Shown: piece after piece, positions 1-64,000 of the stretch
Layout of the letters: each line of letters begins with the position of its first letter
Position numbering within the stretch: position 1 is the stretch's first letter
Assembly (NCBI GenBank): GCA_038064915.1
Contig: JBBTSB010000006.1
Location: 4,864 to 68,863 of the forward strand
DNA: 64,000 nt
DNA from: Patescibacteria group bacterium
Lineage (GTDB): Bacteria > Patescibacteriota > Minisyncoccia > 2-02-FULL-40-12 > IGHO2-01-FULL-4-A
Reading direction: 5' to 3'
Made by a program: the position numbers and the translations under genes
Notes under the pieces: model-generated
Told to the model about the DNA's origin: nothing
The model's input: the letters and a program-made list of their open reading frames with translations, nothing else
The model's database searches: none

Positions 1-863
1 CAGGATTTAGAAAGGTAGTAATTCTTTCAAATGGCACGACTTCATGGACAGTTCCCAGTGATTGGAATAATTCAGCCAATGTCGTCGAGGTAATTGGCGG
101 TGGTGGCGGTGCGGGAGACGGAGGTGGCGAGGGTACCGGGGGAGCGGGAGGCGGGGCATATGCTAGAAGTGTGAATATTGGACTCACTCGCGGTACCGTT
201 TTGAGTGCCCCAACGAATTTTGATATTGGAGACGCCGGGGTGGGGGGTGCGACGAATAACGCAAGCGGAACTAGTGGCGGTGATACTTGGTTTAATGCCT
301 CAAGTCTTGCGAATTGTGTGACGCTTACCAATACAATATGCGCCGCGGCCGAAGGTGGTAAACTAAGCGCGGGCAACGCTACAACTGCGGGTGCCGGTGG
401 CTTGGGTTCCAATAGTGTCGGGGTTACAACGTTTAATGGTGGCACTGGTGGTATTGGTACTGGCACAGGAGATCTGGGTGGTGGTGGTGGCGGAGGCGCT
501 GGTAAGTGGGGTATTGGAAATACGGGTGGAACTGGTGCCGGTGGCGGCGCCGGAGGGTCGGGTGATGCTGGTTATGGCGGTGCAGGAGGGACAGGGGGGA
601 CAACCAATGGAAACAATGGCGGAAATGGCGCAGAGTGGAGTAACGGTACAACCGCAGGTTCCGGCGGAGGAGGTGAAGGAGGCGCAGATACTGCCGCAGG
701 AGGGAACGGCGGCAACTATGGAGGAGGAGGAGGAGGAGGAGAGGGAAACGATGTGACAGACACCGGAGATGGCATCGGCGGTGTTATTGTCATTACCTAT
801 ATTCCTTCCGGGCATGTGGTACGAGGTGGAGTGAAGGTCCGTGGATTGGTAAGATTTCGATAA
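1..863 (+). CDS. Glycine-rich repeat protein, truncated at the 5' end by the window edge (Gly_rich / phage tail-fibre-like family)
   Basis: The ORF frame runs open from base 3. Translation begins ...SNGTTSWTVPSDWNNSANVVEVIGGGGGAGDGGG and is followed by about 200 aa of GGxG/GNGG repeats. The C-terminus is hydrophobic (VIVITYIP). Confidence 0.5.
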   Translation, partial: GFRKVVILSNGTTSWTVPSDWNNSANVVEVIGGGGGAGDGGGEGTGGAGGGAYARSVNIGLTRGTVLSAPTNFDIGDAGVGGATNNASGTSGGDTWFNASSLANCVTLTNTICAAAEGGKLSAGNATTAGAGGLGSNSVGVTTFNGGTGGIGTGTGDLGGGGGGGAGKWGIGNTGGTGAGGGAGGSGDAGYGGAGGTGGTTNGNNGGNGAEWSNGTTAGSGGGGEGGADTAAGGNGGNYGGGGGGGEGNDVTDTGDGIGGVIVITYIPSGHVVRGGVKVRGLVRFR

Positions 864-1483
864 TGATGAAAAAGTTATTGATCATTTTTGTTGTTTCTGT
901 TGCCACTGTCATTGGATATGTACTAGGCTCAATGCAAGCAGAAGAGCAGATTACGCCGGTGGGTACTACTCCAATGACTTCGATCACTACAGCTCCACAA
1001 ACGGGGGATACGAAGACGTTTGTATTTGACAGTTTTCATGGGAGCGCGGATATCAGTGACAAGTTTCGATTTCAGTATCCCGCGAATTGGTTCAATGATG
1101 GCCAGTATTTTAGCCCACATAAGATACAGTTCTATAATAAGCTTAATGTCAAAGCGCCGATATATTTTGATCTGGTCCAAGCTGATGTTTTTCACCTGAC
1201 GGAACTGCAATATCAAATCGACAATAGCAAAAAACGGAATCCTGATACGACAGGAATACTGGACGGCAAGAAGTTTACCAAATATGATTTGACTGATTAT
1301 GGATCGTATGGAGGTGATAGCGCGGGACGGGTCAAGATATTCGTCGGACCCAAGATTACTATCGATGGCGTTGAGTATGTACTAGTGTTTCATTGGGAGG
1401 AATTGCCGCTGGCAGAATATGTGCAAGGGAACACGGTAGAAGTATTTGATGCTATGATGTTAAGTCTACAGTTTTACCACTAG
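863..1483 (+). CDS. Hypothetical secreted/membrane-anchored protein
   Basis: 206-aa ORF. N-terminal signal/TM segment MMKKLLIIFVVSVATVIGYVLG. The start codon overlaps the upstream stop. Confidence 0.4.
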   Translation: MMKKLLIIFVVSVATVIGYVLGSMQAEEQITPVGTTPMTSITTAPQTGDTKTFVFDSFHGSADISDKFRFQYPANWFNDGQYFSPHKIQFYNKLNVKAPIYFDLVQADVFHLTELQYQIDNSKKRNPDTTGILDGKKFTKYDLTDYGSYGGDSAGRVKIFVGPKITIDGVEYVLVFHWEELPLAEYVQGNTVEVFDAMMLSLQFYH

Positions 1484-1491
1484 CTACGGAC

Positions 1492-1869
1492 ATGAAAAAA
1501 ACATTGATTATAAGCGGTTTACTGCTCCTCATCTTGATCCTAGCTGGGATAGGGTACTTCTGGTACCAGCATCGTGACTCATATATTGAAATTTCAAGGA
1601 CAAGTCCAACGCCAATGCCTGGAGGAGAAGATATCCGGGCATTGCTGGAGCGAGTAGGACAACTCATCGTATTGCCGACTGACGAGGAGCCGACGGTTGC
1701 CACCGTTACCGATCCGGACGTGCTGAAGGGTGAAGCATTTTTTGTAAATGCCAATAAGGGAGACAAGGTTATCATTTATGTAAAAGCCAAGCGAGCAATT
1801 CTCTATGATCCTGTACAACACAAGATTGTTGAGGTCGCGCCGTTCAATATGAATCCCACCCCTCAATAG
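1492..1869 (+). CDS. Hypothetical membrane-anchored protein
   Basis: 125-aa ORF. N-terminal TM segment LIISGLLLLILILAGIGYFWY. Confidence 0.4.
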   Translation: MKKTLIISGLLLLILILAGIGYFWYQHRDSYIEISRTSPTPMPGGEDIRALLERVGQLIVLPTDEEPTVATVTDPDVLKGEAFFVNANKGDKVIIYVKAKRAILYDPVQHKIVEVAPFNMNPTPQ

Positions 1870-1939
1870 ACGGTATGTCAATATTGCATATGAAGACAAA
1901 ACATAAGAAAATTAATACATAATTCAAGAGCATCGGTTC

Positions 1940-4354
1940 GTGATGCAATATCAGAACGCTATTACATCACTACCTGAGCTTCTATTTCGTATGGAGGAAC
2001 AATACTTGGAAGACGTAGGAAACAGTCAAGCCCGAGACGACGGTGGACAACCATTTCCATTGCGCAAGATACTTCGCTGGATTGTATATACGGCAGCCTT
2101 TTTGGTACCGTTGTTGTTTTTGCCATTTACCTCGGATGTGCTCGACTTCAACAAAGAAGTGCTCATCTATATTCTTGCCGGAGCTGGACTCGTTTTGTTT
2201 CTGGTGGATATGATCAAGGAGGGGACGCTGCGGTACCGTCCGAGTACGTTCACCTGGCCGCTGATCGGATTGCTCGTTGCAGGCATTATTTCCGTGGCCT
2301 TTTCAGTCAATCGGTATACGAGCATCTTTGGAGTAGGAAATAGTCACTCGTTCTCACTCATGAGTTTGCTTTCCCTGGCAGTTTTGTTTTTTCTGGCCTT
2401 GCAAGTCATGGAAGATCGCGGCCGCACTCTACGCAATGTTTTTGTCGGCTCACTATCACTCGCTCTTCTCATTGGCGCTTTTCAAATGCTCGGAATTCAT
2501 ATCTTTTCCGGCGAAGCGTTTAGCAAGTCGAGCTTCAACACGATCGGGTCACTCAATGCCCTTGGATTTCTCGCTGCACTTCTCCTTCCCGTGTTTCTGA
2601 TTTCTCCGGGACGGAGTATGGATTGGCGCACGATACTCCTTCAAATCCTTCGCGGTATTGGATTTGCGTCGGCATTGTTTATCTTGATTGTTTTGAATTG
2701 GACGTATATTTGGATTGTGGCGTTTATCGGTGTTCTCGCCTACATTGCGTTCTCTTCTTCCAGCGAGGTCATTCATCGAAAAATGGCGTTTTTCGCATTT
2801 CCCATGGCCATTATCATTCTTGGCATTCTGCTGATAGTGATCAAATTCAACTGGACTTCCATAAAGGCTGATTTTCCTGTTGAAGTTTCACCCACCCATC
2901 GAATTTCCTACAGCATCGCCGGGGATGCTTTGAAAGCCAGGCCTCTCGGGTACGGACTTGAAAACTTCTCAATAGGATACGATAAACTTCGTCCTGCCGC
3001 ATCGGTCAATAATCTGTTGTTTCAGGCTCGATTCACTGACGCAACATCCGAATTTGCGACCATGGCGGTTGAGGGTGGAATTCCTATGATCGTGGCTTTC
3101 TTGGTGTTTTTGCTTTTTCTGGTAAGGGTGTTGTGGAAAAACATAAAAAATAAATTTGGCGGTGATGCTGACCATGGAAAATTGTGGGCATCGGCATTTG
3201 CTGCGGCTGTGGTTTTCTTCCTGTATCCAATTCCGTTGACCATCCTGTTTGTCTTTTTGTTCCTCATCGCACTTGGAGAACTGTCTTCGAGTAACGATGC
3301 ATCGTCTGAAAAGGTATTCAACCTTGAAGATCGCAGTGTGTATTCGCTGTTGGGCTCGGTAGGATTCATCGTCGGATTGGTTGCCGTTCTTGCGGGTGGG
3401 TATTTCATGGTAAATAAGTATATCGCAAATGTGCAGGTGGCTCATGCCTCGCGGGCCAGCAATGCCAATGATGCTATTGCCAGCCTGGTGGAAAGTATCA
3501 ACAGTTACCCGCATGATGCACGAAGCTACCGTATTCTTTCCCAAGTGCTGATTACACAGATCGCCGATGATCTCAAAAAGGGTCCTGTTGGTGTTTCTCA
3601 AGCTGAATTCAATTCTCAACTCCAAAATCATATTGCTTCCGTCATCAACGTGGCGGTGCGTGGGACGGAAGTGGATCCGTCGGATTCTGAAAATTGGATG
3701 AATCGAGGCTTTATCTATCAGAATCTTATTACTCTCGTCAATGGTTCTGATGAAGCGGCAATTAATATGTACAATGAAACACTTGCTCGGAGCCCGGCAA
3801 ATGCTCTTGCGCGCGTGCGCATTGGCAATATTCACTTGACGCTCGCTGACACGGCTCGCAAAAACAACAATCGAGAGGCGATCGAGACTCATTTGAAAGC
3901 GGCTGAAGATGAATACAAGGCGGCAATCGGACTCTACAACAACTACGGACAGGCGCTCTACAATCTGGCCGCTGTTTACGATCGAAAAGGGGAATTACCC
4001 CAGGCCATCAAGCAGTTTGAGCGCCTTCAAGCGACGAGCCCTCGGGATCCCAGTATTCTGTTTCAGCTTGGTCTTTTGTACTACCGCAACAATCAAAAAG
4101 ATGCCGCGCTTCGCGCGTGGGAACAGGCTGTGCTTTCGTTCCCGAATTATTCCAACGCTCGCTGGTACCTATCACTCATTTACGAAGAGCGAGGAGACTT
4201 GAAGAGAGCGTTGGCCGAAGTTGAGGCGATTGAAAAGCTAAATCCCGACAATGAGCTGGTCATTGAACGTTTGGAAGTTCTCAATGCCGGCCTCAGGCAG
4301 ATTATTCCTCCGGAGGATGTCTTAGATCAGACTCCGCTGAACAATGAGCAGTAA
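1940..4354 (+). CDS. O-antigen ligase/polymerase-like polytopic membrane protein with C-terminal TPR repeats
   Basis: 804 aa. At least ten hydrophobic helices in the N-terminal two-thirds. The C-terminus carries TPR-like repeats (YNNYGQALYNLAAVYDRKGE..., NYSNARWYLSLIYEERGD). Confidence 0.55.
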   Translation: MMQYQNAITSLPELLFRMEEQYLEDVGNSQARDDGGQPFPLRKILRWIVYTAAFLVPLLFLPFTSDVLDFNKEVLIYILAGAGLVLFLVDMIKEGTLRYRPSTFTWPLIGLLVAGIISVAFSVNRYTSIFGVGNSHSFSLMSLLSLAVLFFLALQVMEDRGRTLRNVFVGSLSLALLIGAFQMLGIHIFSGEAFSKSSFNTIGSLNALGFLAALLLPVFLISPGRSMDWRTILLQILRGIGFASALFILIVLNWTYIWIVAFIGVLAYIAFSSSSEVIHRKMAFFAFPMAIIILGILLIVIKFNWTSIKADFPVEVSPTHRISYSIAGDALKARPLGYGLENFSIGYDKLRPAASVNNLLFQARFTDATSEFATMAVEGGIPMIVAFLVFLLFLVRVLWKNIKNKFGGDADHGKLWASAFAAAVVFFLYPIPLTILFVFLFLIALGELSSSNDASSEKVFNLEDRSVYSLLGSVGFIVGLVAVLAGGYFMVNKYIANVQVAHASRASNANDAIASLVESINSYPHDARSYRILSQVLITQIADDLKKGPVGVSQAEFNSQLQNHIASVINVAVRGTEVDPSDSENWMNRGFIYQNLITLVNGSDEAAINMYNETLARSPANALARVRIGNIHLTLADTARKNNNREAIETHLKAAEDEYKAAIGLYNNYGQALYNLAAVYDRKGELPQAIKQFERLQATSPRDPSILFQLGLLYYRNNQKDAALRAWEQAVLSFPNYSNARWYLSLIYEERGDLKRALAEVEAIEKLNPDNELVIERLEVLNAGLRQIIPPEDVLDQTPLNNEQ

Positions 4355-5084
4355 GTATTGGAACGTCGTACCGATTGCCGTGCTAGTACTGATGGGAGCT
4401 TATTACATCCGCTATCACCCGAGTTTTGTCTTCATTCCCAACGATGTTCAGGTTGTCATCCCGGAAGGGACCAATATCGCTGACATTGATCGTCTCATTT
4501 CCGAAGCAGGAGTGTGGCCGCAAGGCACACTCCTGAAATCGGAGTATCTCTCTCTTGAAGGTACGCTGTTCCCCGATACGTACAGGTTTGATCGTGGAAG
4601 CACCGCGGAGGATGTTATTACTCGTATGCAAGCGGTGAAACCGCTGAATTCCGGACTTAGCGGTTTCACCGCTAAGTCACTGATCATCGCTTCCATGCTG
4701 GAGAAAGAAGTGCAAATCGAATCTGACATGCGTATTGTCACTGGTATCATAGAAAAACGCCTGGCGGCCGGTATGCCTTTGCAACTAGATGCTACCGTTG
4801 CCTACGGTGCCTGTCTACCGAGGTTTAACCTTGGTGAATACTGCGACGTGAGCCAAGTCAATCTTGTTGATAACATCAAGCGTGATTCAGCATATAATAC
4901 GTATACGAGGCGGGGACTGCCTGTCGGGCCGATTTCCAACCCCGGGCTGAAAGCCCTGCGTGCCGCAGAAAACCCGCACGTGAGCGATTACTGGTATTAC
5001 TTGAGTAAGCCGGACGGAACCACGGTGTTTTCAAGAACCCTAGAGGAACATAACACAGCAAAATGGCGTTTCTTCCCACGATAG
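4344..5084 (+). CDS. mltG: Endolytic murein transglycosylase MltG (YceG family)
   Basis: N-terminal TM anchor. YceG-like motifs: ASMLEKE, YNTYTRRGLPVGPISNPG. Confidence 0.75.
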   Translation: MSSKYWNVVPIAVLVLMGAYYIRYHPSFVFIPNDVQVVIPEGTNIADIDRLISEAGVWPQGTLLKSEYLSLEGTLFPDTYRFDRGSTAEDVITRMQAVKPLNSGLSGFTAKSLIIASMLEKEVQIESDMRIVTGIIEKRLAAGMPLQLDATVAYGACLPRFNLGEYCDVSQVNLVDNIKRDSAYNTYTRRGLPVGPISNPGLKALRAAENPHVSDYWYYLSKPDGTTVFSRTLEEHNTAKWRFFPR

Positions 5085-5431
5085 AACCAGGACAAAATTT
5101 AGGCGAGTTCATCGCCGGTGTTTATAATCTTGCCATCGGTCTCGTGGGTCTTGCGGTATTTATCCAATTTATTCGAGCGGGTCTTACCTACTTGCTTGCC
5201 GCCGGCAATGCCGCCGAAGTCAACAAAGGCCGTGACATGATGCAAAACGCCATCCTCGGCGCGATCCTACTTCTCTCGTCATATCTGATTCTTAACGTCA
5301 TCAATCCTGATTTGGTGAATGTGAATTTGTTCAATCTTAATGAAATCAAACAGCAAATCCGAGGCACGCCAACAACGAGCAAAGCACCGAGCACGACATT
5401 TAATCCGGGAAATCAACCACCGCCCAATTGA
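5063..5431 (+). CDS. Small two-TM protein, TrbC/VirB2-like pilin candidate
   Basis: 122 aa. Two hydrophobic helices (LAIGLVGLAVFIQFI and AILGAILLLSSYLIL) separated by a short loop. The layout is typical of the TrbC/VirB2-like proteins common in CPR genomes. Confidence 0.3.
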   Translation: MAFLPTIEPGQNLGEFIAGVYNLAIGLVGLAVFIQFIRAGLTYLLAAGNAAEVNKGRDMMQNAILGAILLLSSYLILNVINPDLVNVNLFNLNEIKQQIRGTPTTSKAPSTTFNPGNQPPPN

Positions 5432-5543
5432 CGGACGTCTATATCTCTGCTAATATTCAATTACCGTAGACAGAGAGCAGCCAATAGGCAGAAGTCTCTC
5501 CGAGGGTCGATCACGGCCACAAGCCGTTTTTAGTTAGAAAAAT

Positions 5544-6014
5544 ATGAAAACAAAGGCTCAAAAACAAGACAGTCTTAAAGAAATCAAAGAAAAAGTGGCT
5601 CGTGCCAAGGTCACTATTTTTACTTCGTTTGCTCAAGCTGGAAGTAAAGGGCTGAACGTTTCCGGCATGAAAGAGCTCCGCAATAGTCTCCGTCCGCTTG
5701 ATGCTGAATACTCGGTTGAGAAAAAAACGATTTTTAGTCGTATTATTGAGCAAGAAATTCCCGGTTCTCTGGGCGTGACGTATGGCTACGGCGATCCGTA
5801 TGCTGTCGCGAAGGCGCTGTATCAATTTGCGAAGAAAAATCCCATCATGCAGCTTTTTGGAGGGCGGATGGGTGATACCGTACTTGACGAAGCAATGGTA
5901 AAAGAAATGGCATTGATGCCAAGCAAAGAAGTATTAATCGGTCGTCTCGTGGGCATGCTGTCGTATCCCATGAGAAGCTTAGCAGTCGTATTAAGTCAAA
6001 TAAAACATGAATAA
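5544..6014 (+). CDS. rplJ: 50S ribosomal protein L10
   Basis: 156 aa. L10-like sequence ([27 protein letters not shown]...). Sits immediately upstream of rplL. Confidence 0.85.
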
Positions 6015-6378
6015 AGATGAATTTATCAAGCAAGTAGAAACTATGTCAGTTGCAGAACTGAATGAATTAGTGAAGGCGTTGGAAGAGAAGTTTGGCGTTT
6101 CCGCCGCTGCGATGTCAGCCGCACCCGCCTCCGCTGAAGCTTCGGCGGGCGAAGCCGCAGAAGCGAAAGATAGCTTCAATGTGTTGCTGAAGACCGCCGG
6201 TGACCAAAAGATCGCTGTCATCAAAGTTGTTCGTGAAGCAACTGGTAAGGGTTTGAAAGAATCCAAAGATCTTGTTGATGGCGCACCGAAGATGGTGAAG
6301 GAAGGCCTCAAGAAAGCAGAAGCGGATGAATTGAAAGCAAAGTTGGAAGCTGCGGGGGCTACAGTGGAATTGCAGTAA
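6007..6378 (+). CDS. rplL: 50S ribosomal protein L7/L12
   Basis: 123 aa. Ala-rich hinge, then the conserved C-terminal domain [55 protein letters not shown]. Confidence 0.9.
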
Positions 6379-6396
6379 GAGGAGTTACTAATATGC

Positions 6397-6430
6397 AAAA
6401 ACAACCCACGATTGGGTTGTTTTTGTTTTC
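6397..6430 (+). terminator. Rho-independent terminator after rplL
   Basis: Stem AAAAACAACCCA / TGGGTTGTTTTT with loop CGAT, followed by a T-rich tract. Confidence 0.7.
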
Positions 6431-6442
6431 CACAACTACACC

Positions 6443-6478
6443 GTTCTGACTATTACACGATCGTGGTACAATCAGAAC
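6443..6478. repeat. 36-bp nested-palindrome repeat, copy 1 (GTTCTGACTATTACACGATCGTGGTACAATCAGAAC), overlapping a -10 box
   Basis: Outer inverted repeat GTTCTGA...TCAGAAC. Central perfect palindrome ACGATCGT. TACAAT at 6467..6472 lies 6 nt before the ATG at 6479. A second copy is at 7003..7038. Confidence 0.55.
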
Positions 6479-7000
6479 ATGGGTGGATATCCAAGTTATG
6501 GGATTCTCAACGAACTGGCAGAGATGCTCTCGTATAAGCCCCTAAAAACTATTTTACGGGATTTGCTTTTCGATAAGGTTTCACAGCGCGATGGCATCAA
6601 TAAAACAACGTTCGCGCGCAAAATGTATGATCTACAAAAGGGAAACTTTGTCACTATTAAGGGAGATCAAGTCACGGTTACGAAGAAAGGGTGGCAGCGT
6701 ATTGATTTAGAACGGATTGATAAGCTTCAATGGGATGATAAAAAACAAGATGGGTTCTTCCGTTTGATCATTTTCGATATACCAGAAAAACGCCGCAGAG
6801 CGAGAGATATATTACGTGAAAAGCTTCGAGAATTTGAGTGCCATCAAATCCAGAAAAGCGTTTTTGTGACACCCTACCGCTGTGAAGAGGTGATGAATGA
6901 GCTGGTCAAATTGTTACACGTTGAACGACATGTTCATATCATAAAAGCGGTCCACCTTGGACACGACGATGCGAAAGTTCGAAAACATTTTCGTAAGTAA
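6479..7000 (+). CDS. PaaX-like protein: N-terminal winged-helix DNA-binding domain plus C-terminal Cas2/VapD-like domain
   Basis: 173 aa. The C-terminus FFRLIIFDIPEKRRRARDILREKLREFECHQIQKSVFV matches the Cas2 beta1-alpha1 signature (hydrophobic strand, D, KRRRx, Q.SVF). The N-terminus looks like a wHTH. Confidence 0.45.
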   Translation: MGGYPSYGILNELAEMLSYKPLKTILRDLLFDKVSQRDGINKTTFARKMYDLQKGNFVTIKGDQVTVTKKGWQRIDLERIDKLQWDDKKQDGFFRLIIFDIPEKRRRARDILREKLREFECHQIQKSVFVTPYRCEEVMNELVKLLHVERHVHIIKAVHLGHDDAKVRKHFRK

Positions 7001-7002
7001 TT

Positions 7003-7038
7003 ATTCTGACTATTAAACGATCGTTGTGTGGTCAGAAC
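7003..7038. repeat. 36-bp nested-palindrome repeat, copy 2 (ATTCTGACTATTAAACGATCGTTGTGTGGTCAGAAC)
   Basis: About 27 of 36 positions match copy 1. Same outer inverted repeat and the same central ACGATCGT. Lies between two convergent genes. Confidence 0.55.
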
Positions 7039-8804
7039 GAGAGTTGCCAGACTTTATAGTCTTTGGAGAGCAACCAAATACTACCGTCAGCAGAGACGGT
7101 AATGTCTTTGAGTTCGCCGATGTTATCGAGCTTGTAGGTGGTCTGGAGGGAGCCGTTGGTTTTGTCCAGGGCGTAGAGGCGTTTCGTGACGGGATTGGCA
7201 AGATAGATCAGTGTCGCATCTTTTGAGGTCACGATTTGGTTCTGTTCATTGACCGGAAGGCTGGGGTCAAATTCTGACTCTTTTTTTCCTTTGAAATATG
7301 TTTCCACTTTTCCACCGTTGGTCAATACGAAAAGGTTGCCGTCAACGGCGATAGACTGTGCCACGCCTTCAGGAGTTCCCCAATCGGAACGCTTTGTGCC
7401 ACCAGCCAACGCATCCGCATATTTATACAAGTTGTTACCCGCGAGTGTATACAAATTTCCTTCGTACAAGGTGGCATCCGTTGCAGTGACGGGATCTTGC
7501 AATGTGTACGTTTTGTCTTTGACCGTTAATACTTCGGATCTATTGTACACCACCGAAGGTGTGTTGTTTTCGAATGCCAGTACTATACCTGTAGCTTCTG
7601 CAGTGCCTACTTCTTTTGGCACGAGAGAACTGACGTGGTCAACGCTATCCATAGATTTTTCAAGTTCTTTTCTTAGTTCCGAGATTTTCTCGCTTTCGAA
7701 GGGCTGAATTTGAGCCAGTGTTTGTTGGATGAGCGAGCGAGCTTCCTGGGTGTCATTTTGAGCCAGCTTCGCATGGATAGACTTGAGATTTTCAGCTCCG
7801 TTAGCATAGGCCGCCTTGAGACCCTTCGCATCACCACCTGATCGTATCAGGACAATGCTAAGCAGGGGGATAAAAACCACGAGGGCAATGATGATAAATC
7901 CCTTGAATCGTGAGTGAATCGGCAGACGATCCATACTTTTAAGTTTACCAGCAACATTGGAAAGTGAGCTGATAACATTACCTTTTTTAGAGACAGAAAG
8001 CTCAGCAGCGATAACACGCGGCTTCTCAGAAACTTGAGCTGTGCGACCGCCTGATACGGAATCAGCGGTCGGACCGCCGGGTTGTGATGCCAGCGTTGCT
8101 GTCGCAGGTACATCCAAGGGAATTTCTTTGATTTGCTCAATCGCAATATGAACGCCGCAACAAGTAAAGGTATCAAGATGTTCCGCCAATTGGGAGATTT
8201 TTTCCAAAAACTGTTCCTGGGGTTCTTTCACGAGCATCGTTTGCAGCATTTTTTCACGAGAGGTGATGGGGCGAGCGGGGTAGTAAGCAAATAGTTTATC
8301 ACCCGGCTGGAGTTTTCCCGAGATAATGTTAGAAAACTGTTGTTCGTCTTCGGCAGATTTCTGGAAGAGGGCAATGTTATTGAGAACGTCTATGTGTTCC
8401 CCATTTCTGGCAAGACCGACCTTGAATTTTCCCAATTTTGAAATATAGAGTTGATCTCCGGCGATTGCAGCAAGACCCAGGTTGAGAGCAAAAGATTTGT
8501 TTTTAAAAAAATCCTGAAGGATTTCATTGAGTTTTTTCAGGGTGCCTTCAAACGATTTTTTGGGATCTTGGCTTTTGAGTGCCTGCTCGGAATAGTATTC
8601 GCGCTTTGCTAGCGATGAAACCAGACTGATCACATACCCAAGATCTTCCTCGTCGTATTTTACGTGCCCAATGAGGTATAGTGAGCCAAGAGTTTTTTCC
8701 TGCGTGGTGGTCCCGGAATACGAAAGAACATCAACATGGGTATTGACTTCATCGGTCTTATAGAGTAATTCTTTAACGACGGGTTTGAGAGTGATTTTTT
8801 CCAT
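7032..8804 (-). CDS. Hypothetical single-pass membrane protein: N-terminal cytoplasmic domain (possibly PP2C/SpoIIE-like) and C-terminal extracellular beta-propeller-like repeats
   Basis: 590 aa. Central TM segment FIIIALVVFIPLLSIVLI. The C-terminus has repeated DGNLFVLTNGGKV / YALDKTNG-type beta-strand motifs. Confidence 0.35.
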   Translation of the reverse strand: MEKITLKPVVKELLYKTDEVNTHVDVLSYSGTTTQEKTLGSLYLIGHVKYDEEDLGYVISLVSSLAKREYYSEQALKSQDPKKSFEGTLKKLNEILQDFFKNKSFALNLGLAAIAGDQLYISKLGKFKVGLARNGEHIDVLNNIALFQKSAEDEQQFSNIISGKLQPGDKLFAYYPARPITSREKMLQTMLVKEPQEQFLEKISQLAEHLDTFTCCGVHIAIEQIKEIPLDVPATATLASQPGGPTADSVSGGRTAQVSEKPRVIAAELSVSKKGNVISSLSNVAGKLKSMDRLPIHSRFKGFIIIALVVFIPLLSIVLIRSGGDAKGLKAAYANGAENLKSIHAKLAQNDTQEARSLIQQTLAQIQPFESEKISELRKELEKSMDSVDHVSSLVPKEVGTAEATGIVLAFENNTPSVVYNRSEVLTVKDKTYTLQDPVTATDATLYEGNLYTLAGNNLYKYADALAGGTKRSDWGTPEGVAQSIAVDGNLFVLTNGGKVETYFKGKKESEFDPSLPVNEQNQIVTSKDATLIYLANPVTKRLYALDKTNGSLQTTYKLDNIGELKDITVSADGSIWLLSKDYKVWQLSF

Positions 8805-8837
8805 TCGATAACCTCATTGTAGGTTTATTCTATCCAC

Positions 8838-9413
8838 ATGTCAAAACAGAGTCTAGAAGTGCTTTTTGAATCAAGAACACGGCTAAAAATCCTCAAATTT
8901 TTATTTCGAAATTTTCCCAAGTCGTACTCTTCTCGAGAAATTGTCGCGCACACGCAGGAAGATACGTCCGCAGTTCGGAAAGAATTGAAGCGTTTGATGG
9001 AAATAGGTCTGATCGAAAACAAAAAGACCGTCTATGGAATCAGCCCCGAATTCGAATATTTTACCGAGCTTCGTGATCTCATCATCAAATCTTCGCCTTC
9101 TGAAAAACGGGACCTCATTGAACGAATTCATAAACTTGGTAAAATCAGAGTGGCGATCATTTCGGGAATTTTCTTGGATAAAGAACTGAACGATCCGCTC
9201 GCTGTGGATTTATTTCTTGTGCATGACTATCTGGACAAGCGCAAGCTGACGCTATTTCTCAAGGCGATAGAGTCCGAGATTGGTACTGAAGTGCGATTTG
9301 CGGCGATGGATAAAGAAGAGTTCAAATATCGGCTCGCGATGTTTGACCGATTTGTCCGGGTCCTGCTAGAAGGTCCTCACGAAAAGCTGATAAATAAATT
9401 AGGGATTGAATAA
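8838..9413 (+). CDS. Hypothetical wHTH-type regulator-like protein
   Basis: 191 aa. N-terminal ArsR/MarR-like wHTH (RLKILKFLFRNFPKSYSSREIVAHTQEDTSAVRKELKRLMEIGLIE). Confidence 0.35.
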   Translation: MSKQSLEVLFESRTRLKILKFLFRNFPKSYSSREIVAHTQEDTSAVRKELKRLMEIGLIENKKTVYGISPEFEYFTELRDLIIKSSPSEKRDLIERIHKLGKIRVAIISGIFLDKELNDPLAVDLFLVHDYLDKRKLTLFLKAIESEIGTEVRFAAMDKEEFKYRLAMFDRFVRVLLEGPHEKLINKLGIE

Positions 9414-9422
9414 CGAAAATTT

Positions 9423-9497
9423 GGGCGCTTAGCTCAGCGGCAGAGCACTGTCCTCACACGACAGGGGCCACTGGTTCGATCCCAGTAGCGCCCACCA
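9423..9497 (+). tRNA. tRNA-Val (anticodon CAC), CCA encoded
   Basis: Hand-folded cloverleaf: acceptor GGGCGCT/AGCGCCC, D-arm GCTC..GAGC, anticodon stem CTGTC/GACAG with loop CTCACAC, T-arm ACTGG TTCGATC CCAGT, then CCA. Confidence 0.85.
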
Positions 9498-9562
9498 AAC
9501 TACGAGGCCCCGGCGCTGTGAAGCGTCCGGGGCCCGCACGTTGTGCGTGGGAACTGGCCCTC

Positions 9563-10117
9563 TTAGGGCCGGAGAATTGCGTGAACGCGGTGAAACTTGT
9601 TGTTCACGAACTCGACGATTGCTGATTGCCCAGGAGCGACGTTGAAATCTGGCGAGCCGCGGTCACTTTGGCCCTTGGCAACCATGATGGTAACGCCGAG
9701 AATGCTCTGGTGCGTCACACACACGGCTGATTCCCGGTCTTGGAGAATGCGTGTAGAAACCGTGACCAGGAATTCAAGAGCAATCTCTCCGGCTACAACC
9801 GCCCGTTTCTGATCCGCCATGAAGAAATCATGAGCGGTGCCTTGGACCACGGGGTCTGCCCGCGAACCCAGGCGCTTAAACCTTCCGACCTGACACCTGC
9901 CCGGGCTCACAATTCCCCCGATCAGCTCCGCTGTCTGAAATGCCGATTGGTACTCGGAGCTGAAAAACCCTTGAACTTCTCCGGAGGTTTTCCATGTTCG
10001 AATCAGCTTGCCGGTCTGTTCGGCCATGGCTTCTCCAACGAAGGAGAGGGGCGAGGTTGGTTCAGCAGAAACAGCCTCCGCATGGGAGACGAGGTAGATA
10101 GTTGTTGTCTTTGGCAT
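9563..10117 (-). CDS. Histidine phosphatase superfamily protein (phosphoglycerate mutase/SixA-like), GC-rich
   Basis: Start taken at MPKTTTIYLVSHAE (an RBS-like AAGGACGG lies upstream). The SHAE motif sits in the position of the catalytic RHG. Confidence 0.55.
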   Translation of the reverse strand: MPKTTTIYLVSHAEAVSAEPTSPLSFVGEAMAEQTGKLIRTWKTSGEVQGFFSSEYQSAFQTAELIGGIVSPGRCQVGRFKRLGSRADPVVQGTAHDFFMADQKRAVVAGEIALEFLVTVSTRILQDRESAVCVTHQSILGVTIMVAKGQSDRGSPDFNVAPGQSAIVEFVNNKFHRVHAILRP

Positions 10118-10216
10118 GCCGTCCTTTCTCTCGACGTGTGAAAGTGCTGTCGCGTCTCGACTGTACCAAAAAACTGTGGTTTTGTAAACGTTCGTACTTT
10201 GTGATAAATTTCTTTT

Positions 10217-11773
10217 ATGACTAACCAAGTGAAAATCAGCAGCAATTGCAAACAACAATTTGAGATCACCTCTGATGATCTAATTTTTTATGAAAAAATG
10301 GCTGTGGCGGAGCCCGGATATTGTCCGCAATGCCGGATGCAAAGACGGCTTTTGCATCGCAATGAGCGTACGCTCTATCGGCGACCGTGCGACAAGTGTG
10401 GCAAAGATTCAGTGTCCATTTATCCGCCGGGTAAGTTTGTTGTCTACTGTAATCCTTGTTGGTGGGGGGATTCGTGGGATGGCAAAGACTCTGGGATTGA
10501 CTACGATCCCAATCGGCCGTTTTTTGAGCAATATATAGAATTGCAGTCAAAAGTCCCGCGTATCAATCTTTTGAGTATTACGAGCGTTAACTCGGAATAC
10601 ACGAACAACGCTGAAGACAACAAAAACTGCTATCTTATTTTTGCCGCGCAAAAAAACGAAGACTGTATGTACGGTCGGCTGGTCCAGCGTTGTAAGTCGG
10701 TGGTTGATACCGCATGGATTTATGACAGTGAGCTATGTTATGAATGTTTGGATGTTAGGAATTGCTACGGTTGTATGTACTGTGAGCGGTGTCAAACGAG
10801 CAAAGATTTATTGTTTTGCTTTGATGTGCGTGGCTCGCAAAACTGTATTCTCTCTACGAATTTGAGAAATAAAAACTACTATATAGAGAATAAGCAGTGT
10901 ACAAAAGAAGAATATGAAAAGAAAAAGAAAGAAATTTTGGCGGATATCGAATCTGCGAAAAAAAGATTCGAAGAGCTCAAGAGCCAGGCAATCGTGAAGT
11001 ATGCATTTCAAACCAAATGCGTAAACACGACAGGGGACTATCTCTACAACGTCCACAGCTCCCGCATGATGTTTGATACGGAAAACGCCAAAGATTGTGC
11101 CTATATGGCCGATGCCGAATCATCCGAAGATTGCATGGATGGCAACAACATGTATTATAAGCCCGAGAAGTGTCTCGACATGATGGGGGTTTTGCAAACA
11201 TCCAATTCTGCTTTCTGCACGTATGTATTTTATTGCCACGATGTTTTTTATTCCAATAGCCTCCAGAGCTGCGAAAATTGTTTTGGTTGTATTGGTTTGA
11301 AAAAAGCTAGCTATTGTATTTTAAATAAGCAATATACAAAAGAGGAATATGAGAAACTGCGAGAAACAATAATTTCAAACATGTCTGAATATGGAGACTT
11401 TTTGCCGCCTGAAACTTCACCGTTTAAATACAACGAAACACTTGCAAAGGATTATTTTCCAGATCCGGCAGCCGAAGAAATAAAGACTGGAACCTATGGC
11501 AAAGAGAATGGCAAGGATGTATTTGCGTGCGTGGACTGCAAAAAGAATTTTAAAATCACACCCAACGAGTTTGCTTTTTATGAACGCATGGGGCTACCAT
11601 TGCCGCTCAAAGACTTTGAATGCCGTATGCAGGATCGTCTTCGTAAACGCACACCCCGCAAACTCTGGCATCGCAACTGCATGAAGTGTGACAAAGATAT
11701 CGAAACGACCTACGCACCCGATCGTAAAGAAACGGTATATTGTGAGGCCTGCTACCAGGCGGAAGTCTCGTAA
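10217..11773 (+). CDS. Cysteine-rich protein built from internal duplications (terminal zinc-ribbon-like modules flanking two Cys-rich repeats)
   Basis: 518 aa. N-terminal module FYEKM..CPQCRMQRRL..CDKCGKD..VYCNPCWW mirrors the C-terminal module FYERM..ECRMQDRL..CMKCDKD..VYCEACYQ. Two central ~125-aa repeats each end in ..NC.GC...YCI.NKQ.TKEEYEK. Confidence 0.5.
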   Translation: MTNQVKISSNCKQQFEITSDDLIFYEKMAVAEPGYCPQCRMQRRLLHRNERTLYRRPCDKCGKDSVSIYPPGKFVVYCNPCWWGDSWDGKDSGIDYDPNRPFFEQYIELQSKVPRINLLSITSVNSEYTNNAEDNKNCYLIFAAQKNEDCMYGRLVQRCKSVVDTAWIYDSELCYECLDVRNCYGCMYCERCQTSKDLLFCFDVRGSQNCILSTNLRNKNYYIENKQCTKEEYEKKKKEILADIESAKKRFEELKSQAIVKYAFQTKCVNTTGDYLYNVHSSRMMFDTENAKDCAYMADAESSEDCMDGNNMYYKPEKCLDMMGVLQTSNSAFCTYVFYCHDVFYSNSLQSCENCFGCIGLKKASYCILNKQYTKEEYEKLRETIISNMSEYGDFLPPETSPFKYNETLAKDYFPDPAAEEIKTGTYGKENGKDVFACVDCKKNFKITPNEFAFYERMGLPLPLKDFECRMQDRLRKRTPRKLWHRNCMKCDKDIETTYAPDRKETVYCEACYQAEVS

Positions 11774-11847
11774 CTTGTAAGACTCTTAAACTCGTGGTAT
11801 AGTATCAACTATATCGTCCTGGAAAACGGGGCGAAGGAGGAATAAAG

Positions 11848-12066
11848 ATGAAGAGCGAACCCGAAGTCCGGGCGATGCTGACCAAGGCCCGGAAACGTTT
11901 GGAAGTGGGTGATGTCGGTTCGGGCAAGAACGATGCGGTCTGGACCGAGGCCAATGTTCTTCGAGATGTCCTCGGCTGGCGGGCCCTACCTACGTTCACT
12001 GATCCGTGTCTGGTCGACCAGCCGGACGCGCGAGATGACTCCCGCCCCAACGACCAGCGCGAGTAG
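11848..12066 (+). CDS. Small hypothetical protein in a GC-rich island; C-terminus DDSRPNDQRE is encoded by direct repeat 1
   Basis: 72 aa. Canonical RBS GAAGGAGGAATAAAG then ATG. Confidence 0.3.
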   Translation: MKSEPEVRAMLTKARKRLEVGDVGSGKNDAVWTEANVLRDVLGWRALPTFTDPCLVDQPDARDDSRPNDQRE

Positions 12067-12069
12067 CGG
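12034..12069. repeat. 36-bp direct repeat, copy 1 (GATGACTCCCGCCCCAACGACCAGCGCGAGTAGCGG)
   Basis: 35/36 identical to 12685..12720. Each copy supplies the last 10 codons and the stop of a small ORF. Confidence 0.7.
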
Positions 12070-12076
12070 AGGTACA

Positions 12077-12469
12077 GTGAAAACGCACAAAAAGTCTCCC
12101 ATTCGTCGTTACGTGCAGGACGCGGGGAAGCTCGAAGAGCTAGAGCGGGATCTTCAAAGAGTCGAAGATCCCGCGACTCCTGAAGAGGACCGGAATCGCA
12201 TCCTCTCGAAGTTCCAAGAGATCTTCGAGATCGAAGCGTTCACGTTCAAGCGGGTTGCCGAACTCGCTCGCGAGGCGATCGCAACCTCGCGCCGCCGAAT
12301 GCTCCTCCTGCAACTTGTGGAGGGAATGGATGTGATCATTCGAGGGGTGAGCAGGCCGGTTCGGGTACTCGCCCTCGATCGCCACAAGGGTTTGCTCCTG
12401 GTGAAGCGTCCAGGTAAGCTAACCTGGGTCTCACCCGAAGAAATCAACAACATCATTCTCACGAGTTAG
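12077..12469 (+). CDS. Hypothetical protein between the two direct repeats; putative GTG start
   Basis: 131 aa. GGAGG lies 4 nt upstream of the GTG. GC-rich. Confidence 0.3.
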   Translation: MKTHKKSPIRRYVQDAGKLEELERDLQRVEDPATPEEDRNRILSKFQEIFEIEAFTFKRVAELAREAIATSRRRMLLLQLVEGMDVIIRGVSRPVRVLALDRHKGLLLVKRPGKLTWVSPEEINNIILTS

Positions 12470-12477
12470 GAGGGCCA

Positions 12478-12717
12478 ATGGCAGCGAAACCGAACGCGAT
12501 ATTCGGGCTCATCGAGCGGGCAGGGACGCCCCTCGAGCTCAAGAACATCAACCTCTATTTCTTGCAGGGCGACTGGAGCCTTGGTGATAGCGCCCTGATC
12601 TTCGAGGCGATCGAAAGAAGGGCACGTGAACTCCACGTGGAGGTCACGGAGTTCGTTCCTCCTCCGGAAGTCCGGAGCAGGGGTGATGACTCCCGCCCCA
12701 ACGACCAACGCGAGTAG
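12478..12717 (+). CDS. Small hypothetical protein in a GC-rich island; C-terminus DDSRPNDQRE is encoded by direct repeat 2
   Basis: 79 aa. RBS GGAGGG then ATG. Confidence 0.3.
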   Translation: MAAKPNAIFGLIERAGTPLELKNINLYFLQGDWSLGDSALIFEAIERRARELHVEVTEFVPPPEVRSRGDDSRPNDQRE

Positions 12718-12720
12718 CGG
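12685..12720. repeat. 36-bp direct repeat, copy 2
   Basis: See 12034..12069. Confidence 0.7.
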
Positions 12721-12849
12721 TCTGCCCCGCGCGGACCGCGCAGCACTAACAGAGACGGAGGTGCGGCGGCGCTAACCACGCGTTGCCCCCTCCGGTCATC
12801 AAACTCAACCCCAAGAAGGGGATTTTTATTTTCTATCGCCCACCTTACA

Positions 12850-12877
12850 CCCTCCCTCTTACCGATAAGAGGGAGGG
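12850..12877. repeat. GC-rich palindromic hairpin element, class 1 (CCCTCCCTCTTA-CCGA-TAAGAGGGAGGG)
   Basis: Perfect 12-bp stem with a 4-nt loop. Shares the 20-bp core CCCTCTTACCGATAAGAGGG with the reverse complement of 30902..30925. Flanked by inverted repeat CCTTACACCC / GGGTGTAAGG. Confidence 0.7.
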
Positions 12878-12892
12878 ACGGGGAGGGAGATA

Positions 12893-12996
12893 GTGGATAA
12901 CTGCCCCTTGCTCGGGTGTAAGGCAGTGGTGTATGATGGTCGAGTGGTGGTGAGAAGTGGATAGAAGTGGGGATAACCACCCCAATCTGTGGATAT
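12893..12996. promoter_or_regulatory. Cluster of DnaA-box-like 9-mers, all in one orientation, followed by an AT-rich stretch upstream of mraZ
   Basis: Three 9-mers each 8/9 against the TGTGGATAA consensus: GTGGATAAC at 12893..12901, TGGGGATAA inside TGGGGATAAC at 12969..12978, TGTGGATAT at 12988..12996. AT-rich TTTTATAAGTAAAAAATAG follows. Confidence 0.3.
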
Positions 12997-13063
12997 GTAC
13001 GAGCAAACAGCTGACCGGACCTGTTCTTTTATAAGTAAAAAATAGTTGGCTGTTTGCTCATAC

Positions 13064-13498
13064 ATGCTCATAGGGGAATACAAACATACGTTGGATCCCA
13101 AGAAACGCTTAGCTGTCCCCGCTAAATTGCGCAAAGAAGTGGGTGAGCGGGCGGTCCTTACGCGTGGATTGGAAAACTGTTTATTTCTTTTTTCTATGAA
13201 AGAGTGGGAAGTTTTGGCGGAGAAGATTAGTCAGTTGCCCATGGGTCAGAAGGATTCTCGTGGATTTGCACGATTGTTGCTTTCTGGAGCCAGTGAAGTC
13301 GAGTTGGATCAGTTGGGCAGGGTGTTAGTGCCGGACTATCTACGAGATTACGCAGGGCTCCAAAAAACAGTGATTGTGGCAGGAGTGGGGAAGAGGTTAG
13401 AAATATGGGATGAAGCAAAATGGAATGTGTATAAGCAGAAATTGGAAAGTGACGGAGATGCCATAGCAGAAAAGTTAGGTGAGATTGGCATGATCTGA
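13064..13498 (+). CDS. mraZ: Transcriptional regulator MraZ
   Basis: Start taken at MLIGEYKHTLDPKKRL. Two MraZ-type repeats. Heads the dcw cluster. Confidence 0.8.
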   Translation: MLIGEYKHTLDPKKRLAVPAKLRKEVGERAVLTRGLENCLFLFSMKEWEVLAEKISQLPMGQKDSRGFARLLLSGASEVELDQLGRVLVPDYLRDYAGLQKTVIVAGVGKRLEIWDEAKWNVYKQKLESDGDAIAEKLGEIGMI

Positions 13499-14265
13499 TG
13501 CATACGCCGGTTCTTTTAAAAGAGGTGCTTGAAATATTCAAACCGGAGCCCGGTAAAGTGTTTGTAGATGGCACCGCCAATGGTGGTGGCCACACAAACG
13601 CCTTGCGTGCGGCTGGAGCGCGTGTCATTGCCATTGAACTTGACCCTGATCTGGCAAAAGAGATTGGTGCAATTCATGGCAATTATGCTGATATTGCAAC
13701 GTTGGTCCATGAGCAAGTTGACGGTGTTCTCTTGGATCTAGGTTTTTCATCACAACAGCTTGAGTCCGGTCGTGGGTTCAGTTTTAAAAAAGATGAACCA
13801 CTTGATATGCGATACAACTACGAAGAAGGTGAGACTGCGGCGGACATTTTAAATACACGATCAGAAGAAGAAATTGCAGGGATTTTGAAGGAATATGGAG
13901 ATGAGCGGTTTGATGGAAGAATTGCTAGTGCCATTGTGAAAGCCAGACCGTTGAGAACGACATATGACTTGGTAAATGCAATAGTTCGGGTAGTACCAAG
14001 AAGAGGAAGAATACATCCGGCTACCAGAACATTTCAAGCTTTGAGGATCGCCGTAAATCATGAGCTAGAGAATTTGCAAAAAGGATTGGAGGGCGCATTG
14101 AAGATCGCGCCACTGGTAGCAGTGATCACATTTCATAGTTTGGAAGATAGGATAGTAAAAAAATACACAAAAAAGAAAATAAAGCCGAGTTGGGAAGAGA
14201 TTAAACAAAATAGAAGAGCACGAAGCGCAAAATTACGGGTTGTTGAACGCACAACTCCCGCATAA
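13498..14265 (+). CDS. rsmH: 16S rRNA (cytosine1402-N4)-methyltransferase RsmH
   Basis: MHTPVLLKEVLE...FVDGTANGGGH...ITFHSLEDRIVK. Conserved order with mraZ. Confidence 0.85.
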   Translation: MHTPVLLKEVLEIFKPEPGKVFVDGTANGGGHTNALRAAGARVIAIELDPDLAKEIGAIHGNYADIATLVHEQVDGVLLDLGFSSQQLESGRGFSFKKDEPLDMRYNYEEGETAADILNTRSEEEIAGILKEYGDERFDGRIASAIVKARPLRTTYDLVNAIVRVVPRRGRIHPATRTFQALRIAVNHELENLQKGLEGALKIAPLVAVITFHSLEDRIVKKYTKKKIKPSWEEIKQNRRARSAKLRVVERTTPA

Positions 14266-14612
14266 TGACAGTGTATTCAGGAGTTTTAGATCACTCATTA
14301 CACATTAAAGAATCCGCTGTGTCACACTCTCCGTGGCTATTTAGACTCAACATAATGATCGTGGCAGGTTTGTTGTTGATGCTTGCATCGTATATTTTCA
14401 TCTCGAATCGACTCGTTTCACAGCGCTATATCCTCTCCCTTCAGCAACAAGAATTGCATTCCGTTGGTACCGATGTTGCAACTCAAGAAGAGCAGATCAC
14501 TCGTGGTCAGGATATGGAAAACTTGCTAGCATTAGTCAGTCAGCAAGGAATGATTGCCAATCACGATGGTCAAACACTCTTTATCACATCGAAAGTCGCT
14601 CGTCTCCCCTAA
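14265..14612 (+). CDS. FtsL-like cell division protein (positional call)
   Basis: 115 aa. Single TM segment IMIVAGLLLMLASYIFI. Located between rsmH and ftsI. Confidence 0.4.
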   Translation: MTVYSGVLDHSLHIKESAVSHSPWLFRLNIMIVAGLLLMLASYIFISNRLVSQRYILSLQQQELHSVGTDVATQEEQITRGQDMENLLALVSQQGMIANHDGQTLFITSKVARLP

Positions 14613-16041
14613 TCGCATACATGTTTTTGTTTTTGTTGGTTTTCTGGCAACCCTTGTAGTGGGATATCGGCTTTTCCGACTCACGTACATTGATCATGTA
14701 GTCTATGCTCAGTCTGCGCAACGCCAACAAGTCGCTCCTTCGGCTCGTCTTTTGGGAAGGGGTTCGGTCTTTGTCTTCGATCTTTCAGGTGGTGAAAAAA
14801 AATTAGTTGCGACCAATTCCGTGACCGAGCTAGACACAGAGCGGCTCTATCCAAAAGGAACATTTGCCGCTCATGTGCTGGGTTTTGTGGGGTATAACGA
14901 GCATGATCGAGTGGGACAGTATGGGGTGGAGGGATTTTACGACAGCGTACTCCGTGCTTCGGCATCAAACCAGAAAAATATTGGCAGTGACGTTGTACTT
15001 ACTATTGATCCGAATATTCAGGCATACAGTGAGGCAACGTTACAGGCACTATTAAAAAAATGGTCATCTCCTCGTGGTTCCATCATTGTGCAGGAACCTA
15101 CGACTGGTGCGATTTTAGCGATGACCTCGTCGCCAAGTTTTGACCCCAACCAATATGGACAATTTGCATTTGACGATTACGTCAATCCTATCGTTCAAGA
15201 GCAATTTGAGCCGGGGTCGTCGTTTAAGCCCGTTACCATGGCAGCCGCATTGGATTCAGGATCGATTACTCCTACTACGACGTACGACGACACAGGGGCG
15301 GTGACGATCGGGACGTACACGATCAAGAATTTTAATGAAAAAACGAATGGTTTGCAAACAATGAGACAAGTACTGGAAAAGTCACTCAATACCGGTACCA
15401 TCTTTGCTCAGCGTCGGACGGGAAATGATGCATTTCTTAACTACATCGTTGCTTTTGGATTTGGTCAAAAAACCGGTGTAGATCTTGCCGGTGAAGTTCC
15501 AGGCACGATCAGCAACCTCTACCAAGGACGCGCGATCAACTTTGCTACCGCATCATTTGGTCAGGGTATCGCCGTCACTCCTCTACAGCTCGTTAGTGCC
15601 TATTCCGCAATAGCAAACGGCGGAAGGCTCATGAAGCCCTATGTTGTTCGTGAGATCGTGCATGCCGATGGTAGCAGTACGATGACCAAGCCAAGCATCC
15701 TTGGTGCACCCATTTCAGAAAAAACATCAACGCAACTGCGTTCTATGCTTGTTGATGTTGTCGAAAAAGGCTTTGATAAAGCACGAATCAAGGGCTATGA
15801 TGTTGCAGGAAAAACGGGGACAGCACAAATTCCCAATAGAGAAGGCGGCTATCTTGAGGACGAACAATTCATCCACAACTTTGTCGGTTTTGCACCTGCT
15901 TATGCGCCACGATTTGTCATTCTGATCAAAATGGACAAGCCAAAAGGGATCACGTTTGCCTCTGATAGCTTATCACCGGTATTTGGCGATCTTGCTTCGT
16001 TTATTCTGCGATATCTCAAAGTACCACCCACACGCCAATGA
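14554..16041 (+). CDS. ftsI: Peptidoglycan D,D-transpeptidase FtsI / PBP2-family penicillin-binding protein
   Basis: SSFKP (SxxK), SLN (SxN) and GKTGTAQ (KTG) motifs. N-terminal TM. The start is uncertain and overlaps ftsL. Confidence 0.8.
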   Translation: MPITMVKHSLSHRKSLVSPNRIHVFVFVGFLATLVVGYRLFRLTYIDHVVYAQSAQRQQVAPSARLLGRGSVFVFDLSGGEKKLVATNSVTELDTERLYPKGTFAAHVLGFVGYNEHDRVGQYGVEGFYDSVLRASASNQKNIGSDVVLTIDPNIQAYSEATLQALLKKWSSPRGSIIVQEPTTGAILAMTSSPSFDPNQYGQFAFDDYVNPIVQEQFEPGSSFKPVTMAAALDSGSITPTTTYDDTGAVTIGTYTIKNFNEKTNGLQTMRQVLEKSLNTGTIFAQRRTGNDAFLNYIVAFGFGQKTGVDLAGEVPGTISNLYQGRAINFATASFGQGIAVTPLQLVSAYSAIANGGRLMKPYVVREIVHADGSSTMTKPSILGAPISEKTSTQLRSMLVDVVEKGFDKARIKGYDVAGKTGTAQIPNREGGYLEDEQFIHNFVGFAPAYAPRFVILIKMDKPKGITFASDSLSPVFGDLASFILRYLKVPPTRQ

Positions 16042-17195
16042 GAATTCTTCTCAAATTCATTCTTCGAATATTAGCTCAACGCACCCTTGCTCGCTACAAG
16101 CCGATCGTCATCGGTATTACGGGTTCTGTCGGAAAGACGACCGCAAAAGAAGCGATCTATGCTGTGCTCAATAAAAAGTTTTTTGTGTGGAAAAACGTCG
16201 AGAACTTCAACAACGAAATCGGTGTGCCGCTCGCCATCCTGGGTGTTGTGCCGATGACCAGGCATCACAGCAAGATTCGTTTCATTGGCCAATTGCTGGA
16301 AGCCTTCTGGAGCGCCTACGCAACAAAACGCAAGTGGTATCCACGCTACCTGGTCCTGGAGCTCGCTGCGGATCGGCCGGGGGATATTGAGTACCTTGTC
16401 CGCATGGTACGGCCTCACATAGCCGTTGTGACGGCGATCGGCGACGTACCCGTGCATGTGGAGCACTATGCGAGTCCGGAAGAGGTGGCCCGTGAAAAAG
16501 CTCACTTGCCCGCCTCTGCCACTCAGCTCACTGTTCTCAATGCCGATGATTCAATCGTGATCCGTATGAGGGACGTGACAAAAGCTCCTGTAACAACATT
16601 TGGTTTTTCCAAAGAGGCCATGTATCGCGGATCGGACATTTCGTTTTTTATGGAAGGGGAGCATGTGGGCGGGCTTTCGTTTCGTATCAATAAGGGCGAA
16701 AATTTTATGCCCATACGACTTCACCGGATGATCGCGGTGCATCAGATCTATGGTATTTTGGCGGCGACGGCCGTAGCACAGCACTTGGGAATGAATTTGA
16801 TCGATATTGCTGACGCCATTGCGTCTGTTGAACTGCCTCGCGGCCGCATGATGCTGATCCGAGGAAAAAACAACACCACGATCATCGACGACACCTACAA
16901 TGCTTCGCCGCTCTCTATGAAAGCGGCATTAGATACATTGAAACAGTTCCCGGGTATACGAAAAATCGCCTTGCTTGGGGAAATGGCCGAGTTGGGGCAC
17001 TTTACAGAACAGGAGCATAAAAAAGCAGATGCCTACTCAAAGGAGCGTGCCGACGTGGTGCTGTGGTGCAAGACATCCGATGAACTGTTGCAAAAACTGC
17101 AGGAGATCATCAAGGAAGGCGACGTTATCCTCGTGAAAGGCTCCCGAGCGGCAAAAATGGAGAAAATTGTTGATCTTTTGAAAGAAAAGCCGTAG
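16038..17195 (+). CDS. murF: UDP-N-acetylmuramoyl-tripeptide--D-alanyl-D-alanine ligase MurF
   Basis: GITGSVGKTT P-loop. MurF-typical IIDDTYNASPLS and LLGEMAELG motifs. dcw context. Confidence 0.75.
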   Translation: MRILLKFILRILAQRTLARYKPIVIGITGSVGKTTAKEAIYAVLNKKFFVWKNVENFNNEIGVPLAILGVVPMTRHHSKIRFIGQLLEAFWSAYATKRKWYPRYLVLELAADRPGDIEYLVRMVRPHIAVVTAIGDVPVHVEHYASPEEVAREKAHLPASATQLTVLNADDSIVIRMRDVTKAPVTTFGFSKEAMYRGSDISFFMEGEHVGGLSFRINKGENFMPIRLHRMIAVHQIYGILAATAVAQHLGMNLIDIADAIASVELPRGRMMLIRGKNNTTIIDDTYNASPLSMKAALDTLKQFPGIRKIALLGEMAELGHFTEQEHKKADAYSKERADVVLWCKTSDELLQKLQEIIKEGDVILVKGSRAAKMEKIVDLLKEKP

Positions 17196-17207
17196 GATTT
17201 AGTTGAT

Positions 17208-17279
17208 GGCGCCATCGTCTATCGGCTAGGACACATCCTTCTCAAGGATGGAAGCGGGGTTCGATTCCCCGTGGCGCTG
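17208..17279 (+). tRNA. tRNA-Glu (anticodon CTC)
   Basis: D-arm TCGTCTATCGGCTAGGACA closely resembles bacterial tRNA-Glu. Anticodon stem CATCC/GGATG with loop TTCTCAA. T-arm CGGGG TTCGATT CCCCG. Acceptor GGCGCCA/TGGCGCT carries a G1-U72 pair, which is why confidence is not higher. Confidence 0.6.
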
Positions 17280-17280
17280 C

Positions 17281-17493
17281 ATGACCAAACCAGAACAACC
17301 AAATATCCCATCTGAAGTTGAGGTATTGAGGGAGAAAGTTTATAAGGCTACTGAACGCCTATTGAATATTACTGGGGAGATTAAGAGCACCGAAGCAAAA
17401 CTGATCGCTTTACGAAAGGCGGAGACTCTCATAGCCGAACAACGCACACAACTTGAAAACCAACTCGACGAGCTTGAAAAAACAAAGCTCTAG
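17281..17493 (+). CDS. Small coiled-coil hypothetical protein
   Basis: 70 aa, starting at MTKPEQ after the tRNA. The longer ORF from 17248 overlaps the tRNA and is rejected. Confidence 0.35.
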   Translation: MTKPEQPNIPSEVEVLREKVYKATERLLNITGEIKSTEAKLIALRKAETLIAEQRTQLENQLDELEKTKL

Positions 17494-17525
17494 CTTTTTT
17501 TACGGCTTTATGCCATACTACAGGC

Positions 17526-17714
17526 ATGGAGCAAGAAGCTACAAAACTTCGACAGGCTATCCATGAAAAGGGCCGCCGACAGCTCATTTTAGGGCGAAGG
17601 GCGCAGGAGATCAAAAATCCCAAAGAACTGAAGGCGTTATTGAATGAACAGAAAGTGTTGGGAAGAGAAATTGTGGCGCTCAAGGCCGACATTGTGCGTA
17701 TAGAACAAGCATAA
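17526..17714 (+). CDS. Small coiled-coil hypothetical protein
   Basis: 62 aa. Heptad-like, K/E-rich. Confidence 0.35.
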   Translation: MEQEATKLRQAIHEKGRRQLILGRRAQEIKNPKELKALLNEQKVLGREIVALKADIVRIEQA

Positions 17715-17717
17715 ACC

Positions 17718-18023
17718 ATGACGTTTGCGGTCATAAAAACGGGAGGTAAGCAATATAAAGTCGCCCAAGGCGACAAGATTTTGGTTGAAAAGCTTGAGAC
17801 TCCGGTTGGGGAACAGGTGACATTTGACCAAGTGCTTATGACCGATGATCAAATTGGGACTCCACTGGTGAGCGGCGCTTCTGTTACCGGAAAGGTTCTC
17901 GATCAAGGCAAAGCCAAGAAAAAGATCGTCTTTAAATATTCGTCAAAAACTCGCTATAAAAAGAAAAAAGGCCACAGACAGCCATTTACCAAAGTAGAGA
18001 TACTCTCTATTTCCGGTGTTTGA
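17718..18023 (+). CDS. rplU: 50S ribosomal protein L21
   Basis: MTFAVIKTGGKQYKVAQGDKILVEKL is the canonical L21 N-terminus. Confidence 0.9.
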   Translation: MTFAVIKTGGKQYKVAQGDKILVEKLETPVGEQVTFDQVLMTDDQIGTPLVSGASVTGKVLDQGKAKKKIVFKYSSKTRYKKKKGHRQPFTKVEILSISGV

Positions 18024-18603
18024 GGGCGTTTGCCAGTGTAATCTCATCCGCATACTCTACTGATGTGCCAGCTGCTAAACCCCGCGCCAAGCGGGTGATT
18101 TGTCCTCCGAAGGAGGATCCGCCTCGGGCGGATTTTAATTCCTGCTCCAAATACAAAGCAGTAGTTTCTCCGTAGGTGTTTGGATTGGTGGCCAAGATGA
18201 TTTCCTGTGCATCTTTAGCGCGAATGATAAGTTGACTAATTTTTAGCTTTTCCGGTAAAACACCGCCGGCCGGATTGATCGCTCCTCCGAGGACATGATA
18301 AACGCCATCATACACACCCGCCTTTTCCATTGATGCCAGATCGGTCACTTTCTCTACAATGGCAATTTTCCGCTGGTTTCGACGCGGATTACTGCAGATA
18401 TTGCAGAGATCTGCATCGGCGAAATTAAAACACTGCTGGCAGAGCGTCGGGCCTGTCTTGAGAGCTTCGATATGTTGCGCAAAAGTCTCGATGTCTTCGG
18501 GCGACCAATCCAACATCGCCAAAATCAAACGCGTAGCATGCCGCGGACCAACTCCCGGCAACTTCGTAAAAAAAGCGACTAGATTTTTGAACTTCTCTGA
18601 CAT
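18007..18603 (-). CDS. recR: Recombination protein RecR
   Basis: HhH motif LPGVGPRHATRLILAML, C4 zinc finger CQQCFNFADADLCNIC, and a Toprim domain. Confidence 0.85.
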   Translation of the reverse strand: MSEKFKNLVAFFTKLPGVGPRHATRLILAMLDWSPEDIETFAQHIEALKTGPTLCQQCFNFADADLCNICSNPRRNQRKIAIVEKVTDLASMEKAGVYDGVYHVLGGAINPAGGVLPEKLKISQLIIRAKDAQEIILATNPNTYGETTALYLEQELKSARGGSSFGGQITRLARGLAAGTSVEYADEITLANALKHRK

Positions 18604-19949
18604 TAAAAATGCTTTGCTAGATTTTTAAACGACACATGATCCTCATCAAAATACAGATCCACTTCACCGGTGGGGCCGTTGCGGTGTTTGGCAATGAGAA
18701 TTTCGGCGATATTTTTCTTGTCAGAATCGGGCTTCACTTTATCCTCGCGATAGATAAACATGACCAAGTCTGCATCCTGCTCGATACCACCGGAGTCGCG
18801 AAGGTCAGCAAGCCGTGGTCGCTGGTCGGGCCTACTTTCCACAGCACGATTCAGCTGGGAGAGCGCGAGCACTGGAACATTGAGCTCACGGGCGAGTGCC
18901 TTGAGGTTACGGGAGATCTCACTGATTTGATGGACCATACTGTCATAGTTTTTTGTTGCATTGATGAGCTGGAGATAGTCTACGACAATCAGGCCAAGCC
19001 CATGTTCAGCCTGCAATCGCCGAGCCATCGCGCGCATTTGCATGACGGTGGGGGATGAGGAGTCGTCAATAAAAATTCTCGTTTTTGCGAGACTATCCAG
19101 TCCCATGGCGACTTTTTCAAAGTCATTGTTTTCTCCTTCCGAGGAGAGCTTGCCCGTGCGCATTTTCCATAAACTTACCCCTGATTCGGCCGCGATCAAG
19201 CGATCCGTGACTTCTTCGCGGGACATTTCTATCGTAAAAAATCCCACCGGCACCTCACGTCCCACACTACGCACAATGTCCAGCGCAAGAGAAGTTTTTC
19301 CCATAGAGGGACGTGCGGCGAGGATGATGAGGTTTGATTTTTGGAGACCGGCGGTGATATTGTCCAGATCTACAAACCCAGTCGGCACGCCGCGCAATGC
19401 ACCATCACCCTTGTGAAGCTTGTCGAGACGATCAAAAGCATCGTGGAGAGATTTGTCCAGGCCCATGAAGTTTTGCTGGATAGAGCGCTGGGAGACAGAA
19501 AAGAGACGCTGTTCTGCGCGGTCGAGCAGTTCATCCACATCTTCGTCTTCCTGATAGCCCATGCCGATGATATTGTGCGCACTGTCGATGAGATCTCGCA
19601 GAATCTTTTTGCGCTGAACGATTTTTCCATAGTTGGTGACATGCGCGGAGGTGGGGACGGAATTCATGAGCGATGTGAGATAGCCAAGTCCGCCGACGGC
19701 ATCAAGCTGATTGGTTTCGGTGAGGGCATTGGAAAGGCTCAAAAGATCGATCGGTTCACGCTTTTGATACAGCTTCAGGACATTTTCGTAAATGATTTGA
19801 TGCGCGCGGCCATAAAAATCTCCCGGTTGCAAAAAATCCGCCACACGGTTGATTGATTCCTTATCAAGCAAAAGCGAGCCTAGGAGGCTTTTTTCCGCCT
19901 CAATATTTTGCGGGGGGAGCTTATCTGCGATTGTTCCGTTGCCTGGCAT
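18603..19949 (-). CDS. dnaB: Replicative DNA helicase DnaB
   Basis: N-terminal NIEAEKSLLGSLLLD. Walker A GKTSLALD. RecA-like core. Confidence 0.85.
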   Translation of the reverse strand: MPGNGTIADKLPPQNIEAEKSLLGSLLLDKESINRVADFLQPGDFYGRAHQIIYENVLKLYQKREPIDLLSLSNALTETNQLDAVGGLGYLTSLMNSVPTSAHVTNYGKIVQRKKILRDLIDSAHNIIGMGYQEDEDVDELLDRAEQRLFSVSQRSIQQNFMGLDKSLHDAFDRLDKLHKGDGALRGVPTGFVDLDNITAGLQKSNLIILAARPSMGKTSLALDIVRSVGREVPVGFFTIEMSREEVTDRLIAAESGVSLWKMRTGKLSSEGENNDFEKVAMGLDSLAKTRIFIDDSSSPTVMQMRAMARRLQAEHGLGLIVVDYLQLINATKNYDSMVHQISEISRNLKALARELNVPVLALSQLNRAVESRPDQRPRLADLRDSGGIEQDADLVMFIYREDKVKPDSDKKNIAEILIAKHRNGPTGEVDLYFDEDHVSFKNLAKHF

Positions 19950-19969
19950 GGTAAAGCCAGTATAGCGCG

Positions 19970-21253
19970 TTATTTTTTCTTTACCAGCGGACCATATCCC
20001 GTATCGTCCACACGATATCCACTCTCTTCTATTTGTTTGCGGACTTTGTCTGCGAGGTCATAGTTTTTGTCCTGGCGTGCCCGCTCGCGCTGGTCGAGCA
20101 TCATTTCAACGGTTTTTGGAAGGGATGGAAGATCCGTCGGTATGATGCCAAGAATTTCATTGACGGACTTGAAAAATGCCAGCAGTAGCGCTGCCGATGG
20201 CCTATCAAACTTTCGCTTGGTCATGAGTGGGTTGAGGTTTTTTATCAGATCAAAAAGTACGGCAAACGCCTGAGGGGTATTGAAGTCATTTTCCAGCGCC
20301 TCATAAAAATCCTTTTCTCCCTGATCGATCATCATGGCAATTGCAGGGTTGGGATCTTTGAGCATTTCGTCTTCAAAACGATTGATCTTGTTCACAAACT
20401 CCGCCAACCGCGATGTCGCCGCCTCGGCTTGCTTTAGATTGTCTTCAGAATAATCAAGAGGCGAGCGGTAGTGCGAACTCAACAAATAAAAGCGTAGAGT
20501 TTCTTTTGAATAAATTTGCAAGGCCTCGCGAGCAGTCATGAAGTTCGCATTTGATTTGCCCATGCGCTTGCCTTTGTTTATCAAAAAGCCCGCATGCATC
20601 CATTTCTTTACAAACGGCACGAGGCCGGAGATTGACTCCATGATCGCAATTTCTGCTTCGTGATGGGGAAATTTGAGATCAGCGCCACCGCCGTGGATAT
20701 CGTACTGCGGGCCAAAATATTTTTCGGTAATCGCAGTGTCTTCAATGTGCCAACCAGGACGATCTTTTTTCCATATGCAGAAATCCCCAGGATTTCGTTT
20801 GTTAGGGTTTTCATCTATGCGCGAAACGGCGTCATCGCCTTGTATATCGGTACGACCGGAAAGTTTGCCGTAGTCGGGGAATTTGGAAAGATCAAAATAG
20901 GTACCGTCCTCAAGTTCGTATGCGATGCCTTTATCACGAAGTCTTTGTACTTGTGACTGAATTTCTGGGACGTGATCCATGGCACGTTTATATACTGGTG
21001 CGGTGATACCGAGCGCCTTGGCGTCTTCATAAAATTTTTCCTCCCACTCTTTAGCAAATTCAGCTGGTTCGCGACCCTGTTCTTTTGCCCGGGCGATGAT
21101 CTTATCATCGATGTCCGTGATATTCATAATATACTCCAAATCGACTCCAGTAGAGCGGAGGTATTTCGCAAACGCATCAAAAACCACAAACGTCCTGGCA
21201 TTGCCGATGTGGATGTAGTCATAGACGGTAGGTCCGCAAACGAAGAGTTTCAT
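19970..21253 (-). CDS. cysS: Cysteine--tRNA ligase
   Basis: Class I synthetase HIGN motif (YIHIGNARTF) and KMSKS equivalent (KMGKSNAN). Zn ligands present. Confidence 0.85.
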   Translation of the reverse strand: MKLFVCGPTVYDYIHIGNARTFVVFDAFAKYLRSTGVDLEYIMNITDIDDKIIARAKEQGREPAEFAKEWEEKFYEDAKALGITAPVYKRAMDHVPEIQSQVQRLRDKGIAYELEDGTYFDLSKFPDYGKLSGRTDIQGDDAVSRIDENPNKRNPGDFCIWKKDRPGWHIEDTAITEKYFGPQYDIHGGGADLKFPHHEAEIAIMESISGLVPFVKKWMHAGFLINKGKRMGKSNANFMTAREALQIYSKETLRFYLLSSHYRSPLDYSEDNLKQAEAATSRLAEFVNKINRFEDEMLKDPNPAIAMMIDQGEKDFYEALENDFNTPQAFAVLFDLIKNLNPLMTKRKFDRPSAALLLAFFKSVNEILGIIPTDLPSLPKTVEMMLDQRERARQDKNYDLADKVRKQIEESGYRVDDTGYGPLVKKK

Positions 21254-21405
21254 AATGATATCTTAGCATCGTTTTGAGTAAAAAAAAACCTTCGGACAGG
21301 ATCGAGCTTGGGGGCCGTCTCCTTTCGCTACGCGAAAAGTCCGAAGGTTGAACTAATCTTACCTCTACGCCCAGTGCAGTGTATTGTCAAGTTGAATACA
21401 CCCGG

Positions 21406-21432
21406 TTGGCACTCTTGACATGAGAGTGCTAA
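21406..21432 (+). promoter_or_regulatory. CIRCE operator (HrcA binding site) TTGGCACTC-N9-GAGTGCTAA, overlapping a TTGACA -35 box
   Basis: Matches the CIRCE consensus TTAGCACTC-N9-GAGTGCTAA at 17/18 positions. Immediately upstream of hrcA-grpE-dnaK. Confidence 0.8.
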
Positions 21433-21449
21433 TTTAATAAACTGGATCT

Positions 21450-22148
21450 ATGATAAGTGAGAGACAGCAAAAACTACTCGAAAAGATCATCAAAGAATTT
21501 GTAGCCACGGCACAACCCGTGAGCTCAAAAGCCCTCGAAGAATCGGGGTTTTTGGATGTAAGCTCGGCTACGATCAGAAGTGAGATGAATGAGTTAGAGA
21601 AACTCGGTTTTTTGGAACAGCCACATACTTCAGCGGGCCGGATTCCTAGCGACAAGGCTTATAGGTTCTTTGTGGATAACATGGTCAAGCAGGATGATGT
21701 GACGCCGAAAGAAAAAAAGCGTCTTGATCAGGCCATCGAGCAAAGTCCGCGCGACCCGCATTTTCTCAATCGAGCCATCGCCCAAGCTCTGTGTGAGTTG
21801 TCTGATAACCTGGTCATCGTCAATATTCGCGATCAGCAAGACTTCTTTAAGATTGGTTTGAAAAGTTTGTTTGAAATGCCGGAGTTTCAAGAAATTGAAC
21901 GAGTGTTCCGGATGACGAGTTTGTTTGAGGAGTTTGAGCAGGTTTTTGATCAAATGATGGTCGATGCGCACGATCAAGTCGGGCATGTCAAAATTTTGAT
22001 TGGTCCGGAGACGATGCTGTTTGCGGAATACCGGTTACCCCAGCATCATACCGGTTCCGTCACATTAATCGGCCCGACGAGGATGGATTATGAAAGGAAT
22101 ATAGCTTTGTTAAATTATTTAACTAACAAAATGAACCATGAGCGATGA
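21450..22148 (+). CDS. hrcA: Heat-inducible transcription repressor HrcA (short form)
   Basis: Begins with a wHTH (LLEKIIKEFVATAQPVSSKALEE). Sits directly downstream of CIRCE. At 232 aa it is shorter than typical HrcA. Confidence 0.75.
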   Translation: MISERQQKLLEKIIKEFVATAQPVSSKALEESGFLDVSSATIRSEMNELEKLGFLEQPHTSAGRIPSDKAYRFFVDNMVKQDDVTPKEKKRLDQAIEQSPRDPHFLNRAIAQALCELSDNLVIVNIRDQQDFFKIGLKSLFEMPEFQEIERVFRMTSLFEEFEQVFDQMMVDAHDQVGHVKILIGPETMLFAEYRLPQHHTGSVTLIGPTRMDYERNIALLNYLTNKMNHER

Positions 22149-22545
22149 TATTGTCGAAGAGAAGAGTATGGAAGAAGAGTATCTGAATAATTGGAAGCGG
22201 GCGCAGGCGGATCTGGCTAATTATAAAAAAGAGGAAATGCGGAGAATGGAGGAATTGGTGAAGTATGGAAACGAAGCAATTATTTTGGAGGTACTTGATG
22301 TAGTTGGAAATCTGGAGTTGGCCGCCGAGCATTTGAAAGATGAAGGATTAAAGCAGGTAATAAAGCAGTTTGAACGTTTACTAAAAAAATATGGTGTCGA
22401 GCGGATTGTGGTAGGCGATCACTTTGATCCCAATGTACATGAAGCAGTCGACGCTATAAATGAATCTAAACCGCTGGAAGAAGTCCGGCCGGGCTATACA
22501 TTGCACGGTAGGGTTATCCGCCCAGCGCGAATTAAAAACAAATAA
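22138..22545 (+). CDS. grpE: Nucleotide exchange factor GrpE
   Basis: [14 protein letters not shown] motif. Positioned between hrcA and dnaK. Confidence 0.8.
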
Positions 22546-22546
22546 C

Positions 22547-24400
22547 ATGGCAAAAATACTAGGAATCGATTTGGGAACGACAAACTCTGCGATGGCCATC
22601 GTCGAAGCCGGCCAGCCGAGGGTTCTGGAAAATAAAGAGGGTATGCGCACTACGCCGTCTATGGTGGCGGTAAAGGGCGCGGAACGGTACGTGGGAGTTA
22701 CGGCAAAGCGACAAGCGGTAACAAACCCAACGAATACCATCTTTTCAGTCAAGCGTCTCATTGGACGGCGCTTTAGTGATCCGGAAGTACAGCGCGATCA
22801 AAAACTCTTACCCTATGAGATTCGCAAAGGCCAGCACGACGATGTCGAGGTAAAACTTGGAGAAAAATGGATGAAGCCGGCAGAAATTTCGGCTATGGTT
22901 TTGCAAAAAATGAAGGCCGATGCGGAAGATAAACTTGGCGAAAAAATCACGGAAGCGATCATCACCGTACCTGCATACTTTGATGACTCACAACGCAAAG
23001 CTACAAAAGACGCAGGTGAAATTGCAGGACTTACCGTAAAGCGCGTGATCAATGAACCAACCGCGGCCGCGCTTGCGTACGGCTTTAACAAAAAAAAAGA
23101 CGAAAAAATCGTCGTCTATGATTTTGGTGGAGGTACGTTTGATATTTCGGTACTTGAGGTTTCAAGTGACACTATTGAAGTAAAAGCCACTGGCGGTGAT
23201 ACGCACCTGGGCGGCGATGATATTGATCAGCTGATCATCAATCACTTCATCGATGAGTTCAAAAAAGATCAGGGAATTGATGTCTCCAAAGATCGTCTTG
23301 TGGTCCAGCGCCTTAAAGACGCAGCTGAAAAGGCCAAGCATGAATTATCGAGCACGACTCAGACCGAAATCAATATCCCATTCCTTACGGCTGATGCCTC
23401 TGGCCCGAAGCACTTCAATCTGAACTTTACCCGTGCCAAGCTCGAATCCCTTACCCAGCCTCTCATCGACAAGTCCATTGAACTTACGAAAAAAGCGCTT
23501 GCTGATGCCAAGCTATCAACAAATCAGATTAATGAGGTTGTATTAGTAGGCGGCCAGACTCGCATGCCGGCAATTATTGAGGCAGTGAAGAAGCTTTTTG
23601 GCAAAGAGCCTCACAAAGATATCAATCCTGATGAAGTTGTTGCCGTTGGTGCGGCAATCCAGGGCGGTATCATGCAAGGCGACGTCAAAGACGTACTTTT
23701 GCTTGATGTCACGCCACTGTCACTCGGAATAGAGACTGCCGGCAACGTGATGACCAAGATGATAGAAAAAAATACTACGGTGCCGACAGCAAAGTCGCAG
23801 GTCTTTTCGACCTACTCCGACAATCAGCCGCATGTAGAAATACATGTATTACAGGGTGAGCGTGCTATGTCGGCGGACAACAAGACACTAGGCAAATTTA
23901 TCCTCGATGGCATTCCTCCTGCCCCCCGCGGCGTCCCACAGATCGAAGTCACCTTTGACATCGATGCAAATGGAATCTTGCACGTAAAGGCAAAAGATAA
24001 GGCGACGGGCAAGGAGCAAAGTATCCGTATTGAAGGCTCATCTGGAATCACTGACGAAGAGAAAAAGCGCATGATGGCTGATGCTGAAGCGCATGCGGCC
24101 GAAGACGCAAAGAAAAAAGAGCTCGTGGAAGCTCGCAATATGGCGGAGGCATTGGTATACTCGACGGAAAAGGCACTCAAGGATGCAGGTGATAAAGTCA
24201 GCGCCGATGATAAGAAGAATATCGAGGAAAAACTTGAGGCACTCAAGAAATTAAAGGACAGCGAGAACGTAGAAGAAATCAAAAAAGCCTCTGAAGAACT
24301 CTCGACTGCGGCGCAGAAAATAGGGGAGGCTATGTATAAGGCCCAACAGGCGCAAAAGCCAGAGGAGCCTAAAGTTGAAGAGAATCCACACCAAGAGTAA
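22547..24400 (+). CDS. dnaK: Chaperone DnaK (Hsp70)
   Basis: [20 protein letters not shown]; DLGGGTFD; substrate-binding domain; EEVD-less tail. Start adjusted to the MAKILG methionine. Confidence 0.9.
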
Positions 24401-24442
24401 CCCCCTCGAAGTCCCCCTTATAGATAAGGGGGAAGGGGGTTA
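24398..24442. repeat. Nested GC-rich palindromic element, class 2 (TAACCCCCT-CGAAGT-CCCCCTTAT-AG-ATAAGGGGG-A-AGGGGGTTA), probably also the dnaK terminator
   Basis: Inner stem CCCCCTTAT/ATAAGGGGG and outer stem TAACCCCCT/AGGGGGTTA. Same architecture as 41992..42036. Begins at the dnaK stop codon. Confidence 0.7.
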
Positions 24443-24456
24443 TGATATAATGAGTC

Positions 24457-25266
24457 GTGTCTAAAATTATCTCTATCATCACGACAGTCACGCTTATATC
24501 CCTTGGGTTTTGGATTACCGCAGAGCCGTGGGTGAATAGCGAGACAAAGTTCAGTGATCCGAGTCTGTGGATCGCTCCTGCGGCGGTGCTGATCGTGTTT
24601 GCGGCGGTAATTTCACTTGGCTACATGTTGTTGCCGCAAAAACGGCTGAAGCTATTATTGGCAGGGCTGATTGGTTCCACTTACCTCGTAATCTTCGGTG
24701 TTCACTATCTAAACATCATCGCTTTTTTTGTCATCATTCTTTTTCACGTCTTTGCCATCCGTGCCATCCACCTCGAATCCGAAGAACGTCTCAAAATCCA
24801 CCCGATTCACATCATCCGTCGGGGAATCACTGAGGTCATGCTTCCGCTGTACTTTGCCCTCTCGTTTGCGTATTTTTTGAGCCCCTCAATCCAGGAGCGT
24901 GTAAAAGATCCCGTTCTTTCGCCTAGTCTCAAACAAGCCGTGAGTCGTGTGATGGATGAGTTTTTGGAGGCGGAAAAGAACATTCCCCAGGCGCAAAAGC
25001 AAATTGCAAAAAACTATGCATTGGAACAAACCTATGATACTATTACCCGCTGGAGCGATCCCTATCGTGTCTACTTTCCACCGGTGCTGGCGTTTGGATT
25101 ATTCCTAATGTTGTGGGGTCTGGGGTTTGCCTTGCACTGGTTGAGTACATGGATTGGAGCGCTTTTATTTGTCCTTTTGCGCAAAACCAAATTTGTTGTT
25201 ATTGAAAAAAGAAACATAGAAGCCGAGCACATTGCACTATGGCAGCAGACTACTACCAAACTTTAG
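24457..25266 (+). CDS. Hypothetical polytopic membrane protein
   Basis: 269 aa with at least five hydrophobic helices. Confidence 0.4.
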   Translation: MSKIISIITTVTLISLGFWITAEPWVNSETKFSDPSLWIAPAAVLIVFAAVISLGYMLLPQKRLKLLLAGLIGSTYLVIFGVHYLNIIAFFVIILFHVFAIRAIHLESEERLKIHPIHIIRRGITEVMLPLYFALSFAYFLSPSIQERVKDPVLSPSLKQAVSRVMDEFLEAEKNIPQAQKQIAKNYALEQTYDTITRWSDPYRVYFPPVLAFGLFLMLWGLGFALHWLSTWIGALLFVLLRKTKFVVIEKRNIEAEHIALWQQTTTKL

Positions 25267-26066
25267 GAATTTCTAAAACTGCTTCTGCAGATGAGATTAA
25301 GCGTGCGTACCGCAAACTTGCTCACCAGCATCATCCAGACAAAACTGGCGGTAATGAGGCGAAGTTTAAGGAAATTAACGAAGCCTACCAGGTGCTTTCG
25401 GATGACAAAAAGCGACAGCAGTATGATGCGTATGGATCAGCTGGTCCGCAGGGATTTTCCGGTGGTGGCTTCCAAGATTTCGGGGGCTTTTCGCAGGGGT
25501 TTGGTGGGATCAATGTAGAAGATATTTTTGATATGTTCGGATCCTCCTTCGCGCAAGGCTTCGGAGGACAAGGGGTGGATTCGCGGGGCCAGGATATTGA
25601 AGTAGCTCTTACGATAACCCTTCCGGAAGCGTTGCTTGGAGGTCAGAAAATTTTTGAAATAGAAAAACAAAATATATGCGAAGTCTGCAAAGGCGCAGGA
25701 GGAAGTGATATTTCCACTTGCAAGGTTTGCGAGGGGAAAGGACAAGTGAATCAGCAAATGTCGTCGCTTTTCGGCAGTTTTACGCGGAGGACGGTGTGTG
25801 CAAATTGTCACGGCTCCGGCAAAGCTCCAAAAGAACTGTGCAAAGAATGTAAAGGTGATGGACGGAAGCGTGGGCGTGAGCGAATTGAGTTTGAACTGCC
25901 CAGCGGCATTGAAGAAGGCGCTACGTTTAGTATAAAAAACAAAGGTCAGGCAGGCTATCGCGGTGCATCGGCGGGAAATCTCCATCTCCGCATCCATATC
26001 AACATGCCCCGCAAACTCTCGCGCCGCGCCCGCGAGCTTGTGGAAGAATTGTCACTTGAGCTATGA
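25239..26066 (+). CDS. dnaJ: Chaperone DnaJ (short form)
   Basis: J-domain with HPDK (YYQTLGISKTASADEIKRAYRKLAHQHHPDK). G/F region. CxxCxGxG zinc-finger repeats. Confidence 0.8.
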   Translation: MAADYYQTLGISKTASADEIKRAYRKLAHQHHPDKTGGNEAKFKEINEAYQVLSDDKKRQQYDAYGSAGPQGFSGGGFQDFGGFSQGFGGINVEDIFDMFGSSFAQGFGGQGVDSRGQDIEVALTITLPEALLGGQKIFEIEKQNICEVCKGAGGSDISTCKVCEGKGQVNQQMSSLFGSFTRRTVCANCHGSGKAPKELCKECKGDGRKRGRERIEFELPSGIEEGATFSIKNKGQAGYRGASAGNLHLRIHINMPRKLSRRARELVEELSLEL

Positions 26067-26078
26067 TATACTTTTCGT

Positions 26079-26429
26079 ATGGCTGTACTTGATTCAGTTG
26101 CAAAATTTTTTCAGAGCACCTTAGGGTCTATTTCATTGTCCACCGTTGATCACCGCTGGCTCATTGTTGCCGGTGCCGTTTTTGTGATTGCGTTGATCGT
26201 TTTCACGCAAGACAAAGCAAGGGCGATCAAGTACTTGATTTTACTCTACGCGCTTTGGTTCGTGGCTTCGCTGGTGCCCGGCGTGATGGATAAAATCGAA
26301 AAAGCCGTCCCTGCGGACCAACTATTTGTTATTCAAATTATCTTCGGCGCTTTGCCGCTCGTGGCCGTTATTGTCCTTAAGAAGAAGCACGCTCAACGTA
26401 CTCGCCAGTCTCGGTATTCACGCGAATAA
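26079..26429 (+). CDS. Hypothetical membrane protein
   Basis: 116 aa with three hydrophobic helices. Confidence 0.35.
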   Translation: MAVLDSVAKFFQSTLGSISLSTVDHRWLIVAGAVFVIALIVFTQDKARAIKYLILLYALWFVASLVPGVMDKIEKAVPADQLFVIQIIFGALPLVAVIVLKKKHAQRTRQSRYSRE

Positions 26430-26946
26430 CTTCGCCTTCGTTGATAAAGAGCGGAACGTTGATCATGGCGCCCGTTTCGATTTTGACTTGCTTGGTACCG
26501 CCCTGTGCGGTGTTACCGCGTGTTGACGGGGGAGCTTCGATGACTTTGAAATCCATCTTTACCGGCAATTCCACCGTGATAGCCTTGCCGTTGTATTCGA
26601 TAGCGGTCACCACCGTGTTGGGCTTGAGAAACTTCGCACCATCTCCAAGAATGCTTTCTTCAATTTTGAATCGATTTTTGGGGTTGTCCTTATCGGTGAA
26701 CCAAAATTCCCCACGATGCGCATAGAGAAAATTTGCTTCTCGCTTCTGGATATCGGCTTCTTCGAGAACGTCGGACACCATAAAATTGTGTTCAATGATT
26801 TTGCCGTTGATCAAATTGCGCATGCGGGTTTGGAATACCGGCTTCCGTTGCTGCATCCGCAAGGGTTGGGACGACAAAACTACAAAAGGTTGGCCCTCGT
26901 AAATAAAAAAGACTCCCGGACGCAATTCATTGTAGGCGTATGACAT
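26377..26946 (-). CDS. efp: Elongation factor P
   Basis: 189 aa. MSYAYNELRPGVFFIYEGQPFVVL... is the typical EF-P N-terminal KOW-like domain. Confidence 0.85.
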   Translation of the reverse strand: MSYAYNELRPGVFFIYEGQPFVVLSSQPLRMQQRKPVFQTRMRNLINGKIIEHNFMVSDVLEEADIQKREANFLYAHRGEFWFTDKDNPKNRFKIEESILGDGAKFLKPNTVVTAIEYNGKAITVELPVKMDFKVIEAPPSTRGNTAQGGTKQVKIETGAMINVPLFINEGEVIRVNTETGEYVERASS

Positions 26947-26973
26947 AGGAAAGGTGATAAGCTGATTAGGTTA

Positions 26974-27738
26974 TTAGGACTTTCGAAAGAGGAATGATAG
27001 GCCAAACACGGCACTGGACGCAAGAACTACTATCGGTCCCGCAGGAAGTGCAAACCATTCTGCAATAAGTATTCCAGCCAACATACTAGCAAATCCAATC
27101 AAACTACTCAAGCGCGCGTAGCCTGACAGGCTTGTCGTCATATTCCGCGCGGCAATCGCTGGGATGATGACCAAGGCTCCCATGAGGAGCGTGCCAACGA
27201 CTTTGATACCGAGCGCGACGATGATGGCAACCAGGAGGAGAAAAACAAAATTGACTCCCGATACGCTCATTCCCGATGAACGGGCAAGATCACTGGAAAC
27301 GGTGCTCAAAACAAACTTTCGGTAGATCATCTGCATGACGACGACAACGAGTATGGAGAGCACAACAGTAATCGCGGTATCGACAAGAGTCACATTTGCT
27401 ATATCGCCAATCAGTGCATGGAAGATTTCTTCTTCCGGGGTAATCAGTAAACCGACGGCTAGAGCAAACGTAAACATCAGACCGACCAAGGACTCGGTGG
27501 GAAGAGTGGTTTTCGATTCGATGAGCCAAATGATGAGAATTCCGATAAACAGTGCAACAAATGCGCCTATAAAAGGATTAAAGCTATATACAAAAGCCAA
27601 TGCCACTCCGGGAAGTGCCACATGCGATAGCGCGTCTCCCACGAGTGCCATACGGCGCAATACCATAAAGGAGCCGATGTATCCCGCCGCGGCGCCTACA
27701 AAAATTCCTGTAATGATTGGTAGAAGATCAATGTTCAT
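26974..27738 (-). CDS. Metal (Zn/Mn) ABC transporter permease, ABC-3 family
   Basis: Polytopic, ZnuB/MntB-like (GSFMVLRRMALVGDALSHVALPGVA). Confidence 0.7.
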   Translation of the reverse strand: MNIDLLPIITGIFVGAAAGYIGSFMVLRRMALVGDALSHVALPGVALAFVYSFNPFIGAFVALFIGILIIWLIESKTTLPTESLVGLMFTFALAVGLLITPEEEIFHALIGDIANVTLVDTAITVVLSILVVVVMQMIYRKFVLSTVSSDLARSSGMSVSGVNFVFLLLVAIIVALGIKVVGTLLMGALVIIPAIAARNMTTSLSGYARLSSLIGFASMLAGILIAEWFALPAGPIVVLASSAVFGLSFLFRKS

Positions 27739-28393
27739 GAAGGTGCTGAAAATATTTTTGAGTATGAAGCATTTCGCTAGTTTCGCCGAAGCAAATCATT
27801 TGCTTGTCGAGGCACAAGATGTTGTTGGTGTATTGTGTTACCACATTCATATCATGAGAAATAATCAAAACAGTAAGCTCGTGAGAGTCGTGGAGTTTTT
27901 GTAGTAAGTGGTAAATTGTTTCTTCGCCACTTACATCAATGCCTGCAGTTGGCTCATCGAAGAGAAGTACATTTGGGTTTCCCAACAGCGCCCATGCAAT
28001 AAGAACACGCTGGAGTTCACCACCAGAAATCACTCCCAGAGAGTGATCGAGGATATGCTCATGAATGCCTACTTCTTTCAGGACAGATTTATAATTTTCA
28101 CTTTTTAATTTTAGAAATTCCCGAACTGTCAAAGGTAGATCTCTCTCGAGAGCCATTTTTTGGGGAACATAACCAATGCGCATTTCATTTGACCATTTGA
28201 TAGTACCAGAGTAGGGGATGAGCCCCAAAAGCGCACGAAAGAGCGTGCTTTTGCCAGCGCCATTTGGACCCACAATTGCCATGACTTCGCCTTTATTCAA
28301 ACTAAAATTGACGTTTTCGAGAATAACACGATTTTCAAGTTCAACTTTTAGGTCACTGACTTCAAGTATTGATTTTTCCGTATCCATTCTCAA
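27728..28393 (-). CDS. Metal ABC transporter ATP-binding protein
   Basis: Walker A GPNGAGKST, signature LSGGELQR, Walker B LLFDEPTAGID. Confidence 0.8.
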   Translation of the reverse strand: MRMDTEKSILEVSDLKVELENRVILENVNFSLNKGEVMAIVGPNGAGKSTLFRALLGLIPYSGTIKWSNEMRIGYVPQKMALERDLPLTVREFLKLKSENYKSVLKEVGIHEHILDHSLGVISGGELQRVLIAWALLGNPNVLLFDEPTAGIDVSGEETIYHLLQKLHDSHELTVLIISHDMNVVTQYTNNILCLDKQMICFGETSEMLHTQKYFQHLHEH

Positions 28394-29201
28394 AATCCTT
28401 TAAACTCATTGGCTGTCTGCCCTCCGGTTGTAAAGTGATAATTTCATTAGGTTTGTATTCTAGTATCTTAACACGTTTTCCCTTATGTAAAAACCACAGT
28501 CCCGGCCAGTCGTGGTAGGCGCGAAATTGATTGTAAATCTCCTGTGGTGTGCGTGACCAATCAATTTTTCCATCTTCGCGATTGAGCATTTTGGTATGTG
28601 TTGCTTTGCTGTGATCCTGCGTCACCGGCTTAATTTTCCCAGCAATATAATCCGGAATTATTTTTAACAGCAATTCCGCCCCTAAATTTGCAAGTTCATC
28701 TCTTATCTCCGTATGTAATTTGTTATTTGTAATTTGATATTTGATATTTCCCACGATGGGTCCATGGTCCATTTCGCTATCCAACTCAATGATCGTCACA
28801 CCAGTCGTCTCGTCGCCATTGTAGATTGCCGTCTTGATAGGGGATGGTCCTCGGTATTTTGGTAGTAGCGACGGATGAATATTGAGAAAACCGTGCTTGG
28901 GCTTTTTGAGGAGTTTGCCCGGAATGATTTTGCCGTACACCACAACCACACCTAGATCACAATCCGGCATCTCAAAGTCCTTGAGCCGAGCGGGCTGCAA
29001 CAGGGCTAGCTTATAGCTTATAGCTTGTAGCTTCACTGCGGAAGCTTTTAACTCCTTCTTTCTTCCCGCTCTCTCATCGGGTGGCGTCACGACAGCTTTG
29101 ATATCAAAACCAGCCTCGACAAGCTTTTGAAGCACAAGAGCAGCAAAATCGTCAGTCCCGAAGAAGACGATCTTTGATGAGTGTTCCTTGAAGGTGGTCA
29201 T
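28362..29201 (-). CDS. fmt: Methionyl-tRNA formyltransferase
   Basis: IVFFGTDDFA... and NIHPSLLPKYRGPSPI formyltransferase motifs. Adjacent to def. Confidence 0.85.
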   Translation of the reverse strand: MTTFKEHSSKIVFFGTDDFAALVLQKLVEAGFDIKAVVTPPDERAGRKKELKASAVKLQAISYKLALLQPARLKDFEMPDCDLGVVVVYGKIIPGKLLKKPKHGFLNIHPSLLPKYRGPSPIKTAIYNGDETTGVTIIELDSEMDHGPIVGNIKYQITNNKLHTEIRDELANLGAELLLKIIPDYIAGKIKPVTQDHSKATHTKMLNREDGKIDWSRTPQEIYNQFRAYHDWPGLWFLHKGKRVKILEYKPNEIITLQPEGRQPMSLKDFENGYGKINT

Positions 29202-29604
29202 ATTCGTGTTGAAAAATGCGCGCGAGAAATCCGCGGGCTTTGAGCTTGATTTTATTACCGTGCTCGTCGAGCGCTTTAAGACGGACTTTTTTTGAGCGGG
29301 GGATTTGCCTCCAATAATCGGGCATACTCAAGCAGCCCTCCTCCATCTCATCCTTGTCCCGCGAAAACTCGTTCATCTCCGGATTAATGTATGCATCCGG
29401 CACCTTGTGCTCCTCGGCGATTTTTTTGTCGATAATAAAAATTTGGAGATCTTTGCCCACCTGATTTGCCGCCAGTCCCACACCCTTTGCCTCGATCATC
29501 GTCTTGCGCATCTCTTCGATCAATTCCAAAATCTCCGGCGTAATCTCTCCAACCGGTTCCAGTTTTTTATGGAGGATTTTATTGGGCTCCTTGGTGATTT
29601 GCAT
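29152..29604 (-). CDS. def: Peptide deformylase
   Basis: Three Def motifs: GVGLAANQVG, EGCLS, HEYDHLQG. Confidence 0.85.
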   Translation of the reverse strand: MQITKEPNKILHKKLEPVGEITPEILELIEEMRKTMIEAKGVGLAANQVGKDLQIFIIDKKIAEEHKVPDAYINPEMNEFSRDKDEMEEGCLSMPDYWRQIPRSKKVRLKALDEHGNKIKLKARGFLARIFQHEYDHLQGTLIKDRLLRD

Positions 29605-29676
29605 CTACCAAATGTATACCATTTCTTGAAGAAAATTGACAGATCAGGTAGGATAGGGCTGCCTGGAAGGAGGAGC

Positions 29677-29898
29677 ATGGAGAAAATCACGGTAATTCGC
29701 GAAAAGGACCGGGGAATGGTCGAGTTGATTGGCGTCCCCGAGCACCGACGAGGTGAGTTGTCTCGTGTAGCGTTAGCCATTGGAGCCGAAAGGGTGGAGT
29801 ACGCTGGCAATGATCGGTGCGCCACGATTGTCTTTACCTTCGCTGGCGGAAAGAGTATCACGTCGATGGGATTGGCAACGTTCCGGGTCTCCGAGTAG
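29677..29898 (+). CDS. Small GC-rich hypothetical protein with a canonical RBS
   Basis: 74 aa (MEKITVIREKDRGMVELIGVPEH...). GGAAGGAGGAGC then ATG. Composition is clearly more GC-rich than the flanks. A GGCCGCGA...TCGCGGCC hairpin follows. Confidence 0.35.
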   Translation: MEKITVIREKDRGMVELIGVPEHRRGELSRVALAIGAERVEYAGNDRCATIVFTFAGGKSITSMGLATFRVSE

Positions 29899-29965
29899 GA
29901 GACCACAGGGCCGCGATTACTGCAGAGGTTCACGAGATGAGCCCGAGCATCTCGCGGCCTTTGCA

Positions 29966-31303
29966 TTACACGACCGTGATTGGGTCTACGTCAATTTGCC
30001 AGTCGGGGGGGAGGTTACGCAGAAGGTTTAAAGTTTCAGGTTTAAAGTTTAAAGTGGGGGCGCTCTTCAGAAGTACATTCCAGACATAAAGTCCGCGTTC
30101 GCGGAAAATGAGGGCGGGGTAGGGGACGCCGCCGAGTTTCGTGGCCATGTTTTGTGCGACTTGTTTTGCGATTCTTGCGTCACGATTCTTATACGTAAGT
30201 TTTATGAGTTTCGTAAACGGGGGATAATCAAACTGTTTGCGGAACTCCAGCTCGCGCTTCCAAAACTCGTCTACGGTTCCCGTCGCGGCGGCTACGAGTG
30301 CCGGATCTTCGGGATTGTAGGTTTGGATGATCGTGCGTTCGGACATGGAGGCCAGGAGGAGGGTTTGTTTGAGGAGCTTCTCTTCAGCACTGTAATCAGG
30401 GATATTAATTAATGCATCTGCATTCATGATGCAGAGAAAAGGCACTTTAATGTTTTGATTAAAAATACTTTGCGTGGCAAGCAAAATTTGCCAGTCTTCA
30501 CCGATCTTCTTTGACTCCGAGGTAAGCTTCGCGATTTTTGGAGCTTTTAGATTTTGATAGTTAAAGAATTTGAGGAGTTCGGTTTCTACTTTTTCTATTC
30601 CTACGCCACGACCTTTCAAATTATATCCTTTGCACTTTGGGCATTGTTTTGGTTGTGGCACTTGGTAACCGCAATGGTGACACTCCAAATTTTGATGAAC
30701 AACTAACGATGCGGAGCAGCTGGGGCAGGTAAACATGTGGCCGCATGATTCACATCGTAGAAAATTTGCGTAGCCTTTGCGCGGGATGAAGATAATAATT
30801 TTATCGTAGGTTTGCAAAGCCTCTTTGAGATGACGAGAAAAAATAGAGTAGTTTGCATCGCGTATCTCTTTTCTCATGTCTACGATCCGTATCTCCCCCC
30901 GCCCCCTCTTATCGGTAAGAGGGGGAAGGTCCAGAATTGGACCTGGGGAGATATATTTCTTGAAGTTTTTCTCTTCTGGATGCAGGAAAACCGCTCGCAT
31001 AGTAAGACCGAGAGAGATGAGGTAGTAGTCAGAAAGCTCTTGGGCTTTTTTGATGTGCTCTCCGGTGACGTTTTTTTTGAGAACTTTATCGATTTTTTTG
31101 AGAGTAAAATCAGCCTGCTTTTTAAATTGCAGTTTGCGCTCGGCAAGTGAGGCGGAAGCGACCACGACTGCTTTGATTTTGCGATTGTGAAACAAAACCT
31201 GGACGACGGAACCAACCGGCAGGGGAGTAGAGTGGAAATAGCTCACGATTTGGGGTTGATTCCGGGGCAGGAAAACAAGGGGTATGACGTCCAAAATAAC
31301 CAT
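29966..31303 (-). CDS. priA: Primosomal protein N' (PriA)-like protein lacking helicase lobe 1 (no Walker A/B)
   Basis: N-terminus is the PriA 3'BD-like domain (PLPVGSVVQVLFHNRKIKAVVV). Cys-rich CxxC x4 region CESCGH..CPSC..CHHCGY..CPKC. Helicase lobe 2/C-terminal domain with IIIFIPRKGYANFLRC. No GxxGxGK(T/S) anywhere in 445 aa. Confidence 0.55.
   Translation of the reverse strand: MVILDVIPLVFLPRNQPQIVSYFHSTPLPVGSVVQVLFHNRKIKAVVVASASLAERKLQFKKQADFTLKKIDKVLKKNVTGEHIKKAQELSDYYLISLGLTMRAVFLHPEEKNFKKYISPGPILDLPPLTDKRGRGEIRIVDMRKEIRDANYSIFSRHLKEALQTYDKIIIFIPRKGYANFLRCESCGHMFTCPSCSASLVVHQNLECHHCGYQVPQPKQCPKCKGYNLKGRGVGIEKVETELLKFFNYQNLKAPKIAKLTSESKKIGEDWQILLATQSIFNQNIKVPFLCIMNADALINIPDYSAEEKLLKQTLLLASMSERTIIQTYNPEDPALVAAATGTVDEFWKRELEFRKQFDYPPFTKLIKLTYKNRDARIAKQVAQNMATKLGGVPYPALIFRERGLYVWNVLLKSAPTLNFKPETLNLLRNLPPDWQIDVDPITVV
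30902..30925. repeat. GC-rich palindromic hairpin element, class 1 (CCCCCTCTTA-TCGG-TAAGAGGGGG), in-frame inside priA
   Basis: 10-bp stem with a 4-nt loop. Its reverse complement shares 20 bp with the 12850 element. Encodes PPLTDKRGRG in the priA frame at the junction where the ATPase lobe is missing. Confidence 0.7.
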
Positions 31304-31317
31304 GGTATAATGCTACT

Positions 31318-32559
31318 ATGAACCCCGCAGAAATACGAGTCCGTTTTCCGCCCTCGCCCACGGGCTTTTTACACATAGGCAATATACGCACCTTTGTGTT
31401 TAATTGGCTATTTGCAAAACAAAACAAGGGCATGATTGTGCTGCGTATGGAGGATACCGATAGGGAACGGTCTGAAAAACATTTTGAAAAATTAATTATT
31501 GAGGATTTGAAGTGGCTCGGTTTGGATTATGATGAATTTGGTGGCCGCCAAAGCGAAAGAACGGACATTTACAACAAATACCTCAAGCAATTACTTGATT
31601 CGGGTGAGGCTTACGAAGATGACGGTGCAATAAAAATAAAAGTTGATACGGGTAAAACGATTATTTTTGATGATGTCATCCGAGGTCGTATAGAATTTGA
31701 TACAAAGCATGAAAAGGATTTTGTGATAGCGCGAAATCTCGACTCGCCGCTATATCACCTCGCAGTGGTAGTGGATGATTACGAAATGCGGATTTCACAT
31801 ATTATTCGTGGCGAGGATCATATTGCGAATACGGCAAAGCATATCTTACTTCAAGAGGCACTGGGATTTACTTCGCCGATCTATGCGCATTTGCCGCTGA
31901 TTCTTGGTTCTGACAAATCAAAGCTCTCCAAGCGTCATGGGGCAGTGGCACTCGATGAATATAAAGAGCAGGGCTTCCTACCTGATGCGATGTTTAATTA
32001 TCTTGCGATACTTGGCTATACGCCGTCGGCAGAAATTATTTCTCGGGAAGAACTCATCAAAGAATTTGAGCTTACCAAAATCCATAAAGCGGGCGCGGTG
32101 TTTGATATCAAGAAGCTGGAATGGATAAATGGAGAATACATAAAGAAAATGTCGAATGATGAACTGTTGGCGACGATCGGACAGAAGTATGAAAAGATAT
32201 TGCCGATGGTGCGAGAGCGGATGAAAAAAAAGAGCGATCTTGAAGAGTTTGATTTCTTCTTTGAAGCTCCGACGGTAGATCCTGAACTCTTGAAGTGGAA
32301 AAAAGCCAGCCTCGAAGAATCAAAAGCAATGCTTGCACAGGTGAAAGAAATAATAGAACAAACCGGTTTAGAAGATATACGTGCAAAATTGGATGCCATA
32401 GGGGCAGGGGATAGGGGACTCGTTTATTGGCCCTTTCGGGTGGCTTTGAGCGGCCGCAAGGCATCGCCTGATCCCGTAGATATTGCTATAATACTTGGTA
32501 AAGATGAAGTTCTGCGAAGAATTGAAAATGTAAATATCAAAGATCAAAATGACAACTAA
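31318..32559 (+). CDS. gltX: Glutamate--tRNA ligase
   Basis: PSPTGFLHIGN (HIGH motif) and KLSKR (KMSKS motif). 413 aa. Confidence 0.85.
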   Translation: MNPAEIRVRFPPSPTGFLHIGNIRTFVFNWLFAKQNKGMIVLRMEDTDRERSEKHFEKLIIEDLKWLGLDYDEFGGRQSERTDIYNKYLKQLLDSGEAYEDDGAIKIKVDTGKTIIFDDVIRGRIEFDTKHEKDFVIARNLDSPLYHLAVVVDDYEMRISHIIRGEDHIANTAKHILLQEALGFTSPIYAHLPLILGSDKSKLSKRHGAVALDEYKEQGFLPDAMFNYLAILGYTPSAEIISREELIKEFELTKIHKAGAVFDIKKLEWINGEYIKKMSNDELLATIGQKYEKILPMVRERMKKKSDLEEFDFFFEAPTVDPELLKWKKASLEESKAMLAQVKEIIEQTGLEDIRAKLDAIGAGDRGLVYWPFRVALSGRKASPDPVDIAIILGKDEVLRRIENVNIKDQNDN

Positions 32560-33814
32560 AAATTCAAGAATTATTTATTTTGCACTGTCATTTTTCATTT
32601 TGATATTTGCATTTTCAATTTTACCTGTGCGCGCCGATGAAATTGAGGACAAGATCGCTGAACTGCGTGAAAAAATCGAAGAGCTCACCAAACAAGCCGA
32701 AATGTATCGAGGAAATGTGCTTGAGAAACAAAAGGAAGCCGACACACTTAAGCGCCAAATTGATATTCTCAACAACCAAATCAAGCGTTTGGAAACGGAA
32801 ATCGATATCACCGAAAATCGCATTTTATCTTCAGAAATGGAGATTGGCGATCTACAGGAGAAAATTTTTGATGCACAACATGATATCGAATTCACACGAG
32901 CTACTATCGGACAAATGATGACTGACCTGGACGAAAGGGATCGACTCAATATGCTTGCCACCATCATCAAGAATCCAAATTTGTCAGGATTTACAAATGA
33001 AGCGCAGCGTGCAGAGACCCTTAATGGGCGATTGAACCAATTACTGGTTCAAATTAAAGATCAAAAGATACAGCTTGAGGAAAGGAAAAAAAGTGTTGAA
33101 CAAAAAAAAGTGGAGTTGGAAAAACTCAATGATCGCCAGGTCAACCAACGTGCCTCACTATCGGGAACTAAATCCTCCAAAAATAGACTTCTGGTCGATA
33201 CCAAGGGCCAGGAAAGTAAATATCAGCAACTATTGAGTTCTGTAGAAAAACAAAAAGCTGCATTCTTTGCCGAACTCCAGGGTATGGAAAACAGCGCAAT
33301 CGCAAACGGAACCGTTATTGTACACGTTAAAGCGACGGCCGTCCCTCCCCGTGGCACAAAAATTTTTCAGGAGCCCTATCATGATAAGTTTTATACCACC
33401 CAAGGATATGGGATGACCTCCTATGCGAAAAGGGGAGCGTATGGAGGGGCGATTCATAATGGGCGTGACGTTGCTAGCGGATGCAGTAGTGCCATATATG
33501 CGATTGGAAATGGTGTTGTGCTTGCGAGCGGATATAATGCAGGTTTTGGAAATTGGATTGCAATACGGCACGACGCTGGCGGGGGAATGGTCAGTGTGTA
33601 TGCGCACATGGTGCGTGGGACAACGCTTAGCAACGGAAAACTCGTGACTACAGAAACTGTGCTTGGCTATGAAGGCACCACCGGAACCTCTACGGGATGC
33701 CATTTGCATCTTTCCCTCTATCGAGAGTTTTTCACTTATATAAATACAAAAAACGATCAACTCTACTTCAATTACGCAAACGGATCTTTGAATCCCGTTG
33801 ACTACATTAAATAG
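32549..33814 (+). CDS. M23 family peptidoglycan hydrolase with an N-terminal coiled coil (EnvC-like)
   Basis: Signal/TM, long coiled-coil region, C-terminal LytM domain (HNGRDV..., GNWIAIRHDAGGGMVSVYAHM, GTSTGCHLHL). Confidence 0.75.
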   Translation: MTTKNSRIIYFALSFFILIFAFSILPVRADEIEDKIAELREKIEELTKQAEMYRGNVLEKQKEADTLKRQIDILNNQIKRLETEIDITENRILSSEMEIGDLQEKIFDAQHDIEFTRATIGQMMTDLDERDRLNMLATIIKNPNLSGFTNEAQRAETLNGRLNQLLVQIKDQKIQLEERKKSVEQKKVELEKLNDRQVNQRASLSGTKSSKNRLLVDTKGQESKYQQLLSSVEKQKAAFFAELQGMENSAIANGTVIVHVKATAVPPRGTKIFQEPYHDKFYTTQGYGMTSYAKRGAYGGAIHNGRDVASGCSSAIYAIGNGVVLASGYNAGFGNWIAIRHDAGGGMVSVYAHMVRGTTLSNGKLVTTETVLGYEGTTGTSTGCHLHLSLYREFFTYINTKNDQLYFNYANGSLNPVDYIK

Positions 33815-34118
33815 ATGTGGTCTTATCTCCTACCTGTGGATAACTATTATAAAGGTTGTCGCACAATGTAGGCAGGGAAGGGGTACAAATGTCGAATGAC
33901 GAATTCCTAATGACGAATCAATTTCCTAATGTTTCAATAATTTAAACATTGATTCGACATTCATCATTCGAAATTAGTCATTGCTGGCGATCTGTACATC
34001 CTAGGTTATATCCATATCCAGTACTCACCAGCTTAGCATATGTCGCATAAGTATCATTGTGCGACGCATAGCAATAGCTCGAAACCTCTATTCCCCATCG
34101 ATGTGATACAATAGAGCG

Positions 34119-34916
34119 ATGTATTATAGAGATCTGAATGAATTCAAATCCTCCAACGGGTATGAGATAGATGGGATGTGGTACCCCAGGGTCACAGCTA
34201 TCGTGTCTATAAAGTCAAAACCAGCCCTTTATAAATTTTACGCGGATCAGAAAAGCTTTGCTTCTGCGGAAGCCATGAAAAATAAGTCTGCCGAAGAGGG
34301 AACTCTGGTCCACGAGCTTGCGGAGGGCATTTTGGCGGGGCAATCCCCTGTCATTCCAGATTCCTACGCGGCTCTTATGGACGCATTTCATGTATTTTTA
34401 CAGCAGCATGATATTGTTCCGCGCAGTATTGAGCGCAAAATCATCAGTCACAAGCATGGTTATGCAGGGACGATTGATGTACTGGCTGAAGTGGATGGGA
34501 AAATAGGTGTTTTGGATATAAAGACTTCACAGGCAATCTATCGCGACTATGGAATCCAAACGGCCGCGTATGTGGAGGCGCTTCATGAGGAAGAAAATAT
34601 GCCTTCGCTCACGCGGTGGATTTTGCGCTTGGACCAGGCGCGCCTCTGTATGAACGGTTGTGGGGCGCGGATGCGGGACAAAGGCGGGACAGAAAAAATA
34701 AAAAATGGGTATGGATATAAGGCTCGTAGTTGCAGTCACGTCTGGGGTGCATCGGTCGGCGATGTGGAACTCAAAGAACTCCCCGACCTCGCACATGATA
34801 CCCAGGCCTTCTTGGCCTCCAAAACCCTCTGGGAATGGGAACACCATGACTGGCTGCGTCATCTGCCACGTATCAACGCTGACAATTCCCTGCCAGAGAG
34901 TACCCCGCCGCTATAG
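34119..34916 (+). CDS. PD-(D/E)xK nuclease, RecB/Cas4-like family
   Basis: Nuclease motifs: E in GTLVHELAEG, D in GYAGTIDVL, D-x-K in VLDIKTS, QxxxY in QAIYRDY / QTAAY. C-terminal C-x3-C...C-x-H cluster. Confidence 0.5.
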   Translation: MYYRDLNEFKSSNGYEIDGMWYPRVTAIVSIKSKPALYKFYADQKSFASAEAMKNKSAEEGTLVHELAEGILAGQSPVIPDSYAALMDAFHVFLQQHDIVPRSIERKIISHKHGYAGTIDVLAEVDGKIGVLDIKTSQAIYRDYGIQTAAYVEALHEEENMPSLTRWILRLDQARLCMNGCGARMRDKGGTEKIKNGYGYKARSCSHVWGASVGDVELKELPDLAHDTQAFLASKTLWEWEHHDWLRHLPRINADNSLPESTPPL

Positions 34917-35262
34917 CGGCGGATTCGTTGGGGAAGGTAATTTTGTTTTTTTCGGCAATGCGCTTGGCGCCAGAGCACCAGGTAAAGTGGTAGAGGTGGC
35001 TGGAGGCGGCTTTGGAGGCAACGACAGTCTGGTCTTTAGCGGTCGGACCGCTAGATTCCGAATTAAGCGGTCCGACCGCTTGTCCGCTTGCATTCGGGCT
35101 CGAGATCGTCAGCGGTAGCTTAGCTACTTGATTCCCTACGGACATGCGGCCAAGGTTGAAGCTGATTATTGTTATGGAAATGATGGCTATGCCAAGGGTG
35201 AGTTCAGAGTGATAGACTTTGACGAATTCTTTAATCTTTGCTATCATATAGTAAGTATACAA
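34873..35262 (-). CDS. Membrane-anchored protein with a C-terminal Ada-type zinc-binding domain
   Basis: N-terminal TM LGIAIISITIISF. The C-terminal YHFTWCSGAKRIAEKNKITFPNESAAIAAGYSLAGNC matches the Ada_Zn_binding pattern YH...C...F...E.A..AGY..C..C. Confidence 0.45.
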   Translation of the reverse strand: MYTYYMIAKIKEFVKVYHSELTLGIAIISITIISFNLGRMSVGNQVAKLPLTISSPNASGQAVGPLNSESSGPTAKDQTVVASKAASSHLYHFTWCSGAKRIAEKNKITFPNESAAIAAGYSLAGNCQR

Positions 35263-35355
35263 TTTCTAAATACTAATATCTAATTTCTAAACAAACCTTA
35301 AATCACAAGTCCCAATTTAGAGTTTAGGATTTAGAGCTTAGAATTTTCCAGAGAT

Positions 35356-35628
35356 ATGGCACATACAAAAGCAGGTTCGACAACAAAACTCGGTCGCGAT
35401 TCGGAATCAAAACGCCTTGGCGTAAAGCTTTATGCGGGCCAAGTTGCTATTCCCGGTAATATCATCATCCGCCAGCGCGGATCGAAGTTTGTTGCCGGAA
35501 CCGGCGTACGAATAGGCAAAGATGACACCTTGTATGCCGTCAAGTCTGGAAAAGTAAATTTTACTACTCGTAAAAAGAAAAACTACGACGGCAACACGCG
35601 CACTGTCAAAGTGGTTGCAGTTGTCTGA
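35356..35628 (+). CDS. rpmA: 50S ribosomal protein L27
   Basis: [29 protein letters not shown]... is the canonical L27 sequence. Confidence 0.9.
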
Positions 35629-36011
35629 TGTAGTTTAAGTTCAACCTTATGCTCCCCCACTGTCTTGATCGGTTGGTCCAAGAGAACTTGATCGGACGGT
35701 ATGTTGATCGCGTGGGCGATTTTTTTTGCATCTATAGAACCGTATAAATGACCTTCTTGATTGGCACTTTCTTTGAATTCAATGACTGTATCCTTTAGTT
35801 TTTCTGCGAGCTCTTTGGCTTGAGCCATGGATCGAATATCTACTTCTTCGCGTTGTTTTTTGAGTCCCTCGGCTTCCTTGGCGACGTCACGTGTTGCCGG
35901 TTTGGCAAGCTTGTGAGGTAGCAAATAATTCCTCGCGTATCCATCGGAAACCTCTTTGATATCCCCTATTTGCGCAACCCCTTTGATATTGTGGGTGAAT
36001 AAAACCTTCAT
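35583..36011 (-). CDS. rplI: 50S ribosomal protein L9
   Basis: [32 protein letters not shown] is the L9 N-terminal domain. Confidence 0.85.
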
Positions 36012-37315
36012 AGTGATTTGATTAATTCTAATGCTTTATCAAGTTGCGGATCGAGATCTTTTTCAAAATCTTCCTCCGTTCGTTCTACCGCGACATTGGG
36101 CTCTATTCCATTTTCATCAATGGAAGATCCATTTGGCGTAAACCACTTGGCAAACGTGATCTTTACCGATGCACCTTGGGGAAGATTAAAGATATCCTGT
36201 ACGGAGCCTTTCCCGAAAGATGTCTCCCCAACCAGGGCAATATTCCGATTGTCTCGCAATGCGCCGGCGAGAATTTCCGAAGCAGACGCAGAACCTTTGT
36301 TGATGAGAATAACCACAGGATAGTTTTTGAGAAGTGCATTTCGCTCCGTCTTGAAAATCGTTTCACTGCCACTTCCCTCTCGCTGGATTGTAACCGTTTT
36401 TCCTTCATCGAGGAAGTAGCCGGCCAAATTGACGGCAGAATCCAGAAGTCCCCCGGGATTGTTACGAAGATCTAATACGATTCGAGTTGCAGAAGACTTG
36501 GTAATTTCCACAGCTGCCTTGTGGAATTCCTCGTCAACGTTTTGATTGAAAACAAGTACTTGGAGATAGGCCACGCTGCCATTTTTGAGCTCCCATTCCA
36601 CCGCGGGGATTTTGATGGTTTCACGTGTCAGTTGAACCTCCTTGGTGGTCTTGAGTGATTCACGAAAGATCGTCAGGGTTACCGTGGTGCCCTTCGGACC
36701 ACGAATGAGTGTGACCGCTTCTTGAACCTTCATGCCTTCGGTAGATTTGTCGTCGATTTTGATAATTCTATCTCCAGCCAAAAGACCAGCGCTATACGCC
36801 GGCGTGTCTTTGATAGGCGCAATCACGGTTAGTACGTTGTCCCTCATGCCAATCTCAATACCCACACCTCCAAATGCGCCTTGGATTTGTTCCGTAAACG
36901 CCTTACTTTCAACGGGAGGGAAAAATACCGTATACGGGTCATCCAGACTGCCAACCATGCCCTCAATAGCGCCGTACACGAGGTCTTGAGTTTTGACGTT
37001 GTCTTTATCAACAAAGTTCTCATGCAGTAAATTCCAAACATGCCAAAATGTGCCGAGATCAACATCTTCGGGTTTCGTCGCGTCGAATCGTTGTTCCTCA
37101 TACCTGTCGTACGCCAATCCCCCGCCAAATCCTACGGCGAGACATATGACGATGATGATGGGAGTGAGATATTTTTTCGAGACCACTTTTTGAAAAACTT
37201 CATGGCGCTCGCTATGTGCCATAAGGTTGTTTTGTTCCATGACGTAGATGTTCGGGGGTAATAATGATAAAAAATGGCCTGAGGATAGTAGACCACCATG
37301 TATCCATTGTGCCAA
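36008..37315 (-). CDS. Carboxy-terminal processing peptidase (S41 family, Ctp)
   Basis: TM anchor, PDZ domain, and S41 catalytic region (GSASASEILAGALRDN...LVGETSFGKG). The start is uncertain; the listed ORF overlaps the upstream GT2 gene by about 180 bp, so the true start is probably downstream (about 37222 to 37240). Confidence 0.7.
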   Translation of the reverse strand: MAQWIHGGLLSSGHFLSLLPPNIYVMEQNNLMAHSERHEVFQKVVSKKYLTPIIIVICLAVGFGGGLAYDRYEEQRFDATKPEDVDLGTFWHVWNLLHENFVDKDNVKTQDLVYGAIEGMVGSLDDPYTVFFPPVESKAFTEQIQGAFGGVGIEIGMRDNVLTVIAPIKDTPAYSAGLLAGDRIIKIDDKSTEGMKVQEAVTLIRGPKGTTVTLTIFRESLKTTKEVQLTRETIKIPAVEWELKNGSVAYLQVLVFNQNVDEEFHKAAVEITKSSATRIVLDLRNNPGGLLDSAVNLAGYFLDEGKTVTIQREGSGSETIFKTERNALLKNYPVVILINKGSASASEILAGALRDNRNIALVGETSFGKGSVQDIFNLPQGASVKITFAKWFTPNGSSIDENGIEPNVAVERTEEDFEKDLDPQLDKALELIKSL

Positions 37316-37890
37316 AATCTACGACACCAGTCAACGTCCTCAAAATACAAAAAATATTGTTCGTCCATGAGGCCGACTCGTTCGAGAGCATTGCCACGCA
37401 CCAGCATTGCCGCACCGAGAATCCAATCGGGAGTTTGGATCTTGTTCGGATCGGTGTCGTTCATCATAAAGTCGTCTATGACGTTTTTAAAGATCCTTCC
37501 CAAAAACGATCGACGAGCGAGAATTGTCATCGGCCGATAGAGGCGATGGTACGAGCGTTGGTGTTCGCCATTGAAATATAAAAGCTGTGGGCCCATGATG
37601 CCGATATCTTCGTGCTTGTCCATGTAGGCAAGCATTTTCTGTACGGAGCCTTCGGTAATCATAGTGTCCGGGTTGAGGATGAGGCGGTACTGGCCGGTGG
37701 TTGATCGCAGTCCGGCGTTCACCCCTCGCGCGAAACCAATGTTATTCTTAGAATTGTCTATGACGTTTACCTCGTAGTCTATCCCCTTCAGATGCTCATC
37801 CAGACGCTTCAAACAGAGCCGTAACAGCTCCGGTGTGCGATAATGGACGATAATAACGGAAAGCTTGGGTTTCTTGACAGAATCATGCAT
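37132..37890 (-). CDS. Glycosyltransferase family 2
   Basis: PKLSVIIVHYRTPELLRLCLKRL, DNS, DED/DxD-like motifs. Start taken at MHDSVKKPKL. Confidence 0.65.
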   Translation of the reverse strand: MHDSVKKPKLSVIIVHYRTPELLRLCLKRLDEHLKGIDYEVNVIDNSKNNIGFARGVNAGLRSTTGQYRLILNPDTMITEGSVQKMLAYMDKHEDIGIMGPQLLYFNGEHQRSYHRLYRPMTILARRSFLGRIFKNVIDDFMMNDTDPNKIQTPDWILGAAMLVRGNALERVGLMDEQYFLYFEDVDWCRRFWHNGYMVVYYPQAIFYHYYPRTSTSWNKTTLWHIASAMKFFKKWSRKNISLPSSSSYVSP

Positions 37891-37938
37891 GAATGACACT
37901 ATATACCATATGCCGAAGTTCGGCAAGAAGGAGGATTC

Positions 37939-38214
37939 ATGGAGAGGAGGAGGGTCAGCGAGGCATTTCGAGATTCACTCGCGACGGCCATCGGCATGAT
38001 GGTCGGAAGAGGAAATCAGGCGCGCGAGTTCGCCGATGCGCATGCTCGCATCGAGGTACTCGTCGAGCTATGCACGCCGAGCGTTATCGATGCGGAGTGT
38101 CGTCCGGACATGGCTGCCGGCCTTCGGTTCGCTGCTGCCATTCTCAAGAGCAGCGATGCCGAGATGGCAAACAAGCTGATCGAGGCGGCGAAAAACCTCG
38201 AGACCACTACCTAG
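37939..38214 (+). CDS. Small GC-rich hypothetical protein with a canonical RBS
   Basis: 91 aa. AAGAAGGAGGATTC then ATG. Followed by two GC hairpins: GCGCGGCATGCCGCGC, and GAAGCCG...CGGCTTC. Confidence 0.35.
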   Translation: MERRRVSEAFRDSLATAIGMMVGRGNQAREFADAHARIEVLVELCTPSVIDAECRPDMAAGLRFAAAILKSSDAEMANKLIEAAKNLETTT

Positions 38215-38275
38215 AAAGGAGGCGCGGCATGCCGCGCGCACCGTAGTACCAGAAGCCGTGCCGAAAGGGGCGGCT

Positions 38276-39367
38276 TCACTCGTTTAAGATCGTTCTGAAA
38301 TACTCCTGGAAGAGTTTGAAGTCATCGCCCTTGGGGAGGAGTACATACTCGCCGTTTTCCAGATGCGTTTCATACATGAGATTGTCCGTAGACACAACAC
38401 CCTTTTTCAGTTGATCGCCCTTAAATGACTCCGCGAGTTTCAGGAGATCTTTAATTTCCCATATTTGAAAATTCGTCCGTACGTTGCCTTTGAGGGCATC
38501 AAGAAGATCGGTCACTTTGGTTGGATTGGCAAAAAACCCCAGTTGCGTAGCTTTATTTTTTATCGCCAAAATCACTTCCTGTTGCCGTCGTGCGCGATCA
38601 AAATCGCTCGAGGAAAATCGTGATCGCACGTAGTACAGAGCCTGCTCGCTGTTGAGGTGATTTTTGCCAGCCGGAAGCGAAAATTCATATCCCCACTGCT
38701 TTTTTTCGCTAAACGGTTGCGCAAGATAGACGTCTATGCCTCCCAATACATCAATCAGTTTTCCAAATGCCGTAAAGTCAAAGAGGACCGCCTTATCAAC
38801 GTATACACCGGTGAGTCGTGATATCATCTGGCTCGAATAGGTAAGCCCTTCACGATGCTCGAGTCCGCGTACGTAGATTTCATTTACCTTGCCCTTTACC
38901 GACAATACATCGCCATCCGTTAGGGTGCCTTTCATGTCGATGTAGATATCGCGGGGCAAAGAAGTGAGAGCAGCTCGCCCCGTTTCCTTGTCAACACTGA
39001 GCAGTAACATCGTATCCGTGAGCAAACTTCCCGCCTCTTCTATGTCATCCTCTCCTCGGATGCCCAACAGTAGCACATCAAGCCGATGCTCTTCTTTTTG
39101 GGGAATCGGATTGGGGTCGTTGGGAAGATTGCCGTCCTCGTCACCCCGAAGCCATTTTGAAAGGTATCCTTTTAAGGATCTATCCCCTTCCTCCCCTACG
39201 ACAATGGTTCGATAGGCAGACGCAAAATGTACCCCGACATAGCCCGCGACGATAATGAGGACAATGACTACAAGCCAAAGCAGGCGTTTTAGGTATACAA
39301 AGAGCGAAGATCTCGGGCGGATATCTTCGCTTTCTTCATAATCAATTTTCGTCGGCGCAACATACAT
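38276..39367 (-). CDS. LytR-CpsA-Psr (LCP) family cell-envelope phosphotransferase
   Basis: N-terminal TM. LCP core LLLGIRGEDD...TDTMLLLSVDK...SLPRDIYIDM. Confidence 0.7.
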   Translation of the reverse strand: MYVAPTKIDYEESEDIRPRSSLFVYLKRLLWLVVIVLIIVAGYVGVHFASAYRTIVVGEEGDRSLKGYLSKWLRGDEDGNLPNDPNPIPQKEEHRLDVLLLGIRGEDDIEEAGSLLTDTMLLLSVDKETGRAALTSLPRDIYIDMKGTLTDGDVLSVKGKVNEIYVRGLEHREGLTYSSQMISRLTGVYVDKAVLFDFTAFGKLIDVLGGIDVYLAQPFSEKKQWGYEFSLPAGKNHLNSEQALYYVRSRFSSSDFDRARRQQEVILAIKNKATQLGFFANPTKVTDLLDALKGNVRTNFQIWEIKDLLKLAESFKGDQLKKGVVSTDNLMYETHLENGEYVLLPKGDDFKLFQEYFRTILNE

Positions 39368-40170
39368 GATAATAGGCTAAAAAACCTCGGGTAGATCGCA
39401 AACACTCGTGGCTCAAGCAACAAGGTATATACCATGACTCCAATCTCTCTGACGAGCCAGAACGGCAAGTCTTTCAAGATATTAATTATATACTCGTTTT
39501 TGATGAGGGTAAAGCGCACATTGCACCAATCCAACTGGCGTTTGATGAGCGGAATCTTGTCTCGCGCAATACTGGTCGATCGGTCGTGGTAGCCGATCAC
39601 CGAGGGCGCATACCACTGCTTCCATCCAAAAAGTCTCATGCGCCAGGCAAGATCCAAGTCGTCGCCATAGCCAAAAGGCCCGATGCGATAATCAGGATCA
39701 ATGATGTGACCTTCTATTTTGCAATCCTCAATGGCTTCCCTGCGAAAAATCGGTACGGCGCCCTCCACGGCAAAAATTTCACCCTCGGGATATTCGTTGC
39801 GAGTTTGCTTTCCCCGGTTTAGTATTTTTCTAGATCTAAAAATTTCAAAGCCAGTCGTGTCTATCAGACCATCGCTTTGTAGAATTTTTGCCTGAAGAGC
39901 TCCAATGGCCTCATCTTTCTCCATGATTTCCACCGCTTTGTTTACGAAGTTTTTATCCAAAATCACGTCGCTCATGCAGATAATATATTTACCATTACTT
40001 TTCTCGAGAAGCTTTTCCTGTCCCGCCCAGAAGCCGATATTGTTTTGTTGACCATCAAAAATATTGACCTCTCTATTTTTGTAGGTTTGAGCTTCGATTG
40101 AATCAAGTTGCGGCTTGAAGAAGCTTTTGTCTTTATGAAAGACGAGATTGATTGATACTAAGGGTTCCAT
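39289..40170 (-). CDS. Glycosyltransferase family 2-like protein
   Basis: GT-A fold features (FDGQQNNIGFWAG, CMSDVIL, WRMRLFGW). Overlaps the LCP gene start. Confidence 0.5.
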   Translation of the reverse strand: MEPLVSINLVFHKDKSFFKPQLDSIEAQTYKNREVNIFDGQQNNIGFWAGQEKLLEKSNGKYIICMSDVILDKNFVNKAVEIMEKDEAIGALQAKILQSDGLIDTTGFEIFRSRKILNRGKQTRNEYPEGEIFAVEGAVPIFRREAIEDCKIEGHIIDPDYRIGPFGYGDDLDLAWRMRLFGWKQWYAPSVIGYHDRSTSIARDKIPLIKRQLDWCNVRFTLIKNEYIINILKDLPFWLVREIGVMVYTLLLEPRVFAIYPRFFSLLSCMLRRRKLIMKKAKISARDLRSLYT

Positions 40171-41560
40171 AGACTGCGGCGAAGATTAAAAACGCTCGTT
40201 CATCAAAGAGTGCGGCATCGGTCAATAAATATCCATAGATCCACGGCAACATAATCAGCAATGCAGAGCCATATAGTGTAGATCGAAGCTCCCACGCACG
40301 GCGGAGAGGAATCCAGAGTAGCCACAGAAAGAGTATCAACGCAGGAATCCCAATTTCCGCGGCGACATGCAGGTAGACATTGTGCGCGGAGGAGCCGGCC
40401 TTGGCAAGTTCAATATCTTGTTGTAAGACTACGGGAAAATTTCCAATGCCAACTCCAAGCAATGGGTGCTGAACAATGGATCGCAGTGAAGCTTTCCAGA
40501 TTGCTATGCGAAGAGCGTTGGATGTCTCACCAAAATTTAAAATAGAACGGATACGACTACCCAGCGTGGCATTCCAGCCAAGACCGAATTGCGGCGTGGC
40601 GGAAAGCGGATACACAAAAGCAAACAGGAGTACGAATGCTACGAGCCACGGGGCGACTTTTCGAAATGAGCCTCGTAGCCATATCATGGCGATCATCGCC
40701 GCCAGAGTCATCACCCATCCTGCCAGCCACATACCACGGGTGTTGCTAAGAATTACTGCTAGGAAAGCGATAGGGATGAGGATGGAGGGCCAGTGGCGTT
40801 TGGTGTCGAGTTTTGCAAATATCGCCGGCAGTGCTAGCAATACAAACATCGGAAACGTGTGTGAATCAGTGAACAGCGAAAACATCCGTAAATTTATATT
40901 GCCGAACGTATTATATGTAAACCACGTATTTCCCTGCTCTACCGCTATCCGGCACCACTCCATTCCGAATTGCCGGCATTGTGCTCCCCAGCCCCAAAAG
41001 TCTACGAATTGATAAATATCTCCAAAATAGGTGCTAGCCAATTGCAAAAATCCGACCGCGAGCACAATAAAAAGAGGCGGAATAAAAGCGTTGACAATAC
41101 GACTTAGGTGTTGGACACCTAAGTGACTGATTACTATCGGCACCATGAGCAAGTTTGCAAAATAAATAATGCGTAGCACTGAAGCGGTTTTGTCCTGTGC
41201 TACAAATATAGAAAGAATAGAAATTAATAATAAAAGAATTAATAAAATTGAAAATTTGGATTTGATTGGAAATTGAAAATTGAAAATTGAAAATTTCGCA
41301 ATAATAAATTTTATGAAAATTATTATTGCGAGTACCCGCCACGTATTAAAATTATCAAAACTCGCCGTGAGTGGCAGTGCAATAAAAAGCGGAATAGATC
41401 GCACAAAAAGCACGGTTGCATCTTCTAGTGATGCAAAAAGCGTATAGATTATCAAAATACCAGCCAGCACAAACGCAAACCATCTCGGCAGTGCGCCAAA
41501 GATAATCAGAAAAAATAATACGACTTCTACGGCGTATACGCGATTTACATATTTCGACAT
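40133..41560 (-). CDS. O-antigen polymerase/ligase-like (Wzy/WaaL family) polytopic membrane protein
   Basis: 475 aa. More than ten TM helices, with a large periplasmic loop near the C-terminus. Sits inside the glycosyltransferase cluster. Confidence 0.55.
   Translation of the reverse strand: MSKYVNRVYAVEVVLFFLIIFGALPRWFAFVLAGILIIYTLFASLEDATVLFVRSIPLFIALPLTASFDNFNTWRVLAIIIFIKFIIAKFSIFNFQFPIKSKFSILLILLLLISILSIFVAQDKTASVLRIIYFANLLMVPIVISHLGVQHLSRIVNAFIPPLFIVLAVGFLQLASTYFGDIYQFVDFWGWGAQCRQFGMEWCRIAVEQGNTWFTYNTFGNINLRMFSLFTDSHTFPMFVLLALPAIFAKLDTKRHWPSILIPIAFLAVILSNTRGMWLAGWVMTLAAMIAMIWLRGSFRKVAPWLVAFVLLFAFVYPLSATPQFGLGWNATLGSRIRSILNFGETSNALRIAIWKASLRSIVQHPLLGVGIGNFPVVLQQDIELAKAGSSAHNVYLHVAAEIGIPALILFLWLLWIPLRRAWELRSTLYGSALLIMLPWIYGYLLTDAALFDERAFLIFAAVYGTLSINQSRLS
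41269..41295. repeat. Heptanucleotide tandem repeat: GAAATT followed by (GAAAATT)x3
   Basis: Near-perfect 7-bp unit repeated about 3.9 times inside the Wzy-like CDS, which is on the opposite strand. Confidence 0.8.
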
Positions 41561-42498
41561 AATTGCAAAAATCTATCCGTATGAGCTTTCCAGGAAAAAT
41601 TATTTGTGAGTGCAGGTTTTGGCATAGCCAATCCCCTGCTAATTCCATCAGCAATGCCATCAACCGTTGGCTGGCAATAAATTGCATAATCGCCAAGTAG
41701 CTCATGAGCTACGTCCGTATCGGCAACTACGGGTCTCACTCCCCTAGCCAGAGCTTCCAACGGCGGCAATCCAAATGCTTCCGTATCGGATACATACACA
41801 AATAGTCTGGCATTTTTATATAATTCTTCAAGCTTCTCATCAGTTACTCTCTCATAATATTCCACATCCAAATTTAATTTTGGATTATACTTATCTACAC
41901 CGACAACGATCAATTTAACTCCTAGTTTTTTGCAGGCCAAGATCGTCTCTCGTGCATGACGTCGTGGGAACATCTGACCAACGTATAATACATAACCCCC
42001 TTCCCCCTTATCATAAGGGGGACTAGAGGGGGTTATCCCCAGATAATTTACAAAAATTCTTCTGCTATCTATGCCAAATAATTTTGCCACGTTCTTGCCA
42101 GAAGTTTTAGAATAGACGCTAATCATAGTTGCCTTGCGGGCCGCGTGATTACTAAAGATTTTGTAGGCCAAGCGATATCTAAAAGGCAAATCTTTGCCGT
42201 GCATTTCGCGATGCAAGTCCTCCGTGAGCGCAACAATCGTCTTACAAAAAATGCCATAAGGTAGCATGTAATTGGGAAAAAAGACGATGTCGGGTTTCGT
42301 GAGCCAAATCTTGATAGGCAAAATAATATAATAGTACAAACTGAAACTCGGTATCTTGCCTTTATAATAATAAATAAATTTAAACTCTTCTGTTTTGGGC
42401 AGGTTTTTGATGAGCTCTTTGACCGTGCGGCCGATCCCCCACGAATCGCCTTCACCCGACTCGCATTCGATACCGATTTTTATCATAATCTCTAGCAC
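41545..42498 (-). CDS. Glycosyltransferase family 4 (GT-B fold)
   Basis: C-terminal EAFGLPPLEALARGVRPVVADTDVAHELLGD is the typical GT4 E-x7-E region. Confidence 0.7.
   Translation of the reverse strand: MLEIMIKIGIECESGEGDSWGIGRTVKELIKNLPKTEEFKFIYYYKGKIPSFSLYYYIILPIKIWLTKPDIVFFPNYMLPYGIFCKTIVALTEDLHREMHGKDLPFRYRLAYKIFSNHAARKATMISVYSKTSGKNVAKLFGIDSRRIFVNYLGITPSSPPYDKGEGGYVLYVGQMFPRRHARETILACKKLGVKLIVVGVDKYNPKLNLDVEYYERVTDEKLEELYKNARLFVYVSDTEAFGLPPLEALARGVRPVVADTDVAHELLGDYAIYCQPTVDGIADGISRGLAMPKPALTNNFSWKAHTDRFLQLCRNM
41992..42036. repeat. Nested GC-rich palindromic element, class 2 (ATAACCCCC-TT-CCCCCTTAT-C-ATAAGGGGG-ACTAGA-GGGGGTTAT), in-frame inside the GT4 gene
   Basis: Inner and outer stems as in the dnaK-proximal copy. 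Translated in the GT4 frame it gives ..SSPPYDKGEGGYVLYVG.., an insertion just before the conserved GT4 core. Confidence 0.7.
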
Positions 42499-43216
42499 CT
42501 TGCAGAATTGCTTTTGACTCTTCTATATTACGACCAAGTAAAATTTTTATGCGTTGTTTAAGCTTAATCCAAAAACTCCATATCGGCAACGCGAGACGGA
42601 CATACCAGGTACCGTGGGTTTTGTTGAGAAGCAGTGCGTTGCGTGTGTGGTAGTAGAGTAGATTAGCAGAGCCAAGGGTGGAGGTAGTGGCAGAAGTCGC
42701 ATGCATAAATTGAGCGGTTGAACCGCTCAATTTGAAGCCGGCTTTTTGGGCTCGCACACAAAACTCGACATCTTCGTAGTACAAAAAATATCTCTCATCA
42801 AAGAAGCCAATTTTACTAAAAACTTCTTTTTTAATTAATAAAACAGCTCCCGAAAGATAGTCAAAGCCAAAGACTCTCCCCTGCTCCAGGCCGACGATGT
42901 CCGCATCGCCGGATGGCATTTCTTTGAGAACGACATCGTTATTGAGAATTAATATTTTTTCCGCGCCATGCTCGAGCGCGTATTTAATGCCAATGTTGTT
43001 GCCACCGGAATAGCCGAGATTTTTGGGAGAGTTTAAGAGTTTAAAGTTTAAAGGTTTAAACGTTTCAAGCCAATACTCAACGTTTTTCAGATGCTCTACG
43101 TCGGATCCGTTGTCGACGACGATCACGTCGGCATTTAGAGGCCGGAGAGACTCCAGGCACGCTAGCGTACGACCTGATTGATTATATTGGAGAACGACGA
43201 TTGAAAGTTTTGCCAT
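42452..43216 (-). CDS. Glycosyltransferase family 2
   Basis: LSIVVLQYNQ, VVDNGS, YSGGNNIG, YYEDVEF (DxD-like). Confidence 0.7.
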   Translation of the reverse strand: MAKLSIVVLQYNQSGRTLACLESLRPLNADVIVVDNGSDVEHLKNVEYWLETFKPLNFKLLNSPKNLGYSGGNNIGIKYALEHGAEKILILNNDVVLKEMPSGDADIVGLEQGRVFGFDYLSGAVLLIKKEVFSKIGFFDERYFLYYEDVEFCVRAQKAGFKLSGSTAQFMHATSATTSTLGSANLLYYHTRNALLLNKTHGTWYVRLALPIWSFWIKLKQRIKILLGRNIEESKAILQGARDYDKNRYRMRVG

Positions 43217-44220
43217 GAAAATTTCTCTGCGCTTTGTTTTATTTTTTCTCTATCAAAACTCATCTCGCGAATTCTGCGAGCCCCATCAGCCAGAACGGCC
43301 TCGTGGGGGTCATCAAAAAACGTGCCATTTATTCCCTCTTGAACATACTCTAGCGCGCCACCGGCTCGCAGTGCAAGGACCGGTTTGCCGTGCATGAGGG
43401 CTTCGACAGGCGCGATGCCGAAGTCTTCTTCCTGGGGCAAGATGAAAGCAGTCGACAGTGAATAGTGGGTAGTGAGTAGTTCATCAGGTAAAGAGCCAAG
43501 AAGATGCACCGTAGGGCCTGCTAGAGCCTCTAGGCGGGCACGTTCGGGTCCATCTCCGATGATCGTGAGCGGCCAACCGAGCTTATTAAAGGCCTTGATA
43601 GCAATGTCTATGTTTTTGTGGCGATATAAGCGTGATACGATTAAAAAATAATTTTTGAATTTTACACTGTCATTTTGCACTTTGATATTTACATTTTGCA
43701 CTGGTGGATATATGACTACAGAATCTCGTCTATAATATTTCTTAATTCTTGCTTTGATATGTTCCGAATTTGCAATATACATATCCACGCGTGTTGAGGC
43801 CTGTCTGTCCCAGATGCGCAAAAGATGTTGAAAAATTTTGTGTCGGTACTCGTGCGAAAGATCCCAGACCTGGCGTGTTGGGCTATGGCAGTAATTGATA
43901 TGGTATGTTTTGGGACGCAAGATGAGGCCTTTGGAAAAAATGCTACCGGTGGAAATTACCAGATCATATGATCGCAAATCCAGGGACTCAACGCGAATAG
44001 GAAAAAAGGGAATTACAAAGCGTGAAGGTTTTCCATCGGAAAGGCAGATGGTATCGGCATCGGGGTACATTTGCTGCAGTGCATGGAGCACCCGTACATC
44101 TCCGGCAATTCCCGTGATCCAATCATGAACGAGTGCGATGCGCATTAGCGTTTTGCTACGATGTTCTTTTTGTATACTTCGAGACTTGCAAGCACAACTC
44201 CCGTCCCACGTGCCACACAA
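43162..44220 (-). CDS. Glycosyltransferase family 4 (GT-B fold)
   Basis: EEDFGIAPVEALMHGKPVLALRAGGALEYV is the GT4 signature. Confidence 0.7.
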   Translation of the reverse strand: MCGTWDGSCACKSRSIQKEHRSKTLMRIALVHDWITGIAGDVRVLHALQQMYPDADTICLSDGKPSRFVIPFFPIRVESLDLRSYDLVISTGSIFSKGLILRPKTYHINYCHSPTRQVWDLSHEYRHKIFQHLLRIWDRQASTRVDMYIANSEHIKARIKKYYRRDSVVIYPPVQNVNIKVQNDSVKFKNYFLIVSRLYRHKNIDIAIKAFNKLGWPLTIIGDGPERARLEALAGPTVHLLGSLPDELLTTHYSLSTAFILPQEEDFGIAPVEALMHGKPVLALRAGGALEYVQEGINGTFFDDPHEAVLADGARRIREMSFDREKIKQSAEKFSWQNFQSSFSNIINQVVR

Positions 44221-45254
44221 AGTAATGGCTCGTCGGCTACGCGCGCAGGAACGCCCGTGACATGGGTAATTAGGGTATCAATGTTTTTGAGAAGCGCTCC
44301 CCCGCCGGAGATGATGATACCTTTTTCGATAATATCAGAGCAAAGTTCCGGAGGTGTTTCCGATAGAACTTTTTTTACGGTTTGAACGATCTCACGAAGC
44401 TGTTCTTGAATCGCTTCAGAGATTTCGTTCGATGAAAGCTCTACCGTTTTGGGATATCCTGACGAGAGATCACGACCACGAACGTTTATTTTCTCTTGCG
44501 TCGCCTGCTTTACCGCACTGCCAATGGCAATCTTAATAAGTTCAGCCGATCGCTCCCCTATCGCAAGACCATGTTTCTTTTTTACGTAATCTACAATCGC
44601 CTGATCGATCTTGTTTCCACCTACCCTTGTGGATGCCCAACTCACGATGCCACCAAGGCTCACCACTGCGACATCCGTCGTTCCACCACCAATATTGAGA
44701 ATTAGACTTCCAATGGGACTGTTAATGGGAATCTTGGCACCGATGGCGGCAAGCACTGGTTCCTTGACGAGAATTGCACTTTTTGCTCCAGCGTTGATTG
44801 TAGCTTCGATGACCGCACGCCGTTCAGTGGAGGTGATTCCCGCCGGTACCGAGACGAGAACTTCCGGTTTAAAAAAACTCAATTTGCCGACGGCTTTGGT
44901 AATAAAATATTTGAGCATCGCTTCGGTGATACGGTAATCAGCAATAACGCCGTCACGAAGCGGGCGCGAGACGATAATACTGTCCGGTGCGCGGCCAATC
45001 ATTTCCTTCGCCTCGTTGCCGACAGCAATAATTTTGTTATCGAGTATCGAAATGGCAACGACAGAGGGTTCGTTAAGAATAAGGCCTTTATGAGGCACAA
45101 AAACTAAGGTGTTCGTTGTGCCAAGATCGATGCCGATTTTTTTAGCTAACACGTTTAATATCCGCCCCGAGCGCTTTGAGTTTTTCTTCGATACCTTCGT
45201 AGCCTCGATCAATGATTTCCACGTCGTGAATAGTGGTCTTCCCTTTGGCGACAA
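44145..45254 (-). CDS. mreB: Rod shape-determining protein MreB
   Basis: [16 protein letters not shown] actin-fold phosphate-1 motif. GGGTTD. The start may be internal, at VLAKK. Confidence 0.8.
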   Translation of the reverse strand: MSPKGRPLFTTWKSLIEATKVSKKNSKRSGRILNVLAKKIGIDLGTTNTLVFVPHKGLILNEPSVVAISILDNKIIAVGNEAKEMIGRAPDSIIVSRPLRDGVIADYRITEAMLKYFITKAVGKLSFFKPEVLVSVPAGITSTERRAVIEATINAGAKSAILVKEPVLAAIGAKIPINSPIGSLILNIGGGTTDVAVVSLGGIVSWASTRVGGNKIDQAIVDYVKKKHGLAIGERSAELIKIAIGSAVKQATQEKINVRGRDLSSGYPKTVELSSNEISEAIQEQLREIVQTVKKVLSETPPELCSDIIEKGIIISGGGALLKNIDTLITHVTGVPARVADEPLLCVARGTGVVLASLEVYKKNIVAKR

Positions 45255-46398
45255 GTCCGGCGATGATGTAGGCCATCCCAGCTCTCAAATCCGGGCTTTT
45301 GAGCTCCTTGCCTTTGAGCTTTGAAGGACCCTCAATGCTTCCTCGGTGGGTATCGAGGATCATAACGTGTGCGCCCATACGTTTCAAGTCCTCAAGCCAA
45401 AACATGCGGCCCTCAAACACCGTCTCGTGCACAATACTTTTGCCATTAGCTTGGGTAAGCGCAATAATGAGCGGAGACTGAAGATCGGTGGCGAACCCGG
45501 GATATTCATGGGTTTTGACACTTACTGCCTTCATGACGTCGGGAGGAAATATTTCAATCGTATCGGCGGTGATGGTTGTTGTTACACCCATGCGTGCCAG
45601 GAGGTCCAGCACTACGGCCTGGTGGCTAGGGTTGGTATGCGTGAGGGTAAGGTGACCCTTGGTGGCCGCGGCGAGAAACAAAAATGATCCAGTCTCCACC
45701 CGGTCCGGAATGTTGCTAAAGGCGATCTCTCGATCCGGATATTTTTCGATGCCCTCTATAGTAATCGTTGGACTGCCGGCTCCTGACACATTTGCACCTG
45801 CCTGATTGAGAAAATCGGCGAGCATCGAAATTTCCGGTTCGCATGCGCAGTTTATCAACGTTGTTGTTCCGTCCGCAATGGTGCCGAGCATCATCAAACA
45901 CATCGTCGCCGTGGTGCTCATGCTCGGAAAAACGAACGTGATTGCTTTCGGTCTTTCCATGGATAGCTCATGCATTTCTTCAATCACGGAGCTGATAGCC
46001 CCCATTTTTTGGTAGCCATCCAAAAAAAGGTCAATGGGACGCTCGCCGATTACGCAACCTCCGGGATGAGGAAATACGACCTTTCCGAGACGCACCAGAA
46101 CCGGTGCCGTAAGTTCAATAGAAGCACGCAGACGCTTTGAAATGTCGCGCTTTAGTTCGTGCGACGTCAATTGACGTGCGTGGATTTTAAGGGTATGATT
46201 TGCAAAGCTGACCTCGACGCCTAGGGCAGTAACCAGCTCTATCATGTTCCGAATGTCAGCAATATCGGGGATGTTGTGAAGCGTCGTCGATTGTCCGGTC
46301 AGCAATGCAGCTGCCATGAGAGGGAAAGCACCGTTCTTTGCTCCACCGATGGCAACTTCCCCTTGGAGAGGTTTTCCTCCTTGAATAACAAATTGCAT
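45142..46398 (-). CDS. murA: UDP-N-acetylglucosamine 1-carboxyvinyltransferase
   Basis: MQFVIQGGKPLQGEVAIGGAKNGAFPLMAAALLT is the MurA/EPT family N-terminus. 418 aa. Confidence 0.85.
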   Translation of the reverse strand: MQFVIQGGKPLQGEVAIGGAKNGAFPLMAAALLTGQSTTLHNIPDIADIRNMIELVTALGVEVSFANHTLKIHARQLTSHELKRDISKRLRASIELTAPVLVRLGKVVFPHPGGCVIGERPIDLFLDGYQKMGAISSVIEEMHELSMERPKAITFVFPSMSTTATMCLMMLGTIADGTTTLINCACEPEISMLADFLNQAGANVSGAGSPTITIEGIEKYPDREIAFSNIPDRVETGSFLFLAAATKGHLTLTHTNPSHQAVVLDLLARMGVTTTITADTIEIFPPDVMKAVSVKTHEYPGFATDLQSPLIIALTQANGKSIVHETVFEGRMFWLEDLKRMGAHVMILDTHRGSIEGPSKLKGKELKSPDLRAGMAYIIAGLVAKGKTTIHDVEIIDRGYEGIEEKLKALGADIKRVS

Positions 46399-46417
46399 CT
46401 TCCAATTCTAGACCATT

Positions 46418-47161
46418 ATGTCAAAAAAAACCAGATGGATTCTCTTCTGTATCGCAGTCATCCTGTTTCTCGGATTGAGCTACTCGATGGTTGTGTTTTC
46501 GCTTGGGTACAAATATGACTTTGTAAACCGAACATTTGTTTCCACCGGATCCTTTCGTGTCATAGCTAACACCGATGCTGATGTGTACATAAATGACAAG
46601 CTGTCGGGAAAGACCTCATTTTTAGGAAATAGTTTTTCAAAAGGGAAGTTATTGCCGCGGAGCTATTCGGTGCGGCTTGAGCGTGATGGATATTTTACAT
46701 GGCAAAAAAATATCCCGGTTGTGGCGAGCTTGTTTACTGATATTCCGAAAATTGTGCTTTTTCCCACGGAGCAGATTTTTGAGCAGGTTTCCACGAGCTC
46801 GTTTGGGTTTCCGCTTGCTGATTCCAATGTCCGATCGACTAAAGGGAAATTACTTACATTCGACGATCATGAGATAACAATCGAATGGCTAGATAATACG
46901 GATTATCAGCCATTTAAGGAAGCTGGAGATGTCGAAATTCTCCTTCGACTTCCCAGCGTGATCGATGATGTGCAATGGTACAAGGACCACGATCATATCT
47001 TCGTTGCCGCAGGTGGAATCTTGTATTTTTATGAAATCGACAAGCGCGGCGGCCTTAACTCGTACCAACTCAGCACTCTGAAAAGCCCTTTTTACTATGA
47101 CGCGGACGAAAACGCCATCTACTTGATGGAAAACGGCGAAATCGTGAAGATGAAGTTGTAA
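46418..47161 (+). CDS. Hypothetical membrane-anchored protein with a PEGA-like domain
   Basis: TM ILFCIAVILFLGLSYSMVVF. NTDADVYINDKLSGKT...RSYSVRLERDGY resembles PEGA. Confidence 0.4.
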   Translation: MSKKTRWILFCIAVILFLGLSYSMVVFSLGYKYDFVNRTFVSTGSFRVIANTDADVYINDKLSGKTSFLGNSFSKGKLLPRSYSVRLERDGYFTWQKNIPVVASLFTDIPKIVLFPTEQIFEQVSTSSFGFPLADSNVRSTKGKLLTFDDHEITIEWLDNTDYQPFKEAGDVEILLRLPSVIDDVQWYKDHDHIFVAAGGILYFYEIDKRGGLNSYQLSTLKSPFYYDADENAIYLMENGEIVKMKL

Positions 47162-47231
47162 AAAATGTGAAGGCTCCGACGGGTCGGACGGGCGGGTGAC
47201 CGCACCGGAGACCTCACATCAGAGCCGTGGT

Positions 47232-47471
47232 TCAGGAACACGTGTGAGGGTCGCGAGAACCCCTTGGTGCATTGCGCGGGTTGGTCACCGCGCAATTGTG
47301 CTCGCCGCAGTGATTGCAGTACCGGCCCGTGTGACCCGCTACCGTGCAGATCCCGTCCGACCCCTTGCATCGTTCGCAAGTATCGGGGTTCTTCGGTGAG
47401 GCAGTATTGTGACCGCAGTCGGGTTCACAGCACCCGACGATGCAGCCACAAGAAGCGGTGGCAATGGTCAT
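47232..47471 (-). CDS. Small cysteine-rich (15 Cys in 79 aa) GC-rich protein: metallothionein-like or RiPP-precursor-like
   Basis: MTIATASCGCIVGCCEPDCGH...CERCKG..C....CNHCGEHNC. Canonical RBS AAGGAGG 8 nt upstream. A GC hairpin plus T-run terminator lies downstream. Confidence 0.4.
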   Translation of the reverse strand: MTIATASCGCIVGCCEPDCGHNTASPKNPDTCERCKGSDGICTVAGHTGRYCNHCGEHNCAVTNPRNAPRGSRDPHTCS

Positions 47472-47527
47472 GAAAGTAACCTCCTTCAAAAACAAAGTAC
47501 CACTTTCGTGGTACTTTGTCTAGAAGT

Positions 47528-48013
47528 CTATCGCTTCGCCCACTGTGGAGCTTTGCGGGCTTTCTTGAGACCGTACTTGCGGCGTTCTTTGACGCGGGCG
47601 TCGCGGGTCAGAAATCCTGCCTTGCGGAGTTTTTTGGTAAAATTCGTATCAAAAAGTACAAGTGCACGAGAAAGACCAAACTTGATTGCATCCGCTTGTC
47701 CGGACATTCCCCCGCCGTAAACGTGAACCGTAGCTTTAAATCGATTTATAGATTTCAGTTTGCGTAATGGGGACTCGACAATGTTTTGCAATTTTAAACT
47801 ATTGAAATATTCAACGTATGGCTTTTCATTTACCATGATGATCGCCTTCTCTTCATCAGGCTGTTTGTCGGCTGATTTTTTGGTGAGTACACGAACGCGT
47901 GCCGTTGCCTCTTTCCGTCGGCCTACCGCCTCAAAATATTTTTCGGGCCCCTTTTCGGCTTCTTTAAATTTTTGTTCGTCAATGATGACGTCGTCTTCGG
48001 CTGTGGTGATCAT
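47528..48013 (-). CDS. rpsI: 30S ribosomal protein S9
   Basis: C-terminal ...GGGMSGQADAIKFGLSRAL...KKARKAPQWAKR. Start taken at MITTAED, directly after the rplM stop. Confidence 0.85.
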   Translation of the reverse strand: MITTAEDDVIIDEQKFKEAEKGPEKYFEAVGRRKEATARVRVLTKKSADKQPDEEKAIIMVNEKPYVEYFNSLKLQNIVESPLRKLKSINRFKATVHVYGGGMSGQADAIKFGLSRALVLFDTNFTKKLRKAGFLTRDARVKERRKYGLKKARKAPQWAKR

Positions 48014-48348
48014 TTTTCTATGATTAAATTTTTCATCATTTTTGCACGTAAGCGGTTTGGCGCAAGCATACGATAGACTGCGAGCCACAGTACTTTGCGT
48101 GGATCACGCTCCATTTGTGTTTGCATGGTGCGGGCCTTCATGCCACCTGGATACCCAGAGTAATGGAAATATGTCTTTTGATCAAGTTTTTTGGTCGAAA
48201 GCTTTAGTTTTGAGACGTTTGTTACCGTAATCTTTTCCGCAGGAATGAGATTAGGTTGGTAAGTAGCCTTGGTTTTTCCGCGCAATAAAACGGCAATCCT
48301 CGTAGCCAAGCGTCCCAGTACTTGATTTGTTGCGTCAATATAGGTCAT
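48010..48348 (-). CDS. rplM: 50S ribosomal protein L13
   Basis: MTYIDATNQVLGRLATRIAVLLRGK is the L13 N-terminus. Confidence 0.85.
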   Translation of the reverse strand: MTYIDATNQVLGRLATRIAVLLRGKTKATYQPNLIPAEKITVTNVSKLKLSTKKLDQKTYFHYSGYPGGMKARTMQTQMERDPRKVLWLAVYRMLAPNRLRAKMMKNLIIEK

Positions 48349-48692
48349 ACGAATTCAATTATCGCCATACGTGCTCCGTCGCTCATTCGTGGGGCAAGAT
48401 TGCGTATCCGGGTATACCCTCCGGGGCGTTGCGCGTATTTCGGCGAAATTTCTTTTACGAGTTTGTTCACGGAGGCCGTTGGCAACATACTACTGAGATG
48501 CCGCGTCGTAGAGAGGCTTTGCACTTTGCCTTTGGTAATCATTTTTTCTATGTAGGGACGGAGGGCCTTTGCTTTCGCCTGTGTTGTGGTAATGCGGTTG
48601 TTTTGGATCAAAGCCACCGCTAAGCTGCGCATGAGGGCCTTACGCTGTTTTGTCTCCCGTCCAAATGTTTTGCCTTTCTTGCCGTGTTTCAT
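48345..48692 (-). CDS. rplQ: 50S ribosomal protein L17
   Basis: MKHGKKGKTFGRETKQRKALMRSLAVALI... matches L17. Confidence 0.85.
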   Translation of the reverse strand: MKHGKKGKTFGRETKQRKALMRSLAVALIQNNRITTTQAKAKALRPYIEKMITKGKVQSLSTTRHLSSMLPTASVNKLVKEISPKYAQRPGGYTRIRNLAPRMSDGARMAIIEFV

Positions 48693-48695
48693 GGT

Positions 48696-49439
48696 CTACT
48701 CGTCTTTCTTCTTCTTAGTTTTCTTTTCTTTTACCACTTTTTTCTCAACTTTTTCCGGAAGCTGAACTGCATGCATAATTTGAAAATGATCTAGCATGAT
48801 TTGTGATGCGGTCTGCAATGTTTCTTCGGGCGATATACTTCCATCGGTTTCTATTTCCAGAATAATCTTGTTGTAGTCCGTGCGTTGACCAACGCGGATA
48901 TTTTCAACCGTATAGTGGACATTTCTAATCGGAGTAAAAATTCCATCGATGGCAATTTCGCCCACAGTCAGTTTTTCCTTGTGGCGCTGTTCAACGGGAA
49001 CATACCCGACACCTTTCTCGACTTTGATTTCCATTTCAACTTCAGTCTTTTTATCAGTAATGGTTGCAATCTTTTGATCGGGGTTGACGACTTCAACATC
49101 CGCAGTTTCCGCAATGTTATTGGCAGTGATATCCCCCGCGCCTTTTGCGGAAAGGGTGAGAGTTACCGGCTCATCAATGAAAACCTTGAAGCGAACTCGC
49201 TTGAGGTTCATGATAATCTCCAAAATATCTTCCATGACGCCAGGTATTGTAGTAAATTCATGATCGACACCTTTGATTTTTACGGAAGTAATAGCGGCCC
49301 CACTGATGGAAGAGATGAGGACACGACGGAGACTATTGCCGATGGTAATACCGTATCCGGGATAGAGAGGAGCAATTTCAAAAATGGCTTTGTTATCGAC
49401 CTTCGAAACTAATTTTGGTTCTGTAGGCAATTGAATCAT
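48696..49439 (-). CDS. rpoA: DNA-directed RNA polymerase subunit alpha, N-terminal domain only (no alpha-CTD)
   Basis: 247 aa. The alpha-NTD is conserved (ITIGNSLRRVLISSISGAAIT). The protein ends in a K-rich tail instead of a CTD. Confidence 0.8.
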   Translation of the reverse strand: MIQLPTEPKLVSKVDNKAIFEIAPLYPGYGITIGNSLRRVLISSISGAAITSVKIKGVDHEFTTIPGVMEDILEIIMNLKRVRFKVFIDEPVTLTLSAKGAGDITANNIAETADVEVVNPDQKIATITDKKTEVEMEIKVEKGVGYVPVEQRHKEKLTVGEIAIDGIFTPIRNVHYTVENIRVGQRTDYNKIILEIETDGSISPEETLQTASQIMLDHFQIMHAVQLPEKVEKKVVKEKKTKKKKDE

Positions 49440-49468
49440 AATAAAAAGGTTATTAGGTGATTAGCTTA

Positions 49469-50104
49469 TTAGCGAGAATAAAACTCAATCAAGGACTGCA
49501 AGTCACCCGCGTCGATACCGCTTTCGGCGAAGGAAGGAACTCCCTGTACCGTTGCGGTAAATTGCTCATGGTCGACCTTGAGCCACTGGGGCGATTCGTG
49601 TTTTTTAATCCATTGGGGAACAAGTGCTGAAAAATACTTCGTTTTCAAACTTCCCTCGCGTACTTTAATGACATCACCTTTGCGAATTTCAAATGAAGGG
49701 ATAGATACGCGATGTCCGTTAACAAATATGTGTCCATGATTGACTACCTGCCGGGCTTGATCGCGAGATTGCGCAAAACCTGAGCGGTAGACAACGTTGT
49801 CAAGACGGTGTTCGAGTCGTCGAACGATTGATTCTCCGGTCTCTTCTTTAGACTCCATAGCTGCTTTTACCCAATTTTTAAACTGGCGTTCAAGCATGCG
49901 ATACATGTTGCGGACTTTTTGCTTTGCTTTGAGCTGTTGGCCAAACTCGGATGCTTTTCGTGCAAACCGTTTTCCATGCACACCAGGCGGGTACATTCGT
50001 TTTACCGTAGCAGATTTTGGCGAATTTGAGCGCTCACCTTTGAGGCCGAGTTTTGCGCCTAGTCTTCGCTCTATTTTCTCTCGTGGTCCTAAATATCGTG
50101 CCAT
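49469..50104 (-). CDS. rpsD: 30S ribosomal protein S4
   Basis: MARYLGPREKIERRLGAKLGLKGER is the canonical S4 start. S4 RNA-binding domain present. Confidence 0.9.
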   Translation of the reverse strand: MARYLGPREKIERRLGAKLGLKGERSNSPKSATVKRMYPPGVHGKRFARKASEFGQQLKAKQKVRNMYRMLERQFKNWVKAAMESKEETGESIVRRLEHRLDNVVYRSGFAQSRDQARQVVNHGHIFVNGHRVSIPSFEIRKGDVIKVREGSLKTKYFSALVPQWIKKHESPQWLKVDHEQFTATVQGVPSFAESGIDAGDLQSLIEFYSR

Positions 50105-50125
50105 GGAATAAGGGTTATTAGGTGA

Positions 50126-50560
50126 TTAGACTCTTCGTGGTTTCGGGGGACGAACGCCATTATGGGGTTGGGGGGTATCATCAACAATTGACGTCACATT
50201 GATACCGGCACTGACGATACCGCGAATTGCAGCTTCGCGGCCGGGGCCGATTCCGCGAACAATAATCCTCGCTTCCTGAAGTCCAAATCGTTTTGCGCGT
50301 TCTGCAGCTTCTTTTGCCACCAACGTTGCTGCATACGGGGTGGATTTTCGAGCGCCTTTGAATCCCATGTTGCCGGCAGTTGTCCAGACGAAGACGTCAC
50401 CATTGGAATCCGCCACCGAAACGATTGTGTTATTGTACGAGGATGTGATGTGGAAGGTACCCTTGAGTACCTGATGTTTTGACTTTGAAGATCCCGAACC
50501 TTCCGCTTTTTTTTCGGGATTGGAACCGCCTTCAGTTGTAATAATTCGCTTTTTGCCCAT
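50126..50560 (-). CDS. rpsK: 30S ribosomal protein S11
   Basis: ...GTFHITSSYNNTIVSVADSNGDV...GIGPGREAAIRG matches S11. Confidence 0.9.
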   Translation of the reverse strand: MGKKRIITTEGGSNPEKKAEGSGSSKSKHQVLKGTFHITSSYNNTIVSVADSNGDVFVWTTAGNMGFKGARKSTPYAATLVAKEAAERAKRFGLQEARIIVRGIGPGREAAIRGIVSAGINVTSIVDDTPQPHNGVRPPKPRRV

Positions 50561-50563
50561 GGT

Positions 50564-50950
50564 TTATGTTTTTTGAGCCGTTGGTTTTCGGCCTGATCCC
50601 ATTGTTTTGCGGACATTACCACGCGTGGTACGGGAGTTTGTCTTCGTGCGTCCGTGAATGGGAAGTCGTCTGGCATGCCGAACACCGCGCCAAGCATTGA
50701 TTTCCTTCAAGCGTTTGACGTTATTTGCGATCTCACGTCTCAAATCACCCTCCACTTTATATGTTTTGTCTATGATGGTTTGGATTTTGTTGATTTCCTC
50801 GGCACTTAAATCTTTTGCTTTTTTGGTGAGCGGTATATGGGCTGTTTTCAATATCAGACGGGCATTGGTAAAACCAATACCAAATAGGTACGGCAGTGAA
50901 AATTCTACGGTTTTGTTGTCTGGGATATTGATCCCTGAAATACGTGGCAT
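50564..50950 (-). CDS. rpsM: 30S ribosomal protein S13
   Basis: MPRISGINIPDNKTVEFSLPYLFGIG matches S13. Confidence 0.9.
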   Translation of the reverse strand: MPRISGINIPDNKTVEFSLPYLFGIGFTNARLILKTAHIPLTKKAKDLSAEEINKIQTIIDKTYKVEGDLRREIANNVKRLKEINAWRGVRHARRLPIHGRTKTNSRTTRGNVRKTMGSGRKPTAQKT

Positions 50951-50951
50951 G

Positions 50952-51065
50952 TTATCCTTGACGTTGTTTATGCTTGGGGTTTTTACAAATACAGAAAAGT
51001 TTCCCCTTGCGGCGAACGATTTTGCACGAATTGCACATCTTTTTTACTGATGCTCTTACTTTCAT
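50952..51065 (-). CDS. rpmJ: 50S ribosomal protein L36
   Basis: Not in the ORF track because it is under 60 aa. Hand translation gives [37 protein letters not shown]. Lies between infA and rpsM, as in most bacteria. Confidence 0.8.
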
Positions 51066-51066
51066 A

Positions 51067-51276
51067 TTATTTGCGATATGTGATACGGCCTTTCGTACCA
51101 TCGGGACTCATCTCAACCGTCACCCTGTCGCCGATCATAACTTTGATATAGTGAAGTCGCATTTTGCCAGAAAGATAGGCATGAATTTCCTGGCCATCGT
51201 CAAGTTTTACCTTAAATTTCGTATCGGGCAACGTCTCAACGACGGACCCATCTTTTTTGGGTTTTTCTGTGTTCAC
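51067..51276 (-). CDS. infA: Translation initiation factor IF-1
   Basis: 69 aa. S1-like fold ([31 protein letters not shown]...). Confidence 0.9.
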
Positions 51277-51303
51277 TATTCCGTTATTGAAATGTTAGCA
51301 ATT

Positions 51304-53049
51304 CTATGACGAGATGTCAATGGACAACTCGATTTTCTTAGGATTCTTGGGTACGTCGCTGACCCAGAACGGGGAAAGCATAATTTTTGCCTTGAATACT
51401 TCGTCAATCGACTTGAAGTAAGACTCAAGATCAGTTTCGTTCATACCCGGTATTTCCTTGAGAATTTTTTGTTGATCAAGTTTTCCTGCGGCGCGACCCT
51501 TGACTGTCGTCTCAAATCGCACGCTTTTGGTGGTGGTGTCAGTAGAAAGAAGTTTATGAGAGACATCAAGGTCCTTCGTGATGAGTTCCAGATTGCCATT
51601 TTTATCCAAATAGCGCTGAATGAGTAGCAGAACATCATCTGGTCGAAAGGCAATGGTTGAAACGGACGCCTGAATTTTCATCTCAAGTGAATCAGCCGCT
51701 TCACCCGCTTTGGCGTTGACGATGGGGATTCCCACGGTGATATCGTAGGGCTCAAATGTAGTGAAATTACCAAGTTGTTCCTTGAGTGCCAGTACTGCTT
51801 CTTGCTTTGCTTTCGTTGTCAGCTCTTCCTGTGCTTTGATGTAATCCTGTTCCGAAACGACCTTCGCAGTTCCTATCAATCCCCCCGTCATTGGCTCCGA
51901 AGAGACGGCATAGAAAAGGTCATATCGGGGGGTTCCCTCAAAACCGGGAATGGTAAATCGTGCGGGGCCGATGTTGTATTCTTTGCCGGGTCGGTCGGCA
52001 TTCGCGACAGATTCAATTGAGCCCGAAGCAGGGACGGTGATAGTTGCGGGGATGCGAAAAATTAAACCTTCCTTTGTGGCAAATCTAGTTGTAGCTACGA
52101 GTTTTTGTGATTCTTTCGAGGTGTTATAGATTCTGATTTTTCCCGTAGCCTTTTGTGCCACTTCTTTTTGACTCGTGCTCGGGTAACTACCCGCTACATC
52201 TTTTTGTATCGAAAACTGTTGCCCGGGTATTTTATCAAATTCCGCTTGTACATCTTGGATCGTTGCTGATGCAGTAATTTTGAGCTTGAAACTCACATCC
52301 TGTGTCCGAGGCGTAATAATAACCTTGGCATGTCCGAGAGTGACGTACATAGTGGCCGCAAGGACCAGAACCGCAAGAACAAAAGGTATAATGAAGAATT
52401 TTTTGGAAATTGAGCCAAAAAACTTGCGACGTGGTTTTGGACTATTACCAATAACACCGGGTGTTTGTCGTTTTTCTTCCTCTTCCCAAAGCCTTTCAAT
52501 GTCAGTGAAATTTCCACTCACGGGCGCAGCTGGCACCGGTCGTACAATCGGAGCCGGAGGAGGTGGCGGAGGAGTGGCGGGTGGCTCAACAGTCTCTGGA
52601 ATTTCGGGTGGCCGTGAAATTTCGATATCTTGCTCTTCTTCATCTGCTTCTTGAATTTTTACATCGCGATCATTTTCGAGAGAAACGATATCTCGTATTC
52701 TTTTTCCGGCATCTTCCGGCGCAACTGCAATCACTTGTTGTTTTCTACGAGTGGCGGCCAATTCAGCAACCGCAGGATCACGTTTCTTTGGAGTAGCGGC
52801 CTGCAGGATAGTCATTCCGTTTGCAGAAGCCTGTTCAATAATATTTGGATCCGCGCTCATGACGCTTATGAGCTTTCCGCTTTTCTCTGCTTCGGCTTTA
52901 ATTGCATCAAAGTGACTCGCGTCGCGACCAAAAGCAGTACCTTTGGGAAAAATGAAAATCACCTCTTGGGCATCCGTACGAGAAAAAGCATCAAAAACTT
53001 CATCGAACGAGTCGTTCTTTTGGATGTTGAGAATTTTGGTTCCAGGCAT
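51304..53049 (-). CDS. Hypothetical membrane protein: N-terminal cytoplasmic domain, Pro-rich linker, single TM, large extracytoplasmic domain
   Basis: 581 aa. PPPPPAPIVRPVPAAP linker, then TM FFIIPFVLAVLVLAATMYV. Confidence 0.4.
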   Translation of the reverse strand: MPGTKILNIQKNDSFDEVFDAFSRTDAQEVIFIFPKGTAFGRDASHFDAIKAEAEKSGKLISVMSADPNIIEQASANGMTILQAATPKKRDPAVAELAATRRKQQVIAVAPEDAGKRIRDIVSLENDRDVKIQEADEEEQDIEISRPPEIPETVEPPATPPPPPPAPIVRPVPAAPVSGNFTDIERLWEEEEKRQTPGVIGNSPKPRRKFFGSISKKFFIIPFVLAVLVLAATMYVTLGHAKVIITPRTQDVSFKLKITASATIQDVQAEFDKIPGQQFSIQKDVAGSYPSTSQKEVAQKATGKIRIYNTSKESQKLVATTRFATKEGLIFRIPATITVPASGSIESVANADRPGKEYNIGPARFTIPGFEGTPRYDLFYAVSSEPMTGGLIGTAKVVSEQDYIKAQEELTTKAKQEAVLALKEQLGNFTTFEPYDITVGIPIVNAKAGEAADSLEMKIQASVSTIAFRPDDVLLLIQRYLDKNGNLELITKDLDVSHKLLSTDTTTKSVRFETTVKGRAAGKLDQQKILKEIPGMNETDLESYFKSIDEVFKAKIMLSPFWVSDVPKNPKKIELSIDISS

Positions 53050-53057
53050 TGATTGGA

Positions 53058-54650
53058 TTATAGCACAGTTGCCCGAATTCTTCTGGTACCTGTGGATACT
53101 GATTCCTCCTTTAGAATTTTAAACTGACCAATTTCCGATGTATGTGACACATGAGGTCCCCCGCAAAATTCCTTTGAAAAATCCCCAACGGAGTATACCT
53201 TCACTTTTTCGGGATATTTTTCTTTAAAGAAATACAGCGCTCCGGTCTTTTTTGCTTCTTCGATAGGCAATTCTACATAATTCACTCCTAAATCTTCACC
53301 AACCCTTGCATTTACCAAATCTTCTACCTGTCTTATTTCCTCTGGAGTCATCTTACGTGAAAATTTAAAATCAAACCGTAATCTTTCTGCAGTTATATCC
53401 GATCCGTCCTGTTGTACCTCGGGCCCCAGCACCTTGCGCAGCGCCGCCTGCAACATATGCGTGGCCGTGTGTAATCGCGTGACTTTTTTGAGTTCTTCTT
53501 CATTTGCAGCCTTGAGCTCGCCGGTATCGAGAATCAATCCGTGGCCACCAAACTTTTTTACACTTCCTTCTCGCGACTTTGCCTGATGTTTTTTGAATTC
53601 TTCATCAAATGCCGTCCGATTCAAAGCTGGTTCGATGTCATGCATTACCTCGAAAGGCAAACCGTAACTTTCGTACAATCGAAAAGCTTTTGGCGCATCA
53701 AGATCATGGATCTTTTTGAGTTCGCGTAGACCGGAATCCAGAGTTTTTAGGAATTTATTTTTTTCCTGCTCGAAAATTTCTCGCACCCCCTCAAGATTGA
53801 TTTCCGTATAAATCTGTTTGATTTTAACAAATATTTCTTCGAAATCTACTTGTTTATGTACGATAATACGCCGCATGAGACGACGCAAAACATACCCTTG
53901 ATCTTTATTTGAAGGCAGGACACCATCAGTGATCAAAAACGCAATTGCACGCGAATGGTCGGCTATGACGAAGGGGAGGCCTTTTGCAAAAGCAAACAAA
54001 TCAGTCTCAAACACATTTTCAACACCTTGTGAAACCATCGCGAGACGCTCAAGTCCCATACCCGTATCAATGCCGGGAGTATCGAGGGGTTTTCGAGAAC
54101 CGTCTTTTGCCTGATAAAACTCGTTAAACACTACATTCCAGATCTCAATGCCGTTCACGTAGATTTCCGTCGTGGGTCCGCATGGTCCCTGATCCCCTGT
54201 CGGCCCCCACCAGTTGTCTTCCTTGCCCATTTTGCGTGCCGTATATCCAAGCTCCCTCCAAATCGCATATGATTCGATGTCGTCTTGATAAACGGTGACG
54301 TAATCGATAGTGAGGCCCATCTCCTTGGTGATAAATTCATGTGCATACGCAATCGCTTCTTTCTTAAAATATCCGCCAAATGAAAAGTTGCCGAGCATTT
54401 CAAAAAACGTGAGATGTCGCTCATCGCCCACTTCATCAATGTCAGACGTCCGCATGCTTTTCTGAATAGATGCGACATTCAACGCAGGCGCAAGCTCTGG
54501 ATTTGTATAGTATTTCTTGAACTGTTGCATTCCGGCAGTCGTAAACAGCACCGATGGATCATCGGGCAGGAGTGAAGACGAAGGCACTATTTTGTGTCCC
54601 CTCTTCTCAAAAAAATCTAAGAATTGTTTCCGGATTTCTGTATGTGTCAC
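53058..54650 (-). CDS. alaS: Alanine--tRNA ligase, short form (catalytic plus editing-core region; no C-terminal C-Ala domain)
   Basis: N-terminal FTTAGMQQFK, class II motifs, editing-domain HTATHML. 530 aa, against roughly 870 in full-length AlaRS. Confidence 0.8.
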   Translation of the reverse strand: MTHTEIRKQFLDFFEKRGHKIVPSSSLLPDDPSVLFTTAGMQQFKKYYTNPELAPALNVASIQKSMRTSDIDEVGDERHLTFFEMLGNFSFGGYFKKEAIAYAHEFITKEMGLTIDYVTVYQDDIESYAIWRELGYTARKMGKEDNWWGPTGDQGPCGPTTEIYVNGIEIWNVVFNEFYQAKDGSRKPLDTPGIDTGMGLERLAMVSQGVENVFETDLFAFAKGLPFVIADHSRAIAFLITDGVLPSNKDQGYVLRRLMRRIIVHKQVDFEEIFVKIKQIYTEINLEGVREIFEQEKNKFLKTLDSGLRELKKIHDLDAPKAFRLYESYGLPFEVMHDIEPALNRTAFDEEFKKHQAKSREGSVKKFGGHGLILDTGELKAANEEELKKVTRLHTATHMLQAALRKVLGPEVQQDGSDITAERLRFDFKFSRKMTPEEIRQVEDLVNARVGEDLGVNYVELPIEEAKKTGALYFFKEKYPEKVKVYSVGDFSKEFCGGPHVSHTSEIGQFKILKEESVSTGTRRIRATVL

Positions 54651-55159
54651 GATGACAGTGTAACAAATTCCTTGAGTTTTCGAAATGCCTGGGCGCGGTG
54701 GCTAAAGTGGGATTTTTCTTTGCGGGCCATTTCGCCAAAGGTTTTATCGGAACCATCGGGCTGGAAAATAGGGTCAAAGCCGAATCCATTGGTACCACGT
54801 GGAGCAACAATTGTTCCTCGAACACGACCTTCAAAAAAATGGAGTTTTTTGTTTCTGTAACCGACAAGCACAGCAACAGTCGCTTTTGAGTTTGGCGCAA
54901 GCAGAAATATCCCCTTGGCGCCGATAGTTTTCTCAAACCACTTGATCAACGGGCCAGGTAGTCCATGCAAGGCGTCAATTTCCAGAGATACATCCTCTAC
55001 GATGACATTGTTTTGCTTGAGATGCGAAATTTTGTGCTCGATGATCTTCTTGAGGTCAAGCCCCTGGATTTCCGGTAGGTCAATGTTCAACTGCTCGAGT
55101 TCTGTAATGACCTCTTTCGCTTCCTGAAATTTTGAAGCATTTCCTGTTGCAAAATACAT
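54647..55159 (-). CDS. rdgB: Non-canonical purine NTP pyrophosphatase (RdgB/HAM1 family)
   Basis: FATGNASKFQEAKEV...GFGFDPIFQPDG...SHRAQAFRKL are Ham1 motifs. Confidence 0.8.
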   Translation of the reverse strand: MYFATGNASKFQEAKEVITELEQLNIDLPEIQGLDLKKIIEHKISHLKQNNVIVEDVSLEIDALHGLPGPLIKWFEKTIGAKGIFLLAPNSKATVAVLVGYRNKKLHFFEGRVRGTIVAPRGTNGFGFDPIFQPDGSDKTFGEMARKEKSHFSHRAQAFRKLKEFVTLSS

Positions 55160-55181
55160 AAATCCATAGTACCATCGTCAT

Positions 55182-56096
55182 ATGAAAAAAACTAATCTGC
55201 GTGTCGGCGTCATCGGTTTGGGCATGGTGGGCGATCCTATACGGCGCTGGTTTGAGGAAATGAAAGGCTATATCCGAGGAAAGGACCTTTTTTGTTTTGA
55301 CGTAGATCCAAAAAAAGACTTCCACGATGACATCAATCAGGCTGAAGTGATCTTTGTTGCCGTTCCCACACCATCTCCCAAAGGAGGCGGAGCGGATCTT
55401 TCTATTTTACATGCTGCAATTAAGACCGTGAACGACGGAAAAATCATTGTTATCAAGTCAACCGTACCGCCGGGAACCGCCGAGTCTCTCCAGAAAAAGT
55501 ATCCCAAGAAAAAGTTTATATTCAGTCCTGAATTTTTGACGGAGTCTCAAGTTTGGAATGACTTCGTTCGTCCCGATCGGCAGATCCTGGGTGCCACAGA
55601 AAAAGCCCGCGATGTCCTGAAAGAAGTACAAATGCTCCTCCCCATCGCGCCATTTTCTCGTCCTTGGAGCAGTGATTACACAAAAAAGGAGGTAACCGCA
55701 ACTGAAGCGGAACTGGCTAAATATGCAAGCAATGTATTCGGCTACATCAAAGTCATCTATGGCAATATACTAGCGGACATCTGTTCGTCCATGAACATCA
55801 ATTATGAAGCTGTCCGTGAAATGATTTCCGCTGATCCTCGCATCGGGCCCTCCTGGCTTGATGTGAACCACGGAAACTACTGCGGCGCAGGCGGTTACTG
55901 TTTCCCCAAAGATATGAATGCCCTGATAGGATTTATGGAAAAAAATGTTTCGGCAAAACACAACGATGGTCTTCCTGTGCTCAAGGCGGTTCGTACCTAT
56001 AACAGAAATTTGCTCAAGAAACAAAATCTATCGGAAGAAGTGGTAAGTCGCCACGATAGGGATATAAACGTACGAAAACGTAAAAAGGCTAGATAA
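55182..56096 (+). CDS. UDP-glucose/GDP-mannose 6-dehydrogenase family protein (nucleotide-sugar dehydrogenase)
   Basis: Rossmann VGVIGLGMVG, then GGYCFPKD catalytic Cys motif. Confidence 0.7.
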   Translation: MKKTNLRVGVIGLGMVGDPIRRWFEEMKGYIRGKDLFCFDVDPKKDFHDDINQAEVIFVAVPTPSPKGGGADLSILHAAIKTVNDGKIIVIKSTVPPGTAESLQKKYPKKKFIFSPEFLTESQVWNDFVRPDRQILGATEKARDVLKEVQMLLPIAPFSRPWSSDYTKKEVTATEAELAKYASNVFGYIKVIYGNILADICSSMNINYEAVREMISADPRIGPSWLDVNHGNYCGAGGYCFPKDMNALIGFMEKNVSAKHNDGLPVLKAVRTYNRNLLKKQNLSEEVVSRHDRDINVRKRKKAR

Positions 56097-56146
56097 CTCT
56101 TGCTTTTCGGTGTCACAAGTGTTCGCACAATACGTTATATATAACA

Positions 56147-56611
56147 ATGAATACAAAAATTGTTTCGGCAGTGGTCGGTTTAGGGGTTTTCACAATCATT
56201 GGCGCTTTTAGTCTTAGTGCTTCGGCAGTCGGCAAGCCTACCGATGTTCCTCGTGGACCGAAGGTCACTCCGACACCCACGGCGCTGAATGTTGCTTGCA
56301 TTCAGGGGGCTATTGTGGAACGCGATAATGCGGTAATTGCATCAGTTACTACCTACCACACGGCAATCATCAATGCCCTTACAGCGCGTCGCGATGCTTT
56401 TAGTGCGGCATACGCGATCACTGATCGACAGGACCGCAAAAAAGCATTACGTGATGCGTTGAGCGACTTTAAAGATGCTCGCAGAGCGGCTTCAGAAACT
56501 TTTCGCAAGGCAAAAGATGCGGCGTGGAGTGAGTTTGCTAAAGACCGCAAAGCTTGTGGCGTTGGTCCTCAAGACGGCCAAGGGAATTCAAAACTCGACA
56601 GTGCAATTTAG
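56147..56611 (+). CDS. Hypothetical secreted protein
   Basis: Signal peptide MNTKIVSAVVGLGVFTIIGAFSLSASA. Confidence 0.4.
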   Translation: MNTKIVSAVVGLGVFTIIGAFSLSASAVGKPTDVPRGPKVTPTPTALNVACIQGAIVERDNAVIASVTTYHTAIINALTARRDAFSAAYAITDRQDRKKALRDALSDFKDARRAASETFRKAKDAAWSEFAKDRKACGVGPQDGQGNSKLDSAI

Positions 56612-56622
56612 TTTTCTCAAAT

Positions 56623-56650
56623 AAAAACCCCCTTTCGGGGGTTTTTATTT
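56623..56650. terminator. Bidirectional rho-independent terminator
   Basis: AAAAACCCCC-TTTC-GGGGGTTTTT lies between two convergent genes. Confidence 0.8.
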
Positions 56651-56663
56651 GGATATAATATAA

Positions 56664-58448
56664 TTAGTATCCTGTATTGTTGATCATATCGAACTGTCCT
56701 GCGAGCGTGAGGTAGTCGGCGCGAAGACCGGAATCTACCCAAGCTTCCGCCGCCGCAATAATATCATCAAGCTGTTCCATCGCTCCAAGTCCAAGCAATG
56801 CTTGTGCAGCTGGAGACACGGAATACCACGTGTCCATGTCCTTGCGTCCAGACATCACATCAAGTCGCGTGGAAATGTACTGTGCATAGAACTTGTTCTT
56901 GGCACATTGGGTTGTTGAGAATCCTTTTGAGCAGTTTTTGGTCGCATCATCAATGAGTTTGGTAAGAGAGGCACCCGTTGGAGTGTAACCAGACGGCATA
57001 AGCCAATTTGAGTCATTGTGAATCGTCAACAGCCAAGCTTGCAGGGTCGCTTGAGAGGTTGTCCTGGTGTGGTTTTTCCAGTTTCTCCAATAGCCCTGTG
57101 TTCCCTCGCGATCTTGGAGGTTAACGAAGTTGATACCAGTCATATTTTCACCGCTCATATCAACCACGACATCCTGGCAGAATGTTCCTGACTGTGGCTG
57201 CCATCCTGATTGAATCATTTCGCACACATGGTACGTTCCTGGACCAAGATCTTCAAACGTGTATCCCATGGAAGAGGTGGTGACCAATGAGTCTTCACCC
57301 GCATCCCATGTATCATTGTAAGGAGTTTCATCAATGAAGATCGTCCATGCGGAAAGGCTTGCGCCGTTTGCGTCAAGCTTAAATCCAGTGATGGACACGT
57401 TGTCAAAGTTCCCAAAGTCGACATCGTTTACAACATCGCCAAGTCCGATAGCAATAGGAGACGGATCAGTGGTTGTTTGCGTCCATCCGGTCATTTGGGT
57501 TTCACGGACATTGTAGGTTCCCATGTCCAAATCATCGAATTCATAACTTCCGCTAGCATCAGTCGAAGTTGACGCCATGAATACCATACCAGAATCATAG
57601 AGGTTGATGACCCAATCTTGTAGTCCTGGCTCTCCGGTGTCCCAGCCGCCGTCGCCGTTGATATCTTCAAACTTCATGCCATGGATTTCGCCAGGAATGT
57701 CGTCGTTGGTGACCGTGCAGGTTACATCATCACCTGGAGCTAGAGTTACATCTCCATTGCTGTCGCAGGCGCCACTGTAGCTAGCCATATAATCAGAATC
57801 TGCGTCTTCAGTAACGGTGTAGGTCCCATCTGCCAAAGAAAATTCTGTACCCGGAGCACTTTCACCGGCAAAGTCATTTCCGTCGACATGCAAGGTAAAA
57901 TCTCCAGGAACTGCAGTTCCGCCGTTGTCATTCACCACCACTTTTACCACATGCAAAGTAGCATTTGGGGTAGGAGTTGGCGTGACAGAAGGAGTTGGAG
58001 TCACTACCGGCGTTGCTGATGTTGAAGGTGTTGGCGTTGGTGAGCCTCCTTGGGGGCCAGCAACCTGATAATTGTCCGTCTTGCCGTTTACGTCGGCTTT
58101 ATACTCTCCTGAATCACCGGCGAGAACAGTATATGCGGCAAAACAAAACTTTCCTTGACTATCGGTGAGAATTGATCCAGAAGCCACCAAGGTATTGGGA
58201 TCGGACGAGCTTGGCAAACCAACTACTGACCAATCCAAGGTGGTATCACGAGCAAACCCAGTTCCCGTGATATAAACCACATCGCCTTCCACGTACTGAT
58301 TTTTATTGACCGGGCTTCCGCAACTGCCAGTACTTGTTTTAATGGATCCACCAGCTGCGTGTGCAAACTGCACTGCGCCGCCGACCATTTGTAATACTAC
58401 CGCTGCTATTATGATGCCCGCTGACCAGCTGCTTAAAACTTTCTTCAT
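56664..58448 (-). CDS. Secreted surface protein with SdrD/Cna B-type (prealbumin-fold) repeat domains; adhesin-like
   Basis: Signal peptide. PT-rich linker (SPTPTPSTSATPVVTPTPSVTPTPTP). B-repeat signatures DINGDGGWDTGEPGLQDWVINLYD...TDASGSYEFDDLDMGTYNV. Start taken at MKKVLSS. Confidence 0.55.
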   Translation of the reverse strand: MKKVLSSWSAGIIIAAVVLQMVGGAVQFAHAAGGSIKTSTGSCGSPVNKNQYVEGDVVYITGTGFARDTTLDWSVVGLPSSSDPNTLVASGSILTDSQGKFCFAAYTVLAGDSGEYKADVNGKTDNYQVAGPQGGSPTPTPSTSATPVVTPTPSVTPTPTPNATLHVVKVVVNDNGGTAVPGDFTLHVDGNDFAGESAPGTEFSLADGTYTVTEDADSDYMASYSGACDSNGDVTLAPGDDVTCTVTNDDIPGEIHGMKFEDINGDGGWDTGEPGLQDWVINLYDSGMVFMASTSTDASGSYEFDDLDMGTYNVRETQMTGWTQTTTDPSPIAIGLGDVVNDVDFGNFDNVSITGFKLDANGASLSAWTIFIDETPYNDTWDAGEDSLVTTSSMGYTFEDLGPGTYHVCEMIQSGWQPQSGTFCQDVVVDMSGENMTGINFVNLQDREGTQGYWRNWKNHTRTTSQATLQAWLLTIHNDSNWLMPSGYTPTGASLTKLIDDATKNCSKGFSTTQCAKNKFYAQYISTRLDVMSGRKDMDTWYSVSPAAQALLGLGAMEQLDDIIAAAEAWVDSGLRADYLTLAGQFDMINNTGY

Positions 58449-58774
58449 ATTTATTTTGAACGTGCAGAACAAAACCACTCACATAGTGAGATGGCAAGTA
58501 ACCGCCTTATTCAGTTAAATTAATTAAAAAAACCAATGTTCTATATAGGGTTAACGCATAACTCTACTAATTGTGACGTTCATTAGGGGAAAATGGTTTG
58601 CGGAGAAGTACTAGCCAAAGGAAATAAATTGGTATACGGATTCCAATTTGGGTTTTGAGAGTGCTTGTACCAGGCATAGCCTGCCAACACGGCAACACCA
58701 ATGACGAGCAAAATTACTTGCCAACCAGAAGGAGCGTGGCTTGATCCTTTATCATCTGCCATGTCGTCAGTATG

Positions 58775-59863
58775 CTACAGGATAGTTTTTGTTTCAAGGG
58801 GTGGATGTGTGGATACGGTTTCTATGCGAAACGTAGTCCTGCCGATGAGCTGTCCCCGTTGAGTTTCAATATTCACACGCCACAAACCTGGTGTCGCATT
58901 TGATTTGACTGAATATCCACGGTAGCCATTGTCACGACCGCCAACGATTTCAAACGCCACCCGATTCACCGTAATCCATGTATCCTCAACCTCATCATGA
59001 AATTGCCACTCATGTACGATGGTCGTTTTCAGGTCATTGGGCGCAAACACCGATCCTACGACGTACACGGGTTCACCAGATACCGCGTGGTAAACGTTTC
59101 TGCGTAAAAAACTATACCAATGTCGGACTTCACCTGTAACAACGTAGTCGCTCCCGGTTCTGGAAAGGCTATGGTACACGCCGGCCTCTTTGAGGGCCAA
59201 AGGTATGGGGGGTATGATGTTTGTGAAATAAAGAATATTCAGGAGGAGGTAGATACCGCCGATGCTTGCCATGATCTTTTTTCGGGAATTGTAGATAGCC
59301 TTAGGAAGAAGGTAGCGGAGGAGGTGGAGAAAACCCCACAGTACCACCAGACTGACCAGACCGCTCATGAAAAAAATCTCATCGCCAATTTCACGAAGGA
59401 ATATGGGAATGTAGAGAGCCGCAAATGAGAAAAGGATGAAAAAGTAAATGGTAATGCGAAAGATCAAGATCGCATAGCGAGCCTTGAAGATTTCGTTCCC
59501 GATCAAGAGTCCTGCGAGCACAAGAAAAAATGGCCAGCTGGACGCAAATGATCCGCTTCGCGTATAGAAAATGAAAAATGCGCTGAATAATCCTCCAAAA
59601 GCAAACTGGAGCGTGAGCATCAGCCAAAAGTGCCAATCTTCGTGGGTCTCTCCCCGCTCTCGACGACGATCCAGAACGCTCAAACCAACTATGCAAAGAC
59701 CGGCAAGAATGACGTAGGACGTAAGAACCAGCATGTCATAGAGCTGATCTACTCGTCGCAATGTGAGATTGTCGAACACAAACCCAGTCAAAAGCGTGAT
59801 CGACGAAATATGACGTTCGTAGCGCTCCCATTTTGCTTTAATTGTATGTACGAGCTCCCTCAC
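58775..59863 (-). CDS. Hypothetical polytopic membrane protein with a C-terminal extracytoplasmic domain
   Basis: 362 aa with at least six TM helices in the N-terminal two-thirds. Confidence 0.4.
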   Translation of the reverse strand: MRELVHTIKAKWERYERHISSITLLTGFVFDNLTLRRVDQLYDMLVLTSYVILAGLCIVGLSVLDRRRERGETHEDWHFWLMLTLQFAFGGLFSAFFIFYTRSGSFASSWPFFLVLAGLLIGNEIFKARYAILIFRITIYFFILFSFAALYIPIFLREIGDEIFFMSGLVSLVVLWGFLHLLRYLLPKAIYNSRKKIMASIGGIYLLLNILYFTNIIPPIPLALKEAGVYHSLSRTGSDYVVTGEVRHWYSFLRRNVYHAVSGEPVYVVGSVFAPNDLKTTIVHEWQFHDEVEDTWITVNRVAFEIVGGRDNGYRGYSVKSNATPGLWRVNIETQRGQLIGRTTFRIETVSTHPPLETKTIL

Positions 59864-59867
59864 GGTG

Positions 59868-59940
59868 GGTGAGCGATGGGATTCGAACCCACAACCCTCG
59901 GGACCACAACCCGATGCTCTGCCATTGAGCTACGCCCACC
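59868..59940 (-). tRNA. tRNA-His (anticodon GTG) with genome-encoded G-1
   Basis: Read on the minus strand: acceptor GTGGGCG/CGCTCAC, extra 5' G pairing with discriminator C, D-arm GCTC AATGGCA GAGC, anticodon stem TCGGG/CCCGA with loop TTGTGGT, T-arm GTGGG TTCGAAT CCCAT. Confidence 0.85.
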
Positions 59941-59960
59941 ATATTCGGATGCGCCATTCG

Positions 59961-60656
59961 CTAAGCATATCCACTAAATTCCTCGGTTCTTATATTATCC
60001 TCGTCTACACCCTTTTCGTCAAGGATTCTACGCATGGCGAAGACAAATCCCGGTGGGCCGGCAAGATAGTATCGCACCGAGAGCAAATCACCCAAATGAC
60101 GCGTAAGCATACGTCCGTCCACGCGGCCGCGCTCGTAAGGCCATAAAGTGGAAACTTTGTCGGTGATGGTGGGAATAAGAGCAAAGCGGGAATTTTCTGC
60201 GGCGATATGTTCTAGTTCTTTCAAAAAAGGTGCGGAAGCAATGGTGGTATTAGAGTAAAAAAGATACAATCGATGAGGAAAGTTTTCGCGCGTCGCCGAT
60301 GAGACTATGCTAAGAAAAGGGGTAATACCAATTCCTCCCGCAAGCATTGCAATGCGCTGGGTAAATTTTTTGGGAAGCACAAAGTCTCCGCTGGGACCTT
60401 GGATTCGCACCTTCTCCCCTTTTGTCAAACGACCAAGTTCTTTCTTAAATTCTGAATTCCGCATTCGTGTTGCAATGCGAATGACTGGTTCGTGTGGTGC
60501 GGAAGCGATGGAAAACGTGTAGACCCTCGTTCCCAGGGTCACATCAACCGTTTGTCCGGCAATAAAATCAAACTTGGCTGGTTTTTCAAACTCAAACGCC
60601 ATCGTGTCTTGTGCGATTTCACGCTTAGTTTTTAGTGGCGTTATGAAGCCATTCAT
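59961..60656 (-). CDS. FAD/NAD(P)-binding oxidoreductase (ferredoxin-NADP reductase-like fold)
   Basis: FAD-binding beta-barrel segment, then the NAD-binding motif MLAGGIGITP. Confidence 0.6.
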   Translation of the reverse strand: MNGFITPLKTKREIAQDTMAFEFEKPAKFDFIAGQTVDVTLGTRVYTFSIASAPHEPVIRIATRMRNSEFKKELGRLTKGEKVRIQGPSGDFVLPKKFTQRIAMLAGGIGITPFLSIVSSATRENFPHRLYLFYSNTTIASAPFLKELEHIAAENSRFALIPTITDKVSTLWPYERGRVDGRMLTRHLGDLLSVRYYLAGPPGFVFAMRRILDEKGVDEDNIRTEEFSGYA

Positions 60657-60676
60657 GCTACCATCATGACGTATTT

Positions 60677-60748
60677 GCCCCTGTAGTTCAATGGATAGAA
60701 CAGGAGACTTCTAAGCTCTTAATAGAGGTTCGATTCCTCTCGGGGGCA
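60677..60748 (+). tRNA. tRNA-Arg (anticodon TCT)
   Basis: Acceptor GCCCCTG/CGGGGGC, D-arm GTTC AATGGATA GAAC, anticodon loop CTTCTAA, T-arm AGAGG TTCGATT CCTCT. Confidence 0.75.
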
Positions 60749-60752
60749 CATG

Positions 60753-60823
60753 CGGGCTGTAGTGTAACGGTAGCACGAGACGTTTGGGACGTTTTAGTCC
60801 GAGTTCGAATCTCGGCAGCCCGA
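60753..60823 (+). tRNA. tRNA-Pro (anticodon TGG), C1-G72 acceptor
   Basis: Acceptor CGGGCTG/CAGCCCG, anticodon stem AGACG/CGTTT with loop TTTGGGA, T-arm CCGAG TTCGAAT CTCGG. Its 3' end overlaps the left inverted repeat by 3 nt. Confidence 0.8.
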
Positions 60824-62347
60824 CAAAAAGCAACGTTCGGAAAAATCAGGCTCCGCACTCCGCCGCGCCGAAGGCGCGAATGGAATGGTGGGGGTGAATC
60901 CGGCGAGACTGGAAGCCAAAAATTGAAAGGGTGGGGTGAGAGTCTGGGAGAGGGAGCGGTCGGTAAGTTTTGGGTTCGTTCCGAGTTTTGGCAAAAGTTG
61001 CCTCATCTCGTGATAATTTTCGGAGGAAGCCAGGAAACTGGCTTTTTTCGTGTCCAAAATGAATTGTCTGACGGGTTCGAGCGGATTTGCGGTTGTTTGT
61101 CCATGATCTTGTTTTTGGTCGGCAAGGGAAACTTTCTGTTTCAGCAGCTCTTCCTTTTTAGCAAGATAACTTTCCTTGGGAATATCACCGTCAATATATG
61201 CGCTAACTAATTTATCCAGTTTCTCTTGCGTCTCATGTTGTTTCGCTTTGATGTCTCGGACGAACGACTGTGATGAGTGGACTGATTCCTTTTCTTCCTT
61301 ATCTACTTCCTTGAGCATCCAATCAGTCCACTCATCGGGGAGCGCGATAGATTGAAGCCGTGCCTTAATTTGGAGGACAAGATCTTTTTCTTGGAGGTAC
61401 TTTTGATTACAGAGGCCGCGCTTCTTGGTGCATCGGTAATACCGATAGATACCGCCATGAGCACCCTTTGCCCATTGAGCGGTGATTGGAGAATTACATT
61501 CACCACAGGTCATCATCCCGATAAAGGGAAAGTCATGGCGAATCTTTGATTTGCGCGGCCGGGATCTATCCTTCAATATATCTTGCACGGCTTCAAAAGT
61601 TGTATGATCGAGAATCGGCGGAAACTTTCCTTCGTAGTATTCACCTTTATGAGCGATCAACCCAAGGTACGCTTTGTTCGAGAGCATAATCCTCACATTC
61701 GCTTTTGCAAGTGGCGTTCGGTGTCTAGCCTCAATACCGTAGCCCGCCAAAAACTCTCCCATTGATTCGAGAGTGTACTTTCCGGTCGCATATTCCTTAA
61801 AAGCGCGAAGGATAATTTTGGATAGTGTCGGATGTGGATCAATCGTTCGCGTCTTTGGATTGTTCACGTAGCCAAAGGGGGCTTTGGTGAGCCATTCTCC
61901 GCGACGGAGTTTTTGGCGGATACCACGCTTTACGTTTTCAGAAAGATTATCTGAATAATATTTGGATTGACCGAACGCCACTTGGAGCATGAACAATCCT
62001 TGGGGTGTAGGTTCGAACCAAAATGTCGGAAATCGCAAAGAAACTATCTTGGTGGTATCTATGGCGTAGATGACTTGCCCACCATCAACGGAGTTACGAG
62101 CTAACCTATCTGGATGCCAAGCGAGCAAGCCGACAGGTTCACTTGATGAGGCAACTTTTGCCATCATTTGATTAAAGATTTCTCTGCCTGGTTTCTTTGC
62201 GCTTTTCGACTCGATGAAAGTCTCGGCAATCAAAATATTTTCTCTCTTCGCGTATTCAGTGAGTTCAGCAAGTTGAGCTTCAATACTCATTACTTGCCGT
62301 TCCTCATCTTCCGTAGATTTACGAGCGTAGAGAAAATATTTTGTCAT
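60794..62347 (-). CDS. Large serine recombinase (resolvase/invertase catalytic domain, recombinase domain, zinc ribbon, coiled coil)
   Basis: N-terminus YARKSTEDEERQVMSIEAQ (catalytic Ser region). DRLARN. Zn ribbon CGECNSP...YYRCTKK..C. The C-terminal 57 or so codons lie inside the left inverted repeat. The ORF reads through into the tRNA-Pro 3' end. Confidence 0.8.
   Translation of the reverse strand: MTKYFLYARKSTEDEERQVMSIEAQLAELTEYAKRENILIAETFIESKSAKKPGREIFNQMMAKVASSSEPVGLLAWHPDRLARNSVDGGQVIYAIDTTKIVSLRFPTFWFEPTPQGLFMLQVAFGQSKYYSDNLSENVKRGIRQKLRRGEWLTKAPFGYVNNPKTRTIDPHPTLSKIILRAFKEYATGKYTLESMGEFLAGYGIEARHRTPLAKANVRIMLSNKAYLGLIAHKGEYYEGKFPPILDHTTFEAVQDILKDRSRPRKSKIRHDFPFIGMMTCGECNSPITAQWAKGAHGGIYRYYRCTKKRGLCNQKYLQEKDLVLQIKARLQSIALPDEWTDWMLKEVDKEEKESVHSSQSFVRDIKAKQHETQEKLDKLVSAYIDGDIPKESYLAKKEELLKQKVSLADQKQDHGQTTANPLEPVRQFILDTKKASFLASSENYHEMRQLLPKLGTNPKLTDRSLSQTLTPPFQFLASSLAGFTPTIPFAPSARRSAEPDFSERCFLSGCRDSNSD
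60821..60965. repeat. Left copy of a 145-bp inverted repeat
   Basis: Reverse complement of 62361..62505 with about 95% identity (differences are confined to two short patches). Confidence 0.85.
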
Positions 62348-62360
62348 ACTTTTTTTGTAT

Positions 62361-62505
62361 TACCGACCGCTCCCTCTCCCTGCGATTCACCCCACCCTTT
62401 GAATTTTTGGCTTCCAGTCTCGCCGGATTCACCCCCACCATTCCATTCGCGCCTTCGGCGCGGCGGAGTGCGGAGCCTGATTTTTCCGAACGTTGCTTTT
62501 TGTCG
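62361..62505. repeat. Right copy of a 145-bp inverted repeat
   Basis: See 60821..60965. Encodes a duplicate C-terminal peptide ..FLASSLAGFTPTIPFAPSARRSAEPDFSERCFLS in a spurious plus-strand ORF. Confidence 0.85.
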
Positions 62506-62580
62506 AAAATCTTAAACTTTGTTCGAACTTATCATTCCCCTGATCGTAGCAAAAAACCGTAGAAAAAGGAAACCTAAAAT

Positions 62581-62800
62581 GGTGCGTCCGCCCGTGCGCT
62601 TGCTCGTAGCTCGCGCACGCAGGCCGGAGCGGTTGTATCCGTCTGTTAATGCGCGCGGTGATCTGATTATGGATTGATCCCACCGCTCTGGCCTGCATCG
62701 AGTCTGACTCGATGGGCGGATGCTCTGTTGATGCTCGCTTCGGGCATGGCGGAATTCCACACACACCTTCCGCCATGCCCTCGAGCGAGGGGAGGGGCGT
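62581..62800. ncRNA. Candidate structured RNA / structured GC-rich element (identity unknown)
   Basis: Nested helices: GCGTCCGCCC pairs with GGGCGGATGC; hairpin GTGCGC...GCGCAC; GCAGGCCGGAGCGG pairs with CCGCTCTGGCCTGC; hairpin CATCGAGT-ctg-ACTCGATG; 13-bp helix GGGCATGGCGGAA / TTCCGCCATGCCC extended by CTCGC/GCGAG. Several G-U-compensated pairs. Confidence 0.3.
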
Positions 62801-62853
62801 AAGTTTCAGAAAGCTCTGGAAAGAACACGATTTTAAGAGTAAGCTATACGCAT

Positions 62854-63201
62854 ATGGATAGTAGACTTTCTAAATATACGCTTGACGAGCTCGCAGAAAG
62901 AGTTGAAGGAGGCGGAGATAGTAGCGCTCAAAAAGCCGAACCAATTTTGATTGCCAAAGCCCTTGTTGAGTTACAGCAATCTATTACAACGCTTCAAAAG
63001 CAAATACCTCAAACAGGATCAGAAATCCGAAGCACTATTGGAAGAGTGAGTGAAGAATTATCGGAGACTGTTCGGGGACTCCGAACCGAGATGCAAGCAT
63101 ATTCCGCTTCGAACGATAAGTACGCAACCGCAATGAAGTGGTTGACTGTTGGGTTAGTGGTTGTTGGAGTTGGTCAGGTTATTGTTACGCTTATAAAATA
63201 A
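62854..63201 (+). CDS. Hypothetical coiled-coil protein with a C-terminal TM anchor
   Basis: 115 aa, ending in WLTVGLVVVGVGQVIVTLIK. Confidence 0.35.
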   Translation: MDSRLSKYTLDELAERVEGGGDSSAQKAEPILIAKALVELQQSITTLQKQIPQTGSEIRSTIGRVSEELSETVRGLRTEMQAYSASNDKYATAMKWLTVGLVVVGVGQVIVTLIK

Positions 63202-63206
63202 ATAAG

Positions 63207-63596
63207 ATGCTTGAGCACAAAACTAATAAAGAGAACATCCGTAAATACCTTCGTTGCTTAGAGAGATCGGATTATGAGAATTTGATAGGTCTATTTGCAT
63301 CAAGTGCTATTATCCATTCTCCTTTATATGGAGAAGTTGAAGCAAAAAATTTTTATAAGGATCTATTTAAGGATACAACAAAATCCACCATATCTCTGAA
63401 AGATATTTTTATGAATGAGGATGAGTCCAAAGGAGCGGTAAACTTTCTTTACGATTGGGTTTTAGCGGACGGATCACGAGTCTCTTTTAATTGCGTAGAT
63501 ATTTTCAAATTTAGTTCAGAAGGGAAAATAAAAGAATTAACAATTATCTATGACACTTCGCAAACTCGCCCGAAATTTGATAAAATGAAGTCATGA
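63207..63596 (+). CDS. SnoaL/NTF2-like fold protein
   Basis: 129 aa from MLEHKTNKENIRKYLRCLERSDYENLIGLFASSAIIHSP... (typical N-terminus of ketosteroid-isomerase/SnoaL-like proteins). Composition is AT-rich. Confidence 0.4.
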   Translation: MLEHKTNKENIRKYLRCLERSDYENLIGLFASSAIIHSPLYGEVEAKNFYKDLFKDTTKSTISLKDIFMNEDESKGAVNFLYDWVLADGSRVSFNCVDIFKFSSEGKIKELTIIYDTSQTRPKFDKMKS

Positions 63597-63766
63597 AATG
63601 AGGAGAAAACAGACTTGACTTATTTATTAGAAAGTGATAGTCTTATTTTGTCAAACATTATGAATTCTACCAACCTACAATCAAGCTCATATTACTACTA
63701 TTATTCAACCTCCTCGAGGCTAGTTTTACGGCGTTGAAATAATAGGAATACTCATTTCAAAATCTC

Positions 63767-63797
63767 AAACTGGTCTTAGAGGGGACCAGTTTTTTGT
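63767..63797 (+). terminator. Rho-independent terminator
   Basis: ACTGGTC-ttagaggg-GACCAGT followed by TTTTTT. Confidence 0.75.
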
Positions 63798-63830
63798 TCT
63801 TTCACACCCACCCTCACGAGAGGAGTAACC

Positions 63831-64000
63831 ATGCCATCGGCAAGCAGCTTCAAGTCCGTCAAGGGTCTTCTCAATAAGCTCCGGGATGAAGTGTGCCCGA
63901 GCTCTCCCAAGAAAAAGGGAAAGCACGAGTTCAATACGACGGGATGCCAAGGTTCCTGGCATCACAACGATCAGGGCGGCCCGATCTACAGCCACCAGTC
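63831..64000 (+). CDS. Hypothetical protein, 3'-truncated by the window edge; GC-rich with a canonical RBS
   Basis: GAGAGGAGTAACC then ATG. Translates as MPSASSFKSVKGLLNKLRDEVCPSSPKKKGKHEF... The overlapping minus-strand ORF 63765..63995 has no RBS. Confidence 0.3.
   Translation, partial: MPSASSFKSVKGLLNKLRDEVCPSSPKKKGKHEFNTTGCQGSWHHNDQGGPIYSHQ

Follow-up and report, generated by a model that had tools for sequence, protein, structure and literature searches.

A palindrome-bracketed, truncated PaaX-like gene of Patescibacteria: a candidate self-regulating module built on a Cas2 fold

Introduction

Why is a stand-alone gene for a Cas2-like protein bracketed by two copies of one 36-bp palindrome? 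The gene lies in a contig of a Patescibacteria group bacterium (JBBTSB010000006.1), of which a stretch of 64,000 nt was analyzed; this stretch is hereafter called the window and all positions are window coordinates. CRISPR is generally regarded as very rare in Patescibacteria. No fewer than 4,900 protein clusters bear the label 'PaaX' or, more often, 'CRISPR-associated endonuclease Cas2', and they belong to Patescibacteria wherever an organism is given. The proteins so labeled serve neither CRISPR adaptation nor the control of phenylacetate catabolism, and the apparent CRISPR content of the lineage is inflated as a result. The original prediction for this locus described an orphan winged-helix/Cas2-like gene and hesitated between a self-regulating Cas2-domain regulator and a small cassette bounded by direct repeats.

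In the present work, we argue that the gene probably encodes a truncated autorepressor of the PaaX type, expressed from a leaderless mRNA, that would bind both palindromes, the upstream copy (P1) occluding the promoter and the downstream copy (P2) serving as an auxiliary site. The sequence of the palindrome-gene-palindrome arrangement suggests a self-regulating module hitherto undescribed; our literature search found no description of this protein family or of its palindrome-bracketed architecture.

A truncated PaaX-like protein

The gene occupies positions 6479..7000 on the forward strand and encodes a protein of 173 aa, with a translation identical to the predicted one. Pfam, the modeled structure and family alignment identify the product as a truncated PaaX-like protein composed of a winged helix (residues about 1-85, positions 6479-6733) and a Cas2-fold domain (residues 88-165, positions 6740-6973). 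The Cas2-like stretch FFRLIIFDIPEKRRR...QKSVFV, which had been placed at residues about 95-135, spans residues 93-130. The proposed combination of a winged helix-turn-helix (wHTH) with a Cas2-like domain is thus backed by both Pfam and the PDB matches of an AlphaFold model. Two Pfam profiles matched the protein: PaaX_M (PF20803, 'PaaX central Cas2-like domain') over residues 88-165, with an E-value of 7.1e-18 and 64.9 bits for a cutoff of 24 bits, and CRISPR_Cas2 (PF09827), with an E-value of 3.8e-6 and 27.4 bits for a cutoff of 23.8 bits. A PADLOC Cas2 profile matched as well (E=4e-7). The TIGR01573 profile remained below its cutoff (22.6 versus 24.5 bits) and the PaaX equivalog TIGR02277 was far below (12.2 versus 264.55 bits). 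The N-terminal domain had no Pfam match at E<=10, and weak matches to MarR/SlyA profiles were recorded for the protein. There was no Pfam match to PaaX_C either, the protein stopping at residue 173, a point that the original prediction had overlooked.

The AlphaFold model (pLDDT 85.6) displays an N-terminal domain of three helices and a wing (H-H-H-beta-beta) followed by a beta-alpha-beta-beta-alpha-beta domain. In a Foldseek search, its top PDB matches were Escherichia coli PaaX (8a39, 178 columns aligned) and Rv0674 (3kfw), many wHTH regulators being matched lower down the list, and the Cas2 chain 5xvo_E could be aligned to the C-terminal part with 3.1 A over 75 columns. Profile searches against PDB sequences gave weak matches only, and the link to PaaX required this fold search; in the profile searches, the family profile ranked the Sulfolobus Cas2 3exc above all PaaX structures. 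In an alignment of 60 diverse members, residues D100, R109 and S127 are invariant. All invariant residues are located in the Cas2-fold half and the N-terminal domain is variable.

PaaX, the GntR-type phenylacetate repressor of E. coli and Pseudomonas (PDB 8a39, 3l09), is therefore both the best structural and the best Pfam match, and shares the succession of a winged helix and a Cas2-like middle domain. The differences are nevertheless substantial. The PaaX chain in 8a39 has 305 residues, whereas the 173-aa protein lacks the C-terminal helical domain that accommodates the phenylacetyl-CoA effector and keeps the Cas2 motifs FDIPE...Q.SVF. No paa (phenylacetate) gene adjoins the gene, whose neighbors are rplJ/rplL and a gene for a 590-aa protein, and all family members with an organism name come from Patescibacteria. 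With Cas2 and VapD, the protein has in common the ferredoxin-like fold, an Asp ending the first beta-strand, a basic helix and the Q.SVF motif; unlike them, it carries an additional DNA-binding domain and is encoded by a stand-alone gene with operator-like sites of its own and neither cas1 nor array. The protein thus combines a Cas2 fold, its signature residues preserved, with a DNA-binding domain and is accompanied by palindromic repeats, a combination that bears on the evolutionary origin of Cas2.

Two palindromes, one of them over a promoter

The unit is limited on the left by the intrinsic terminator of the L7/L12 gene rplL, which ends at position 6378; this terminator (6396..6425, forward strand) consists of a 13-bp perfect stem followed by a T-run and folds with -18.9 kcal/mol (z=-6.2). 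On the right lies the convergent gene of a conserved Patescibacteria protein of 590 aa without assigned function, here called X (7032..8804, reverse strand). P1 (GTTCTGA-N7-ACGATCGT-N7-TCAGAAC) extends over 6443..6478 and P2 (ATTCTGA-N7-ACGATCGT-N7-TCAGAAC) over 7003..7038, exactly where the two copies had been reported. Each copy as a whole is an imperfect palindrome and both contain the perfect central palindrome ACGATCGT. A repeat finder reported P1 and P2 as direct copies of 35 nt with 83% identity. They are the only matches in 64 kb to a 24-nt palindrome pattern allowing three mismatches (expected number 0), and the ACGATCGT core itself occurs nowhere else in these 64 kb.

The TACAAT hexamer (6467-6472) is preceded by TGg; its end is 6 nt from the ATG (6479), as predicted, and no Shine-Dalgarno sequence precedes this start codon. 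The resulting extended -10 element TGgTACAAT (6464..6472, forward strand) lies inside the right half of P1, a candidate primary operator that covers the promoter from -35 to +1. Because the -10 box ends so close to the ATG, the mRNA is predicted to be leaderless. P2 begins 2 nt past the TAA stop of the gene and lies between convergent genes, again as described; within its right arm, X ends with its two final codons and a TGA stop.

Orthologs with 63-73% identity hold the same genomic position. Their P1 copies (3965-4000 in L002 and 3545-3580 in L005) abut the ATG as in the window, and their P2 copies are found at 4525-4560 and 4104-4139, respectively. All three orthologs present TGgTAtAAT 6 nt ahead of the ATG, the -10 sequence TGGTATAAT being at the same distance from the start codon as in the window. 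Across the family, the gap between a -10 box and the start codon measures exactly 6 nt in 13 of 83 loci, a sharp peak compared with about 1.8 per offset (Poisson P about 5e-8), and the upstream palindrome overlaps or abuts the -10 box in many loci. The idea of autoregulation through an operator laid over a leaderless promoter is strengthened by this spacing in the orthologs, by the family-wide peak and by the precedent of PaaX, although it stays a prediction. Few regulatory circuits are readable from sequence in uncultured CPR bacteria; here, a putative promoter, leaderless start, operator and regulator stand within 600 bp.

The two-site bracket in the family

The family is very diverse, with 3101 clusters at 50% identity (E<=1e-10). 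We surveyed the loci of 79-83 diverse relatives, the number depending on the test, and in about two thirds of them the gene has a long palindrome on either side. Palindromes exceeded the 99th percentile of the background upstream of the gene in 53 of 81 loci and downstream of it in 52 of 81, and the two flanks shared their palindrome above shuffled controls in 55 of 79 loci. The two-copy bracket is hence a family-wide architecture, which the first reading of the locus had overlooked.

What is conserved among these palindromes is a CG-rich core, for example ACGATCGT, GCGATCGC, ACGGCCGT or GCTATAGC, the arms being specific to each locus. The core N-C-[GT]-[AG]-[TC]-[CA]-G-N was present in 82 of 106 flank palindromes collected without bias, for a background of 0.3% per 8-mer. 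Core-anchored sites numbered 101 in about 33 kb of flanks and 8 in 324 kb elsewhere, which corresponds to a density about 120 times higher in the flanks. Arm identity reached 77% between the two copies of one locus and 32% between loci. Conservation is matched on both sides: the Cas2-fold half and the palindrome center are kept, and the N-terminal domain and the arms vary. Since a putative recognition site adjoins each gene, the family constitutes a large natural data set on the co-evolution of protein and DNA specificity.

The downstream copy is located about 5-90 bp past the stop codon and accompanies co-directional (26 of 35) as well as convergent (14 of 25) next genes. Being close to the stop and independent of the orientation of the next gene, it belongs to the family gene. 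An operator of the next gene was rejected as a general explanation, the copy being also present with convergent neighbors, window included.

No recurrent neighbor gene emerged from an all-against-all clustering of the flanking ORFs of 83 loci, in which no cluster was found in more than four loci. On this basis, cas1 is taken as absent, and a partner gene, a toxin-antitoxin pair or a cas operon was likewise rejected.

A candidate autorepressor

E. coli PaaX binds TGATTC-N27-GAATCA and represses its own promoter Px by steric hindrance, its middle domain being a dimerization motif (PMC9493321). The sites described here can be written TTCTGA-N22-TCAGAA; in both cases, short inverted repeats stand unusually far apart, and the sequence architecture of the locus fits a PaaX-type binding of such repeats over the gene's own promoter. 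The sites differ from that of PaaX by an extra conserved CG-rich core and by their presence on both sides of the gene.

We propose the following scheme. The N-terminal winged helix would contact the outer arms of the palindrome and the Cas2-fold domain would form a dimer, probably over the conserved CG-rich center, the effector-binding C-terminal domain of PaaX being missing from this short repressor. The extended -10 promoter within the right half of P1 would give rise to the leaderless transcript, and the protein sitting on P1 would block RNA polymerase, resulting in negative autoregulation. P2, just past the stop codon, would be a second site for the same protein. Its most likely role is that of an auxiliary operator, which may loop out the gene of about 560 bp and raise promoter occupancy, or else form a 3' roadblock.

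LacI (O1/O2) and the λ CI repressor (OR/OL) use auxiliary operators through DNA looping, and OR and OL bracket the cI-rex operon. By analogy, a weaker site would stand over the promoter and a second one some hundreds of base pairs away, beyond the regulated gene. The downstream copy is the more perfect one more often than the upstream copy (16 versus 6), a marginal difference (two-sided p=0.05). The folds are unrelated, however, and the second site stands directly past the stop of the regulator in most members of our family; a loop between P1 and P2 is purely conjectural. It is in any case unusual for a gene to be followed by a second, conserved site, for which looping, insulation or an element boundary are candidate roles.

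Some observations fit this autorepressor less well. Beyond the gene's own flanks, few or no conserved targets were encountered, which would make of the protein a regulator acting mainly on itself. The window contains no further site outside P1 and P2, and one related MAG has two extra sites. One of these, found in L016 after the gene of a 297-aa membrane protein, is missing at the orthologous position of the window, and a conserved regulon was rejected on this comparison. The two copies of locus L066 share a common core type and have different arms, and the same was seen by eye in L022, L054 and L069; such differences within a locus are awkward for a winged helix reading the arms. Finally, some family members possess perfect palindromes of 40-48 bp. 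A dimeric operator can do without perfect symmetry along 20-24 bp of each half, and these long palindromes could suggest recognition of a cruciform or hairpin.

A possible mobile cassette

The second reading considered at the outset, a cassette, would make of this locus a minimal selfish or mobile element whose gains and losses concern the whole unit. The palindromes would be its ends and the Cas2-fold protein, with its conserved Asp, would nick, bridge or recombine the core instead of acting as a transcriptional repressor alone. We regard it as unlikely, if the least implausible of the alternatives. Support comes from presence and absence at the gap between rplL and X. Seven relatives (L097-L102 and L104) keep the TPR-YceG-pilin-L10-L12 / X synteny and miss the gene together with both palindromes. 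Carriers and non-carriers interleave in the tree of the X protein, where carrier L006 is 79% identical to non-carrier L102 and the window pairs as sister with non-carrier L100. In L005 and L102, the C-termini of X are identical and the gap between stop codons measures 685 and 1 bp, respectively, so that the difference is essentially an intergenic block. In L105, the same gap is filled by a different accessory ORF.

Other features point in the same direction: P2 provides the stop codon of X in the window, no neighbor gene is conserved in 83 loci, and the family is highly diverse. In L002, P1 and P2 have identical left halves even where the two other sites of that MAG differ, which suggests homogenization of the two copies, and L045 carries a partial duplicate composed of a palindrome and 44 codons.

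The part of the prediction that envisaged a block bounded by repeats has therefore gained some substance, the gene and both palindromes coming and going together, but no mobility machinery was found to go with it. The protein consists of a wHTH and a Cas2 fold only, with no transposase or recombinase domain, and we know of no Cas2-fold protein that catalyzes transposition. The gene is single at each locus: the window holds no second family gene within its 64 kb and a tblastn search of the flanks of 83 loci for gene remnants returned the L045 fragment only, which also disposes of arrays or tandem cassettes. The empty sites hold no solo palindrome in any of eight loci (the seven syntenic non-carriers and L105) and no target-like sequence, and inspection by eye of the window, L002 and L005 revealed no target-site duplication beside the palindromes. 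Orthologs with 63-73% identity have moreover stayed at an unchanged position, and repeated loss in streamlined genomes could explain the distribution too. A search of 2.9 million viral contigs gave one match only, and a phage origin was rejected on that ground.

A more specific formulation, to which we give little credence, sees a self-contained, hitherto unnoticed element of Patescibacteria whose Cas2-fold dimer recognizes, and possibly nicks or bridges, the core of two boundary palindromes, and whose hot spots of gain and loss lie between convergent housekeeping genes. In that case, a Cas2-fold protein would be functionally paired with palindromic direct repeats of about 36 bp outside CRISPR, a situation relevant to the union of Cas2 with its repeats.

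Among known elements, REP/RAYT and IS200/IS605 resemble the locus in having a single-copy gene between palindromic repeats, with few further copies here (two in one MAG). They differ in that the present gene encodes no HUH/Y1 transposase, that one of its repeats doubles as a promoter, and that extra repeats are rare compared with tens to hundreds of copies. A REP/RAYT or IS-type element was rejected, as no extra copy exists in 64 kb and eight extra sites were counted per 324 kb of family loci; a generic repeat family was discarded in view of the two copies in 64 kb and the roughly 120-fold enrichment in the flanks.

A possible RNA-level element

The palindromes could alternatively act in the mRNA as 5' and 3' hairpins controlling stability, translation or termination, perhaps bound by the RRM-like, RNase-related Cas2-fold domain. 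RNase activity is established for certain Cas2 and VapD proteins. P1 and P2 fold into hairpins of -10.9 and -14.0 kcal/mol (z=-3.3 and -4.7), G-U pairs favor the sense strand of P2 (-14.0 versus -8.8 kcal/mol for the other strand), and the place of P2 directly past the stop codon resembles that of a terminator. Yet the -10 box inside P1, 6 nt from the ATG, would leave P1 outside the transcript. Family-wide, the arms show no sense-strand bias towards G-T mismatches relative to A-C (22:22 upstream, 28:22 downstream). The palindromes are highly symmetric at the core and at positions 9-16 and less so at positions 5-8, beside the core, although a stem would be expected to pair most tightly there; this pattern suits protein contacts spaced by about one turn of the helix and not a continuous hairpin stem. 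Downstream copies lack a T-tract, even though canonical terminators are used in these genomes: the terminator scan calls neither P1 nor P2, the 9 nt after downstream copies contain a mean of 3.1 T, as do those after upstream copies, and at least six T occur in 3 of 49. The motif, tightly tied to the gene family, is therefore not a generic terminator unlinked to the gene. No Rfam family was recovered, two chance-level matches (E=0.44 and 0.96) falling far under the gathering scores, and an RNA-level role is in our view very improbable.

An unlikely CRISPR remnant

The NCBI name 'CRISPR-associated endonuclease Cas2' implies an orphaned remnant of an adaptation module with two leftover repeats, a reading to which the Pfam (27.4 bits) and PADLOC Cas2 matches and the 36-bp, partly palindromic repeats in direct orientation lend some color, but which is effectively refuted by a search for CRISPR-like tandem arrays that left the 64-kb window empty, as predicted, by the lack of cas1 or any conserved neighbor in 83 loci, by the TIGR01573 score below cutoff and by a protein twice the size of Cas2 with its own DNA-binding domain. 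In every family member, moreover, the 'spacer' would be the gene itself, with one repeat as promoter.

Locus organization and the paired palindromes

The gene under study (6479-7000, + strand) encodes a protein of 173 aa. It follows rplJ-rplL, the rplL terminator being located at 6396-6425, and converges with the gene of a 590-aa protein of unassigned function, hereafter X (7032-8804, - strand). Two imperfect 36-bp palindromes, copy 1 (6443-6478) and copy 2 (7003-7038), combine TTCTGA/TCAGAA arms with a perfect ACGATCGT centre and are reported by a repeat finder as direct repeats of 35 nt sharing 83% identity. A relaxed pattern tolerating up to three mismatches recovers only these two copies in 64 kb, against an expectation of zero, and ACGATCGT is encountered nowhere else in the 64-kb window. 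The gene is enclosed between two palindrome copies exactly where the original prediction had placed them. Two further claims also held: TACAAT (6467-6472, with TGg just before) lies inside copy 1 and ends 6 nt short of the ATG, and the 64-kb window contains no CRISPR-like array. No Shine-Dalgarno sequence precedes the start of the ORF. Copy 2 begins 2 nt past the stop codon of the gene and harbors the TGA stop of X. The loop of the rplL terminator (6407-6414) reads CACGATTG, one mismatch away from the core ACGATCGT; this likeness is probably fortuitous since ortholog terminators do not share it.

A PaaX-like family carrying the Cas2 fold

The predicted fusion of a winged helix-turn-helix (wHTH) to a Cas2-like, PaaX-type domain is substantiated by both sequence profiles and a structure model. 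Residues 88-165 match Pfam PaaX_M ('PaaX central Cas2-like domain', E=7e-18) and the protein also matches CRISPR_Cas2 (E=4e-6). With NCBIfam models, the Cas2 score falls slightly under the cutoff and the PaaX equivalog score reaches 12 bits versus a cutoff of 265 bits. The AlphaFold model (pLDDT 85.6) displays an N-terminal domain of three helices plus a wing and a beta-alpha-beta-beta-alpha-beta C-terminal domain. Its best matches in a PDB fold search are Escherichia coli PaaX (8a39) and Rv0674 (3kfw), followed at lower ranks by wHTH regulators and the Cas2 chain of a Cas1-Cas2 complex. The family profile aligns its FDIPE...R...L...Q.SVF signature to the Sulfolobus Cas2 3exc. Among 60 diverse members, the Cas2-fold half holds the invariant D100, R109 and S127 together with most near-invariant residues, and the N-terminal half is variable.

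A profile search retrieved 3101 clusters (50% identity) at E<=1e-10, the best 150 of which are mostly 170-200 aa long. A second search gave 4933 or more clusters (90% identity) whose names are Cas2, PaaX or hypothetical; all of its organism-named matches belong to Patescibacteria (Paceibacterota, Giovannonibacteria, Brennerbacteria, Wildermuthbacteria). The family is already catalogued in Pfam, as PaaX_M, yet misnamed in genome records: the NCBI product name of the window protein, derived from a Patescibacteria MAG, is 'CRISPR-associated endonuclease Cas2'. A full-text literature search returned no account of the biology of this family or of its two-palindrome architecture.

Paired flanking palindromes recur across the family

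Two orthologs sharing 64-73% identity with the window protein (loci L002 and L005) display the same synteny, with both palindromes at matching places and TGGTATAAT located 6 nt ahead of the ATG. The bracket is also found around a 36%-identical homolog in another gene context (L008), where CCACATCTTT-ACGATCGT-AGAAATGTGG followed by TATAAT precedes the gene and CGACATCTCT-ACGATCGT-AATTTTGTCG is positioned after its stop. We extended the comparison by script to 80 diverse loci from metagenomes. A palindromic segment common to both flanks, far above shuffled controls, was detected in 55 of the 79 loci with enough flanking sequence. In an unbiased palindrome scan of 81 loci, 53 upstream and 52 downstream flanks exceeded the 99th percentile of background windows, both flanks doing so in 41 loci. 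The centre conforms to N-C-[GT]-[AG]-[TC]-[CA]-G-N in 82/106 scan palindromes (background, 0.3% per 8-mer); ACGATCGT is the commonest, followed by ACGGCCGT, GCTATCGC, GCGATCGC and GCTATAGC. Core-anchored sites amount to 101 in ~33 kb of gene flanks versus 8 in 324 kb elsewhere, and eight loci without the family gene at this position carry no strong palindrome site. The arms are locus-specific, with a mean identity of 77% between the two copies of a locus versus 32% between loci. Related subfamilies share arm motifs, such as CATAAT-N4-5-ACGGCCGT in L045, L063, L085 and L095, and the arms of L025 (TCTGAC) are the same as in the window.

In L045, a second copy of the local palindrome is accompanied by codons 1-44 of the family gene (1446-1603, 95% aa identity); this segment precedes the complete gene by 1.2 kb, with two unrelated small ORFs between them. 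This fragment corresponds either to a partial duplication or to an insertion into a former copy.

Presence and absence among relatives

The presence of the PaaX_M gene was traced across orthologs of X. Seven related genomes (L097-L102 and L104) retain TPR-YceG-pilin-L10-L12 facing X and are devoid of the gene and of both palindromes; between their rplL and X genes there is an overlap of 20 bp, a spacing of 1 bp or a bidirectional terminator of 44-66 bp. Carriers and non-carriers are interleaved in the X-protein tree, where the sister of the window is the non-carrier L100, and carrier L006 and non-carrier L102 share 79% X identity with identical X C-termini. In the window, the X stop codon is supplied by copy 2. 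In L105, the rplL-X gap (window equivalent 6379-7031) is occupied by an unrelated 170-aa ORF (4288-4800) in place of the PaaX_M gene, and the terminator after this ORF closely resembles the window rplL terminator. The gene and both palindromes therefore constitute a single indel block within a hot spot for accessory genes. This distribution is compatible with repeated loss or with lateral acquisition, the latter by recombination via the conserved flanks.

The main rival explanation, in which palindrome-gene-palindrome constitutes a mobile cassette, would account for the joint presence or absence of the three components among relatives. We nevertheless consider it improbable: each locus carries one copy only, at a position stable among orthologs, empty sites retain no solo palindrome, no target duplication is visible by eye, no recombinase domain is found and the unit is virtually absent from viral contigs.

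Site anatomy and promoter

The downstream copy is not simply an operator of the next gene, as it accompanies 14/25 convergent as well as 26/35 co-directional next genes and lies ~5-90 bp from the stop codon regardless of next-gene distance. Selection for hairpins in the sense RNA is dismissed by the balance between G-T and A-C arm mismatches (22:22 upstream, 28:22 downstream), and no Rfam family matches the palindromes. Intrinsic terminators are ruled out as well, since downstream copies resemble upstream ones and lack a T-tract; canonical T-run terminators do occur in these genomes. Complementarity reaches 83-96% at the core and positions 9-16 and only 63-71% at positions 5-8, a pattern that fits a protein touching consecutive major grooves more readily than an uninterrupted stem.

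Upstream copies overlap or abut -10 boxes in varying register. The box ends exactly 6 nt before the start in 13/83 loci versus ~1.8 per other offset (Poisson P ~5e-8), a peak suggesting that family members are typically expressed without a leader, from promoters embedded in the operator. The more perfect palindrome is the downstream copy in 16 cases and the upstream copy in 6, with 14 ties (p=0.05), as expected if promoter constraints compromise the upstream copy.

Other targets

A strict scan of species-representative genomes for the window-type palindrome identified seven loci. Four matches in unrelated phyla are close to chance expectation. The other three reside on contigs of the MAG carrying the L002-type gene (CAYHEP01, record label Candidatus Saccharibacteria) and comprise its own two flanking copies and two further sites, each with an extended -10-like box. 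The first (L013, 6331-6366; TGGTAAAAT) is embedded in the 3' end of a purL-like ORF, ~70 bp ahead of a purQ-like gene; the second (L016, 2778-2813; TGGTATGAT) is situated just past a membrane-protein gene and has no equivalent at the orthologous window position. Small, non-conserved regulons seem to exist, and the only universal targets are the two flanks of the family gene itself.

In L023, a third copy of the local palindrome (centre 4404) lies within the 52-bp gap that immediately precedes a convergent trpS-like gene, at its promoter, so that the downstream and third copies bracket trpS too.

A proposed mechanism of autoregulation

E. coli PaaX binds TGATTC-N27-GAATCA, represses its own promoter Px by blocking RNA polymerase and carries its dimerization motif in the middle domain (PMC9493321). 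The 173-aa protein has the first two domains of PaaX but no effector domain, and its sites share the long-spacer inverted-repeat layout (TTCTGA-N22-TCAGAA) with the addition of a conserved core. The best-supported reading of these sequence comparisons is a truncated PaaX-type autorepressor, marked by effector-domain loss, retention of the Cas2 signature residues and a conserved two-palindrome bracket with a conserved core. The Cas2-fold dimer would be centred on the dyad and cover this core, since the conserved half of the protein matches the conserved centre of the site; recognition of the variable arms would fall to the winged helices, which vary as well. Protein bound at copy 1 would occlude the promoter, and copy 2 may act as an auxiliary operator, by looping across ~560 bp or by forming a roadblock on the 3' side. 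Most likely, the mechanism is an elaborated form of ordinary autoregulation.

Additional features of the window

Beside X, a 191-aa wHTH protein (8838-9413, + strand) matches the PADLOC candidate-defence family PDC-M05A (E=1.7e-21), with weak similarity to Csa3/CARF-associated wHTH models. In the corresponding position, L006 carries an adjoining NTP_transf_2/Polbeta gene and L105 a HepT-like and NTP_transf_2 pair, which suggests a HEPN/MNT toxin-antitoxin neighbourhood. Further along, the + strand encodes a very Cys-rich 518-aa protein with many CxxC-like motifs (10217-11773), and an unusually G+C-rich segment (47160-47460), the greater part of which is not covered by any ORF of at least 90 aa, follows the gene of a 247-aa membrane protein.

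Follow-up and report, generated by a model that had tools for sequence, protein, structure and literature searches.

A 36-bp direct repeat gives two unrelated small proteins the same C-terminus in a GC-rich islet upstream of the dcw operon of a Patescibacterium

Some integrative elements use a gene's 3' end as their target and bring a substitute 3' end with them, as do tRNA-targeting islands and, in the icd gene of E. coli, e14 and phage 21. The core sites of tyrosine integrases typically have a length such as 36 bp, and large serine recombinases yield hybrid attL/attR sites, not long direct repeats. In naturally transformable bacteria, foreign or allelic DNA is also said to be added by homology-facilitated illegitimate recombination (of the de Vries and Wackernagel type), in which one homologous anchor is reportedly combined with one microhomology joint; to our knowledge, this process has never been shown in Patescibacteria.

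The window analysed here (a whole stretch of 64,000 nucleotides from a groundwater Patescibacterium) contains a GC-rich islet at 11774-12891. Its slot is bordered by tRNA-Val(CAC) on one side and by the MraZ boxes of the dcw operon on the other, and the islet lies 5' of the cell-division genes. The features of the islet and its surroundings, in which the two copies of a direct repeat are referred to as R1 and R2, are as follows.

9423..9497, plus strand: tRNA-Val(CAC), called by ARAGORN and Rfam; marks the left side of the variable region, whose other end is the MraZ boxes
11775..11803, plus strand: sigma-70-like promoter of the islet operon (TTGTAA-17-TATAGT with TG) from a consensus scan, abutting the stop codon of a 518-aa zinc-ribbon gene
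11848..12066, plus strand: ORF1, 72 aa, with the SD AAGGAGG at 11834-11840; positional orthologue of the lone small ORF of the relative L005
12034..12069, plus strand: R1, the final 10 codons of ORF1, TAG and CGG, the final two G's being part of the ORF2 SD
12070..12720, plus strand: 651-bp unit in excess of the one-gene state of L005 (from the repeat spacing and the L005 comparison), with the rest of the ORF2 SD, ORF2, and ORF3 including R2
12077..12469, plus strand: ORF2, 130 aa, GTG start; a strict orphan
12478..12717, plus strand: ORF3, 79 aa, with the SD AGGAGGG at 12468-12474
12685..12720, plus strand: R2, the final 10 codons of ORF3, TAG and CGG
12717..12832, plus strand: structured 3' UTR, two GC hairpins followed by CCCC-AAGAA-GGGG (12809-12821) and a T-run (12822-12832)
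12850..12877, no strand: host-type palindromic element CCCTCCCTCTTACCGATAAGAGGGAGGG, with a related copy at 30895-30923
12893..12995, plus strand: right boundary, repeated GTGGATA / GTGGGGATA boxes 5' of mraZ, where L005 homology resumes

The islet reads as a self-contained, compositionally foreign transcription unit: a predicted promoter precedes three cistrons, each with an SD, and the 3' end is structured. Its GC content is 58%, whereas the window as a whole has 47%; no other high-GC run of the window is as long or as rich as 11801-12960 (58.4% vs. a mean of 46.6%, with a peak of 66%). By tetranucleotide distance the islet is the top outlier (z = 5.35), equalled by only one of 229 sliding windows, which overlaps the islet itself. 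The GC-rich island described in the initial annotation is therefore upheld by computed scores, and the profile is not uniform. Codon-position GC periodicity tracks the three plus-strand frames (GC1/2/3 of ORF1, 0.70/0.45/0.71). A 5-mer SD is found before all three islet ORFs (GGAGG at 12068-12072 for ORF2) vs. 1/58 other genes of the window, consistent with the contrast in canonical ribosome-binding sites noted earlier, and many host genes look leaderless, with a TAnnnT box immediately 5' of the start codon. A literature search on SD usage and leaderless translation in CPR gave nothing usable. The promoter and terminator calls of the islet are sequence matches; the terminator, with a 4-bp stem below the reach of the terminator scan, was read directly from the sequence, and is present at 12809-12832 as annotated, as is the palindrome at 12850..12877. 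The segment 12700-12900 folds with -95.3 kcal/mol (z = -7.1). Palindromes related to the one at 12850..12877 also occur elsewhere in the window, at 24410-24444, 30895-30923 and 41991-42024.

All three islet proteins are strict orphans. No homologues were found in three word-indexed searches and one exhaustive HMMER search, with only self-matches among 5.8e9 and 1.84e9 proteins (ORF1 matched itself alone, as did ORF2 among the 1.84e9 representatives), and Pfam, PHROG, PADLOC and NCBIfam gave no matches, including to toxin-antitoxin or known defence families. Phage and plasmid DNA, phage tblastn and viral contigs likewise returned nothing for the islet, and no donor was found. The ORF between the repeat copies was previously given as 131 aa; it is present, with 130 aa when started from GTG at 12077, and one gene caller lengthens it to 144 aa by starting at an ATG inside R1. 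The AF2 model of ORF2 predicts four helices and a small SH3/Sm-like beta-barrel (pLDDT 69.8), the latter faintly resembling Hfq or SH3 domains (Foldseek E about 1, not significant). ORF3 is predicted to form a three-helix bundle (residues 5-51) followed by a disordered tail (pLDDT 77, and 53-59 over the last 20 residues). Neither model has a significant Foldseek match in PDB or BFVD. A likeness of ORF2 to HDV delta-antigen (Pfam E = 0.1; PDB 1a92, E = 0.54) was discarded as noise from its N-terminal helical segment.

The repeat, GATGACTCCCGCCCCAACGACCA(G/A)CGCGAGTAGCGG, occurs twice, with 35/36 positions identical and a spacing of 651 bp (615 bp between the copies), and no further copy exists in the 64-kb window when up to three mismatches are allowed. 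Both copies lie within coding sequence and begin on a codon boundary, encoding DDSRPNDQRE and TAG, with which ORF1 and ORF3 both terminate. As first described, the repeat thus ends two small ORFs, and 100 dinucleotide shuffles produced no match. At the one position that differs (G/A), the ORF1/ORF3 frame has the synonymous codons CAG/CAA. Nucleotide identity extends 3 nt beyond the stop codon, and outside the repeat drops from 35/36 to nothing within one codon on both sides. We consider the duplicated 36 bp a genuine recombination trace, and the tail that it encodes may be a functional C-terminal module. A CRISPR array was rejected as an explanation, there being only two copies, 615 bp apart and inside coding sequence, where such an array has at least three repeats separated at regular intervals by 25-70-bp spacers. 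Similarly, a diversity-generating retroelement was rejected, with no reverse transcriptase within +/-10 kb (Pfam) or among the families listed for the rest of the window, and a repeat of 36 bp with one G/A difference in place of a TR/VR pair of ~100 bp that differs at adenines.

At least 24 relatives have the same tRNA 5' of mraZ, and the spacer can be as short as 197-400 bp. Spacers of this length, with 30-34% GC, separate tRNA-Val from mraZ in L092-L095, L097 and L126, vs. 3566 bp here. GC-rich islets with unrelated ORFs fill the same place in L005, L089 and L120; beyond the tail, no similarity was found among these islets and that of the window, and the relatives' islets contain no comparable internal repeats. 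L089 has the closest MraZ (89%) and an islet without the tail, which is therefore not universal in the slot. A tRNA-like minihelix that ends the L089 islet was recognised by neither ARAGORN nor Rfam. By deviant composition, its own promoter and terminator, and the difference at this site among relatives, the islet would be a horizontally acquired islet or moron.

L005 is the only syntenic relative with the same upstream gene (Z518, 80% aa; MraZ, 85% aa), and blastn homology to it resumes at window position 12892 (168/211 identical). Its slot contains a lone GC-rich, SD-led small ORF that ends in a diverged tail, DDSARPIDFR*, and matches ORF1 in promoter position, SD and size. The L005 promoter (TTGACT-17-CACAAT, read from the sequence) sits in the same place with respect to the stop codon, and the leaders, 75 nt in L005 vs. 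74 nt here, align better than 1992 of 2000 shuffles (8/2000 reach the score); the body of the ORF is unrelated to ORF1. The L005 tail has the top score among 22,381 ORF C-termini in 1.3 Mb of relatives, and a C-terminus as good was found in 3 of 3000 shuffles of the L005 region, the match at the nucleotide level not being significant. The initial annotation had pointed to related genomes as the place to look for a single repeat copy, and the L005 slot may correspond to such a state: one small ORF with a single diverged tail copy, though with a body unlike that of ORF1.

Because L005 has one gene with one tail, the 651 bp behave as a tail-bounded indel. R1 and R2 are 97% identical to each other, whereas their identity to the L005 tail is just about 70%, which would favour an insertion after the lineage split. 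Insertion here instead of deletion in L005 would be the more parsimonious polarity, given one informative relative. In a post-hoc test, the 30 nt 5' of R2 align to the L005 gene (1/500 shuffles), whereas the 30 nt 5' of R1 do not (45/500), a similarity which suggests that ORF3 itself may be a slot-type tail gene.

We tentatively favour, with a probability of roughly 40%, the homology-anchored addition of a second tail-bearing allele behind ORF1. A small GC-rich gene ending in a short disordered acidic tail (DDS-RP-D-R) would already have occupied the slot in the ancestor shared with L005, and ORF1 would be the positional orthologue of that gene. Once the lineages had separated, a 651-bp piece with ORF2 and the unrelated tail-bearing ORF3 would have been joined directly behind ORF1. 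We infer that the most likely route is homology-anchored additive recombination with a conspecific variant of the same slot as the donor, in which one crossover would fall within common sequence on the right-hand side (tail, 3' UTR or mraZ), and the second joint would be illegitimate, at the CGG microhomology 3 nt past the ORF1 stop codon. Since each gene would have brought its own conserved tail, a sharp-edged, 97% identical 36-bp direct repeat would be the outcome. Counting against this route, an equally sharp-edged repeat would be expected if a small circle had been inserted by a Campbell-type or att-type event; no conspecific allele with the order promoter-ORF2-ORF3-tail was seen, and the donor is hypothetical. 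The reliance on one informative relative, the non-significant nucleotide match of the L005 tail, the post-hoc nature of the 30-nt test and the tail-less islet of L089 weigh against it as well.

The original annotation likened the geometry instead to att-like repeats left when a cassette of roughly 650 bp enters the 3' end of a small gene by site-specific insertion, with the C-terminus regenerated. Spelled out, this would be a promoterless circle of about 651 bp, consisting of ORF2 and ORF3 with its own 36-bp site, that integrated Campbell-style into the 3' end of ORF1 by a recombinase acting in trans, thereby duplicating the site and regenerating the ORF1 C-terminus. The geometry of an insertion is supported, as the tail-bounded 651 bp relative to L005 indicates, and the near-identical, sharp-edged direct repeats around the insert (35/36, spacing 651 bp) are what such an event would leave. 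The one-copy state of L005, with its ORF1-like promoter, leader and SD, would also fit, as would the tRNA-adjacent variable region in which the slot lies and the unit between the repeats, in which the consensus scan found no promoter-like site. The site-specific mechanism, however, finds less support. Precomputed Pfam matches include no integrase in the unit and no recombinase within +/-10 kb of the islet, and among the families listed (25/76, 58-ORF scan) a large serine recombinase at 60794-62347 is the only such enzyme of the window. The repeat copies were rejected as att sites of this enzyme, which lies 48 kb away and is of a type that leaves hybrid attL/attR. Neither an empty site nor an excised variant was found among the six contigs that carry ORF1 or ORF3, and 1.3 Mb of relatives and a viral collection likewise yielded no empty site, circle or second R-flanked cassette. 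Further, ORF3 must read in frame through the att site, and the internal dyad of the repeat is weak (7/8 with an 11-nt spacer, read from the sequence). The GC-rich island cannot be equated with the cassette, given that ORF1, the 651-bp unit and the 3' UTR are all foreign in composition and that the L005 gene is also GC-rich and SD-led. Regeneration of the C-terminus is not required either: in ORF3 the tail is read in frame and closes the protein, and the last 20 nt or so before the repeat resemble the L005 gene, so that two tail-bearing genes each bringing its own copy would fit better. We hence regard the circle as a doubtful explanation, and a role of the repeat as a mobile-element attachment site is not demonstrated.

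A bolder version of this proposal, to which we give little credence, would make the 36-bp tail the attachment site of a new kind of minimal, integrase-less and promoterless cassette in Patescibacteria. Such a cassette would enter the coding 3' end of a small resident gene in Campbell fashion and rely on the promoter of that gene for its expression, and the proteins of all such cassettes would gain the same C-terminal decapeptide as an exchangeable tag recognised by one partner, perhaps the SH3/Sm-like barrel of ORF2.

Alternatively, ORF1 and ORF3 could be ancient paralogues from an old tandem duplication into which ORF2 was inserted later, with the tails held identical by selection on the peptide and short-tract gene conversion. 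The two proteins are similar in size, ORF3 is predicted to be helical, V..P..R immediately precedes the tail in both, the sole difference between the copies is synonymous, and global alignment of the bodies without tails beats 992 of 1000 shuffles. Local alignment of the same bodies, however, is at chance level, the 35/36 identity is lost completely within a codon of either edge of the repeat, and L005 has a single gene. Gene conversion is inefficient when identity spans no more than 36 bp, given minimal processing segments. This duplication is therefore unlikely, though it deserves more weight than the bolder cassette proposal.

It is more improbable still that the 36 nt act as nucleic acid, i.e., as an RNA or DNA site for a regulator or for ORF2, or as a translational-coupling element, with the peptide as a by-product and the operon acquired with both copies. 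Identity at the nucleotide level that continues 3 nt beyond the stop codon, the contribution of R1 to the ORF2 SD, and the weak, non-significant likeness of the ORF2 barrel to Hfq or SH3 would be in line with such a role. On the other hand, the repeat copies fold no better than shuffles (z = -0.7 and -1.7), the sequences 3' of the two copies differ, and the L005 copy is kept at the peptide and not the nucleotide level. An RNA element was likewise rejected, as Rfam at gathering thresholds or E<=1 gave only spurious miRNA-type hairpins.

Finally, a chance repeat or a chimeric assembly of foreign DNA, conceivable for a MAG with a repeat shorter than many assembler k-mers, can be set aside in view of the 0/100 shuffles, the GC-rich islets of relatives at the same site, and an unchanged gene arrangement across at least five assemblies (three of Logan runs, an NCBI MAG, and NCBI/ENA records of a 69.6-kb contig), the four aligned being 100% identical in the island DNA. 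All six contigs with ORF1 or ORF3 carry both repeat copies, and no strain variants came up when MraZ, ORF1, ORF3 and the 518-aa protein were looked up by exact match.

If our reading is right, the slot between tRNA-Val and the dcw promoter region in this groundwater Patescibacterium would be a small, clean case of streamlined episymbiotic bacteria stacking orphan genes in one variable slot beside essential genes. Foreign SD-dependent genes would persist there in a host that initiates mostly without SD, which raises the question of whether and how they are expressed. The C-terminal decapeptide, common to three unrelated small proteins in two species (with a diverged copy in L005), is a candidate short linear motif. 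Current views would stay unchanged unless site-specific movement of the 651-bp unit were demonstrated.

Compared with the integrative elements that target gene 3' ends, the islet has the same flanking direct repeat of the target's 3' end and an intact end of the target gene; it differs in having no integrase, an insert of only 651 bp, and an element-side copy that codes for the end of the element's own gene, and no excision product or empty site was seen. Like integron arrays and IMEX elements that use the host XerCD, it has a promoterless and recombinase-less cassette between repeated sites, driven by an upstream resident promoter. It lacks, however, IntI, attI and attC-like imperfect palindromes, and its repeat is not dif-like and lies inside coding sequence; an integron cassette array was rejected for the lack of IntI, of a repeat after ORF2, and of attC-type symmetry in R. 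Polymorphic toxin orphan-module arrays (cdiA-CT/cdiI, rhs) and pilS-type cassettes also stack unrelated modules in one locus with a short conserved block as the recombination handle, but the islet's block is at the 3' end and only 10 codons long, each gene has its own start and SD, and the proteins have no similarity to toxin or immunity families, unlike those of cdiA-CT/cdiI and rhs. Homology-facilitated illegitimate recombination resembles our proposed route in needing no element-encoded enzyme, with CGG at the left joint as the microhomology, the difference being that the donor allele here is hypothetical. Morons and other small genomic islets are independent foreign transcription units lodged between resident genes. 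Unlike them, the islet is not in a prophage, its internal 36-bp repeat gives two cistrons one C-terminus, and its genes are SD-dependent in a host largely without SD. With morons and such islets it shares its own promoter and terminator-like end, a deviant composition, absence or difference in relatives, and a location in a tRNA-adjacent variable region.

The 36-bp repeat GATGACTCCCGCCCCAACGACCA(G/A)CGCGAGTAGCGG occurs at 12034-12069 (R1) and 12685-12720 (R2), with 35 of 36 positions identical and a spacing of 651 bp; no third copy was found in the window with up to three mismatches allowed. Both copies start at a codon boundary and encode the decapeptide DDSRPNDQRE (referred to as the tail) and a TAG stop, ending ORF1 and ORF3 respectively, and the G/A difference is synonymous in this frame. 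The initial annotation had described this arrangement of one decapeptide ending a 72-aa and a 79-aa ORF, which is confirmed here, and an ORF of 131 aa between the copies, which is present but has 130 aa from a GTG start (144 aa in one gene caller, from an ATG within R1). The features concerned are as follows:

11775-11803: sigma-70-like promoter from a sequence scan; it abuts the stop codon of the 518-aa zinc-ribbon gene that precedes it
11848-12066, plus strand: ORF1, 72 aa, ending in DDSRPNDQRE and a stop
12077 (GTG) to 12469, plus strand: ORF2, 130 aa
12478-12717, plus strand: ORF3, 79 aa, ending in DDSRPNDQRE and a stop
9563-10027, or longer from MPKTTTIYLVSHAEA..., minus strand: 154-aa ORF in a second GC-rich islet, no Pfam match

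The GC contrast of the three-ORF islet (11774-12891) and its canonical SD sites, both pointed out earlier, hold up when computed: no GC run in the window is longer or richer than 11801-12960 (58.4% vs. 46.6%), the tetranucleotide distances of 229 sliding windows make the island the strongest outlier (z = 5.35), and canonical SD sites precede 3/3 islet ORFs vs. a 5-mer SD in 1/58 other window genes. The codon-position GC pattern (high, low, high) changes frame precisely at the three plus-strand ORF boundaries, so ORF1-3 appear to be genuine genes whose evolution took place in a GC-rich setting. The islet's 3' UTR, which closes with a short hairpin and a T-run, is strongly structured (fold z = -7.1). 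The palindrome reported at 12850-12877 is also present, as a member of a scattered family of short, intergenic, G/C-capped palindromes (CCCTCTTACCGATAAGAGGG and CCCCCTTAT..ATAAGGGGG types; also at 30895-30923, 24410-24444, and 41991-42024), which are host REP-like or terminator hairpins.

Apart from that single 5-mer, SD sites are used only by the GC-rich islets. Many host genes have a TAnnnT -10-like box 5-8 nt ahead of the start codon (e.g., 6465-6481, 24443-24459, 31304-31320, 51050-51066 (minus strand)), and because these boxes sit directly before so many start codons, leaderless mRNAs are suggested to be widespread in this Patescibacterium. A 35-nt palindromic element (TTCTGAC...TCAGAAC; 6444-6478 and 7004-7038, copies 83% identical) directly flanks a 173-aa PaaX_M/Cas2-like gene (6479-7000), and its upstream copy (6444-6478) includes the -10 box of a start that appears to be leaderless.

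In at least 24 relatives from a MraZ-anchored metagenome scan, a tRNA-Val(CAC) lies upstream of mraZ on the same strand. The spacer between them is just 260-400 bp (30-34% GC) in the nearer relatives with MraZ 70-75% identical, and 197 bp at its shortest (locus L126, MraZ 65%), whereas it is 3566 bp in the window, where it holds a GC-rich islet beside the tRNA (9498-10150), the 518-aa gene, and the three-ORF islet. The latter thus sits in a tRNA-adjacent variable region (the slot), bounded on the right by the first of the GTGGATA boxes that precede mraZ (12893). At this position the two closest relatives, L005 (MraZ 85%) and L089 (89%), as well as L120, also have GC-rich islets of SD-led small ORFs; these ORFs share no relationship with one another or with ORF1-3.

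The second islet of the window (57-58% GC), directly 3' of tRNA-Val(CAC), is typical of tRNA-adjacent foreign DNA. The end of the L089 islet (3228-3268) carries a tRNA-like minihelix (CCGGCGCG-AAGT-GAGGTTCGAATCCTC-C-CGCGCCGG) whose T-loop is canonical. Neither ARAGORN nor Rfam calls it, and it may be what is left of a tRNA-type attachment site that came from a GC-rich donor. The 518-aa protein (10217-11773) has treble-clef zinc ribbons at both ends and is one of a very large family of paralogues found throughout Patescibacteria (one scan confirmed 587 relatives), different members of which occupy the variable region upstream of mraZ (two adjacent copies in L005, 247-1866 and 2573-4138; one in L089, 745-2364). 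The GTGGATA / GTGGGGATA boxes upstream of mraZ (12893, 12957, 12967, and 12989, spanning 12893-12995), conserved in L005 (4527-4630) and with the first box inverted in L089, are probably the MraZ operator. A hairpin with 17-nt arms of 94% complementarity (12995-13011 / 13049-13065), which reaches from just upstream into the mraZ start, is conserved in L089 (3426-3499) and may control the translation or transcription of mraZ; it gives a spurious Rfam mir-30 match in both genomes.

L005 is the sole locus found to keep the 518-aa gene (80% aa) beside mraZ. Its homology to the window ends at the stop codon of that gene and restarts at AGTGGATAACT (168/211 identical), with 387 bp between these edges vs. 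1118 bp in the window. The L005 segment contains one GC-rich ORF of 66 aa, which is like ORF1 in all but its body: the -35 box lies at the upstream gene's stop codon, the leader has 75 nt vs. 74 nt (global alignment matched by 8/2000 shuffles), the SD is AAGGAGG, and the C-terminus is DDSARPIDFR vs. DDSRPNDQRE, each followed by a stop. The tail match is without significance at the nucleotide level; an ORF with an equally good C-terminus appeared in 3/3000 dinucleotide shuffles of the L005 segment, and the L005 tail, located in the syntenic slot, is the best match among 22,381 ORF C-termini from 1.3 Mb of related DNA. We regard ORF1 and the L005 gene as positional orthologues, in which case the slot gene would have had its tail for a long time.

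Directly after the ORF1 tail, the window contains 651 bp (12070-12720) that are extra in comparison with L005, a unit made up of ORF2 and of ORF3 including its tail. R1 and R2 are 97% identical, but each shares only ~70% identity with the L005 tail. The most parsimonious polarity would therefore be an insertion after the split of the two lineages, by DNA whose own tail copy was nearly the same as that already in place. The initial annotation proposed this insertion geometry, and it is supported; comparison with relatives yielded one gene with one diverged tail in L005 but no true empty site. The 30 nt that precede R2 can be aligned with the L005 gene (1/500 shuffles as good), unlike those that precede R1 (45/500). 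Together with the in-frame use of the tail by ORF3, this weakly indicates that ORF3 is itself a tail gene of the slot type and not foreign cargo that happens to read into an att site.

We tentatively favor, at a probability of about 0.4, an additive, homology-anchored recombination, because positive evidence for an att site is lacking and there are these signs of ORF3 being a slot-type tail gene. The donor would be a hypothetical conspecific slot variant (...ORF2-ORF3-tail-3'UTR-mraZ), joined on the right through a homologous crossover and on the left by an illegitimate joint at a CGG microhomology three bases past the ORF1 stop, which would also complete the SD of ORF2 (GG joined to AGG). Patescibacteria are generally considered to take up DNA, and we infer such an uptake and recombination step.

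Site-specific insertion of an att-type cassette of ~650 bp, as originally proposed, is in our view unlikely as the mechanism: Pfam matches show no recombinase gene within 10 kb of the islet, the unit shares its composition with ORF1 and the 3' UTR, and neither an empty site nor a circle nor another R-flanked unit was found in six ORF1/ORF3 contigs, 1.3 Mb of relatives, or a viral collection. The only recombinase among the protein families listed for the 64 kb (25 of 76) is a large serine recombinase (60794-62347), and such enzymes yield hybrid attL/attR sites, not long direct repeats. On balance, recombination between tail-bearing alleles is likelier than the att interpretation. The recombinase itself (minus strand, 517 aa; Resolvase, Recombinase, and Zn_ribbon_recom) adjoins the 3' end of a tRNA-Pro and is flanked by 146-nt inverted repeats of 96% complementarity (60821-60966 and 62360-62505), one arm of which falls within its 3' coding end; together they may form a unit that can invert or move.

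We regard as improbable an old tandem duplication in which the tails were homogenized through conversion; the tail-less bodies of ORF1 and ORF3 align globally better than 992/1000 shuffles, but their local alignment is at chance. Even less probable is a role of the repeat in cis as nucleic acid, as neither copy gives a structure signal. Artefact or chance can practically be dismissed, with the repeat absent from 100/100 dinucleotide shuffles, the locus on contigs of at least five assemblies (three from Logan runs, an NCBI MAG, and NCBI/ENA records of a 69.6-kb contig) in an identical gene arrangement, the DNA 100% identical over the islet in the four aligned, and no variant arrangement among the contigs that encode MraZ, ORF1, ORF3, or the 518-aa protein.

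The source is a Patescibacteria MAG from groundwater (Hainich; NCBI tags AAB420_02165/70/75). Homology searches, which had been suggested for the small proteins, returned self-matches only and assigned no family: ORF1-3 have no match in Pfam, PHROGs, PADLOC, or NCBIfam, each matches itself alone among 5.8 billion proteins, and ORF2 again matches only itself when 1.84 billion representatives are searched exhaustively with phmmer. Nothing was found in searches of phage, plasmid, and viral-contig sequences. Single-sequence AF2 predicts four helices and a small SH3/Sm-like barrel for ORF2 (pLDDT 70), and a three-helix bundle for ORF3 with its last 20 residues, including the tail, disordered (pLDDT 77); neither model has a significant fold match.

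Three unrelated small proteins in two species have in common a conserved C-terminal decapeptide that is predicted to be disordered, which is noteworthy, if modest in scope, as is the persistence of SD-dependent orphan genes in an SD-poor host. The islet lacks the defining features of integrons, DGR, CRISPR, and toxin-antitoxin systems. Its repeat geometry recalls that of elements which integrate at a gene's 3' end and supply a replacement end, but these are defined by an integrase and by excision, whereas Pfam matches show no integrase within 10 kb of the islet and all six contigs with ORF1 or ORF3 have the two-copy form. It is also like a moron or small genomic islet in its own predicted promoter and terminator, its foreign composition, and its variable presence.

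What the first reader, a model, noticed from the sequence alone, without database searches (positions are those of the whole stretch)
29966..31303. PriA lacks the entire ATPase lobe, and the junction is occupied by a palindromic hairpin element
The protein has a PriA-type N-terminal 3' DNA-binding domain. It then runs, through ..YISPGPILDLPPLTDKRGRGEIRIVDMRK.. (the palindrome-encoded peptide), straight into sequence matching helicase lobe 2 (IIIFIPRKGYANFLRC, comparable to PriA ..ILFLNRRGYAP..LC), the Cys-rich 4xCxxC region, and the C-terminal domain. No Walker A (GxxGxGKT/S) or DExH box is present anywhere in the 445 aa. Roughly 200 residues of motor domain are absent at exactly the point where the GC-rich hairpin element (30902..30925) is inserted. 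This points either to a naturally motor-less PriA that keeps DNA binding and primosome assembly, or to a deletion mediated by or associated with the repeat element. The gene is still in-frame.
Basis: partly seen in the sequence, partly recalled or inferred. Interest (0 to 1): 0.6.

Follow-up and report, generated by a model that had tools for sequence, protein, structure and literature searches.

The report
Motor-less PriA with in-frame hairpin repeat
This groundwater Patescibacteria genome carries a conserved replication-restart protein PriA that has lost the whole ATP-binding half of its helicase motor, and a small palindromic repeat that also sits in other genes happens to lie in the leftover linker.

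Summary
ORF 29966-31303 (-) encodes a 445-aa PriA with the 3' DNA-binding domain, helicase lobe 2, a Cys-rich region with all eight Cys, and the C-terminal domain. RecA lobe 1, Walker A, DExH and the motif VI arginine finger are absent.

It is not an artefact or a recent accident. The identical gene sits on independently assembled contigs. Twenty orthologs (54-75% identity, same architecture, same gltX|priA-def-fmt synteny) show dN/dS of about 0.1 or less.

The form ends a reductive series. Of the 150 nearest 50%-identity cluster representatives, 123 are full-length PriAs lacking all three ATPase motifs. Sister forms keep only pieces of lobe 1.

The palindrome at 30902-30925 is real and belongs to a dispersed repeat family. 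The window holds four copies, two of them in-frame in genes. At least 126 copies occur in metagenomes, several inside housekeeping genes. It sits in the disordered linker, is patchy among orthologs and absent from the outgroups, so it probably did not cause the deletion.

Most likely function: an ATP-independent fork-binding and primosome-assembly adaptor. This goes further than the Deinococcus PriA pseudohelicase, so it is a new variant of a known kind.

The parts
29966..31303 (-). priA, short motor-less form (445 aa plus stop)
   Evidence: ORF listed. Pfam and NCBIfam PriA hits. PDB PriA alignment. Only PriA structures match the AF2 model, with E 3e-20 to 2e-12. The DNA is identical on three other contigs.
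30989..31303 (-). 3' DNA-binding domain (aa 1-105)
   Evidence: PF17764, E 5.8e-8, residues 11-105. Block pLDDT is 57-88, mostly above 80. dN/dS is 0.06-0.15 against orthologs.
30896..30988 (-). Inter-domain linker (aa 106-136) in the place of RecA lobe 1; carries the conserved HPEE, KKY and GPxLD residues
   Evidence: pLDDT is below 50 for residues 114-135. This is the most variable part of the ortholog alignment. The tblastn HSPs of long relatives abut here.
30902..30925 (-). Palindromic hairpin core CCCCCTCTTA-CCGA-TAAGAGGGGG, in-frame (PPLTDKRG, aa 127-134), followed by the tag GGGGGGAGATA (30890-30900)
   Evidence: The same element sits at the same site in the P0004, P0007 and P0016 genes. 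Family consensus.
30890..30953 (-). Extended Y-shaped fold: outer stem TATCTCCCC/GGGGAGATA enclosing a GGTCCA..TGGACC hairpin and the main hairpin
   Evidence: RNA MFE is -41.5 kcal/mol with z -4.2. The same fold occurs in the P0004 gene (-44.8, z -6.5) and is absent from the P0002 gene.
30224..30895 (-). Helicase lobe 2 (aa 137-360), with motif IV R175/G177 kept, motif V degenerate (ATQS) and the motif VI loop deleted
   Evidence: Alignments. Invariant columns listed.
30632..30754 (-). Cys-rich region with 4 x CxxC (C184, C187, C193, C196, C208, C211, C221, C224)
   Evidence: PF18319 hit. All eight Cys are invariant in 20 orthologs and in the 15-sequence alignment that spans canonical PriAs.
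29969..30223 (-). PriA C-terminal domain (aa 361-445)
   Evidence: PF18074, E 6.7e-7, residues 362-441. Block pLDDT is 62-88 apart from the disordered last five residues.
12850..12877 (+). Second copy of the same hairpin subfamily (CCCTCCCTCTTA-CCGA-TAAGAGGGAGGG plus tag GGGAGATAG), intergenic upstream of mraZ; the extended fold spans 12826-12900
   Evidence: Fold is -41.4 kcal/mol with z -6.1.
24412..24433 (+). Related element (GTAACCCCC..TCCCCCTTA-TAGA-TAAGGGGGA..GGGGGTTATG) immediately after the stop of a 646-aa ORF (22460-24400) read as dnaK by position
   Evidence: The HSP70 assignment comes from the same-species locus L206.
42002..42022 (-). Related element, in-frame inside a glycosyltransferase gene (41545-42498, peptide GITPSSPPYDKGEGGYV), at the N-terminal edge of the Glycos_transf_1 domain hit
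   Evidence: The Pfam Glycos_transf_1 hit starts at residue 166.
18603..19949 (-). dnaB replicative helicase, the presumed client of PriA, with an intact Walker A (ARPSMGKT)
   Evidence: Pfam DnaB and DnaB_C, E 1.9e-97. Motif check.
28362..29604 (-). def (29152-29604) and fmt (28362-29201) downstream of priA: conserved synteny
   Evidence: The same order holds in orthologous loci.
31318..32559 (+). gltX, divergent upstream neighbour: conserved synteny, no ATPase subunit

Best explanation
The gene is the genuine priA ortholog of a narrow clade of groundwater Patescibacteria. It is a stable, selected, motor-less form.

**Inferred history**
1. In a large group of Patescibacteria, PriA first lost Walker A, DExH and the motif VI arginine finger and became a pseudohelicase.
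2. The now useless RecA lobe 1 was then eroded by internal deletions in several lineages.
3. In this clade it disappeared completely. A roughly 30-residue disordered linker is left between the 3' DNA-binding domain and lobe 2.

**Proposed working (inferred)**
- The protein cannot bind or hydrolyse ATP, translocate or unwind.
- It still recognises abandoned forks. The 3'BD would bind the 3' end of the nascent leading strand. Lobe 2 and the CTD would contact DNA.
- It would act as a scaffold, through the zinc-bound CRR and the CTD, that recruits the machinery loading the DnaB encoded 10 kb away.

**The palindrome**
- It is a passenger. It is an in-frame copy of a dispersed palindromic repeat of roughly 50 nt.
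- Family consensus: ATAACTCCCCC-N-CCCCCTCTTA-N3-TAAGAGGGGG-N-GGGGGAGTTAT.
- The element is open in two of three frames on each strand, and it is tolerated in disordered or inter-domain segments.
For: **Shown: the architecture**
- establish the domain content.
- ATPase motifs are absent.
- No lobe-1 homolog occurs anywhere in the window.

**Shown: it is not an artefact**
- The DNA is identical on NCBI, Logan and ENA contigs.

**Shown: conservation**
- Twenty orthologs at 54-75% identity cover 100% of the query.
- Synonymous sites are saturated while dN is 0.2-0.3. Measurable dN/dS is 0.06-0.23 in the three folded domains.
- All eight CRR cysteines are invariant, as are R175/G177 and the IQTYNP and YPP motifs, even against canonical PriAs.
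- Synteny gltX|priA-def-fmt is conserved.

**Shown: the reductive series**
- 192 of 263 fetched relatives lack Walker A, DExH and motif VI together.
- 123 of the 150 nearest 50%-identity cluster representatives lack all three at full length.
- Intermediates keep only parts of lobe 1: P0212, P0023/24, P0041/P0129 and P0241.
- A rough NJ tree puts the short forms in one clade, with P0023 as nearest neighbour and P0024 next, nested in the long pseudohelicases.
- Only one 50%-identity cluster representative (P0021) has the short architecture.

**Shown: the hairpin is a passenger**
- It falls in the low-pLDDT linker.
- Its distribution among orthologs is patchy.
- The window holds four copies, two of them in-frame.
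- At least 126 copies lie on at least 120 metagenome contigs.
- In-frame copies sit in a DEAD/MrfA helicase, a tRNA methyltransferase-family (MnmA-type) protein, an M17 peptidase, a 5'-3' exonuclease and a UDP-glucose dehydrogenase.

**From the literature**
- E. coli priA300 (K230R) lacks ATPase and helicase activity yet behaves nearly like wild type and supports restart in vitro (PMC5778457).
- D. radiodurans PriA is an ATPase-dead pseudohelicase that still binds forks and DnaB (PMC4504706).

**In the same window**
- DnaB is present with an intact Walker A.
Against: - No biochemical or genetic data exist for this protein. Fork binding and DnaB recruitment are inferred from homology only.
- In E. 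coli the SSB-binding site lies between lobe 1, the 3'BD and the CTD. The fork-contacting aromatic loop is in lobe 1 (PMC5778457). Two known functional surfaces are therefore gone or incomplete here.
- The AF2 model is only moderate (mean pLDDT 68.5, pTM 0.44), so the inter-domain arrangement is unknown.
- I could not search the rest of this genome for a second full-length PriA or a free-standing lobe 1.
- The restart partners of Patescibacteria (DnaD/DnaI, DciA, PriB/DnaT) were not identified.
- The NJ tree is rough.
- The hairpin-bearing linker has the same length as the hairpin-free one. Its synonymous divergence is unusually low (dS 0.79 against saturation elsewhere). A pure passenger model does not explain either fact.
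Confidence: 0.68

Rival explanations
1. Recent deletion or decaying pseudogene: recombination or slippage at the palindromic repeat removed lobe 1, the in-frame remnant is drifting, and the gene has no function.
For: - The hairpin lies within about 20 codons of the point where alignments to long relatives break.
- Palindromes are known deletion hot spots (general knowledge).
Against: - Twenty orthologs share the same architecture down to 54% identity.
- dS is saturated with dN/dS of about 0.1 in all three domains.
- The functional cysteines are invariant.
- The hairpin is absent from P0002, P0003, P0015 and most clade members, and from the sister intermediates.
- Intermediate truncations in other lineages indicate several steps.
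Confidence: 0.03
2. Split helicase: lobe 1 with Walker A/B is encoded as a separate polypeptide elsewhere and associates with this protein in trans to rebuild an active PriA motor.
For: - Only 64 kb of the genome could be examined.
- A PriA split at residue 157 is reported as almost fully functional when both pieces are present (PMC5778457).
Against: - No lobe-1-like sequence occurs in any frame of the window.
- No ATPase gene is next to priA in seven orthologous loci.
- Lobe 2 has lost the motif VI arginine finger and motif V, so it could not complete an ATPase site.
- Full-length relatives had already lost Walker A and DExH before the deletion.
Confidence: 0.04
3. Neofunctionalised remnant: the protein is conserved but no longer works in replication restart. 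It might act only as an SSB- or DNA-binding factor, or as a zinc-ribbon regulator, with restart handled by another route.
For: - The loss of lobe 1 removes the fork-junction loop and part of the SSB site known from E. coli.
- Patescibacteria have unusual, reduced replication and repair gene sets (general knowledge).
- NCBI annotates the protein as 'hypothetical', and it scores below the TIGR00595 cut-off (190 against 230 bits).
Against: - The 3'BD, CRR and CTD, which are the modules specific to PriA rather than generic to helicases, are exactly what is retained and under selection.
- priA-def-fmt synteny is kept.
- Helicase-dead PriAs are known to remain restart-competent.
Confidence: 0.2
4. 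The hairpin is functional in priA rather than a passenger. The 64-nt Y-shaped RNA/DNA structure might pause translation between domains, control mRNA stability, or serve as a protein-binding site.
For: - The fold is strong: -41.5 kcal/mol, z -4.2. It is kept in the P0004 gene (z -6.5).
- 40 of 41 element bases are identical between genes whose proteins are 70% identical. Linker dS is 0.79 against saturation elsewhere.
- One compensatory change occurs in the outer stem between P0001 and P0007.
- The element replaces rather than lengthens the linker.
Against: - The closest orthologs do without it.
- The same element occurs in intergenic DNA and in unrelated genes. Its sequence conservation is therefore a property of the repeat family, not of priA.
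- No U-tract or other regulatory signature follows it.
Confidence: 0.1

Closest known systems
Deinococcus radiodurans PriA pseudohelicase (Lopper et al. 2015, PMC4504706)
   Same: It is a PriA ortholog whose Walker A/B residues are not conserved. It has no ATPase or unwinding activity but keeps ssDNA and fork binding and interacts with DnaB. The role as a restart scaffold without a motor is the same as proposed here.
   Different: The Deinococcus protein keeps the helicase core, and only the motifs are degenerate. Here RecA lobe 1 is physically gone (about 170 aa relative to Patescibacterial pseudohelicases) and the motif VI loop of lobe 2 is deleted. The lineage is different (Patescibacteria). 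No biochemistry exists for this protein.
E. coli priA300 (K230R) helicase-dead mutant
   Same: It shows that ATPase, helicase and translocase activities are dispensable for most PriA-dependent restart in vivo and in vitro (PMC5778457).
   Different: It is a laboratory point mutant with an intact fold. It remains defective for some substrates, such as Mu transposition. It also has the SSB site and the lobe-1 DNA loop that are missing here.
Canonical PriA (primosomal protein N', TIGR00595; structures 4NL4, 6DGD, 8FAK)
   Same: The 3'BD, lobe 2, the CRR with 4 x CxxC, the CTD and the priA-def-fmt gene context are shared. Only PriA structures match the model.
   Different: This protein has no WH domain, no lobe 1 and no ATPase motifs. 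It scores below the equivalog cut-off.
Rickettsia palindromic elements (RPEs) and REP/MITE-like repeats (for the hairpin)
   Same: These are short palindromic repeats dispersed through a reduced genome. They are found both between genes and in-frame inside conserved protein-coding genes, at positions that tolerate extra peptide. RPE facts are from my own knowledge (Ogata et al. 2000, Science); PMC10969869 was only seen in a search listing and not read.
   Different: The element here is about 50 nt (17 aa) rather than 100-150 nt. Its sequence is unrelated and it is found in Patescibacteria-type groundwater contigs. No associated transposase (RAYT/TnpA) was looked for. In priA it replaces linker residues rather than adding to them.

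Membership tests
PriA / primosomal protein N' | N-terminal 3' DNA-binding domain | tested here: met
   PF17764, E 5.8e-8, above the gathering score (32.9 against 22.7 bits).
PriA / primosomal protein N' | SF2 helicase lobe 1 with Walker A (GxxGxGKT) and DExH | tested here: not met
   No Pfam DEAD hit. No motif by regex. The alignment to PDB PriA starts at residue ~407 of the target. No lobe 1 anywhere in the window.
PriA / primosomal protein N' | Helicase lobe 2 with motifs IV-VI | tested here: inconclusive
   Sequence and fold match PriA lobe 2. Motif IV R175/G177 is invariant. Motif V reads ATQS and the motif VI GRxGR loop is deleted. There is no Pfam Helicase_C hit.
PriA / primosomal protein N' | Cys-rich region with four CxxC pairs (two Zn sites) inserted in lobe 2 | tested here: met
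   PF18319 hit. All eight Cys are invariant.
PriA / primosomal protein N' | PriA C-terminal domain | tested here: met
   PF18074, 30.5 bits against a 26.9-bit cut-off.
PriA / primosomal protein N' | Score above the NCBIfam equivalog cut-off (TIGR00595) | tested here: not met
   190.4 bits against a cut-off of 230.35. The match covers only profile positions 163-509.
PriA / primosomal protein N' | Orthologous gene context (priA-def-fmt) | tested here: met
   The same context holds in orthologous loci.
PriA / primosomal protein N' | Binds forks or D-loops and promotes loading of the replicative helicase | not testable with these tools
   This needs purified protein or genetics. DnaB is present in the window.
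PriA pseudohelicase (Deinococcus type) | Catalytic Walker A/B residues not conserved | tested here: met
PriA pseudohelicase (Deinococcus type) | Complete two-lobe helicase scaffold retained | tested here: not met
   Lobe 1 is absent. Long relatives such as P0025, P0050 and P0055 do meet this feature.
RPE / REP-like palindromic repeat (the hairpin) | Multi-copy, dispersed, imperfect palindrome with a conserved stem | tested here: met
   Four copies in the window. Consensus.
RPE / REP-like palindromic repeat (the hairpin) | In-frame occurrence inside conserved protein-coding genes | tested here: met
   priA and a glycosyltransferase in the window. Five Pfam-confirmed housekeeping genes in metagenome loci.
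RPE / REP-like palindromic repeat (the hairpin) | Mobilising enzyme (RAYT / IS200-IS605 TnpA) or demonstrated transposition | not tested
   No search was made. It needs complete genomes.

The most novel reading that the evidence does not exclude
A large part of the Patescibacteria has turned PriA from a helicase into a non-enzymatic fork adaptor, and this clade shows the natural minimal PriA: 3'BD + lobe 2/CRR + CTD. That would mean the whole ATP-binding RecA lobe, together with the lobe-1 DNA loop and part of the SSB pocket, is dispensable for replication restart in living cells. As a side result, these genomes carry an apparently undescribed family of 50-nt palindromic elements that colonise housekeeping genes in-frame, much like Rickettsia RPEs.
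Probability: 0.55. Interest if true: 0.65.

Novelty: new variant of a known kind. Interest (0 to 1): 0.55.

Why it matters
PriA is the near-universal bacterial replication-restart initiator. Which of its parts are really needed is still debated.

- **A natural deletion experiment.** A conserved protein keeps only the 3'BD, lobe 2/CRR and CTD. This supports the view that PriA's core job is structure-specific recognition and scaffolding, not unwinding.
- **A minimal construct.** The protein gives a starting point for structural and biochemical work.
- **Scale of the pseudohelicase state.** It is not a Deinococcus oddity. It is the commonest state among the Patescibacterial PriAs retrieved as nearest relatives: 123 of the 150 nearest cluster representatives. 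This bears on how these ultrasmall, host-dependent bacteria replicate and repair DNA.
- **Annotation.** The form is currently labelled 'hypothetical protein' and falls below the PriA equivalog cut-off.
- **The hairpin family.** It is a further example of selfish palindromes living inside coding sequence. It is also a practical warning that such insertions mark tolerant linkers rather than causing rearrangements.

Tried and rejected
- **Hidden or frameshifted lobe 1.** tblastn of canonical and pseudohelicase lobe-1 segments against all six frames of the window found nothing beyond the lobe 1/2 boundary inside priA.
- **Assembly artefact.** Rejected, because the DNA is identical on three other contigs from different assemblies.
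- **Adjacent ATPase subunit.** None in the window or in seven related loci. The unknown small genes between priA and def in L082 and L085 are lineage-specific insertions.
- **The 360-nt GC-rich gap between priA and def (29605-29965).** No Rfam match and no similarity to related loci. Left unexplained.
- **Rfam on the hairpin regions.** Only sub-threshold miRNA-like hairpin hits, taken as chance.
- **Vestiges of lobe 1 in the linker.** MAFFT puts LHPEE under motif Ia and KNFKKYI under the strand before motif II. HHalign places these residues with no confidence. I keep this as a suggestion only.
- **Genome-contig scan for short forms.** The scan used two narrow peptide patterns and recovered only two short-form species representatives, L003 and L004. 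It therefore says little about taxonomic breadth.
- **Other short hits.**
  - P0254 and P0258 (522 and 480 aa) lack the 3'BD and look like fragments or mis-called starts, so I did not count them.
  - P0241, P0041, P0129 and P0212 look like independent partial erosions.
- **Literature.** No paper in the library combines PriA with Patescibacteria or CPR in a relevant way. No description of this repeat family was found.
Full report
**1. What is at the coordinates**

The minus-strand ORF 29966-31303 encodes 445 aa. Pfam finds three PriA-specific domains, all above gathering score:
- PriA_3primeBD at residues 11-105
- Zn_ribbon_PriA at 193-216
- PriA_C at 362-441

It finds no DEAD or Helicase_C hit. 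NCBIfam PriA equivalogs match only their C-terminal two thirds. For TIGR00595 the match covers profile positions 163-509 and scores 190 bits against a cut-off of 230.

phmmer against PDB aligns residues 141-442 to residues ~407-745 of K. pneumoniae and E. coli PriA. That region is helicase lobe 2 with its embedded Cys-rich region, plus the C-terminal domain.

An AlphaFold2 model built on 20 orthologs has mean pLDDT 68.5. It has three folded parts and a disordered stretch at 114-135. In the PDB, only PriA structures match it significantly (E 3e-20 to 2e-12), and the next hit is at E 0.02.

Regexes find none of GK[ST], G..G.G, DE.[HQ] or GR..R. tblastn with full-length relatives gives two HSPs that abut at 30887-30901. 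Residues 122-290 of the nearest long relative (P0025) have no counterpart, nor do residues 120-398 of a canonical PriA (P0076). No lobe-1-like sequence is found in any frame of the 64-kb window.

One addition is needed: lobe 2 has also lost motif VI, because the GRxGR loop is deleted, and motif V reads ATQS.

**2. Real and conserved, not an accident**

The identical protein is recorded on five contigs from NCBI, Logan and ENA assemblies of Hainich groundwater and other samples. On the three contigs I read, the gene DNA is identical to the window. NCBI lists it as a hypothetical protein of a 'Patescibacteria group bacterium' MAG.

The protein search returned 20 further clusters of 442-497 aa that cover 100% of the query at 54-74% identity. 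Aligned, they share the architecture and more than 100 invariant positions, including all eight CRR cysteines.

Codon-level comparison with eight orthologous genes shows saturated or very high dS with dN of 0.2-0.3. Where it can be measured, dN/dS is 0.06-0.15 in the 3'BD, about 0.12 in lobe 2 (one pair only) and 0.09-0.23 in the CTD. All retained domains are therefore under purifying selection.

The gene order gltX (divergent) | priA - def - fmt is kept in the orthologous loci. priA-def-fmt is also a common bacterial priA context (my own knowledge), which supports orthology. No ATPase gene is adjacent in any locus.

**3. The short form ends a reductive series**

A phmmer scan of 1.84 billion cluster representatives found 12,922 PriA relatives. 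Exactly one representative (P0021, 477 aa) aligns to the query in a single full-length stretch. All other top hits are 590-690 aa and align in two stretches, the 3'BD and lobe 2/CTD. The fully deleted form is therefore one narrow clade.

The long neighbours are not normal helicases:
- 192 of the 263 proteins fetched lack Walker A, DExH and motif VI together.
- 123 of the 150 nearest representatives lack all three at full length.
- Only 10 of those 150 have all three.

A 15-sequence alignment shows the steps:

| Stage | Example proteins | State |
|---|---|---|
| Canonical | P0066, P0076, P0103 | GxTGSGKT, DEEH, QxxGRxGR all present |
| Long pseudohelicase | P0025, P0050, P0055 | Lobe 1 kept; Walker A replaced, motif II VDDESNE/VDEEENE/VDDPLHE, motif VI loop deleted |
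| Partial loss | P0212 | Walker A region missing |
| Partial loss | P0023, P0024 | Walker A region and the Ia-Ib segment missing |
| Partial loss | P0041, P0129, P0241 | Only the Ib-III segment kept |
| Full loss | P0001-P0021 | No lobe 1 at all |

A rough NJ tree on 407 shared columns places the short forms in one clade whose nearest neighbour is P0023, with P0024 next, nested among the long pseudohelicases. The shared deletion of the motif VI loop links the short forms to those pseudohelicases. It also indicates that catalysis was lost before lobe 1 was removed.

The winged-helix domain of proteobacterial PriA is absent from all Patescibacterial sequences in this alignment, canonical ones included. 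Its absence here is not special.

**4. The palindrome**

*The element in priA.* CCCCCTCTTA-CCGA-TAAGAGGGGG at 30902-30925 encodes PPLTDKRG (residues 127-134) and lies in the disordered linker. With its flanks it folds into a 64-nt Y-shaped structure of -41.5 kcal/mol with z -4.2.

*Distribution among orthologs.* The orthologous genes of P0004, P0007 and P0016 carry the same element at the same place. Those of P0002 and P0015 have none by DNA, and P0003 and most other clade members have none by peptide. On the tree the distribution is patchy, since P0001's sister P0003 lacks it. The sister forms that keep part of lobe 1 lack it too.

*Other copies in the window.*
- 12850-12877 is intergenic upstream of mraZ. 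It shares the unusual CCGA loop and the GGGAGATA tag.
- 24412-24433 lies right after the stop of the ORF read as dnaK.
- 42002-42022 is in-frame in a glycosyltransferase, at the N-terminal edge of the Glycos_transf_1 hit.

The consensus is (C)ATAAC(T/G)CCCCC-N2-3-CCCCCTCTTA-N3-TAAGAGGGGG-N2-3-GGGGGAGTTAT. Most copies lie in short ORFs and are probably intergenic. About 15 lie inside long ORFs. Five of these are Pfam-confirmed conserved genes whose domain hits span the insertion:
- a DEAD/MrfA helicase
- a tRNA methyltransferase-family (MnmA-type) protein
- an M17 aminopeptidase
- a 5'-3' exonuclease
- a UDP-glucose dehydrogenase

*Reading.* The element is a dispersed REP/RPE-like palindrome that survives in-frame at tolerant sites. 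It is open in two of three frames on both strands, reading PPLxLRGG or PSYxKRG.

*Verdict.* It marks the linker; it did not make it. I cannot fully exclude that an ancestral copy took part in one of the deletion steps.

*Three things stay unexplained.*
- In P0001, P0004 and P0007 the hairpin linker is as long as the hairpin-free one, so it looks like a replacement and not an insertion.
- The element is 40/41 identical between genes whose proteins are 70% identical, and linker dS is 0.79 while the rest of the gene is saturated.
- The GPxLD codons in those three genes form an extra hairpin.

**5. How it most likely works**

Shown: the protein lacks every residue needed to bind or hydrolyse ATP. 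It keeps, under selection, the three modules that make PriA PriA rather than a generic SF2 helicase.

From the literature:
- E. coli PriA K230R has no ATPase, helicase or translocase activity. Cells carrying it are nearly wild type and it supports restart in vitro. Helicase activity is not needed on many fork types (PMC5778457).
- D. radiodurans PriA is a natural ATPase-dead pseudohelicase that still binds ssDNA and forks with near-normal affinity and interacts with DnaB (PMC4504706).

Inferred:
- This protein binds abandoned forks through the 3'BD and the remaining DNA-contacting surfaces.
- It nucleates loading of the DnaB encoded at 18603-19949, whose Walker A is intact.
- Any unwinding of a duplex lagging arm would be left to other enzymes.

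Caveats:
- The E. coli SSB pocket lies between lobe 1, the 3'BD and the CTD.
- The fork-junction aromatic loop is in lobe 1.
- Both surfaces are missing or incomplete here, so the mode of fork and SSB recognition must differ.
- The restart partners in Patescibacteria are unknown.

**6. Comparison with what is known, and novelty**

The protein works like a PriA pseudohelicase. It fails two membership features of canonical PriA, namely lobe 1 with its motifs and the equivalog cut-off. It also fails one feature of the Deinococcus-type pseudohelicase, the complete scaffold.

Full-text searches found no paper that links PriA to Patescibacteria or CPR in any relevant way, and no description of the repeat. 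I rate it a new variant of a known kind.

The wider point may be of more interest than the single gene: the pseudohelicase state dominates among the Patescibacterial PriAs retrieved as nearest relatives, and lobe 1 has been eroded repeatedly.

**7. Verdict**

- Confidence that the gene is a real, selected, lobe-1-less PriA ortholog is about 0.95.
- Confidence that it acts as an ATP-independent restart adaptor is about 0.65-0.7.
- Interest is 0.55.

Noticed in passing
window 42002-42022, within ORF 41545-42498 (-): A glycosyltransferase (Glycos_transf_1) gene carries an in-frame copy of a related palindromic element (ATAACCCCC..TCCCCCTTA-TCA-TAAGGGGGA..GGGGGTTAT; peptide GITPSSPPYDKGEGGYV). It sits at the N-terminal edge of the Glycos_transf_1 domain hit.
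   Followed up: yes
window 24412-24433; also L003 12290-12345: A hairpin element of the same family lies immediately after the stop of the 646-aa ORF 22460-24400, read as dnaK because the same-species locus L206 has an HSP70 gene at the matching position. A relative's genome (L003) has two tandem hairpins at the equivalent place after an HSP70-like ORF. This may be a preferred site or a terminator-like role. No T-run follows.
   Followed up: partly
window 12470-13045: A roughly 570-nt GC-rich stretch (about 52% GC) upstream of mraZ has no convincing ORF. It contains the second hairpin copy within a 75-nt extended fold (z -6.1). Rfam gives no real hit.
   Followed up: partly
window 29605-29965: A 360-nt, 54% GC gap lies between priA and def. 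There is no Rfam match and no similarity to related loci. In some relatives def follows priA directly, while others have several unknown small genes inserted here, so this is a variable spot.
   Followed up: partly
window 4631-4678, 35038-35080, 42707-42733: Another set of perfect or near-perfect hairpins is built on AGCGGT...ACCGCT cores. This may be a second repeat family in this genome.
   Followed up: no
window 60677-62347: A large serine recombinase (Resolvase + Recombinase + Zn_ribbon_recom, 517 aa, minus strand) overlaps the tRNA-Arg/tRNA-Pro pair at 60677-60824. This may be the edge of an integrated element.
   Followed up: no
homologs P0015, P0024, P0041, P0129, P0020, P0018, P0016: PriA homologs in other lineages carry other short, repeat-looking peptide insertions. 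Examples are VTRYTLHD three times in P0024, IHDTRYTIHD in P0015, KIQDSRFKIQDS in P0041, LPPRARLAKGGR in P0129, EVRPLSSELRGLT in P0020 and GGSSSGG in P0016. Several sit at the same lobe 1/lobe 2 linker or inside the zinc ribbon. This suggests that several palindromic repeat families colonise coding sequence in these genomes.
   Followed up: no
L158 (metagenome locus), 375-aa open frame spanning the hairpin, read as FemAB-like by eye: One ORF contains several different repeat-derived peptides in a row (NCHPEFISGSQ.., NCHPERSEGS.., NSPQPSLNIREGGNEIPPLNLRGGEGEL). It is an extreme case of in-frame repeat colonisation.
   Followed up: no
window 18007-19949: RecR (18007-18603) and DnaB (18603-19949) are adjacent on the minus strand, 10 kb from priA. 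DnaB keeps an intact Walker A.
   Followed up: partly
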